A stretch of 62,560 nucleotides of DNA, the filler included, from Basidiobolus meristosporus CBS 931.73 (Eukaryota > Fungi > Basidiobolomycota), in the NCBI GenBank assembly GCA_002104905.1. It is 4 parts of 4 records of this genome, joined end to end, with 100 filler letters (N's around TTAATTAATTAA, not from the genome) between each part and the next. Parts side by side here need not be neighbours in the genome. Positions count along the whole stretch, not along the records: positions 38,992 to 57,873 come from MCFE01001045.1; 3 more parts are not named here. One strand, given 5' to 3'. Below, piece after piece: positions 1 through 62,560 of this stretch. The position numbers were made by a program, and so were the translations under genes. Every line of letters starts with the position of its first letter. Positions within the stretch are counted from its first letter, which is position 1. The notes under the pieces are model-generated. The model did not search any database. It was not told the DNA's origin and was given only the letters and a program-made list of their open reading frames with translations.

Positions 1-27399: not shown

Positions 27400-30300
27400 C
27401 ACACATTTCACTAACACTATTTCCCCTTTAGTTTAACCCACTTCACATATATGCCACCAAAGCATAACACAAAGTTATCTGGTTCCCAACCAAGCCCCAC
27501 TGCTGACAGCAGCAGAAGAATGGTTAGACAACAGCTTGCTTTGACATTCAGTGCATCAAGCAGGGTTAGAACCAATAAGGCCCTGTGTACAGTGTGGCCA
27601 CTGAAAGTAATAATGCAGGCTCCTGAGGCTCTCAGTCTATTAGGTAATTAGGAATCTCTGTGGAGCTGCAAGTGGACCACAATGCTGAGGCATATGAGAC
27701 TGTATCAAAAGCAGTACCTTTAGTTGAAGACCAGCAAGTGGCCATCATAATGTTACCACTACCCATATTAGCAATTTTGTTGTCACCACATACCAAAACA
27801 TTTTTTAAGTAACTAGGTGCAGTGGCTGATAGGATAGATAAAATGACCCAGAGAAATCTGAAAATAGCTCAGAGGCAGGACAAGCAGGTAAGAGGTATAG
27901 AGCAATCAATATCTCAGGTAGAGAAAGCAGTATTTTTGCTGCAAAGAAGGAACTCAAGTAGCTCAACCTCACACCCAAGTATTGAGCCATATCCTGTATG
28001 ACAGCAGAGGGACACTGCACAGTCTTTGAAGCACAACAACAGTGCCCAAGATAAAGCCTACAGAGAGAACTATTATGGCATGGGAGGGAGAAATGTAGTG
28101 CTAGTACCAAAGCTTAAAGATCTCAAGACACTGAAGATATGTGAAGCTGTTCAATGTAATGGTAAAGAGTGGACTAATATTCAAGAGGTAGTCAGAAGTC
28201 TAGCAAGCTAACAGTTCAAGGCCAGCATACTATGAGACCATAAGGAACTCAAGGCCATGCAGAATGTGCTTGACTTGCTCCATGAACATTATCCTGGACT
28301 AAAACAAGCATACCAATTTGGGTTGGCATTGGTATACTATGGAATTATCTTAAGAATTGCAGAAAGTGTCAAAGGCACAAGAGCAAGGGTGCAATTGCTA
28401 ATAACCAGTGGCTTCCACAAGAGCCTGCTACAAGAAGGGTCAAAAGCTCAAAACAAGCATCAATGAGATATCAGGTAGCCAGAGCAGTTCCATTAGGGCA
28501 AAGCAGGCAGACACAAATGCACCAGCTCAACAGCTACCAAGTAAAAGTGTAGTTCTACTCAAGAAGAACTCAGTTGAAGTGGTAGTGAAGGACCTGGCAG
28601 TGATAAAAACAGGCAGCAACTTCAGGTGCCAATCATAGCATGGCTAAGAGCTTGAAACAAGCAGAAAAGAAGCATCAGGTTGCCTTTGGAGTGCCAGTAA
28701 CAGACAAGCAGGCCAAAACAGATGCATCAGAGGAGATGTAGTGCAATACATGAAGAACTCACTCAAAGGAGCAGTGAAAGACCTGGCTTTGACTAACAAA
28801 TAGGTGAAGAGAAAAAGTCTGCCCAAGCTGTAGGCCAGAAAACATGACAAAAAAGGTGCAGTTCTTGCCAATTAATGCTCTAAGCCCAGAATAGACTGAT
28901 TTCCATCATAGCTAAGAAGATTTACCAATAAGAAGACAGCTGTATTCACAAAAGTTGGAAGCACAGCTGGTTGAGCTATGCTCTAGTGAGGTGGATGGGT
29001 TTTCAGAGAAAAGCTACTTGTCTACTACAGCCTCTATGTCCTTCATTGTCAATAGAGTGGATATCCCACTGACATACAAATTTGCAATGTCAAGAACTCA
29101 AAAGGTTATTGCAATGCCTGCAGAGGAGTTTTGGAACATTAATTGGCACACTGAGAGGTTGGTGACTTTTTCAAGAGTACTGCTTAGGTAAACTCACTTG
29201 AATATTGCAAGGATTTATTGCAAAACCTGGCAGATGAGAAGCTAGACCTTGTAGTAGCAGCTGAAGACCAGGTCACATGGGATCCAAGGAATAATTCTGG
29301 TAGTTCTACTCTGAAGTGTGTGTGTTGACCTGATATGTATTGACTCAATGCAGGGTGCTTTTGTGAGGGGTGCTGATATAGACAGGATTCACATGTGCAG
29401 GCATGCAACATTGCAGGGGATGGTAAGGGATCCAGCATGGTGTGCTGGCACTGTCCAGACTCAGTTGCTTGCGGTCTGTATTCTTTCTCTTGAAACTCAC
29501 CTTTGAATTCCTCATTGTACTGACTTACCCTCTGTCTGATACTTTGGAAGTGTTACTTTAATAAGTACTGTATGCATTGCTCTCTGAAGTTGCTTGGCTC
29601 TACTCATATATCACATGGTGCATTAGTCATTTCAGGCAAAGACTCATTCAAAATATCTTTAATTCCCAAAGTTGTGGCACAAATAGATGCATCTGGCATA
29701 TATTGTGTATATTGCTCATGGAATTGTTTGTGGGCAGCTTCACCATCATATTCCCCCACTCTCAGCTCATTCTTGATATCAATACCTGTCTTGTTAAATA
29801 TCTTATTACATGTATCTGCTAATATCTTGATGTAGAACTCATGACACAGCTTTCTCCTCCAATTCTTCCAGTTCTGTCAGCTCTATGAGGTATCCAGCTC
29901 TGCTAGCTCAATGAGTAGTGCCCTTATATCTGTATTAAGGCTCATCATAGATACTTGAGCAATACTAAAATCTATTGGCAAGGACATGAATGGATCCAAC
30001 ATTCACTTTCTTAGTATGGACCTTGCTTGTGAGCTGGGGGATGGGTTTTGTTTAGGTTGTACTAAAGATGGGTTAGGATTTGTTATAGGGACCAAAGTGA
30101 TGGATTTTGATACCTATATAATAGTATATTGGTATCAAACTTGTCCTGTATCAAGTGTATGTGCAAACTGATGTAATTGTTGAATTTCCATATGTTATGC
30201 ATGATGCAACTTGGATTGCATTGACACAGATGAGATTGCATCAATTGGAGATTTCCTATTTGATTATTGACTAGTGAGTAAGTCATGAATAAAGCCACCA

Positions 30301-30720
30301 TGTCACTGTTTGAGGAAGATTTTTACAACATAATGATGGGATACATGGTAATTGATGGAGGCTTAATTATAATGCATGGAAAATCAGATAAACTAAGCTG
30401 ATGGTGCTAAATAATTCATATCACCTTTACTGGATTATGTACCAGCATTGAGATGACTAACTCATCTGAATGGTCATTTCTCATTGTTCTTATCACTAAC
30501 ACTGAATTTCTTTCAAATGAATGACTCAGTGAAAGCTTGGAACACTAGGCTTAAAAGCTCAATATACTTCCATATCCCAGACTGTTCAGCAGCAGATTCC
30601 ATATCAGGAGCATTTTGGATACCGTCCCACTCAGGATTAAAAGATATTGTAGAGGGCAGAGACTCTGTTATTCTGGCAAATACAAGCCACACCGTGTGAA
30701 GATTCAAGCACTGCCTGACA
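27400..30720. mobile_element. Decayed retroelement-derived sequence of other families
   Basis: CpG-free, short broken ORFs, integrase zinc-finger-like remnant (QYARCIYLCHNFG) on the minus strand near 29.7 kb. Confidence 0.35.
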
Positions 30721-30727
30721 TTGAGGG

Positions 30728-31096
30728 TGTTACAAGTCTTGATATAAGTGTTGTAGAGAAAATGTGAGTTTAGCTAGTATTGTATTCACTAAAACTTGAA
30801 CTGATTTTTATAGAGGTTCCAGCAGCTGCTTATATACATTTTGCCAGATCAATTGCTGACTTAATGTATTTCTTAATGTAGGCTGTGGCTGATGACTCAT
30901 TTGATTGCATCATCATCACCCAATAAGATCCTTCTTAATATATCTATTCCTGTTTGATAAGGATCTGCTGATTCATCTGCTGAGTAATGCTACTGATTTG
31001 ATATATACACCTGATAAACTGATAAGCTAAACATACAACTAATTGATTTGACTAAATACTGATCTAACTTAAACATTCAAGCGGTAGATCATAACA
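30728..31096 (-). mobile_element. Gypsy solo LTR with apparent 4-bp TSD AGGG
   Basis: Homologous to 34388-34747; TGTTA...TAACA ends; AGGG on both flanks. Confidence 0.88.
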
Positions 31097-31649
31097 AGGG
31101 TAACATCATCTCATTTAGTGGGCCATTTACCAGAAGTAGGCATGACAAAGCACTCCAGGTAGAGCATCATACAGAACTCAGTAAAGGGGAGAAATGTATG
31201 GCAAACTTAGCTTACATAGGAGAGGATTGCCAGAGATTAGGATATATGACTGCTCTTAGGAAGCCAAGGAATGAAGTGTGTAGCAGCAAGCAGAAGATCT
31301 ACAATGAAATGCTTACTCATTTCATAGTGATAGTAGAGCATGAATTTGAATATCTAAGGAAATTCAGCTTATTAGCAGGTAAATAAAAAGAAATGTCATT
31401 TATAGGAGAATACAGCAGAGTAGGTAATATAGTTGAGATATTTATCAATGCACAGTATATTGATAAAAGAAGACACTCACTGAGAGAAATGTGTTGGAAG
31501 TATTAAGAATGGTAATTAAAACAAGATAAGCACTGTTCTGAGCAACATAAGTAAGATTGAGTAAATATATCAGTAACTGTATCTAACCACTGGTATAATG
31601 GTAGAAGCTTGAGTTACAAATAGTACCATAGAGTGCCAGGTTGATCAGT

Positions 31650-33290
31650 CACTATAAACAGGCTGGCATTATGTGGTACCATCTAACCAAAAAAGGTCTG
31701 GTAACTCCAGTTGTTCTAGGGTGATATGCAGAGGTCTCTAATGTATGATCTGCTGCATTTCCAGGTAAGCTTCTTATATCTTTGTGATGACGTTTACTTC
31801 TCTAATTAGTAAAATATCTACAGGGCTTCCAAACTTCACAAGAATTTCCTAGTAGATGAAACTTGCAGCTCTATGTTCACTGGCTACAGGTATAGCTTTA
31901 GTCACTAGCCATTCAGTGACAAGGACAATTGTTACTAAGATCAAATAATTTCACTTCATGAAGGTTGGCAGTCTTCAAATAAGGTCAATTCCCCATTTCT
32001 CAGGTGGTCTTGGAGGCTCCAAGGAAAGAGTTTAGCAATTTTCTGTAGCTGGCCTTGGTTGAATTGGCAATTGGGGCATGTTTTCACTAGCTTCTCCATA
32101 TTTTTTTTCATTTTGGCCACTATGCTCAGGCTTCCACAAGGCTATAGGTTCTGATAACACCTATATGTCCATATCCATAGTGTAACATATATGCTAAATC
32201 CAGGCAAACAACATAAGGGCAATAAACAATAGGCCTACCATCAACAAATTGGTATTGTGCTTCACCCTGTATTTTGAATTTGCTGGCTTCATCCTGGATC
32301 ATCTTCTTGATCTTGTCATTGACCTCACTGGAATGGCTTGGTCCCTCAACTACTCTGGTTATAAGCTAGGCCAATCTGATTCATGCACAAAGCTGAGTTG
32401 TGCAACTTGTTCTAGTCTTGACAGGCTTTAGCATCCATGTTATTACTCCCTGGGCGGTAGAAAATCTCCAAATCAAATTGCACAATGTATTCACTCCATC
32501 TTGTCATTCTTCTGGATTGCATCTTCTGAGTAACTAAATACTCATGCACCAGATGGTTTAGTTCTGCTGAGTTCAGCTTCTAGAATTCAAATGCAATTGG
32601 GCAGTCCTTTTGCTCATGTTCTTGGCTCAGTACTCCACTAATTGCAAAATTTAAAGCATCTGTGCACAGAATAAACTCTTTTCAGAAGTCAGGTATTCTT
32701 AAGCTTGGGAGCTTGACAAGTTCATTCTTTATTGTCTGAAATGCAGTCTCATAGTCTATATCCCACTCTAAGGTGTTGTCTTTCTTGAGTATATCCATCA
32801 AAGGGGCTGTAATACTTGCAAAGTACCTGACAGATTTCTGGTACTAGGATAATAACAATTCCAAGGAAGGATCTGAGTTCTCATATACATGGTGACTGCT
32901 TCAGACTCTTGATGACTTCAACTTTCTTGGGGTCTGAGGTCCCTCCTGCACTAGTCACTATATGTCCAAGTTATTCAATGTGTTCCTTCAAGAGTTCACT
33001 CTTTGCTGGCTTGCTATATTGCTTGTCTCTATTAGCTACTTTCAGACCTTTTAAATGTGCACCAAGTGGTCTGCTTATGACTTCCTGTATATCAGTAAGT
33101 ATATATGTAGATACCACAGACCTGTCTAAGTATTTCTGGAAGATGATTTAAATCAAGGTAATAAATGTGCCAGGGCATTGGTGAGCCAAAAACACATGAC
33201 TAATTACCTGCAATATGTATATCTGGTCCTGAATGCTGTCTAAGGGATGTCTTCTGGTTTCACCCTAATCTGGTTGTATTAAAAAAGTAA
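31650..33290 (-). mobile_element. Decayed gypsy pol fragment (RT-RH-IN)
   Basis: Collinear nucleotide similarity to 35.3-36.8 kb; no long ORF. Confidence 0.75.
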
Positions 33291-33639
33291 GCTTACAACA
33301 GCTAAATGACACCAAATGGTTCAATATTTCAACACTTCCCTTCAATTAAATAAATTTTCAATCCTAATTCCTCTTGGAGAATCTGAAATTGCAGCCTAGG
33401 TAGTGGTTTTGTCAATGTATCTGACACCATTTTGTTAGTTGGACAGCAAAGTGACTGTATTAACTTATTTATTACAGCTCACCTCAAAAGTTACTGTTGT
33501 TTATCTAGGTGCTTGGTTCTGGCATGATAAGTAGAATTCCAAGCTAATGATATACAGCTTTGATTATCCTTCTAACTACATGTTAGTTCATCTCAACTAG
33601 AACCCAAGCTGTTAAGTAATTATTGTAGCCATTAAGCCT

Positions 33640-34060
33640 CCCTACTTACTTGACAAGCAGTCACACATTGAGCTTCAGCTGAAAATAGGGCCACAGTTAG
33701 TTGTTTCTTTTGATTCTAAGTAATAGCTGCACCAACATGCAGAAATACATATCTAGTGGTAGAGTGTCTGTCAATCAGATGCCTATCCCAATCTGAGCTA
33801 CAATAACCATCAAGATCTTGCCTATTAGCTGCTCCAGAGTATTCCAGTACTATAATAATAGTATCATGTAGATATCTGAAAATCTGCTTAACTGCGGTGA
33901 TTTGATCTGATCCAAAAATTTGCATGAAGAGACTGACCATCCCAGCTGCAACTGCAATATCTGGACTTGTAGACACTGTTAAGTACAACAGGCTACTAAA
34001 TATTGATTGATATGGAAAGGTTTGGACCATATTTGAGCCTTCTTGACCCAAAACTGGTTG
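33640..34060 (-). mobile_element. Copia RT/RNase H fragment from a different family
   Basis: PYQSIFSSLLYL..PDIAVAAG and LDGYCSSDWD..RHSTTRYVF..GAAIT. Confidence 0.75.
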
Positions 34061-34757
34061 TTATTTGCTCAACTTCTTTATTCTTCACCTGCATAGCACT
34101 TTGTCACATAGTAGCATTTGGACTTTGCATTGCCTGTTCCAGATTCTGAGGTTTGACACATGAGGCAAGATATGCTTCTTCATGCTCATTGGATGCCTGT
34201 CTCCAGGATCCAGGGGCATTTCCAATTCTGGTAGATATCCCAACCGGGATTATCTGCTCCAATATGAGACTGGTAGAAACATCTTCCTTATCTGGCTGAT
34301 TAGGTGCATATTGAATTCATGAGTGTTGATTTCATAATAAGGCAGCTCCATAAGCATGGTACCTTGTATATATCCAAAAGTTTACTTTGTTACAAGTCTT
34401 GGTATAAGAGTTGTAGAGGAATAGGGAGTTTAGCTAGTATTGAATTCACTAAAACTTGAACTGATTTTTATTGAGGTTCCAGCAGCTCCTTATATACATT
34501 TTACCAGATCAATTGCTGACTAATTGTATTTCCAAATGTAGGTTGTGGCTGATGACTCATTTTATTGCATCATCATAACCCAATAAGATCCTACTTAATA
34601 TATCTATTTCTGTCTGATAAGGATCTGCTGATTCATTTGCTGACTAATGCTACTGATTTCATAGATAATACTGATAACCTAAACATATACTAATTGATAT
34701 GACTAAAAACTGCTCTAACTTGAACATTGAAGCGGCAGATCATAACATTCTCCCCTA

Positions 34758-35669
34758 CTAAAGTTGAGAGGGTTCTCCTGAATCTCTTTTCTTGTGATAC
34801 CAATATCTTGATGGTTCAGTATTTTCAGCAAGTCTTGCAAGCTTGAGTCTGTCCCTATGCACCAAGTCTTCCCGGATATTGCCTTGTTTGTCCACCAGTT
34901 GGTAAGTTGCTAATGGACATTCTGTGATGATCTTGAATGGTCCTGTCCATTGTGGCTCAAACTTCTTCCAAGTGTTGTTTCTTAGCAATACAAAGTTCCC
35001 TACTGTCAATGCTTCTGGTGCTATAGTCTTATCAAATCTCTGCTTCATCTTTTCTGCACTTTGAGATACTTTGGTCTGTGCCTCTTGACCTCTTTGTTCC
35101 AGTTGCTGGTGTCTACTTGGCTGACTGAGTTCATCTTCTAAGGCGTCTGTAAGCTTTGGTTGTGTAAGATCTCCTGGAATCCTTGGTTCACATCCATACA
35201 CTAAGTAAAATGGTGATTGCTGGGTGGTGTTGTGTACTCTGACTCTGCATGCAAAGAGTGCTTGGTCTATATACTCATCCCATCTACTGACAACTCCATT
35301 TGCATACTTGGTCAGCATTTTTCCAAATAATCCATTAAACCACTCAGTGACTCCATTAGTGCTGGGGTGATATGCCAAGGTTTTCAGGTGTCTGATCTGC
35401 TGCATTTCCAGGTAAGCCTCTAATGTCTTCCCCATAAAGTTTGCTCCTCTATTGGATAAGATCTCCACAGGGCATCCAAACTTCATCAGGATCTCATGGT
35501 AAATGAAACTTGCAACTTCTTGTTCACTGGCTATTGGTACAGCTTTAGCAACTGGCCATTTAGTGGCATGTTCAATTGCTACTAGGATCCAACGGTTGCA
35601 TTTCCTGGTAGTTAGCAGTCTTCCAATAAAGTCAATTCCCCATCTCTCAAATGGTCTTACAGGCTCCAA
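34758..35669 (-). CDS. Gypsy integrase core
   Basis: PFERWGIDFIG, YHPSTNGVTE, FEPQWTGPFKI. Confidence 0.9.
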   Translation of the reverse strand: MEPVRPFERWGIDFIGRLLTTRKCNRWILVAIEHATKWPVAKAVPIASEQEVASFIYHEILMKFGCPVEILSNRGANFMGKTLEAYLEMQQIRHLKTLAYHPSTNGVTEWFNGLFGKMLTKYANGVVSRWDEYIDQALFACRVRVHNTTQQSPFYLVYGCEPRIPGDLTQPKLTDALEDELSQPSRHQQLEQRGQEAQTKVSQSAEKMKQRFDKTIAPEALTVGNFVLLRNNTWKKFEPQWTGPFKIITECPLATYQLVDKQGNIREDLVHRDRLKLARLAENTEPSRYWYHKKRDSGEPSQL

Positions 35670-35696
35670 AGGGAAGAGTTCGGCAATTCTTTGTGG

Positions 35697-36701
35697 CTAG
35701 CCTTGATTGACTTGGCAGATTGGGCATGTTTTCATTAGCTTCTCAATATCTTGTTTCATTCTGGGCCACCATGCTCTGGCTTTCACAAGGCTATAGGTTC
35801 CTTCAATCCCAGGATGTCCATATCCATTGTGAAGCTTATGTATTAAATCCAGGCAAGCAACATAAGGATGATAGGCAATAGGGCTTCCATCAACAATTTG
35901 GTAGAGTGTTTCAACCTGTACAACAAATTTGCTGGCTTCATCACAGATTATCTTCTTGATATCTTCATCCACCTCATTAGGAGTGGCTTGGTCCTCCAAG
36001 TACTTTGGTAATAGGCTAGGCCAATCTAATTCATGCACCAAGTTGAGTTGTGCAACTTGATCTAATCTTGATAAGGCATCAGCAACCGTGTTGTTTTTTC
36101 CAGGACAGTAGACAGTCTCCAGGTCAAATTGCTGAATGTATTCACTCCATCTTGTCATTCTTCTAGAGAGTACCTTCTGAGTAAATATATACTTGAGGGA
36201 GGCATGATCAGTCTTCACAGTGCCTTTGACTCCTTCAATATAGCATCTCCATGTCTTCAAACAGTGTATTATAGCAAGCATCTCCTTCTCATGGACTGGA
36301 TAGTTTTGTTCTGCTGAGTTCAGTTTCTTGGATTCAAAGGCAACAGGGTAGTCCTTTCCCTTATGTTCTTGGCTCAGCACTCCACCAATTGCATAATCTG
36401 AAGCATCTGTGCACAGAGTGAACTCTTTTCTGAAGTCTGGTATTCTTAAGCTTGGTAGCTTAGCAAGTTCATTCTTGAGCGTCTGGAAGGCAGTCTCACA
36501 ATCTATGTCCCACTTGTAGGTATTGTCTTTCTTGAGGATATCAGTTAAAGGGGCTGCAATACTTGCAAACAACTTGACAAATCTCTGATAATAGGAAACC
36601 ATTCCAAGGAATGATCTGAGCTCTGATATGCTATGGAGCTGTTTCAGATTCTTGATTACTTCCACCTTCTTTGGGTCTAAGGTTACTCCTGTGCTAGTCA
36701 C
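35697..36701 (-). CDS. Gypsy RT thumb/RNase H plus integrase zinc-binding region
   Basis: LCTDASDYAIGGVLSQ, PVAFESKKL, ADALSR, WWPRMKQDIEKLMKTCPICQ. Confidence 0.88.
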   Translation of the reverse strand: MTSTGVTLDPKKVEVIKNLKQLHSISELRSFLGMVSYYQRFVKLFASIAAPLTDILKKDNTYKWDIDCETAFQTLKNELAKLPSLRIPDFRKEFTLCTDASDYAIGGVLSQEHKGKDYPVAFESKKLNSAEQNYPVHEKEMLAIIHCLKTWRCYIEGVKGTVKTDHASLKYIFTQKVLSRRMTRWSEYIQQFDLETVYCPGKNNTVADALSRLDQVAQLNLVHELDWPSLLPKYLEDQATPNEVDEDIKKIICDEASKFVVQVETLYQIVDGSPIAYHPYVACLDLIHKLHNGYGHPGIEGTYSLVKARAWWPRMKQDIEKLMKTCPICQVNQG

Positions 36702-36924
36702 TATGAGTCCCAGATATTAAACGTGCTCCTTGAAGAATTCACACTTGGCTAGCTTGCCATATAGCTTGTTCTCTCTTAGCTTCTCCAAGACCTTTTCAAT
36801 GTGCACCATATGATCCTATTCTGTCTTGCTGTATATCAATATGTCATCCAGGTAGATTATCACAAACTTGTCTAAGTACTCCTGAAAGACAGTCTGCATC
36901 AGCGTCATGAATGTTGCAGGGGCA

Positions 36925-37815
36925 TTAGTGAGGCAGGGCTCTGTAGTCAATGCACATCCTAAGTGTTCCATCCTTCTTTTTCACAAAAAGCACTGGTGCT
37001 CCCCAGGGTGACTTGCTGGGCCTGATGTATCCTTGCTCCAATAGCTGATCAATTTGTCTCTTCATTTCCTCCAATTCCAATGGACTCATTCTGTAACGTG
37101 TCTTGCTCACTGGAGGGCTATCTCCTGTGTCAATGGCATGATCCACATCTCTGACTAGTGGTAGGCTTACAAGCTCATCTGGGAACACGTCTGAATATTT
37201 CTTCAAGAGAGTCTGGACCTGCTGGGGTGTTGGGGTAGAGGAATCCTCCTGCAATACTGCCATGAGGAACATCACAGTACCTTTTCTAAGTGCTCTACAG
37301 AACTGGGTGTTGCTAAGTTCACTTGTCTCACACACACTGGAATTGACCAAGTTGAAATCCAGCCTTGCAGGTAATAGCTCATAGGTCTTGTTGTCTTTTT
37401 GGATCTGAGTAGCATGGGTTCTCCAGTTGATTGATGGATTACAACAAAATAGCCAGGCTTTTCCAAGTACAAGGTCAAACTTGCAGTTCCCAAATATATA
37501 AGCCCATAGGTCTTCTTCATAGTCATTGATCTTCATTCTTACTGGCTGGGTAATACGGTTGATTATGTGGGAGTTCCCATCAGCTGTGGAGACTGAAGTT
37601 GATTTGGTAGGTTCTGAGTTGATTCCAGCTTTCAAAGCAAATTGCTCTGACATGAACTCATGCGATGCTCCTGAGTCAATCATGATCTTGGCAGGTACTC
37701 CATTGATTACTCCATTCAAGTATAATAGCTTTCCTGAGTTTGAGGTCATCTGGGATAGGTATTCTTCTGTCATGTGGAAGGTGAGTTCTGAGTCTTCTTC
37801 AAGCTCATCTTCCAC
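36925..37815 (-). CDS. Gypsy protease plus RT N-terminus (truncated)
   Basis: [11 protein letters not shown]; [28 protein letters not shown]. Confidence 0.88.
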
Positions 37816-37872
37816 ATTACTGTGCTCATGGGACTCAATATGGTTGAAGGTTCTTGTTGGCTGGTGTCCAAT

Positions 37873-38694
37873 TCATCTCTGAGGGCAGTACTTTGAAATA
37901 TGTCCCTGCTGGTGGCAATTGAAGCAAAGTCCTTTCTTCTTGCAATCTTCTGAGGAGGGAATCTTCTGCATAGCGTCTATTTCCATTGGTACTGCTTCTG
38001 ATTGTCTTCTTTCATAATAATTGTAGCCTTTCTGATTAGTCACTGTAGGCTTCCCAACTCCAAACATAGCTGAGTAATAGTCAATGGCAATCTTGATGGC
38101 TGCTTCAATAGTCTGAGGTCTTTGGTAATTCACTTCCTTGCAAGTTCTTTCTTTCAACCCATCAATAAAGTATTCAACTTGATCCAGGGGGTCCATTCTT
38201 TCAATTTGTCCAAGTAGACATCCGTATTCATAGATGTATTCTTGCACCATTCCTTTCTGTCTGAGTGTCTTTAACTTCCTTCTTAGTAGTGTCTGCTGGT
38301 GTGGAGGTTCAAAAGCATCCTGAATTTCCGGCACAAACTCATCCCAGGTAGAGATTGTAGAGCATCCCATCATAGTGGCTGACCTGATCTTGTTGTGGTA
38401 CCACTGTAAGGCTGCATCTGCCAGGTAAGAAGCTGCATAATGCAACTTGCTTTCTGGAGCAATTCCTTTGGCTTTAAAAGCTTCTTCAATCTGGAAGAGC
38501 CAAGTTCCCAGGTTTTCATTGACTCTGTCATGGTACCGGTTGACCTTCACACTAAAGTTGCTCTTGACAGGGCTTTGCTGGCTCTGAGCTATGATAGTCA
38601 TTCCTTGTTGCTGTTGGCTGAGGATCTGGAGTAACTGTTGCTGTTGGACCAGGATTTGCTGCATGGCATTCTTCCATTCCTGATTGTCCGGCAT
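37873..38694 (-). CDS. Gypsy Gag with CCHC zinc knuckle
   Basis: LGTWLFQIEEAF capsid-like region; CFNCHQQGHISKYC. Confidence 0.9.
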   Translation of the reverse strand: MPDNQEWKNAMQQILVQQQQLLQILSQQQQGMTIIAQSQQSPVKSNFSVKVNRYHDRVNENLGTWLFQIEEAFKAKGIAPESKLHYAASYLADAALQWYHNKIRSATMMGCSTISTWDEFVPEIQDAFEPPHQQTLLRRKLKTLRQKGMVQEYIYEYGCLLGQIERMDPLDQVEYFIDGLKERTCKEVNYQRPQTIEAAIKIAIDYYSAMFGVGKPTVTNQKGYNYYERRQSEAVPMEIDAMQKIPSSEDCKKKGLCFNCHQQGHISKYCPQR

Positions 38695-38891
38695 CTTGAG
38701 GGTGGTTTCTTCTTTCTTCAGCAGGGAGGTTTCTGGTTATTGCTGCTACCAATGTTACAAGTCTTGGTATAAGAGTTGTAGAGGAATAGGGAGTTTAGCT
38801 AGTATTGTACTCACTAAAACTTCAACTGATTTTTATTGAGGTTCCAGCAGCTCCTTATATTCATTTTGCCAGATCAATTGCTGACTAATTG

Positions 38892-38991
38892 NNNNNNNNN
38901 NNNNNNNNNNNNNNNNNNNNNNNNNNNNNNNNNNNTTAATTAATTAANNNNNNNNNNNNNNNNNNNNNNNNNNNNNNNNNNNNNNNNNNNN
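38892..38991. other. Assembly spacer 44N-TTAATTAATTAA-44N
   Basis: Artificial linker. Confidence 0.98.
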
Positions 38992-39459
38992 TGCCGCAAA
39001 CTGTATTGACACACTGATAAACTAATAGGAGTATACTGCTCAGTATGCAATCAACCTTTCTCAATATTGGGACTTTGGTGGCAACCAGAACGCTCATCAG
39101 CTTCACGAAGAAGTGACCCACTGAATATGCAGTCAATAAGCTGGCATTTCTAGATTTGATAAATGTGTTTGGAGCAGTAAGTTAGACGAGCCCGATGAGA
39201 GATTCTCTTGCGGAGTGAAAAACAGAGCATATGCTGTTAGACGATCCAGAAGCCATTTCCGGTATTGTAAAACCAGTCTGACCATATTGAGGGAATAGCG
39301 CCGGCGCTGCTTCGCAGAATAACCTGGCTACAAAAACCGGTTTAGATTTCCGGTAGAGGGCTCCGAGAAGTACAGCACGAAGTATATAAATGTCTCTTGT
39401 GCTGGTTAGCATTCAGTAGAGGACAGCTTTGATATTTGAGAGATCACTATCAAACAATC

Positions 39460-39639
39460 ATGAAATTCGCCAGCGTACTAGCTATTCTTGCCGCTGTTTC
39501 TGCGACAATTGACTGCTACCCATTGATCCTGGAGACTAGCGATTCAGCAGTGGACAAGAGGGATATGCATGACTTTTGTGGAGGCTGGTTCTGCGGTCAT
39601 ATTAAGCGGGAAAAGTCACCGATGCCAGCAGAACCTTAA
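39460..39639 (+). CDS. Peptide precursor, lineage A (MKF..DCYP), core DMHDFCGGWFCGHI, tail EKSPMPAEP, 59 aa
   Basis: True ATG 24 nt inside the track ORF; signal, KR-core-KR; TATATAAA at 39383. Confidence 0.9.
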   Translation: MKFASVLAILAAVSATIDCYPLILETSDSAVDKRDMHDFCGGWFCGHIKREKSPMPAEP

Positions 39640-40357
39640 CTTCAACTTAAGGAATGTCAAACAGCTAATGTGCACAGACAGCACCAATGGTGATCTGATA
39701 TCCAAACCCGAACTCTGCAATTTTGTTGCTCCTGATAAACACCATGTACGATCAGCCAAGCATACCCATCCACCTTCCGCATGGCATTTTGATTTCCTGA
39801 TGACTTGTTATAAAATAAACAATTCAACTCCACATCATAAATTTCCATATTGTTATGCAAGCAGCGGAATAAAGATTACTTGATTTCGTGCCCATGCCGC
39901 TTTATTGCATGTTGTCGCAGTGCTTCAAACAATCATCTTTTCCAGCAGATTCGAACTGTACGGATATCGTCAGTCATTCTGTTATGGAGAGTGATTTTGT
40001 TGCGAACTTGATATCCACATATGGCCACCGACCTAGACTTCTAATATTCCCAAGAGTACTTCCCTCAGTCCGAAATTCTGATGTCTGTGCTACCAACAGT
40101 TCTGGGATTCAGAATATGAAATGATGACAACTCACATCCTCGCTGTCATACACGAAGCAATTTCGGGATATCACTCCGCACCTCACTTCTCATCCGGTGT
40201 TTTTGTGTAAACAACAATTCTGGGAACCATCACTCAAGGGTTCCAAGAAGCCAGATTTAATGTACATAAATAGCCTCATCAACGGCACTGCGGTTCCTCA
40301 AGCTGTAGCCTTTAGCTGGATATCAATTCCAACATCAATAGAAACCCGACAGTGATA

Positions 40358-40525
40358 ATGAGACTCGTTTCTGTGCTTGCTGTTTACATTGCTGCAACAA
40401 TGACAGCGAATGGCTACCCCGTAAATCATGTGACTGATGATGTTGCCATGGAGAAGCGAGATCTGCATGAATTTTGTGGAGGTTGGTTCTGTGGACATGT
40501 GAAACGGGATGATGACCTCGGGTAA
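40358..40525 (+). CDS. Peptide precursor, lineage B (MRL..NGYP), core DLHEFCGGWFCGHV, tail DDDLG, 55 aa; not in ORF track
   Basis: Hand translation MRLVSVLAVYIAATMTANGYPVNHVTDDVAMEKRDLHEFCGGWFCGHVKRDDDLG*. Confidence 0.9.
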   Translation: MRLVSVLAVYIAATMTANGYPVNHVTDDVAMEKRDLHEFCGGWFCGHVKRDDDLG

Positions 40526-41109
40526 AATGCAGACAAAATCTCGGTCTTGCATATGCCCAATATCTAAAGTGATCAGACCGCGCCTATGGTTACAATCTCA
40601 AGACCCAGAACTCGAAGGAAATCTACCGCCGGAATACACCAATTTTGCAGTATTTTATAATCACCATGGCCGATTAGCTAAACGTATCCTCCCACCTCCG
40701 CATGCAGTTTTATTTGGTGACGAGCTCCTATAAATAAAAAATACAACTCCATAATTCACTATCCGTATTGCTTTAACCTTTAGCAAAGCAACTACTCATA
40801 CTCCAGCTCGTCGCATTTTCACCAAGTTTGCTTGACCCAAAGATGGTAAAGATCCTCCCTACAGGATTTGGACTATACAAATATCATCAGTCATTCCATA
40901 TCCGATATTACTTCTGTTGTGGGGATCCTGTTTACTAACACTCTAATATTCCCAAGAGTGCTTCCCTTGCTTATGAAATACTGAGGTCTGCACAGACAGA
41001 CATTCTAGGAATAAGGATGTAACATGATGATGATTCACACGGTCAATTTAGTTTCAGTATAGTATTTTTGTGCTTGATTTTCATCCAGTACATGTTGTGC
41101 AACCAAAAA

Positions 41110-41169
41110 TTCTGGGAACAAGGAATCACTACCACAGGATTCCAAGAAGCCTAAATCAGCGTACATATA
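41110..41169 (+). promoter_or_regulatory. Lineage B promoter: TTCTGGGAA, TTCCAAGAA, 13 nt, TACATATA
   Basis: 41110-41118, 41140-41148, 41162-41169; same layout upstream of most other B copies. Confidence 0.55.
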
Positions 41170-41256
41170 TAGCTTACTAATAGCGATGCCATTCCAGAGT
41201 CTACAACCTCTCTTCGAATATCATATTCTTCCCGTGCCAATTACTGAGCCAAAACC

Positions 41257-41487
41257 ATGAGACTCGTTACTATACTTACTATTTGTATTGTATCTGCAAT
41301 AACAGCTAACGGCTACCCCATGACTTCGCTGACTGATGAAGTGGCCATGGACAAGAGAGATCTGCACGACTTTTGCGGAGGTTGGTTCTGCGGTCATGTA
41401 AAGCGTGAGCGCAGCATCCTTGATAACCAGGCTACTACCACTCCTCTGGGCTCACATCAGCCCGATATCCTCACGATATCTCAATAA
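41257..41487 (+). CDS. Peptide precursor, lineage B, core DLHDFCGGWFCGHV, 76 aa
   Basis: Signal-YP-pro-KR-core-KR-tail. Confidence 0.92.
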   Translation: MRLVTILTICIVSAITANGYPMTSLTDEVAMDKRDLHDFCGGWFCGHVKRERSILDNQATTTPLGSHQPDILTISQ

Positions 41488-41784
41488 GAGATCACTAAGA
41501 CAATATGACAATTCTACCGAATACTTCCCTGCCTGTTCTTCACGCCCATTTGATTTTGAATCCGTATTTGGGCAAGATCCACCACCAATGTGATTACATA
41601 ATACCCTTAGAGTCCCCAATTTTGTATACATCTTGTAATCAATAAATGGCGCGTTGGTGCACAACTACATTCTCCTTTGATGATTGCCGCAAACTGTATT
41701 GACACACTGATAAACTAATAAGAGTATACTGCTCAGTATGCAATCAACCTTTCTCAATATTGGGACTTTAGTGGCAACCAGGAC

Positions 41785-41893
41785 AGGTTGGTTCTGCGGT
41801 CATGTAAAGCGTGAGCGCAGCATCCTTGATAGCCAGGCTACTACCACTCCTCTGGGCTCACATCAGCCCGATATCCTCACGATATCTCAATAA
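41785..41893 (+). pseudogene. 5'-truncated lineage B copy (GWFCGHVKRERSILDSQ...); may be an assembly join
   Basis: Spacer ...gcaaccaggaca jumps directly into mid-core ggttggttctgc. Confidence 0.6.
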
Positions 41894-42558
41894 GAGACCA
41901 CTAAGACAATATGACACTTCTACCGAATACTTCCCTGCCTGTTCTTCACGCCCATTTGATTTTGAATCCCTATTTGGGCGAGATCTACCACCCATGTGAT
42001 TACATAATACCTTTTGAATCCCCAATTTTGTATGCGTCTCGTAATCAATAAATGGCGCGTTGGTGCACAACTACATTCTCCGTTGATGATTGCCACAAGT
42101 TGTAACGGCATAATGATAGCTTAATAAGAGTATACTGTTCAGCGTGCAATGAACCTTTCTCAATATTGGGACTTTAGTGGCAACCAGGACATTCATCAGC
42201 TTCACGAAGAAGTGACCCATTGAATATGCAGTCAATAAGCTGGCATTTCTAGATTTGATAAATGTGTTTGGAGCAGGAAGTTAGATGAGCCGATGAGAGA
42301 TTCTCTTGCGGAGTGGAAAACAGAGCTTATGCTGTTCGACGATCCAGAAGCCATTTCCGGTATTGTAAAACCAGTCTGACCATATAGAGGGGATAGCGTC
42401 GGCGCTGCTTCCTAGAATAACCTGGCTACAAGAACCGGTTTAGATTTCCGGTAGAGGGCTCCGAGAAGTACAGCACGAAGTATATAAATGTCTCTTGCGC
42501 TGGTTAGCATTCAGTAGAGGGCAGCTTTGATATCTTGAGATATTTCTACAGAACAATC

Positions 42559-42768
42559 ATGAAATTCGCCAGCGTACTTGTAATTCTTGCCGCTGCTTCA
42601 GCAACAATTGACTGCTACCCATTGATCCTGGAGACTAGCGATTCAGCAATGGACAAGAGAGATCTGCATGACTTCTGTGGAGGCTGGTTCTGTGGTCATG
42701 TCAAGCGGGAGGAAGTTCTGGAGACAAGTGAAGTCGAAATACCCACCTCACCTATGCCAAATCTCTAA
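42559..42768 (+). CDS. Peptide precursor, lineage A, core DLHDFCGGWFCGHV, 69 aa
   Basis: ATG 42559; core at 42661-42702. Confidence 0.92.
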   Translation: MKFASVLVILAAASATIDCYPLILETSDSAMDKRDLHDFCGGWFCGHVKREEVLETSEVEIPTSPMPNL

Positions 42769-43168
42769 TGTGCACGGGCAGTATTAATAATGATACGATA
42801 TTTCAACCCGAACTCACCAATTTTGTTGCTTCTGATAAACACTATGAATGATAAGCTAAGCGTAGCTTTCCATCCCCCGCATGGAATTTTGATTTTCTGA
42901 TGGCTTTCTATGAAATAAACAATATAATCCCACGTTCCCAAGTTTCATATTGCTATTCAACCAGCAGAGTAAAGACCGCTCATATGTAATCCTATGCAAT
43001 TTAGTTTCATGTTGACGAGGTGTCGCTAGTGAAGCTCCAACCAATCAGAATTGAACTCAAAGTATATCTTCCTGATATGAATAGTAATTTTGCTGTGAAC
43101 TTGATATCGACATATGGTCACCGACCAAGATTCCAAATATTCCCAAGAGTACTTCCCTCACTTGTGAA

Positions 43169-43225
43169 GCTACCAACCCTCCTCTGAGCTCACATCAGCC
43201 CGACACCCCCACAATAGCTCAACAA
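43169..43225 (+). pseudogene. Tail-only relic of a lineage B gene
   Basis: gctaccaaccctcctctgagctcacatcagcccgac... matches the B-gene 3' end; TAA changed to CAA; promoter, signal and core missing. Confidence 0.75.
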
Positions 43226-43744
43226 GGTACCACTAAGTCAGGGTTTCAACGCTGCCAAGTACGCCCCCGTCCATTCTTCACGACCATTTGATTTTGAATC
43301 CGTAATTTGGGCGAGATCCACCACCAATGTGATTACATAATAACCTTTGAATCCCCAATTTTGTATGTGTCTCGTAATCAATAAATGGCGCGTTGGTGCA
43401 CAACTACATTCTCCATTGATGATTGCCACAAGTTGTAACGGCATACTGATAGCTTAATAAGAGCATACTGTTCAGCATGCAATCAATCTTTCTCAATATT
43501 GGGACTTTAGTGGCAACCAGGACATTCATCAGCTTCACGAAGAAGTGACCCACTGAATATGCAGTCAATAAGCTGGCATTTCTAGATTTGATAAATGTGT
43601 TTGGAGCAGTAAGTTAGATGAGCCCGATGAGAGATTCTCATGCGGAGTGGAAAACAGAGCATATATGCTGTTCGACGATCGAGAAGCCATTTCCGGTATT
43701 GTAAAACCAGTCTGACCATATTGAGGGAATAGTGTCAGCGCTGC

Positions 43745-43823
43745 TTCCTAGAATAACCTGGCTACAAAACCGGTTTGGATTTCCGGTAGAGGATTCCGAG
43801 AAGTACAGCACGAAGTATATAAA
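43745..43823 (+). promoter_or_regulatory. Lineage A promoter: TTCCTAGAA, TTCCGAGAA, 13 nt, TATATAAA
   Basis: 43745-43753, 43794-43802, 43816-43823. Confidence 0.55.
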
Positions 43824-43892
43824 TGTCCCTTGCGCTGATCAGCATTCAGTAGAGGACAGCTTTGATATTTGAGAGATTACTACCAAACAATC

Positions 43893-44102
43893 ATGAAATT
43901 CGCCAGCGTACTTGCTATTCTTGCCGCTGTTTCAGTGACAATTGACTGCTACCCATTGATCCTGGAGACTAGCGATTCAGCAGTGGACAAGAGAGATCTG
44001 CATGACTTCTGCGGAGGCTGGTTCTGTGGTCATGTTAAACGGGAGGAAGCTCTCGAAGCCAATGGAGCCATAACTTCAGCCTCAGGAATGCCAAATGCCT
44101 GA
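43893..44102 (+). CDS. Peptide precursor, lineage A, core DLHDFCGGWFCGHV, 69 aa
   Basis: Signal-YP-pro-KR-core-KR-tail. Confidence 0.92.
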   Translation: MKFASVLAILAAVSVTIDCYPLILETSDSAVDKRDLHDFCGGWFCGHVKREEALEANGAITSASGMPNA

Positions 44103-44790
44103 TTAGCATAGACTACACTAATGACGAGCTGATATCCAAGCCCAAATTCAGGTTCAAGTAATCCTACCACCCAAACTCGCCAATTTTGTTGCTACTGATG
44201 CACGATCAGCTAAGCGTAACCATTCAGCCTCTGCATGGATTTTTGATTTCCTGATAATATACTACAAAATAAACAATATATCCCCACATTCCAAATATCC
44301 GTTTTGTTGCTTAACCAGTAGGGTAAAAACCCCTCGTTTGCGAGTCCTTGCCATTTTGTTCCATTCCGACATGATGTCCTAAATGAACATCTATTCGGGC
44401 ATGTTCAAACTCCACCAACATCCTCCTGTAAATTCTGTTGCAAGCTTGATATCTACATATCGGCACTGATCAAGGCCTCCAATATCCACAGGAGTTCTCC
44501 GCTCACTTGGCAAATTCTGAGGTCTGTGCTGCCGAGAATTTCAGGAATCGGAATATGATGTGAAGATAATTCACAATCTCAATCCAATAAACAAGACTGT
44601 TTCAGGACATCATTTCAGTTTACTTTCCATCCGTTGTATCTTGTGCGACCAACAATTCTGGGAATCAGTAATTGCCACTCTGGGATTCCTAGAACTCCCA
44701 AGAAATGTACATAAATCGCTCCCCAACGAACCATCATTTCTCAGGCTACAGCCTTGCTATCGAATACCAAACTCTTCCCCAACCGGAATA

Positions 44791-45021
44791 ATGAGACTCC
44801 TTTCTGTACTCGCTGTTTGCATCATTTCTGCAATGACAGCTAACGGCTATCCTGTGGGTCAGCTAGCCAATGATGTAACCAAGGAGAAGAGAGATCTGCA
44901 TGACTTTTGTGGAGGTTGGTTCTGTGGCCATGTGAAGCGTGATCTCTCTGTCCATGACAGCCAGACTACTACATCTTCTCTGAGCTCACAGCAGCCTAAA
45001 ACCTTCATGACCGCTCTATAA
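44791..45021 (+). CDS. Peptide precursor, lineage B, core DLHDFCGGWFCGHV, 76 aa
   Basis: ATG 44791 (MRLLSVLAVC); the longer track ORF is upstream read-through from a non-ATG start. Confidence 0.9.
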   Translation: MRLLSVLAVCIISAMTANGYPVGQLANDVTKEKRDLHDFCGGWFCGHVKRDLSVHDSQTTTSSLSSQQPKTFMTAL

Positions 45022-45687
45022 GGTACCACCAAGTCAAGATGTTAATTGTCCCGAATTCGTCTCCGCCCGTTCTTCAAGCCCATTTGATTTTGAATCCGTA
45101 ATTTGGGCAAGATCTACCACTAATGTGATTACATAATACCCTTTGAATCCCCAATTTTGTACGCGTCTCGTAATCAATAAATGGCGCGTTGGTGCACAAC
45201 TGCATTCTCCATTGATGATTGCCACAAGTTGTAATGGCATACTGATAGCTTAATTAGAGCATACTTCTCAGCATGTAATAAACCTTTCTCATTATTATGA
45301 TATTAGTGGTAACCAGATCATTCATTAGCCTCATGTAGAAGTGACCCATTGAATATGCAGTTAATAAGCTGGCATATCTAGATTTGATAAATGTGTTTGG
45401 AGCAGGAAATTAGATGAGCCCGATGAGAGGTTCTAATGCGGAGTGAAAAATAGAGCATATGCTGTTCAACGATCCAGAAGCCAATTCCGGTTTTCTAAAA
45501 CCAGTCTGACCATATTGAGGGGATAGTGTCAGCGTTGCTTCCTAGAATAACCTGGCTACAAAAACCGGTTTGGATTTCCAGTAGTGGGTTCCGAGAAGTG
45601 CAGCACGGAGAATATAAATGTCCCTTGCGCTGATCAGCATTCAGTAGAGGACAGCTTTGATATTTGAGAGATCACTACCAAACAATC

Positions 45688-45897
45688 ATGAAATTCGCCA
45701 GCGTACTTGCTATTCTTGCCGCTGTTTCAGTGACAATTGACTGCTACCCATTGATCCTGGACACTAGCAATTCAGCAGTGGACAAGAGAGATCTGCATGA
45801 CTTCTGCGGAGGCTGGTTCTGTGGTCATGTCAAGCGAGAGCAAGTTCTGGAGACAAGTGAAGCCAATATCTCCGCTCCATCGATGTTAGTTGCCTGA
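45688..45897 (+). CDS. Peptide precursor, lineage A, core DLHDFCGGWFCGHV, 69 aa
   Basis: Signal-YP-pro-KR-core-KR-tail. Confidence 0.92.
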   Translation: MKFASVLAILAAVSVTIDCYPLILDTSNSAVDKRDLHDFCGGWFCGHVKREQVLETSEANISAPSMLVA

Positions 45898-46597
45898 TGT
45901 GCACAGGCAGCACTGATGACAAGCCGATATCCAAATCCGAACTATCCAATTTTGTTGCTCCTGATAAATACCACACACGACAAATTAAGCGTATCCATCC
46001 AACATCCTCCACATGGATTTTTGATTATCTGATAATTTCTCAAGAAATAAACATTGTCACCCTGCATTTCATATTTTCTCACGGCTACTAGACTAGCAGA
46101 GTGGAGGCCACTTGTATTCAGACCCATTCCCATATATTCCATATTGGAATGAGCTGATTTCAACTCTACGAGGCACCTTTATTCCGCAATACAATGGCAA
46201 TTTCGCGGTGAAAAGAATATTCACATATGGTCGCCGTCCAAGATCCGTTCAATGCACACCTCACAAAACCTCTTCAAAGTTACAGGTATGTCATAGGTAC
46301 CATCATTGAATATTATGCATATGTCTGGGGTATTAAGCCGAATGAACTCTTGAGAAGCCAATATACGAAAAATAATAAATATATCATACGACGATCAAGA
46401 ATTCATTTCCAGTTTCCAAAATCAATCTAACCTTAATGGGGGATTGGTGGCCGCTTTGCTTCCTAGAATATCCCCGCTACAACAACTGGTATGAGTTTCA
46501 GGAGTGAAATGGATGGGAAGTATAAGAGGAACTCGTGCCGATTTGAGCTTAGTAGAAGACAGCCTTTGATATCTTGGTAGTTCATTAAAAAAGAATC

Positions 46598-46798
46598 ATG
46601 AAATCCACCAACACACTTATTGTTATTGTCGCAGCTTCAGTAGCCATTGACTGCTACCCATCGATTGTGAAGACTATCAACTCAACTTTGAACAAGAGAG
46701 ATCTACATGACCTCTATGACCATGTCAAGCGGGAGAGACTTCTGGAGACAAGTGAAGAAATTACATCCACCTCACAAGGCTATATTTTGTACTATTAG
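46598..46798 (+). CDS. Diverged lineage A precursor with Cys-free 9-aa core DLHDLYDHV, 66 aa
   Basis: Open frame, 19+15 aa leader geometry and both KR sites kept; core shortened by 15 nt. Confidence 0.75.
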   Translation: MKSTNTLIVIVAASVAIDCYPSIVKTINSTLNKRDLHDLYDHVKRERLLETSEEITSTSQGYILYY

Positions 46799-47513
46799 CC
46801 TACTCGACTGTCGCACTAACACATTACTGACTACCCTCATGCCTGCTTTCAACTGTTGAATTAACATATTCTTGACCGCTCGTCACGCCTGATTAATTTT
46901 TGAATCCGCAATTTCAGCGAGAATATCACCAATATTTGAATATTCAATTTTGTTGACATATTGTAGTCAATAAACAGGGTACTAGGGCGTAGTGATACCC
47001 TCTGTTGATGGAACAACTTGTTAGTATGTGTGCATGGTTGAATGTCAGCATTTGATTCAGTATGCCACAAATCCTTACATAAATTGCTTTGTCTCCAACA
47101 TGTCCAATGCGCATGAATCATACCAGGGGCCATACCATAGTGCGCACGTTTCACCAGCGTATATAACTCTTCAGATTTACTATTATATAGTATATATCAT
47201 TACTGAAGTTAATAAATATGTTTGGAGCAATTAACTATGGGAAATCTCTGAGGTTATTTTGCCCACTGGATCATAATGAGTATGCTGTTTGCCGATCAGG
47301 AAGCTATTTCCGGTTTTTCGATACCGGTGTGACTATACCGAGTGCTTGGCGTCCGCTTTGTTTCCTAGAATATCGCTGCTGCAATAACTAGTTTAGATAT
47401 CCCCTGGGAAAGTACCAATATGTGTTGTAAGAAGAGTATAAATAGAACTCTTGCGGATCCATATTCAGTAGTACACGGCGTTTGATATCTTGAGAGATCA
47501 TTATACTCTACCA

Positions 47514-47681
47514 ATGAAGTTCACCAGCATGCTTGTCGCGATTTCTGCCTCTTCAGTAGCTGTTGACTGCTACCCATTGACCCTGGAGACTAGCGAGTCC
47601 ACAGTGAACAAGAGAGATCTGCATGACTTTTGTGGAGGCTGATTCTGTGGACATGTTAAACGGGATGATGACCTCAGGTAA
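47514..47681 (+). pseudogene. Chimeric copy (A-type leader, DDDL-type tail) with Trp codon changed to TGA
   Basis: MKFTSMLVAISASSVAVDCYPLTLETSESTVNKRDLHDFCGG*FCGHVKRDDDLR*; TGA at 47640-47642. Confidence 0.85.
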
Positions 47682-48413
47682 AATGCAGACAAAATCTCGG
47701 TCTTGCATATGCCCAATATCTAAAGTGATCAGACCGCGCCTATGAGTACAATCTCAAGACCCAGAACTCGAAGGAAATCTACCGCCGGAATACACCAATT
47801 TTACTGTATTTTATAATCACCATGGCCGATTAGCTAAACGTATCCTCCCACCTCCGCATGCAGTTTTATTTGGTGACGAGCTCCTATAAAATAAACAATA
47901 CAACTCCATAATCCACTATCCGTATTGCTTTAACCTTTAGCAAAGCAACTACTCATACTCAAGCTCGTCGCATTTTCACCAAGTTTGCTTGACCCAAAGA
48001 TGGTAAAGATCCTCCCTACAGGATTTGGACTATACAAATATCATCAGTCATTCCATATCCGATATTACTTCTGTTGTGGAGATCCTGTTTACTAACACTC
48101 TGATATTCCCAAGAGTGCTTCCCTTGCTTATGAAATACTGAGGTCTGCACAGACAGACATTCTAGGAATAAGGATGTAACATGATGATGATTCACACGGT
48201 CAATTTAGTTTCAGTATAGTATTTTTGTGCTTGATTTTCATCCAGTACATGTTGTGCAACCAAAAATTCTGGGAACAAGGAATCACTACCACAGGATTCC
48301 AAGAAGCCTAAATCAGCGTACATATATAGCTTACTAATAGCGATGCCATTCCACAGTCTACAACCTCTCTTCGAATATCATATTCTTCCCCTGCCAATTA
48401 TTGAGCCAAAACC

Positions 48414-48644
48414 ATGAGACTCGTTACTATACTTACTATTTGTATTGTATCTGCAATAACAGCTAACGGCTACCCCATGACTTCGCTGACTGATGAAGTG
48501 GCCATCGACAAGAGAGATCTGCACGACTTTTGCGGAGGTTGGTTCTGCGGTCATGTAAAGCGTGAGCGCAGCATCCTTGATAGCCAGGCTACTACCACTC
48601 CTCTGGGCTTACATCAGCCCGATATCCTCACGATAGCTCAATAA
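48414..48644 (+). CDS. Peptide precursor, lineage B, core DLHDFCGGWFCGHV, 76 aa
   Basis: Signal-YP-pro-KR-core-KR-tail. Confidence 0.92.
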   Translation: MRLVTILTICIVSAITANGYPMTSLTDEVAIDKRDLHDFCGGWFCGHVKRERSILDSQATTTPLGLHQPDILTIAQ

Positions 48645-49310
48645 GAGGCCACTAAGACAATATGACACTTCTACCGAATACTTCCCTGCCTGTTCTTCAC
48701 GCCCATTTGATTTTGAATCCCTATTTGGGCAAAATCTACCACCCACGTGATTACATAATACCCTTAGAGTCCCCAATTTTGTATACATCTTGTAATCAAT
48801 AAATGGCGCGTTGGTGCACAACTACATTCTCCTTTGATGATTGCCACAAGTTGTAACGGCATACTGATAGCTTAATAAGAGTATACTGTTCAGCATGCAA
48901 TCAATCTTTCTCAATATTGGGACTTTAGTGGCAACCAGGACATTCATCAGCTTCACGAAGAATTGACCCATTGAATATGCAGTCAATAAGCTGGCATATC
49001 TAGATTTGATAAATGTGTTTGGAGCAGGAAGTTAGACGAGCCCGATGAGAGATTCTCTTGCGGAGTGGAAAACAGAGCTTATGCTGTTCGACGATCCAGA
49101 AGCCATTTCCGGTATTGTAAAACCAGTCTGACCATATAGAGGGGATAGCGTCGGCGCTGCTTCCTAGAATAACCTGGCTACAAGAACCGGCTTAGATTTC
49201 CGGTAGAGGGCTCCGAGAAGTACAGCACGAAGTATATAAATGTCTCTTGCGCTGGTTAGCATTCAGTAGAGGGCAGCTTTGATATCTTGAGATATTTCTA
49301 CAGAACAATC

Positions 49311-49520
49311 ATGAAATTCGCCAGCGTACTTGTAATTCTTGCCGCTGCTTCAGCAACAATTGACTGCTACCCATTGATCCTGGAGACTAGCGATTCAGCA
49401 ATGGACAAGAGAGATCTGCATGACTTCTGTGGAGGCTGGTTCTGTGGTCATGTCAAGCGGGAGGAAGTTCTGGAGACAAGTGAAGTCGAAATACCCACCT
49501 CACCTATGCCAAATCTCTAA
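49311..49520 (+). CDS. Peptide precursor, lineage A, core DLHDFCGGWFCGHV, 69 aa
   Basis: Same protein as 42559 and 56908. Confidence 0.92.
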   Translation: MKFASVLVILAAASATIDCYPLILETSDSAMDKRDLHDFCGGWFCGHVKREEVLETSEVEIPTSPMPNL

Positions 49521-49920
49521 TGTGCACGGGCAGTATTAATAATGATACGATATTTCAACCCGAACTCACCAATTTTGTTGCTTCTGATAAACACTATGAA
49601 TGATAAGCTAAGCGTAGCTTTCCATCCCCCGCATGGAATTTTGATTTTCTGATGGCTTTCTATGATATAAACAATATAATCCCACGTTCTAAATATTCAT
49701 ATTGCTATTCAACCAGCAGAGTAAAGACCGCTCATATGTAATCCTATGCAATTTAGTTTCATGTTGACGAGGTGTCGCTAGTGAAGCTCCAACCAATCAG
49801 AATTGAACTCAAAGTATATCTTCCTGATATGAATAGTAATTTTGCTGTGAACTTGATATCGACATATGGTCACCGACCAAGATTCCAAATATTCCCAAGA
49901 GTACTTCCCTCACTTGTGAA

Positions 49921-49977
49921 GCTACCAACCCTCCTCTGAGCTCACATCAGCCCGACACCCCCACAATAGCTCAACAA
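49921..49977 (+). pseudogene. Tail-only relic of a lineage B gene
   Basis: Matches 43169-43225. Confidence 0.75.
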
Positions 49978-50644
49978 GGTACCACTAAGTCAGGGTTTCA
50001 ACGCTGCCAAGTACGCCCCCGTCCATTCTTCACGACCATTTGATTTTGAATCCGTAATTTGGGCGAGATCCACCACCAATGTGATTACATAATACCCTTT
50101 GAATCCCCAATTTTGTATGTGTCTCGTAATCAATAAATGGCGCGTTGGTGCACAACTACATTCTCCTTTGATGATTGCCACAAGTTGTAACGGCATACTG
50201 ATAGCTTAATAAGAGTATACTGTTCAGCATGCAATCAATCTTTCTCAATATTGGGACTTTAGTGGCAACCAGGACATTCATCAGCTTCACGAAGAAGTGA
50301 CCCACTGAATATGCAGTCAATAAGCTGGCATTTCTAGATTTGATAAATGTGTTTGGAGCAGTAAGTTAGATGAGCCCGATGAGAGATTCTCATGCGGAGT
50401 GGAAAACAGAGCATATATGCTGTTCGACGATCGAGAAGCCATTTCCGGTATTGTAAAACCAGTCTGACCATATTGAGGGAATAGTGTCAGCGCTGCTTCC
50501 TAGAATAACCTGGCTACAAAACCGGTTTGGATTTCCGGTAGAGGATTCCGAGAAGTGCGGCACGAAGTATATAAATGTCCCTTGCGCTGATCAGCATTCA
50601 GTAGAGGAAAGCTTTGATATTTGCGAGATCACTATCAAACAATC

Positions 50645-50854
50645 ATGAAATTCGCCAGCGTACTTGCTATTCTTGCCGCTGTTTCTGCGACAGTTGATTG
50701 CTACCCATTGATCCTGGAGACTAGCGATTCAGCAATGGACAAGAGAGATCTGCATGACTTCTGCGGAGGCTGGTTCTGTGGTCATGTCAAGCGTGAGGAA
50801 GCTCCGGAGACAACTGAAGCCAATATCTCCACCCCATCGATGTTAGTTGCCTGA
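50645..50854 (+). CDS. Peptide precursor, lineage A, core DLHDFCGGWFCGHV, 69 aa
   Basis: Signal-YP-pro-KR-core-KR-tail. Confidence 0.92.
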   Translation: MKFASVLAILAAVSATVDCYPLILETSDSAMDKRDLHDFCGGWFCGHVKREEAPETTEANISTPSMLVA

Positions 50855-51534
50855 TGAGAACAGGCAGCACTGATGACAAGCCGACATCCATATCCGAACT
50901 ATCCAATTTTGTTGCTCCTGATAAATACCACACACGACAAACTAAGCGTATCCATCCATCCATCCTCCACATGCGTTTTTGATAATCTGACAATTTCCAG
51001 AGAAATAAACATTGCTACCCTGCATTTCATATTTTCTCACGGCTATTAAACTAGCGGAGTGGAAGTCACTTGTATTCGGACCCATTCCCGTATATTCCAT
51101 GCTGAGATGAGCTGATTTCAACTCTACCAGGCACCTTTATTCCGTAATACAATGGCAATTTCGCGGTGAAAGGAATATTCACATATGGTTGCCGACCCAG
51201 CTTTCCTCTATTCCCCAGAAGACTTCCCCTACTCTTGAAAGGCTGACATCTGCGCAGTCAAACATTCTAGGAATCAGAACATGACTTGAGGATGATGACC
51301 ACCTTTGATGTAACACGCAATGTGATTTTAGTATATCACCATCCCATAGCTTTTCAACGATCAGTTGCATCTTGTGGCACCAATAGTTCTGAGAATCGGA
51401 AATCACCAGCCTGGGATTCCAAGAAGCCAGAATCAATGCACATAAATAGCTCACTAACGACACTGCCATTCATCAGCCTGCAACCTTTCTGTTGAGTATC
51501 AGATTCTACTTCAGCCAGCAATCGAACCTAAACC

Positions 51535-51765
51535 ATGAGACTCTTTGCTGTACTCACTACTTGTATCGTTGCCACAATGACAGCTAATGGCTACCCCGTA
51601 AATCAGGTGACTGATGGAGTAGCCATGGAAAAGAGAGATCTGCACGACTTTTGTGGAGGCTGGTTCTGCGGCCATGTGAAGCGTGATCACACAGTCCATG
51701 ACAGTCAGACTACTACATCTTCTCTGAGCTCACATCAGCCTAACACCTTCATGACAGCTCAATAA
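51535..51765 (+). CDS. Peptide precursor, lineage B, core DLHDFCGGWFCGHV, 76 aa
   Basis: Signal-YP-pro-KR-core-KR-tail. Confidence 0.92.
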   Translation: MRLFAVLTTCIVATMTANGYPVNQVTDGVAMEKRDLHDFCGGWFCGHVKRDHTVHDSQTTTSSLSSHQPNTFMTAQ

Positions 51766-52431
51766 GGTACCACCTAGTCAAGATGTTAATTCTCCCAAAT
51801 GTGTTTCTGCCCGTTCTTCAAGCCCATTTGATTTTGAATCCGTAATTTGGGCAAGATCCACCACCAATGTGATTACATAATACCCTTTGAATCCCCAATT
51901 TTGTATGCGTCTCGTAATCAATAAATGGCGCATTGGTGCACAACTACATTCTCCTTTGATGATTGCCGCAAACTGTATTGACACACTGATAAACTAATAG
52001 GAGTATACTGCTCAGTATGCAATCAACCTTTCTCAATATTGGGACTTTGGTGGCAACCAGAACGCTCATCAGCTTCACGAAGAAGTGACCCACTGAATAT
52101 GCAGTCAATAAGCTGGCATTTCTAGATTTGATAAATGTGTTTGGAGCAGTAAGTTAGACGAGCCCGATGAGAGATTCTCTTGCGGAGTGAAAAACAGAGC
52201 ATATGCTGTTAGACGATCCAGAAGCCATTTCCGGTATTGTAAAACCAGTCTGACCATATTGAGGGAATAGCGCCGGCGCTGCTTCGCAGAATAACCTGGC
52301 TACAAAAACCGGTTTAGATTTCCGGTAGAGGGCTCCGAGAAGTACAGCACGAAGTATATAAATGTCTCTTGTGCTGGTTAGCATTCAGTAGAGGACAGCT
52401 TTGATATTTGAGAGATCACTATCAAACAATC

Positions 52432-52611
52432 ATGAAATTCGCCAGCGTACTTGTAATTCTTGCCGCTGTTTCTGCGACAATTGACTGCTACCCATTGATC
52501 CTGGAGACTAGCGATTCAGCAGTGGACAAGAGGGATATGCATGACTTTTGTGGAGGCTGGTTCTGCGGTCATATTAAGCGGGAAAAGTCACCGATGCCAG
52601 CAGAACCTTAA
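52432..52611 (+). CDS. Peptide precursor, lineage A, core DMHDFCGGWFCGHI, 59 aa
   Basis: Paralog of 39460, offset 12972. Confidence 0.9.
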   Translation: MKFASVLVILAAVSATIDCYPLILETSDSAVDKRDMHDFCGGWFCGHIKREKSPMPAEP

Positions 52612-53329
52612 CTTCAACTTAAGGAATGTCAAACAGCTAATGTGCACAGACAGCACCAATGGTGATCTGATATCCAAACCTGAACTCTGCAATTTTGTTG
52701 CTCCTGATAAACACCATGTACGATCAGCCAAGCATACCCATCCACCTTCCGCATGGCATTTTGATTTCCTGATGACTTGTTATAAAATAAACAATTCAAC
52801 TCCACATCATAAATTTCCATATTGTTATGCAAGCAGCGGAATGAAGATTACTTGATTTCGTGCCCATACCGCTTTATTGCATGTTGTCGCAGTGCTTCAA
52901 ACAATCATCTTTTCCAGCAGATTCGAACTGTACGGATATCGTCAGTCATTCTGTTATGGAGAGTGATTTTGTTGCGAACTTGATATCCACATATGGCCAC
53001 CGACCTAGACTTCTAATATTCCCAAGAGTACTTCCCTCAGTCCGAAATTCTGATGTCTGTGCTACCAACAGTTCTGGGATTCAGAATATGAAATGATGAC
53101 AACTCACACCCTCGCTGTCATACACGAAGCAATTTCGGGATATCACTCCGCACCTCACTTCTCATCCGGTGTTTTTGTGTAAACAACAATTCTGGGAACC
53201 ATCACTCAAGGGTTCCAAGAAGCCAGATTTAATGTACATAAATAGCCTCATCAACGGCACTGCGGTTCCTCAAGCTGTAGCCTTTAGCTGGATAACAATT
53301 CCAACATCAATAGAAACCCGACAGTGATA

Positions 53330-53497
53330 ATGAGACTCGTTTCTGTGCTTGCTGTTTACATTGCTGCCACAATGACAGCGAATGGCTACCCCGTAAGTCT
53401 TGTGACTGATGGAGTAACGATGGAAAAGAGAGATCTGCATGACTTTTGTGGAGGTTGGTTCTGTGGACATGTGAAACGGGATGATGACCTCGGGTAA
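53330..53497 (+). CDS. Peptide precursor, lineage B, core DLHDFCGGWFCGHV, tail DDDLG, 55 aa; not in ORF track
   Basis: Hand translation MRLVSVLAVYIAATMTANGYPVSLVTDGVTMEKRDLHDFCGGWFCGHVKRDDDLG*. Confidence 0.9.
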   Translation: MRLVSVLAVYIAATMTANGYPVSLVTDGVTMEKRDLHDFCGGWFCGHVKRDDDLG

Positions 53498-54229
53498 AAT
53501 GCAGACAAAATCTCGGTCTTGCATATGCCCAATATCTAAAGTGATCAGACCGCGCCTATGAGTACAATCTCAAGACCCAGAACTCGAAGGAAATCTACCG
53601 CCGGAATACACCAATTTTGCAGTATTTTATAATCACCATGGCCGATTAGCTAAACGTATCCTCCCACCTCTGCATGCAGTTTTATTTGGTGACGAGCTCC
53701 TATAAAATAAACAATACAACTCCATAATCCACTATCCGTATTGCTTTAACCTTTAGCAAAGCAACTACTCATACTCAAGCTCGTCGCATTTTCACCAAGT
53801 TTGCTTGACCCAAAGATGGTAAAGATCCTCCCTACAGGATTTGGACTATACAAATATCATCAATCATTCCATATCCGATATAACTTCTGTTGTGGGGATC
53901 CTGTTTACTAACACTCTAATATTCCCAAGAGTGCTTCCCTTGCTTATGAAATACTGAGGTCTGCCCAGACAGACATTCTAGGAATAAGGATGTAACATGA
54001 TGATGATTCACACGGTCAATTTAGTTTCAGTATAGTATTTTTGTGCTTGATTTTCATCCAGTACATGTTGTGCAACCAAAAATTCTGGGAACAAGGAATC
54101 ACTACCACAGGATTCCAAGAAGCCTAAATCAGCGTACATATATAGCTTACTAATAGCGATGCCATTCCACAGTCTACAACCTCTCTTCGAATATCATATT
54201 CTTCCCCTGCCAATTATTGAGCCAAAACC

Positions 54230-54460
54230 ATGAGACTCGTTACTATACTTACTATTTGTATTGTATCTGCAATAACAGCTAACGGCTACCCCATGACTTC
54301 GCTGACTGATGAAGTGGCCATCGACAAGAGAGATCTGCACGACTTTTGCGGAGGTTGGTTCTGCGGTCATGTAAAGCGTGAGCGCAGCATCCTTGATAGC
54401 CAGGCTACTACCACTCCTCTGGGCTTATATCAGCCCGATATCCTCACGATAGCTCAATAA
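54230..54460 (+). CDS. Peptide precursor, lineage B, core DLHDFCGGWFCGHV, 76 aa
   Basis: Signal-YP-pro-KR-core-KR-tail. Confidence 0.92.
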   Translation: MRLVTILTICIVSAITANGYPMTSLTDEVAIDKRDLHDFCGGWFCGHVKRERSILDSQATTTPLGLYQPDILTIAQ

Positions 54461-55124
54461 GAGGCCACTAAGACAATACGACACTTCTACCGAATACTTC
54501 CCTGCCTGTTCTTCACGTCCATTTGATTTTGAATCCGTATTTGGGCAAGATCCACCACCCATGTGATTACATAATACCCTTTGAATCCCCAATTTTGTAT
54601 ACATCTTGTAATCAATAAATGGCGCGTTGGTGCACAACTACATTCTCCATTGATGATTGCCGCAAACTGTATTGACACACTGATAAACTAATAGGAGTAT
54701 ACTGCTCAGTATGCAATCAACCTTTCTCAATATTGGGACTTTAGTGGCAACCAGGACATTCATCAGCTTCACGAAGAAGTGACCCACTGAATATGCAGTC
54801 AATAAGCTGGCATTTCTAGATTTGATAAATGTGTTTGGAGCAGGAAGTTAGATGAGCCGATGAGAGATTCTCATGCGGAGTGGAAAACAGAGCTTATGAT
54901 GTTCGACGATCCAGAAGCCATTTCCGGTATTGTAAAACCAGTCTGACCATATTGAGGGGATAGCGTCGGCGCTGCTTCGCAGAATAACCTGGCTACAAAA
55001 ACCGGTTTAGATTTCCGGTAGAGGATTCTGAGAAGTGCGGCACGAAGTATATCAATGTCTCTTGCGCTGATTAGCATTCAGTAAAATACAGCTTTGATAT
55101 TTGAGAGATCACTACCAAACAATC

Positions 55125-55334
55125 ATGAAATTCGCCAGCGTACTTGCTATTCTTGCCGCTGTTTCTGCGAGAGTTGATTGCTACCCATTGATACTGGAGA
55201 CTAGCGATTCAGCAATGGACAAGAGAGATCTGCATGACTTCTGCGGAGGCTGGTTCTGTGGTCATGTCAAGCGTGAGGAAGCTCTGGAGACAAGTGAAGC
55301 CAATATCTCCACTCCATTGATGTTAGTTGCCTGA
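55125..55334 (+). CDS. Peptide precursor, lineage A, core DLHDFCGGWFCGHV, 69 aa
   Basis: Signal-YP-pro-KR-core-KR-tail. Confidence 0.92.
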   Translation: MKFASVLAILAAVSARVDCYPLILETSDSAMDKRDLHDFCGGWFCGHVKREEALETSEANISTPLMLVA

Positions 55335-56010
55335 TGAGAACAGGCAGCACTGATGACAAGCCGACATCCATATCCGAACTATCCAATTTTGTTGCTCCTG
55401 ATAAATACCACACACGACAAACTAAGCGTATCCATCCATCCATCCTCCACATGCGTTTTTGATAATCTGACAATTTCCAGAGAAATAAACATTGCTACCC
55501 TGCATTTCATATTTTCTCACGGCTATTAAACTAGCGGAGTGGAAGTCACTGGTATTCGGACCCATTCCCATATATTCCATATTGGAATGAGCTGATTTCA
55601 ACTCTACCAGGCACCTTTATTCAGTAATACAATGGCAATTTCGCGCTGAAAGGAATATTCACATATGGTTGCCGACCCAGCTTTTCTCCATTCCCCAGAA
55701 GGCTTCCCCTACTCATGAAAGGCTGCCATCTGCGCAGCCAAACATTCTAGGAATCAGGACATGACTTGAGGATGATGACCATCTTTGATGTAACACGCAA
55801 GGTAATTTTAGTATATCATCATCCTATAGCTTTTCAACGATCAGTTGCATTTTGTGGCACCAATAGTTCTGAGAATCGGAAATCGCCAGCCTGAGATTCC
55901 AAGAAGCCAGAATCAATGCACATAAATAGCTCACTAACGACACTGCCATTCATCAGCCTGCAGCCTTTCTGTTAAGTAACAAATTCTACTTGAGCATTTG
56001 AACCTAAGCC

Positions 56011-56241
56011 ATGAGACTCATTGCTGTACTCACTACTTGTATCGTTGCCACAATGACAGCTAATGGCTACCCCGTAATTCAGGTGACTGATGGAGTAGTC
56101 ATGGAAAAGAGAGATCTGCACGACTTTTGTGGAGGCTGGTTCTGTGGCCATGTGAAGCGTGATCACACAGTCCATGACAGTCAGACTACTACATCTTCTC
56201 TGAGCTCACAGCAGCCTAAAACCTTCATGACCGCTCTATAA
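56011..56241 (+). CDS. Peptide precursor, lineage B, core DLHDFCGGWFCGHV, 76 aa
   Basis: Signal-YP-pro-KR-core-KR-tail. Confidence 0.92.
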   Translation: MRLIAVLTTCIVATMTANGYPVIQVTDGVVMEKRDLHDFCGGWFCGHVKRDHTVHDSQTTTSSLSSQQPKTFMTAL

Positions 56242-56907
56242 GGTACCACCAAGTCAAGATATTAATTCTCCCAAATGTGTCTCCGCCCGTTCTTCAAGCC
56301 CATTTGATTTTGAATCCGTAATTTGGGCAAGATCCACCACCAATGTGATTACATAATACCCTTTGAATCCCCAATTTTGTATGCGTCTCGTAATCAATAA
56401 ATGGCGCATTGGTGCACAACTACATTTTCCTTTGATGATTGCCGCAAACTGTATTGACACACTGATAAACTAATAAGAGCATACTGTTTAGTATGCAATC
56501 AACCTTTCTCAATATTGGGACTTTAGTGGCAACCAGGACATTCATCAGCTTCACGAAGAAGTGGCCCATTGAATATGCAGTCAATAAGCTGGCATTTCTA
56601 GATTTGATAAATGTGTTTGGAGCAGGAAGTTAGATGAGCCGATGAGAGATTCTCATGCGGAGTGGAAAACAGAGCTTATGCTGTTCGACGATCCAGAAGC
56701 CAATTCCGGTATTGTAAAACCAGTCTGACCATATAGAGGGGATAGCGTCGGCGCTGCTTCCTAGAATAACCTGGCTACAAGAACCGGCTTAGATTTCCGG
56801 TAGAGGGCTCCGAGAAGTACAGCACGAAGTATATAAATGTCTCTTGCGCTGGTTAGCATTCAGTAGAGGGCAGCTTTGATATCTTGAGATATTTCTACAG
56901 AACAATC

Positions 56908-57117
56908 ATGAAATTCGCCAGCGTACTTGTAATTCTTGCCGCTGCTTCAGCAACAATTGACTGCTACCCATTGATCCTGGAGACTAGCGATTCAGCAATG
57001 GACAAGAGAGATCTGCATGACTTCTGTGGAGGCTGGTTCTGTGGTCATGTCAAGCGGGAGGAAGTTCTGGAGACAAGTGAAGTCGAAATACCCACCTCAC
57101 CTATGCCAAATCTCTAA
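56908..57117 (+). CDS. Peptide precursor, lineage A, core DLHDFCGGWFCGHV, 69 aa
   Basis: Same protein as 42559 and 49311. Confidence 0.92.
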   Translation: MKFASVLVILAAASATIDCYPLILETSDSAMDKRDLHDFCGGWFCGHVKREEVLETSEVEIPTSPMPNL

Positions 57118-57517
57118 TGTGCACGGGCAGTATTAATAATGATACGATATTTCAACCCGAACTCACCAATTTTGTTGCTTCTGATAAACACTATGCATGA
57201 TAAGCTAAGCGTAGCTTTCCATCCCCCGCATGGAATTTTGATTTTCTGATGGCTTTCTATGAAATAAACAATATAATCCCACGTTCCCAAGTTTCATATT
57301 GCTATTCAACCAGCAGAGTAAAGACCGCTCATATGTAATCCTATGCAATTTAGTTTCATGTTGACGAGGTGTCGCTAGTGAAGCTCCAACCAATCAGAAT
57401 TGAACTCAAAGTATATCTTCCTGATATGAATAGTAATTTTGCTGTGAACTTGATATCGACATATGGTCACCGACCAAGATTCCAAATATTCCCAAGAGTA
57501 CTTCCCTCACTTGTGAA

Positions 57518-57574
57518 GCTACCAACCCTCCTCTGAGCTCACATCAGCCCGACACCCCCGCAATAGCTCAACAA
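57518..57574 (+). pseudogene. Tail-only relic of a lineage B gene
   Basis: Matches 43169-43225. Confidence 0.75.
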
Positions 57575-57873
57575 GGTACCACTAAGTCAGGGTTTCAACG
57601 CTGCCAAGTACGCCCCCGTCCATTCTTCACGACCATTTGATTTTGAATCCGTAATTTGAGCGAGATCCACCACCAATGTGATTACATAATACCCTTTGAA
57701 TCCCCAATTTTGTATGCGTCTCGTAATCAATAAATGGCGCATTGGTGCACAACTACATTCTCCATTGATGATTGCCACAAGTTGTAACGGCATACTGGTA
57801 GCTTAATAAGAGTATACTGTTCAGTATGCAATCAATCTTTCTCAATATTGGGACTTTAGTGGCAACCAGGACA

Positions 57874-57973
57874 NNNNNNNNNNNNNNNNNNNNNNNNNNN
57901 NNNNNNNNNNNNNNNNNTTAATTAATTAANNNNNNNNNNNNNNNNNNNNNNNNNNNNNNNNNNNNNNNNNNNN
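57874..57973. other. Assembly spacer 44N-TTAATTAATTAA-44N
   Basis: Artificial linker. Confidence 0.98.
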
Positions 57974-58772
57974 AGTATATTACATGGTTTTCACTTAATA
58001 ATTTATTGAATATAAAAGTGGTATTTATACTTTTACCTGGACTTGGCATTACAAACATGTAGAATAGGTTAAGGAAGGTCCCAAGAACATGTGTGCAACG
58101 TTTGGGGCTGTTTGGACAACTTTGAGAATTTTATATGTTCTGGGTAAATATTCTAAGTAAATCCCAACAAGCAATTTGGTCAGTATTCTCTAGGATTTGA
58201 AGGTAATGCTCTAAGTGACTAAGTTAGGTGAATATTCAGGTGGAATTACCAATTTTTACAACACTCCCACTCAGCTAAATGCTCATACTGACTAGTCCTA
58301 ATTTTGACCTAAGATATTCAAACTTGTCTCTAGCTAATGGTTTGGTAAATATGTCTGCAATCATTTCATCTGTAGGACAGTAAACTAAGCAAACTAAGTA
58401 ATGCTCTATAGCTTCACATATGAAATGATGTCTAATATCTATGTGCTTGGTTCTAGCATGAGAAGTTGGATTTCTACCTAATTGTATACATCCCTGATTA
58501 TCTTGAAATAAAGTAATAGGCGTTTTTTTGACATAGGCCTAAATCTGTAAAAAGCTTTCTTAACAACATTGCTTCTTTTGTAGCTTCACAGGCTGCCATA
58601 TACTCTGCCACTGGGGTAGAAAGTGCTACGGTTGGTTGCTTTCTTGAATTCCATGAAATTGCTGCTTTACAGTAAAGAATGGTGTATCCTGTGGTGGATC
58701 TTCTGTCTTCTAAATTTTGTCCCCAATCAGCATCAGAGTATCCCATAAAATGCTGTTCTGAATCCTTATAAG
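57974..58772 (-). mobile_element. 3' end of a copia element: RNase H, PPT and 3' LTR (57974-58263, cut by gap)
   Basis: GYSDADWGQNLEDRRSTTGY..SRKQPTVALST..AEY; purine tract GAGTGGGAG abutting TGTTG on the minus strand. Confidence 0.92.
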
Positions 58773-61700
58773 TGTTGTAAATATTTGTAATTCCACCTAA
58801 ATATTCACCTAACTTAGTCACTTAGATCATCACCTTCAAATCCTAGAGAATACTGACCAAATTCCTTGTTGGGATTTACTTAGAATATTTACCCAGAACA
58901 TGAAAATTCTCAAAGTTGTCCAAACAGCCCAAAATATTGCACACATGTTCTTGGGACCTTCCTTAACCTATTCCGTGTGTTTGTAATGCCAAGATCAGGT
59001 AAAAGTATAAATACTACTTTTACATTCAGTAAATCATTAAGTGAAAAACCACATAATCTACTTGTCCTCCCAAATCACTTCCAATATGTCCAAGACTCTT
59101 ACAACAGGTTATGAGCCCCAAGCTGTCACTCTCTGCAATGTCTACTACTGCTATTACTGGAATTTTTCCCTCTGCTGAAAAGTTGGATGGATCTAACTAC
59201 CAAGTGTGGAAGGTGAAGATGAAGATGCTGCTACAAGAAAGAGGCCTTTGGGATGTTGTCATGGGAGAAGAATGCCCTCCTAAGAATGTGGGAGAGGAAG
59301 CCTTAAAGTACCAGAAGAAAGAACAAAGTGCCTTTAACTGCATTTGCCTTAATGTCAAGGACAAACTGCTAATTCAATGCTCAAGAGCAAAAACAGCAAA
59401 GAATGCCTGGAAAGCATTAGAGGACACCTACCAGTCATGTTCAGCTGCTAAGAAGATGTATCTGAGACGAAAACTCTTTACTACAAAGATGTTGCCAGGA
59501 GAAGAAATGAAAAATCTAATTAACAGAATTACCCTGCTGGTAGATGAAATGGAATCTGTGGGCGTACCAACTACTGATGAGGATGTGATAGTTACCATCC
59601 TGAATAGCCTGACAGACAAGTTTTGGGGCCTTGTATCAGCCCTAGAGTCCAGAACTGAAGATTTGACCTTAAATTACGTATATGGAAGGCTCCTGGATGA
59701 AGAATTAAGAAAATCAAGCGCCAATAAGAAGGAAGAAGAAAATGCTTTAATAAGCAATGATAACCAACAAAGGAGGTACCCAAGACCCTACAAAGGCAAC
59801 AGCAACCTGTTTTGTAACTACTGCAAAAGGAAAGGACTCACATCAGACCGATGTCTCAAAAAGAAAGATTATCAGCAAAAGAAGCCTGAATATGGAAATG
59901 CTGCAACAACTGAAGATAGACTATTCATATCTGCACTAAATATGACCACTAACAAGGATTCTCAGACGTGGTATATTGACTCTGGAGCATCTCAACACTT
60001 TACACACCAAAAAGCACTTTTTACCCAATATCAAGAAATTCCAATCAAGAAGGTTTTCATGGGTGACAATAGAACACTTGATGCAGTGGGAGAAGGAACT
60101 ATCCAAGTAAACCTTAGAAGCAGTGAAGGAAGCCATACACTGACCTTTAAAGGAGTACTCTATGTACCAGAAATAGCCAAGAACCTACTCTCTGTAAGCA
60201 AGGCCACAGCAGAAGAACTCAGTTTCAGTTTTGACAATTCTGGATGCAGGATCACTGATCAAAATGGTGCCCATATTGCTTTGGGCATCAGAGATCAAAA
60301 TCTATACAAGTTGACTTATATTCCATCATATCTGGAAGCCAATATAAGTAACTTGAATGAAGAAACACCAATGCTTTGGCACAGGAGATTTGGGCACATC
60401 AATTTTAATTATTTGCGTAAAATGATCAAAGATCAGCTAATTTCTGGAGTGAAAATTGATCCCCCAGCTAATTTCTGGAGTGAAAATTGATCCCCCAGCT
60501 AATTTGGAGCACTGTGAAGCCTGCATATATGGGAAACAAGCCAGACAACCATTAAAGAGCTCTGGGTTAATCAAAACTAAGAAAAAATTAGATCTAATTC
60601 ACTCAGATCTGTGTGGACCTATGCAAAATTTATCCTTAGGCAGGATGAAGTATTTAATCACTTTTATTGATGATTATACAAGATGCACATGGGTCTACTT
60701 CATGGAGAGAAAGGAAGAAGCTCTGTCTAAGTTCAGGGAGTTTAAAGCCATGGTGGAGAGAGAAACTGGTGAAAAAATCAAGAAAATATGCTCTGACAAT
60801 GGTGGAGAATATACCTCAAAACTCTTCATCCACTTCTGCAAAATTCATGGGATAAAGCAAGAGACTACTGTACCATACTCCCCACAGCAAAATGGAGTAG
60901 CAGAACAAGCTAACAGATCAACAATTGATATGGCAAGATCTATGATCCATGATCAAAAATTATCCTACGATTTTTGGGCGGAATCAGTTGCCACTGCTGT
61001 ATACCTTAAAGATAGGAGTTATAACAGAATACTCTGTGATTCTACTCCATTTGAAGCATGGTATGGATACAGACCAAGTGCAGAACATCAAAGAATATTT
61101 GGGTGCACAGCATATGCCAAAAAACTGCCGGAAATCAGTCAAAATTTGAGCCAAAAAGTGTAAAATGCATATTTTTGGGCTACTGCAATGAGAGTAAGGC
61201 ATACAGACTCTACAATACCAAAGCAAAAAAGCTTATCAAGTCCAGGGATGTGTTGTTTGATGAAAATTTAAAATTTTCACAAAAAATGACATCAGATGAT
61301 GACAAAAATTTGATCTCAAGTCCACCAATTGTCAGGATTGAATCAGAGCAAAACAATGAAAATTTTTTCACTCCAGAGGACTCTACAACCATGGTTCAGC
61401 CAGAATCAGTGCCCAGGAATATCCCAGAAGTGATCATTCCAGTATCAAATGCCCGGAGATCCAATCGGACAAGAAATAGCCCAAATTACTATATCAATGA
61501 GGGTGCAAACATAGCCTATGCCTATTCAGTCCATATTGATGAACCCCAGACTGTAAAAGAGGCCCTAAATAGCCCACAGACAAAGTTTTGGAGATTGGCA
61601 ATGACTGAGGAATATCAGGCCCTGATGAAAATCAAACTTGGGACTTAGTCAAATTAACAATCAACCAAAAATCAATTGGATGCAGATGGGTCTTCAAGAC

Positions 61701-62560
61701 AAAATACAATGCTGATGGTACAATTGAAAGATACAAAGCAAGACTTGTAGCCAAAGGATACTCTCAAACAAAAGGACTTGACTATACTGCGACCTTTGCA
61801 CTGGTAGCCAAGTTTAATTCCATCAGATTAATATTGGCTATTGCAGCCAAATATAAGTTTTTTATACATCAAATGGATGTAAAAACTGCATTTTTGAATG
61901 GAGAACTTGATGAGGACGTGTATATGGACCAGCCTGATGGGTTTGTTGACCAAAATAACCCCCATTTGGTCTGCAAGCTTAAAAAGTCACTATATGGTCT
62001 CAAACAATCACCAAGAGCCTGGAATTGCAAGATAGATTCTTATTTGGAATCTTTGAGTTTCAAAAGGAGTAATGCTGACTATAGTATATACTATAAGCCA
62101 GATAGAGCAAATCCAGTTCTATTAGCTATATATGCGGATGATCTTATTATAGCCACCAATAACCTAGAAACATTGGAAGAGACTAAATCCAGCCTATCTA
62201 AGGAGTTCAAGATGTCCAATCTAGGAGAACTTAGTTACTACTTAGGGATTAAGTTCTCCATAGACAGAAGTACCCAGACTATCACCCTAAGTCAATCCAA
62301 GTATATTCAAGATATACTAAACAAGTACAAAATGGAAGACTGTAAACCGGCAGCTACCCCAATGGAGACAAACCTTAACTTGGTCAAAACTCAACCAAAT
62401 CAAGAGAGCTTGGTGCCATCTGAAAGCCCTGACTTTCCTTATCAATCTATGGTCGGCAGTCTGATGTATACTATGCTTGGAACATGTCCAGATATATCAT
62501 ATTCAGTGGAGTTGTCAGCCAACATAATCAGAACTATGGATCTGATCATATTGCAGCAGT
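58773..62560 (+). mobile_element. Ty1/copia element (5' LTR 58773-59106, PBS 59107-59118, gag-pol with several frameshifts), runs off the window
   Basis: TGTTG...CAACA LTR; gag-PR ORF 59111-60490 with WYIDSGASQH; HSDLCGP and SDNGGEY integrase; RT downstream. Confidence 0.96.

Follow-up and report, generated by a model that had tools for sequence, protein, structure and literature searches.

Organisation of the array

Within the window analysed here, a stretch of 62,560 nucleotides, positions 38992..57873 represent one complete scaffold of 18,882 bp from Basidiobolus meristosporus CBS 931.73. A six-frame scan of this scaffold revealed 19 precursor-like open reading frames (ORFs), which are arranged head-to-tail exclusively on the + strand and 17 of which are intact, while two are broken. 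The scaffold consists of repeat units alone, which differ from each other by 2-25% in pairwise comparisons; the ORFs are spaced by 886-916 bp and, at three places, by 1302-1334 bp. Every ORF is intronless and contains a single core. In all 17 intact copies, 19 hydrophobic residues are followed by 15 residues of the form YP...KR, a 14-residue core, KR and a variable tail. The core reads DLHDFCGGWFCGHV in 14 copies, DMHDFCGGWFCGHI in two (39460 and 52432) and DLHEFCGGWFCGHV in one (40358). A sequence-only reading of this DNA had described at least 17 single-core precursors, a 19-aa signal peptide, a 15-aa YP-initiated pro-region, a 14-aa core followed by KR and core counts of 14, two and one; the ORF scan recovered this layout in every intact copy and matched the counts exactly. 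However, the ends of the array, which had been described as gaps, are the ends of the complete scaffold.

The genes belong to two diverged subfamilies, type A (MKFA...) and type B (MRL...), which alternate for the most part. Type A comprises genes of 59 aa with the core DMHDFCGGWFCGHI (39460..39639 and 52432..52611) and genes of 69 aa with the core DLHDFCGGWFCGHV (42559..42768, 43893..44102, 45688..45897, 49311..49520, 50645..50854, 55125..55334 and 56908..57117). Type B genes code for 55 aa, with the core DLHEFCGGWFCGHV (40358..40525) or DLHDFCGGWFCGHV (53330..53497), or for 76 aa with the core DLHDFCGGWFCGHV (41257..41487, 44791..45021, 48414..48644, 51535..51765, 54230..54460 and 56011..56241). 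The genes at 50645..50854 and 51535..51765 form the first and the second half, respectively, of the fused gene model P0001, and the gene at 52432..52611 is located in a 2.8-kb segment that duplicates 38992-41785 at 98.3% identity. One degenerate copy (46598..46798, + strand) retains an open reading frame, but carries a deletion within the core (DLHDLYDHV), with both cysteines gone; a counterpart of this copy is present on the other array scaffold of B. meristosporus. The other broken copy (47514..47642, + strand) contains a frameshift in the core after DLHDFCGG. In addition, a 406-bp tandem duplication is found at 41379..42191 (+ strand; two copies, 92% matching), the second copy of which is a 3' gene fragment (WFCGHV-KR-tail) devoid of promoter and start. 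The two broken copies, this duplication and the A/B subfamilies were absent from the sequence-only reading.

Conserved motifs accompany the individual units. The upstream motif GGxYTCCxAGAA was found in 15 units, 102-121 nt 5' of the ATG, and a TATA-like motif, TAYATAWAT, in 13 units at a distance of 77-95 nt, both exclusively on the + strand; an example of such a promoter region is located at 50543..50576. Downstream of the genes, the motif CCAATTTTG occurs in 19 copies, all of which are on the + strand and 15 of which lie 49-130 nt past a stop codon (for instance, at 50903..50911). This conserved motif is a candidate 3'-end element. The proposal that whole transcription units are repeated is thus borne out by the upstream, TATA and downstream motifs found at the units.

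A second array of B. meristosporus is located on scaffold MCFE01000116.1, where it extends from approximately 88.5 kb to past 122 kb (>33 kb) and contains 33 further intact cores. The assembly contains 50 intact cores on two scaffolds in total, and 17 had rightly been called a minimum. The two scaffolds may represent distinct loci or haplotypes that have been rearranged; the blocks in which they match best form a mosaic at 90-96% identity, and 50 is therefore an assembly count, the per-haploid number being uncertain. The array is not an assembly artefact, as its units diverge by 2-25% and the array sequence, with its variants, recurs in unitigs assembled from short reads of the same sample (runs X1 and X2). 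In the current annotation, these approximately 50 genes are represented by a handful of partly fused gene models.

Anatomy of the precursor

The signal-peptide region has a mean GRAVY of 2.3 over residues 3-17 and at most one charged residue (hydrophobicity heuristic); its second residue is K or R, and positions -3/-1 are occupied by small or aliphatic residues (AG, IC or VC). An AlphaFold model of the precursor contains an N-terminal helix alone (residues 3-18), and the remainder is predicted to be unstructured, as would be expected of a pro-peptide. KR flanks the core on both sides in each of the 36 intact copies that were analysed and shows no non-synonymous change; each KR is followed without exception by an acidic residue (D, or E/D). 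Within the 14-residue core, six positions could act as metal ligands. A RING/U-box-like zinc-binding domain (PF17977) on model P0001 was considered and rejected: one unit by itself reaches 15.8 bits, below the gathering cut-off of 25, and a score of 27.1 is attained by the fused two-unit model alone, which sums two partial matches to the Cys/His pattern.

Selection on the core

Type A and type B genes were compared region by region using the Nei-Gojobori method. The core has a dN/dS of 0.009 at a dS of 1.35, dN is zero for both KR pairs, and the KR-core-KR block as a whole has a dN/dS of 0.008. The pro-region reaches 0.3 and the signal peptide 1.5, and the latter evolves freely between the two types. 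Of the 14 core positions, 9 vary in codon, 8 of them with synonymous variants, and the amino acids are near-constant; since the core codons are rich in synonymous differences with almost no amino-acid changes, the pattern of the array is far from chance. An antisense spacer ORF, which served as a control, has a pN/pS of 0.79. Across 38 units, nucleotide conservation is maximal between +80 and +139 relative to the ATG (0.81-0.89, compared to a background of around 0.6). The single-core precursor genes suggested earlier are genuine and under selection, as judged from the contrast between the KR-core-KR block and the signal peptide, and the substitution pattern points to the peptide, rather than the remainder of the precursor, as the selected product. 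With a dN/dS of approximately 0.01 at saturated synonymous sites, the 14-mer ranks among the most constrained short sequences.

Relatives within the genus Basidiobolus

The sequence-only reading had recognised no homolog; however, clear homologs are present in the sister species Basidiobolus ranarum, which contains tandem arrays of two-core ORFs. These ORFs are contiguous and require no splicing, 25 of their 30 cores read DLHDLCGRWFCGHT, and two of the precursors (P0008 and P0009) carry a third, partial core. In blastn comparisons of B. meristosporus with B. ranarum, matches are limited to segments of 50-70 nt covering KR-core-KR, outside which the DNA of the two species can no longer be aligned. 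Residues D1, H3, C6, C11 and H13 are kept in 79-80 of the 80 cores of both species, and a distant paralog, P0013, retains CGGWxCxH, but lacks the histidine at position 3. A profile search of the kind proposed earlier detected, among 1.84 billion proteins, no convincing relative outside Basidiobolus. A Pfam search with E-values up to 10 gave no match to MF_alpha or MF_alpha_N, and the core string was not found in the literature searched. Judging from these searches, the family appears to be confined to the genus Basidiobolus.

Proposed mechanism and role of the 14-mer

We regard it as likely that the locus is a genus-specific tandem array in which independent genes without introns encode Kex2-type secreted-peptide precursors, and which has been amplified gene by gene for dosage. 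Each gene would be transcribed from its own TATA-type promoter, and the product of 55-76 aa would enter the endoplasmic reticulum via its 19-residue signal peptide. In the late Golgi, a kexin of the Kex2 type would cut on the C-terminal side of both KR pairs, the one closing the acidic pro-region and the one behind the core, and the trailing K and R would be taken off by a Kex1-type carboxypeptidase; that Basidiobolus has Kex2 and Kex1 is an assumption drawn from fungi in general. The secreted product would be the 14-mer DLHDFCGGWFCGHV, in which a disulfide between Cys6 and Cys11 most likely closes a six-residue ring. Output would be raised by multiplication of the whole gene (two scaffolds with at least 50 intact copies between them), whereas in B. 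ranarum the core is repeated within the ORF.

Such an arrangement probably serves a role that needs bulk amounts of an anionic peptide in which His, Cys, Asp and aromatic residues abound, such as extracellular metal binding, a signal or a competition factor. In 79 of 80 cores, the third residue behind the KR site is a histidine. It is conceivable, albeit unlikely, that the 14-mer is a secreted metal-binding peptide, which would combine an N-terminal X-X-His site for copper or nickel with Cys-X4-Cys and a second histidine and be produced in bulk from at least 50 gene copies, in the manner of an extracellular CUP1 array. If so, it might contribute to metal capture or detoxification in the amphibian gut and in dung, where Basidiobolus lives. 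We know of no Kex2-released peptide metallophore in fungi.

Alternative explanations

The 14-mer could also be the backbone of a modified RiPP, which, similar to the dikaritins, is released by Kex2 and then tailored by enzymes encoded elsewhere, for instance through Trp-Cys or other cross-links or oxidation. We consider this quite improbable, even though the precursor architecture fits that of KEP-type RiPP precursors (PMC7329392), the aromatic and Cys-rich residues of the core are invariant, and the flank genes read at the large array are those of its left side alone. The sequence-only reading had noted that the window contains no tailoring enzyme. As the whole scaffold is array, this absence says little. 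The left side of the large array and 9 kb next to one B. ranarum array were inspected, and neither region showed a gene for DUF3328 (UstYa) or any other domain of the tailoring type. The B. meristosporus array is bordered on its left by an endocytic adaptor gene (muHD domain) and nothing else, and this B. ranarum array is adjoined by genes for a cytochrome b5 reductase, a GSKIP-domain protein, an Oxa1-type protein (60KD_IMP) and a saccharopine dehydrogenase, as well as by an unnamed ORF without a match in the Pfam search. Furthermore, a disulfide is the simpler account of two cysteines with CX4C spacing.

It is very unlikely that the products are multi-core precursors generated by splicing of neighbouring A and B units, in which case this would be an ordinary KEP family and the single-core genes would be illusory. 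Models P0001 and P0002, as well as models of 130 and 191 aa, do fuse neighbouring units, the P0001 junction is an in-frame GT..AG intron, and true two-core ORFs exist in B. ranarum; the latter, however, are contiguous and unspliced. Each B unit retains its ATG, hydrophobic signal and YP...KR pro-region over a dS of 0.3-0.6 within type B, every unit of the array is preceded by an upstream motif and a TATA box of its own, and splicing of the supposed intron would remove a signal peptide that is conserved and open. Finally, a non-coding satellite-like repeat, a dead gene array or a mis-assembly with ORFs as inherited passengers, which the repeat-only scaffold and the two broken copies might suggest, is contradicted by the selection analysis (core dN/dS of 0.009 at saturating dS), by cross-species conservation restricted to the core, by 17 of 19 intact ORFs, by the divergence among units and by the short-read unitigs, and is thus hardly credible.

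Comparison with known systems

Kex2-processed repeat proteins (KEPs) have been described in fungi (Le Marquer 2019; Umemura 2020, PMC7329392). With 43 KEPs, B. meristosporus was reported to be the KEP-richest fungus among 1461 strains, and the sole Basidiobolus KEP type described in that study is S-3, which is rich in Y and D (PMC7329392) and is a different peptide from the 14-mer. The genes described here share with KEPs a predicted signal peptide, an acidic pro-region, short KR-flanked cores and the lack of an enzymatic domain. In contrast to KEPs, the scaffold genes have one core each instead of multiple cores per protein, and the repeat unit in B. meristosporus is the whole gene, in at least 50 copies; since the B. 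ranarum homologs are two-core precursors, the family nevertheless belongs to the known KEP kind. Fungal surveys for Kex2-released peptides seek repeats within proteins, whereas dosage would be provided here by repetition of whole genes. Because of the single core per ORF, repeat-based KEP screens miss the B. meristosporus genes, except via fused models, and the gene-by-gene array is likewise overlooked by current annotation.

The yeast alpha-factor precursor (MFalpha1) and the alpha-type pheromone precursors of filamentous ascomycetes resemble the array genes in the secretory route and in KR cleavage followed by acidic residues, both predicted here, in the small, aromatic-rich peptide that would be released and in dosage through repetition. 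A protein-language-model search placed an MF_alpha cluster among the look-alikes at a low score of 0.73; however, the array genes match neither MF_alpha nor MF_alpha_N in Pfam, lack the X-Ala spacer dipeptides processed by Ste13 and contain one core per gene. To our knowledge, no pheromone role of such peptides has been reported in zygomycete-grade fungi.

As a working analogy, the MSDIN family of Amanita and Galerina, which comprises the precursors of amatoxins and phallotoxins, is also a large multigene family with one core per small gene between conserved flanks. However, MSDIN precursors have no signal peptide and are cut and cyclised at Pro by prolyl oligopeptidase B; their cores are hypervariable, whereas the array core is near-invariant, and there is no sequence similarity. 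The CUP1 metallothionein array of Saccharomyces cerevisiae likewise boosts a tiny Cys-rich product by tandem amplification of the whole gene; CUP1, however, is intracellular, unprocessed and unrelated in sequence, and its copies are near-identical recent amplicons, while the array units differ at a dS above 1. The predicted KR-released N-terminus D-L-H corresponds to NH2-X-X-His, the sequence definition of ATCUN copper/nickel sites as present in albumin (DAH), hepcidin (DTH) and histatin-5 (DSH), and the CX4C spacing would give a six-residue ring with Trp-Phe and a short tail, as in the peptide hormones oxytocin/vasopressin and urotensin II. Neither group is homologous to the 14-mer; the ATCUN likeness does not extend to the distant paralog P0013 with its missing His3, and the W-K-Y pharmacophore of urotensin II is lacking.

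Basidiobolus (Zoopagomycota) lives in the gut of amphibians and reptiles and occasionally causes disease in humans, and we know of no peptide signals or peptide effectors described in this lineage. The role of the strongly constrained 14-mer is directly testable, since a peptide of this length is readily synthesised. Its calculated average mass is approximately 1592.8 Da in the reduced form and about 2 Da lower when oxidised.

Organization of the array

The array at 38992-57873 occupies one complete scaffold of 18,882 bp (MCFE01001045.1 in GCA_002104905.1), which is repetitive throughout, contains no N and has an even GC content of 0.39-0.45. One of its ORFs gives a 100% protein match to a hypothetical protein, and scans for tRNAs and Rfam families were both empty. 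Nineteen precursor-like ORFs were identified by listing ORFs and scanning all six frames for motifs; all of them are located on the + strand with a unit spacing of 886-916 bp, or of 1302-1334 bp in three places. Seventeen ORFs are intact, with the core DLHDFCGGWFCGHV in 14, DMHDFCGGWFCGHI in two and DLHEFCGGWFCGHV in one of them; these core counts reproduce those of an earlier sequence-only reading, which had also described both array ends as gaps, but they are scaffold ends and not gaps within a larger sequence. The two broken copies start at 46598 and 47514 (both +); in the former, a loss of five residues from the core has removed both cysteines, and the latter carries a frame shift within the core.

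The units belong to two subfamilies, which alternate for the most part along the array. Type A precursors start with MKFA and are 59-69 amino acids long, and type B precursors start with MRL and comprise 55-76 amino acids. The overall identity between the types is 41-55%, and both possess exactly 19, 15 and 14 residues, i.e. signal peptide, pro-region and core, ahead of the second KR. Segmental duplicates of 2.4-3.1 kb with 90-98% identity are found inside the window.

Selection on the precursor

The sole constrained product of the precursor is the KR-flanked 14-mer, as indicated by its selection signature. In a codon-by-codon, gap-free alignment of 36 intact copies, more than one codon is used at nine of the 14 core positions, eight of which show synonymous variants, and 9 of 504 core residues deviate from the consensus. 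Comparison of type A with type B by the Nei-Gojobori method yielded a dN/dS of 0.009 for the core (dS 1.35) and a dN of 0 for both KR pairs, while dN/dS reached 0.3 in the pro-region and 1.5 in the signal peptide, whose hydrophobicity is kept and whose sequence is not. Copies of one and the same type give core dN/dS values of 0.02-0.05. When 38 units were aligned over the interval -520 to +400, nucleotide identity between pairs was highest at +80 to +139 (0.81-0.89, compared to around 0.6 elsewhere), which corresponds to the KR-core segment. With this signature, the array can be neither a dead repeat nor the result of faulty assembly.

A recurrent 54-codon ORF on the - strand of the spacers (42071-42235, 43404-43568, 48822-48986, 50156-50320, 51944-52108, 54638-54802 and 56420-56584) was used as a negative control. 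It lacks an ATG, its start codon being TTG, and has a pN/pS of 0.79, so that the antisense spacer ORFs were rejected as genes; the ORF is carried along with spacer DNA that is itself conserved.

Predicted transcription units and gene models

Types A and B have the motif GGxYTCCxAGAA in common, which is located at -102 to -121 from the ATG in 15 units, and in both types a TATA-like sequence, TAYATAWAT, follows at -77 to -95, exact in 13 units and with one-base variants in the others. A third element, CCAATTTTG, is present 49-130 nt past the stop codon in 15 units, and all matches to the three motifs are on the + strand. Judged from these motifs, each unit is predicted to be its own transcription unit. 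The longer spacers (1.30-1.33 kb) contain a second CCAATTTTG element at 42022, 43355, 50107 and 57704, 535-587 nt past the stop codon, and a 406-bp tandem duplication (41379-42191, +) gives rise to an extra 3' gene fragment without a promoter; both suggest remnants of partly deleted units.

In the databases, around 50 genes are covered by just a handful of deposited models (window 50645-51765; L001 3320-5312 and 10001-10324; L007 13587-17363, L007 being a retrieved stretch of MCFE01000116.1), which join adjacent units by long introns or span internal duplications. The 119-aa database model P0001 connects two genes, one of type A at 50645 and one of type B at 51535, via an in-frame GT..AG, thereby skipping the B signal peptide; P0002 has 107 aa, and two further fused models have 130 and 191 aa. 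Since an ATG, a signal sequence and promoter motifs of its own have been retained in every B unit over a long period of divergence, the fused models are best regarded as prediction artefacts. The only Pfam match, a sub-threshold one to zf-RING_13 which stems from the Cys/His pattern, was likewise rejected as an artefact of a fused model; the precomputed label on P0001 is owed solely to the summing of two cores.

A second array and copy number

A second array is located on MCFE01000116.1 (164 kb), where it starts at about 88.5 kb, approximately 2.2 kb downstream of a gene encoding a muHD-domain endocytic adaptor, and continues at 122 kb, the limit of the sequence examined, beyond which no protein is called, so that its 33 additional intact cores are a lower bound. 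The assembly thus holds at least 50 intact cores, 42 of 50 being identical, and the 17 copies of the window are indeed a minimum, as had been proposed. Units differ by 2-25% at the DNA level. In the second array, divergence is greatest among the left-edge copies, which form the basal branches of the A and B groups in the tree described below; this would agree with an escape of older, marginal copies from turnover. This edge (L007 4242-9291, about 88.5-93.6 kb) also contains the variant cores DLHDLCGGSFCGHV and DLDDFCGGWFCGHV and a copy with a core deletion.

The window scaffold and MCFE01000116.1 share blocks of 90-96% identity in a mosaic, non-colinear arrangement; the two scaffolds represent either separate loci or rearranged haplotypes. 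The stretch recurs in Logan unitigs of two short-read runs made from the same sample, with a match of at least 99% for some unitigs and of 95-99% for others. Their fragmentation and high depth are what a diverged multi-copy array should produce.

Relatives within the genus Basidiobolus

No homolog had been recognised in the sequence-only reading; with the longer fused model as query, five Basidiobolus ranarum proteins were retrieved, and this species holds relatives in tandem arrays of two-core ORFs. [quoted passage not shown] The core is DLHDLCGRWFCGHT in 25 of 30 cases and differs consistently from the B. meristosporus core at positions 5 (F/L), 8 (G/R) and 14 (V/T), while D1, H3, C6, C11 and H13 are kept in 79-80 of the 80 cores of both species. 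In blastn comparisons of the two species, alignments are limited to the KR-core-KR segments (50-70 nt, 77-87% identity). A midpoint-rooted tree, built with FastTree from the initial 150 coding nucleotides of 56 distinct sequences after exclusion of identical rows and copies of other length, contains two groups, one per species; the alignment is short, and the split is indicative only, suggesting that the family may have expanded within each lineage.

A more distant B. ranarum paralog, a three-core Kex2-type precursor with cores like FWNMRYYCGGWVCAHT, has only CGGWxCxH in common with the array family. It is a single, non-arrayed gene between ribonucleotide reductase and a fatty-acid desaturase (L005 6001-6630, JASJQH010007427.1). 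The B. ranarum precursors P0008 (L003 6119-6577) and P0009 end in a truncated third core directly ahead of the stop codon (...DRFCGGWFC or ...DRFCEGWFC), without a preceding KR and without GHT.

The genes that flank a B. ranarum array have their B. meristosporus counterparts on MCFE01000852.1 (L006 1-10000), namely those for a cytochrome b5 reductase, a GSKIP-domain protein, an Oxa1-type protein and saccharopine dehydrogenase; an extra PPR-repeat gene is inserted relative to the B. ranarum flank. No array lies within 10 kb at this site and no gene is called in the 10 kb upstream; therefore, either the position of the array is not conserved at this site, or there is a break in the assembly. In the readable flanks, namely the left flank of the B. 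meristosporus array on MCFE01000116.1 and the 9 kb beside a B. ranarum array, no tailoring enzyme was seen.

When 1.84 billion representative proteins were searched exhaustively with a profile, no convincing member was retrieved from outside Basidiobolus. The only two matches beyond the genus, the repetitive 603-aa protein P0012 and P0014, a metagenomic CGxxxxxxCG-KR repeat protein, were treated as motif-level noise. Short contigs of run X4, a sequencing run of 2013 with a different organism label, cover the core segment 51631-51686 only, with 95-99% identity, which hints at retention of the core by a third isolate or species.

Relation to Kex2-processed repeat proteins

B. meristosporus has been reported as the fungus with most KEPs, 43 in number (Umemura 2020, PMC7329392). 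The one Basidiobolus KEP type described there is rich in Y and D and is a different peptide from the array 14-mer, whose core string is absent from those supplements of the study that were examined. In the searched literature, the core string had no match, and nothing specific was found on Basidiobolus in connection with Kex2, RiPPs or pheromones, nor on ATCUN sites (N-terminal X-X-His copper/nickel sites) in connection with Kex2. The array family belongs functionally and evolutionarily with the KEPs, although the window genes lack the several cores per protein that define this class: KEPs repeat their cores in one protein, whereas in the B. meristosporus array the repetition has moved to the gene level, with at least 50 copies. 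The peptide family is a new one confined to a single genus; its mode of amplification is unusual, and its signature of selection is exceptionally clean.

Predicted processing and properties of the predicted peptide

In the fungal secretory pathway, Kex2 cleaves after KR and Kex1 trims basic residues. For the array precursors, signal peptidase would take off around 19 residues, kexin would cleave after KR34 and KR50, and a carboxypeptidase would strip the trailing K and R, thereby freeing a 14-mer, probably with a Cys6-Cys11 disulfide. As in alpha-factor, an acidic residue directly follows both KR sites. With a computed pI of about 5 and a charge of about -2, the 14-mer is anionic and therefore unlike cationic membrane-active antimicrobial peptides. 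Its average mass is calculated at about 1592.8 Da when reduced and about 2 Da less with the disulfide, and that of the B. ranarum peptide DLHDLCGRWFCGHT at about 1659.9 Da. The predicted N-terminus of the 14-mer, D-L-H, has the sequence by which ATCUN copper/nickel sites are defined, and six of the 14 core residues are potential metal ligands, none of which is among the three species-variable positions. Since the CGGWFC ring is present even in the distant paralog and in the truncated third core with which P0008 and P0009 end, this ring and the following His are probably the functional heart of the peptide, which could have a role in metal binding, in signalling, in competition or in some other process. 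A sequence-profile search of solved structures in the PDB gave no match, even at E = 10, and AlphaFold predicts the signal helix only (mean pLDDT 53). In a protein-language-model atlas, the sole matches were weak ones to further small secreted precursors, with scores up to 0.82.

Follow-up and report, generated by a model that had tools for sequence, protein, structure and literature searches.

Tandem small genes in Basidiobolus meristosporus encode precursors of a predicted secreted 14-residue peptide with a two-cysteine ring and an ATCUN-type N-terminus

The window, a stretch of 62,560 nucleotides, includes at positions 38,992-57,873 the entire 18,882-bp (18.9-kb) scaffold MCFE01001045.1 of Basidiobolus meristosporus CBS 931.73, which holds 19 mini-genes and 1 fragment. 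The genes are small and intronless, lie head to tail at ~0.9 kb per unit and belong to two subfamilies, MKF… and MRL…, which mostly alternate along the array. At least 22 further units were found on the 164-kb scaffold MCFE01000116.1, where they run beyond both ends of the 20-kb segment examined, so that the total copy number is a lower bound. The first array contains the following features:

39460..39639, + strand, MKF copy with variant core DMHDFCGGWFCGHI and a short tail
40358..40525, + strand, MRL copy with core DLHEFCGGWFCGHV
41257..41487, + strand, MRL copy with the standard core
41379..42191, + strand, tandem duplication of 406 bp in 2 copies with 92% matches, the source of a 5'-truncated gene fragment (…GWFCGHVKRERSILD…, ~41785-41893)
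42559..42768, + strand, focal gene (MKF subfamily), an intronless ORF of 69 codons, whose protein recurs unchanged at 49311-49520 and 56908-57117
43893..44102, + strand, MKF copy with the standard core
44791..45021, + strand, MRL copy with the standard core
45688..45897, + strand, MKF copy with the standard core
46598..46798, + strand, Cys-free derivative, MKS…KR-DLHDLYDHV-KR…, with a 15-nt ring deletion
47514..47642, + strand, pseudogene, core Trp codon TGG changed to TGA
48414..48644, + strand, MRL copy with the standard core
49311..49520, + strand, MKF copy with the same protein as the focal gene
50645..50854, + strand, MKF copy with the standard core
51535..51765, + strand, MRL copy with the standard core
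52432..52611, + strand, MKF copy with variant core DMHDFCGGWFCGHI
53330..53497, + strand, MRL copy with the standard core and a short tail
54230..54460, + strand, MRL copy with the standard core
55125..55334, + strand, MKF copy with the standard core
56011..56241, + strand, MRL copy with the standard core
56908..57117, + strand, MKF copy with the same protein as the focal gene

The 52432 copy is a segmental duplicate of that at 39460. The whole 18.9-kb scaffold is repeat, and some copies are broken (47514; L001 4205). The NCBI gene models at the second array are chimeras of neighbouring copies, and no exact match was returned for the 69-aa or the 76-aa ORF; the true ORFs are missing from public gene calls. 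The family, one of the most highly amplified among the small genes of this vertebrate-gut fungus, is essentially unannotated.

The focal ORF begins with a predicted signal peptide and a propeptide, continues with the core between two KR sites and ends in an acidic Ser/Thr/Pro-rich tail. The parts of the unit are:

42481..42488, + strand, TATA-type TATATAAA box, ~78 nt upstream of the ATG
42559..42615, + strand, predicted signal peptide spanning residues 1-19, with MK as n-region, FASVLVILAAA as hydrophobic core and a small residue at -1
42616..42654, + strand, propeptide YPLILETSDSAMD, fast-evolving (dN/dS 0.5-1.25)
42655..42660, + strand, upstream dibasic K-R (M-D-K-R), KR being present in 61/61 cores and kept through synonymous changes
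42661..42702, + strand, core DLHDFCGGWFCGHV, the predicted mature 14-mer, with an Asp-Leu-His N-terminus, a Cys6/Cys11 C-X4-C ring around GGWF, and His13
42703..42708, + strand, downstream dibasic K-R, where a Kex2-type cut would be followed by Kex1-type trimming

The core codons (42661-42702, + strand), GAT CTG CAT GAC TTC TGT GGA GGC TGG TTC TGT GGT CAT GTC, translate to D-L-H-D-F-C-G-G-W-F-C-G-H-V, preceded by AAG AGA (K-R) and followed by AAG CGG (K-R). The signal-peptide cleavage point, read by eye, would lie between residues 15 and 19. In the alignment with Basidiobolus ranarum, the n/h/c-region pattern of the signal and the small residues at -1/-3 are conserved in both species, and the Met1-to-KR distance and Pro21 are invariant. 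AF2, run with a 17-sequence alignment, reached a mean pLDDT of 56 and predicted only helix 3-18, corresponding to the signal peptide; it was uninformative for the core. The computed monoisotopic mass of DLHDFCGGWFCGHV is 1589.618 Da oxidised and 1591.634 Da reduced, the computed mass of the variant DMHDFCGGWFCGHI is 1621.590 Da, and the 14-mer is anionic, with a computed charge of -2 at pH 7.

The copies are preceded by a TATA-type box, each subfamily having its own version. The MKF units keep it as TATATAAA, save at 55125, where it reads TATATCAA, and in the Cys-free unit, where it reads TATAAG, both of them degenerate forms; the MRL units carry ACATAAATAG or ACATATATAG at a similar upstream position. 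When the array was scanned for regulatory motifs, the Mac1 CuRE TTTGCKCR gave 0 matches vs ~2 expected, which is a weak test in this phylum, and Ste12 PRE motifs were found at chance frequency. A degenerate Ace1-type motif was detected 33 times vs 14.5 expected, but these matches occupy the same positions in duplicated units and are therefore not independent.

Conservation along the unit is highest at the core in both subfamilies, and this is clearest in MRL. The dN/dS of KR-core-KR was 0.029 in MKF, 0.018 in MRL and 0.008 between the subfamilies, for which dS is ~1.2; that of the signal and propeptide regions was 0.28-1.25. Counted as minimum substitution events, the ratio of synonymous to nonsynonymous changes was 20:5 in KR-core-KR vs 26:45 in the signal/propeptide (Fisher p = 3.5e-4), and both dibasic sites are kept via synonymous codons (AAG/AAA; AGA/AGG/CGA; CGG/CGT/CGA). 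Such strong purifying selection on KR-core-KR lends good support to a 14-mer released by a Kex2-type enzyme, and the peptide is very likely secreted and convertase-released; selection on both dibasic sites supports the proposed cleavage after KR. That selection has preserved one and the same peptide in dozens of intact gene copies argues for bulk production.

As the sequence-only reading had stated, KR is followed directly by Asp-Leu-His or Asp-Met-His in all 19 KR-core copies of the 18.9-kb piece, Asp-Leu not being an X-Ala/X-Pro dipeptide of the kind removed by Ste13, and His3 is kept in the variant cores DMHDFCGGWFCGHI (39460, 52432) and DLHEFCGGWFCGHV (40358) and in the Cys-free DLHDLYDHV (46598). 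When the cores of both B. meristosporus arrays and of B. ranarum were pooled, D1 and H3 were present in 61/61, and residue 2 was L or M, never Pro; the free substitution of His3 by homologues that would have spoken against that reading was not seen within the family in either species. G12 and H13 were also invariant in the pooled cores, and C6, G7, W9, F10 and C11 were each altered in one copy only. This near-uniform conservation points to recognition of the whole peptide and not to a three-residue metal site. Moreover, all copies descend from one ancestral peptide, so X-X-His counts as a single event, the base rate of which is roughly 2-3% given the frequency of His. The Cys-free copy gives no independent support: all 5 substitutions between its two copies are nonsynonymous, and the two are as alike in the CDS (97.5% identity) as in the flanks (98.4% and 96.3%). 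It carries no sign of constraint and is probably decaying.

Relatives of the family were found only in Basidiobolus. The B. ranarum orthologues are clustered genes with the core DLHDLCG[G/R]WFCGHT, two cores per precursor and the same 32-residue Met-to-KR spacing. The pro-regions of the two species have diverged to ~35-43% identity, and fixed differences in the core are few (F5L, G8R, V14T). The B. ranarum genes are flanked by housekeeping genes only (ureidoglycolate lyase, RPS3Ae, G-beta, RNR, desaturase). A second family, FWNMRYYCGGWVC[A/M]H-x (FWNMRYYCGGWVCAHx; peptide sequence FWNMRYYCGGWVCAHP; ids P0009, P0013, P0014), is present in both species and is probably the sister family of the 14-mer genes, the hhalign comparison giving 69% and E 4e-5 over ~21 aligned columns. 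Both have secreted precursors, dibasic sites and a CGG(W/F)-x-C-x-H ring plus His, in the same genus. In contrast, the sister peptide has a 7-residue N-terminal segment, FWNMRYY, without His3, and is cationic (+0.8) where the 14-mer is anionic; its genes are low-copy, with the conserved core at the precursor C-terminus. As it begins F-W-N, it has no ATCUN site.

Other candidates were rejected. P0008, a 603-aa repetitive ORF, matched the profile solely through 'SCGHVKR'. P0010/P0012, a metagenomic Kex2-processed repeat protein (KEP) with GGRLGFCGPPGAPCGKV repeats, has a C-X6-C ring without Trp/Phe (E 1e-4), and its similarity is probably convergent and KEP-like. A metagenome scan with [FL]CG[GR]WFCG returned 2 loci, both of them chance matches that lack KR and a signal peptide and differ in GC content. 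A Pfam scan of three precursors gave nothing above threshold, including no MF_alpha or MF_alpha_N, and the sub-threshold matches to zf-RING_13 (E 0.04, Cys/His pattern only) and DUF7586 (E 0.23) arose by chance. The top score in the ESM Atlas was 0.82, below the useful range, and the PDB profile search returned only a zinc finger (E 0.23).

As far as it can be read from these sequences, the prepropeptide would enter the ER through its ~19-residue signal peptide, a Kex2-type convertase would make two cuts, one after (M/V/I)-(D/E)-K-R and the other behind the downstream K-R, and the C-terminal K-R would then be taken off by a Kex1-type carboxypeptidase, the predicted product being one invariant 14-mer, DLHDFCGGWFCGHV. 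The C-X4-C spacing of the two Cys around GGWF, also described before, is a direct reading of the core, and a Cys6-Cys11 disulfide presumably closes a six-residue ring that displays Gly-Gly-Trp-Phe. The peptide may comprise two modules. The ring plus His (CGGW-x-C-x-H), common to the low-copy sister family, would most likely be the recognition element, and the N-terminal Asp-Leu/Met-His-Asp would be a family-specific part that, once freed, forms an ATCUN Cu(II)/Ni(II) sequence.

The precursors resemble KEPs in being secreted and having KR-bounded cores (Le Marquer 2019; Umemura 2020, PMC7329392). Among the features that define KEPs, an ER signal peptide is predicted here by the sequence pattern and the AF2 helix 3-18, and two or more repeated cores are found in B. 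ranarum (2) but not in B. meristosporus (1 core per gene). The B. ranarum precursors thus qualify as KEPs, whereas the true B. meristosporus genes, being single-core, would be missed by repeat-based KEP screens. B. meristosporus has the most KEPs (43) among 1461 fungi (Umemura 2020, PMC7329392). By its description, the Basidiobolus-specific KEP type S-3 of that survey abounds in Tyr and Asp, which sets it apart from the 14-mer family.

Among the functions considered, a pheromone-like or quorum-type signal akin to the ascomycete alpha-factor is possible by analogy, although we hold it with less than even confidence; the Trp-Phe disulfide loop would then be the receptor pharmacophore, and the ATCUN sequence incidental or modulatory. 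The architecture is that of alpha-factor precursors (S. cerevisiae MFalpha1/2; Pezizomycotina ppg1/ccg-4), with a signal peptide, a propeptide, an aliphatic-acidic-K-R site (M/V/I-D/E-K-R in the family, M-D-K-R in the focal gene, resembling the canonical yeast L-D-K-R Kex2 site), a short Trp-containing mature peptide in many identical cores, and Kex1-type trimming of the C-terminal KR. The alpha-pheromones of filamentous ascomycetes are likewise two-Cys peptides rich in Trp and Gly. Invariance within a species together with the few fixed changes between species is typical of ligand-receptor systems, and the ring is common to a sister family with a different N-terminal segment. Six-residue C-X4-C rings that present aromatic residues are also known from oxytocin/vasopressin and urotensin II (CFWKYC), but these animal neuropeptides are not homologous and resemble the 14-mer in shape alone. 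Cu(II) binding is known for yeast alpha-factor itself (Bossak 2016, as cited in PMC11220758). On the other hand, the precursors have no sequence or Pfam similarity to alpha-factor (MF_alpha unmatched), lack X-Ala Ste13 spacer dipeptides and carry a C-X4-C ring. B. meristosporus has its cores spread singly over >40 genes, above the copy number of any known pheromone, whereas alpha-factor has several cores in one or two genes. Furthermore, Ste12 PRE motifs are no commoner than chance, and we know of no peptide pheromone in Zoopagomycota.

That the role under selection is the handling of copper or nickel is a plausible but tentative hypothesis, which ranks roughly level with signalling and somewhat ahead of an antimicrobial role. 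The predicted mature N-terminus fits the ATCUN definition, H2N-X-X-His (PMC7701195), with Leu or Met as residue 2, and the released peptide would probably bind Cu(II) in vitro. The same H2N-Asp-X-His sequence is found in albumin DAHK and histatin-5 DSH (PMC7701195), whose Cu(II)/Ni(II) binding was shown experimentally, whereas the 14-mer is known here from sequence criteria alone. The parallel drawn with hepcidin is apt, as a Kex2/furin-family convertase exposes Asp-X-His (DTH) on that small, disulfide-containing secreted peptide (PMC9779829, PMC7232333); nevertheless, hepcidin-25 is a vertebrate, cationic, non-homologous peptide of 25 residues with four disulfides, and its hormonal function is copper-independent.

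If Cu/Ni binding through the ATCUN site were what selection maintains, for which the case is again tentative, the peptide could act as an extracellular chelator for scavenging, for withholding metal from gut/dung bacteria, or for detoxification, and the ring might be a re-uptake handle. This would agree with D-x-H in 61/61 cores of two species, residue 2 varying between L and M as ATCUN sites permit, with an Asp1 like that of the naturally occurring D-x-H sites of albumin (DAH) and hepcidin (DTH; PMC9779829), and with a second His and two Asp that bring the potential ligand residues to 6 of 14 at a net charge of -2. A stoichiometric chelator would also account for selection keeping >40 gene copies intact, and circumstantially, Basidiobolus is a gut symbiont with expanded siderophore capacity for metal scavenging (PMC7466969). 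The copper-peptide interpretation stands as regards the ATCUN sequence criteria and the invariance of Asp1 and His3, but conservation is not specific to His3, extending uniformly over the peptide beyond what a tripeptide metal site requires, and the sister family retains the ring and His without His3. The Mac1-type scan showed no CuRE-like elements in the array, and the Cys-free copy is neutral. An ATCUN site holds Cu(II) very tightly and exchanges it slowly, which suits sequestration better than delivery. Cu(II)-ATCUN complexes are also poor redox cyclers and the peptide is anionic, so ROS-based killing is the weakest part of the earlier proposal. More specifically, and rather less probably, the >40 tandem genes might encode a Cu/Ni metallophore, an ATCUN peptide activated by a convertase and made in stoichiometric amounts, which would sequester or shuttle Cu(II)/Ni(II) in dung or the animal gut and whose invariant loop would be recognised by a dedicated receptor or transporter. 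No earlier ribosomal copper-binding peptide from a fungus came up in a literature search.

An antimicrobial or defence peptide, possibly copper-potentiated and directed against gut/dung competitors, seems unlikely. The aromatic loop, the high dose suggested by tandem amplification, the bacteria-rich gut/dung niche of the producer (PMC7466969) and the ATCUN-bearing examples hepcidin-25 and histatin-5 (PMC7232333, PMC7409060) would fit such a role. However, the 14-mer is anionic (-2) and just 14 residues long, unlike typical cationic membrane-active peptides. Paralogues of defence peptides usually diversify, whereas here 32/39 cores are identical and dN/dS is ~0.02.

A RiPP precursor whose core is further cross-linked or modified, so that the product would not be the plain 14-mer and its N-terminus might not be free, is very improbable. 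Trp, Cys and His often serve as cross-linking residues, and many fungal Kex2-processed precursors are RiPP precursors (PMC7329392). Dikaritin-type RiPPs (ustiloxin, phomopsin, asperipin) have adjacent DUF3328/UstYa tailoring genes, but neither these nor any other tailoring gene was found near the precursors in ~39 kb of arrays, where no gene besides the precursor units is called or evident, although an unlinked enzyme is possible. The 18.9-kb array holds no ORF of >=100 codons with a family match, the only two called genes in 20 kb of the second array are both chimeric precursor models, and the B. ranarum flanks are housekeeping genes. Finally, a satellite-like repeat with accidental, non-functional ORFs, suggested by the unannotated units, the wholly repeat scaffold and the broken copies, is effectively refuted by a core dN/dS of 0.01-0.03 at saturated between-subfamily dS, by the pooled-core conservation and the substitution-event test, and by a second species that keeps the family in a different gene arrangement.

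On balance, we favour the explanation of an amplified 14-mer, released by a convertase, that would join the ring module to an ATCUN-type N-terminus. To our knowledge, early-diverging fungi have almost no characterised secreted peptides, and a sister species of B. meristosporus causes basidiobolomycosis. A 14-residue peptide is cheap to synthesise, which makes the Cu/Ni, signalling and antimicrobial hypotheses directly testable. If the ATCUN site is functional, the hepcidin principle of convertase-activated metal-binding peptides would extend to fungi and a ribosomal route to metallophores would be indicated; a true metallophore would have no fungal forerunner among ribosomal peptides and would show proteolysis switching on metal binding in an organism other than an animal. 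A signalling role would make the peptide the first candidate in Zoopagomycota for a peptide pheromone or quorum signal. Either way, single-core multi-gene peptide families elude gene callers and repeat-based KEP screens alike.

Positions 38992-57873 (42.8% G+C) hold a head-to-tail array on the + strand, comprising 19 units with a KR-core junction and one 5'-truncated fragment; no credible gene besides array units was found in this piece. The units are spaced at ~0.9 kb, with four gaps of ~1.3 kb, and fall into two subfamilies, MKF (MKFASVL…IDCYPLILETSDSAxDKR) and MRL (MRLxxVL…TANGYPVxxVTDxVAMEKR), which mostly alternate along the array and have exactly 32 residues before KR alike. Scaffold MCFE01000116.1 (164 kb) carries another array of at least 22 further units, a lower bound, as 20 kb of the scaffold were counted and the array continues past both ends.

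In the MKF unit under study, the ATG has a TATATAAA box 78 nt before it, and translation bore out the sequence-only reading in its account of the core:

42559-42768 (+), intronless ORF, product MKFASVLVILAAASATIDC followed by YPLILETSDSAMD-KR-core-KR-EEVLETSEVEIPTSPMPNL
42661-42702 (+), core DLHDFCGGWFCGHV, with K-R (AAG AGA) before and K-R (AAG CGG) after

Signal-peptide traits, read by eye (basic n-region, hydrophobic core of 11-13 residues, small residues at -1/-3), precede an invariant [Y/L]-Pro and are kept across both Basidiobolus species in the alignment. Pro21 (alignment column 21; 42619-42621 in this gene) is invariant, with Tyr or Leu before it, in all precursors of both species. A propeptide freed of its signal peptide would begin with X-Pro, a dipeptidyl-aminopeptidase-type N-terminus. 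AlphaFold2 predicted a helix at residues 3-18 of the precursor only, the rest being disordered. The canonical Kex2 site of yeast alpha-factor is L-D-K-R, which P4-P1 of the upstream site in the array precursors, (M/V/I)-(D/E)-K-R, resembles.

A word-based protein search returned four matching proteins, all from B. meristosporus CBS 931.73 and two of them from this piece. The public models P0001-P0004 (K493DRAFT_364243, 364242, 300011, 349408) are chimeras splicing adjacent units (38992-57873; 1-20324 of L001, the sampled part of the second array), P0001 having two cores and P0002 two signal peptides. None of the ~41 real ORFs of 55-76 codons in both arrays was annotated or recorded as a called gene.

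Substitution rates differed sharply along the precursor:

KR-core-KR (18 codons), within MKF: dN/dS 0.029, dS 0.32
KR-core-KR, within MRL: dN/dS 0.018, dS 0.45
KR-core-KR, MKF vs MRL: dN/dS 0.008, dS ~1.2
signal peptide plus propeptide, within subfamilies: dN/dS 0.28-1.25
signal peptide plus propeptide, MKF vs MRL: dN/dS 0.80

Minimum synonymous:nonsynonymous events were 20:5 in KR-core-KR and 26:45 in the upstream region (Fisher p = 3.5e-4). Silent variation was abundant in the core codons (CAT/CAC, TTT/TTC, TGT/TGC, GGA/GGT/GGC, GTA/GTC/GTG/GTT) and likewise in both K-R pairs; therefore, recent duplication or gene conversion was ruled out as the source of the identical peptide. The locus consists of mini-genes in tandem, each with its own promoter, under purifying selection focused on KR-core-KR. 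As judged from these codons, selection acts on the predicted mature peptide and both cleavage sites, and the array genes are, on evolutionary grounds, coding and very probably processed, a pattern classically left by bioactive peptides that a convertase releases.

The arrays are segmental-duplication mosaics of 82-98% identity, and dead copies are scattered among the units:

38992-41785 and 51964-54758, duplicated segments of the 97-98% identity class, over older 82-94% unit repeats
41785-44138 and 48536-50890, duplicated segments of the same class, over the same older repeats
41379-42191, tandem duplication of 406 bp (2.0 copies, 92% matches), source of the 5'-truncated fragment
47514-47642, dead copy, core Trp TGG to TGA
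L001 4205-4339, dead copy, core Cys TGT to TGA
L001 1537, dead copy, start codon lost

In the 406-bp duplication, an MRL gene's 3' half was copied along with DNA downstream of it, which explains one of the four 1.3-kb spacings. The scattered dead copies indicate that turnover is by birth and death rather than homogenisation. As the whole scaffold is array, copy number is probably under-counted in the assembly. An antisense ORF of 63-68 codons (MPLQLVAIINGECSCAPTRHLLITR…) recurs at 41920-42111 (-), 43238-43444 (-) and 45034-45240 (-), in highly conserved DNA ~450-650 bp upstream of MKF genes; it is probably no more than conserved promoter or repeat DNA.

When 1.84 billion representative proteins were searched with a profile, all relatives recovered came from Basidiobolus. 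Searches of Pfam, ESM Atlas and the PDB found no relative, a literature search for 'CGGWFC' gave no match, and two metagenome-scan matches were dismissed as chance. In B. ranarum (GCA_040143965.1), precursors have two cores each, DLHDLCG[G/R]WFCGHT, with KR, KKR, RKR or RR downstream; the genes are clustered on both strands, seven of them on a single 7.7-kb contig. Pro-region identity between the species is ~35-43%. Among 61 cores pooled from both, D1, H3, G12 and H13 were invariant, positions 2 (L/M), 4 (D/E/A), 5 (F/L), 8 (G/R) and 14 (V/I/T) varied, and C6, G7, W9, F10 and C11 were each altered in just one copy; two of the copies concerned have further ring damage (a second core change or Cys loss) and look dead.

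The same search, with a follow-up word search, revealed a probable sister family of low copy number, whose members are secreted precursors: B. ranarum has P0009 (L004 6794-7423) and P0013, and B. meristosporus has P0014. Downstream of degenerate repeats, these have a C-terminal core, FWNMRYYCGGWVC[A/M]H-x, after KR or RR, invariant in both species. Profile-profile alignment matched it to KR-DLHDF-CGGWFCGHV-KR (69% probability, E 4e-5, 21 columns), the two families having in common a CGG(W/F)-x-C-x-H ring plus His. The sister peptide is cationic, the array peptide anionic. Three B. ranarum precursors (L003 1116-1574 (-), P0006 and P0011) end in …VNHPGLDRFC[G/E]GWFC-stop, a third unit after a monobasic Arg, without DLHD and GHT. 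Its presence in the sister family and in these ring-only units makes the ring look like an older, shared recognition element; DLHD seems to be an N-terminal module specific to the array family.

Biogenesis very probably works like that of alpha-factor and KEP-type precursors: the precursor would be imported into the ER and its signal peptide cut off around residue 19, a Kex2-type enzyme would cut at both KR sites and Kex1-type trimming would follow, a Cys6-Cys11 disulfide would form, and the anionic 14-mer of 1589.6 Da would be secreted in bulk. The family differs from alpha-factor precursors in lacking a Pfam match and Ste13 spacers. With one core per gene, B. meristosporus falls outside the KEP repeat criterion, which its B. 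ranarum orthologues pass. B. meristosporus is the most KEP-rich fungus in Umemura's survey, whose Basidiobolus-specific KEP type, described as Tyr- and Asp-rich, was rejected as the array family (PMC7329392).

The freed Asp-Leu-His end would be able to bind Cu(II)/Ni(II), and Cu(II) binding by the released peptide in vitro is reasonably likely. An ATCUN site is defined in sequence as H2N-X-X-His (PMC7701195); X-X-His does follow KR, with a residue other than Pro second, and the predicted N-terminus has no Ste13-type dipeptide, as the sequence-only reading had claimed. His3, whose substitution in homologues was to count against that reading, is kept within the family in 61 of 61 cores of the two species. 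The Cys-free derivative, taken there as further support, carries no sign of constraint: the two copies (46598 and L001 605) have five differences, all nonsynonymous, and 97.5% CDS identity (flanks, 98.4% and 96.3%), and the unit beside it is disrupted in both places, as a pseudogene in the window and by loss of the start codon in the second array. On balance, the copper interpretation is partly supported.

Core conservation is uniform, which suggests that the molecule is recognised as a whole. A signalling peptide is a possible, if doubtful, reading; Ste12 PREs occurred in the array promoters at chance frequency, a result that says little either way. Copper or nickel handling as the selected role is likewise tentative. 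The peptide is anionic (-2), potential ligands make up 6/14 residues, Asp1 is as in albumin and hepcidin (PMC9779829), the dozens of intact same-peptide copies under selection fit a stoichiometric agent, and Basidiobolus invests to an unusual degree in metal scavenging (PMC7466969). Hepcidin, to whose family the peptide does not belong, also has D-x-H exposed by convertase cleavage. However, one ancestor for all copies makes the motif a single event whose base rate is a few percent, the conservation exceeds the needs of a tripeptide metal site, the derivative is unconstrained, and the sister N-terminus, F-W-N, lacks His3 and hence an ATCUN site. A scan of the array promoters for Mac1-type CuREs gave zero hits, a weak test in this phylum. 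An antimicrobial peptide is unlikely. A further-modified RiPP is very improbable, because ~39 kb of arrays hold precursor units only, with no tailoring machinery, and the B. ranarum flanks are housekeeping genes.

On sequence grounds, this is an unannotated, Basidiobolus-restricted and massively amplified family of predicted secreted peptides with a probable sister family, a larger discovery than the original observation.
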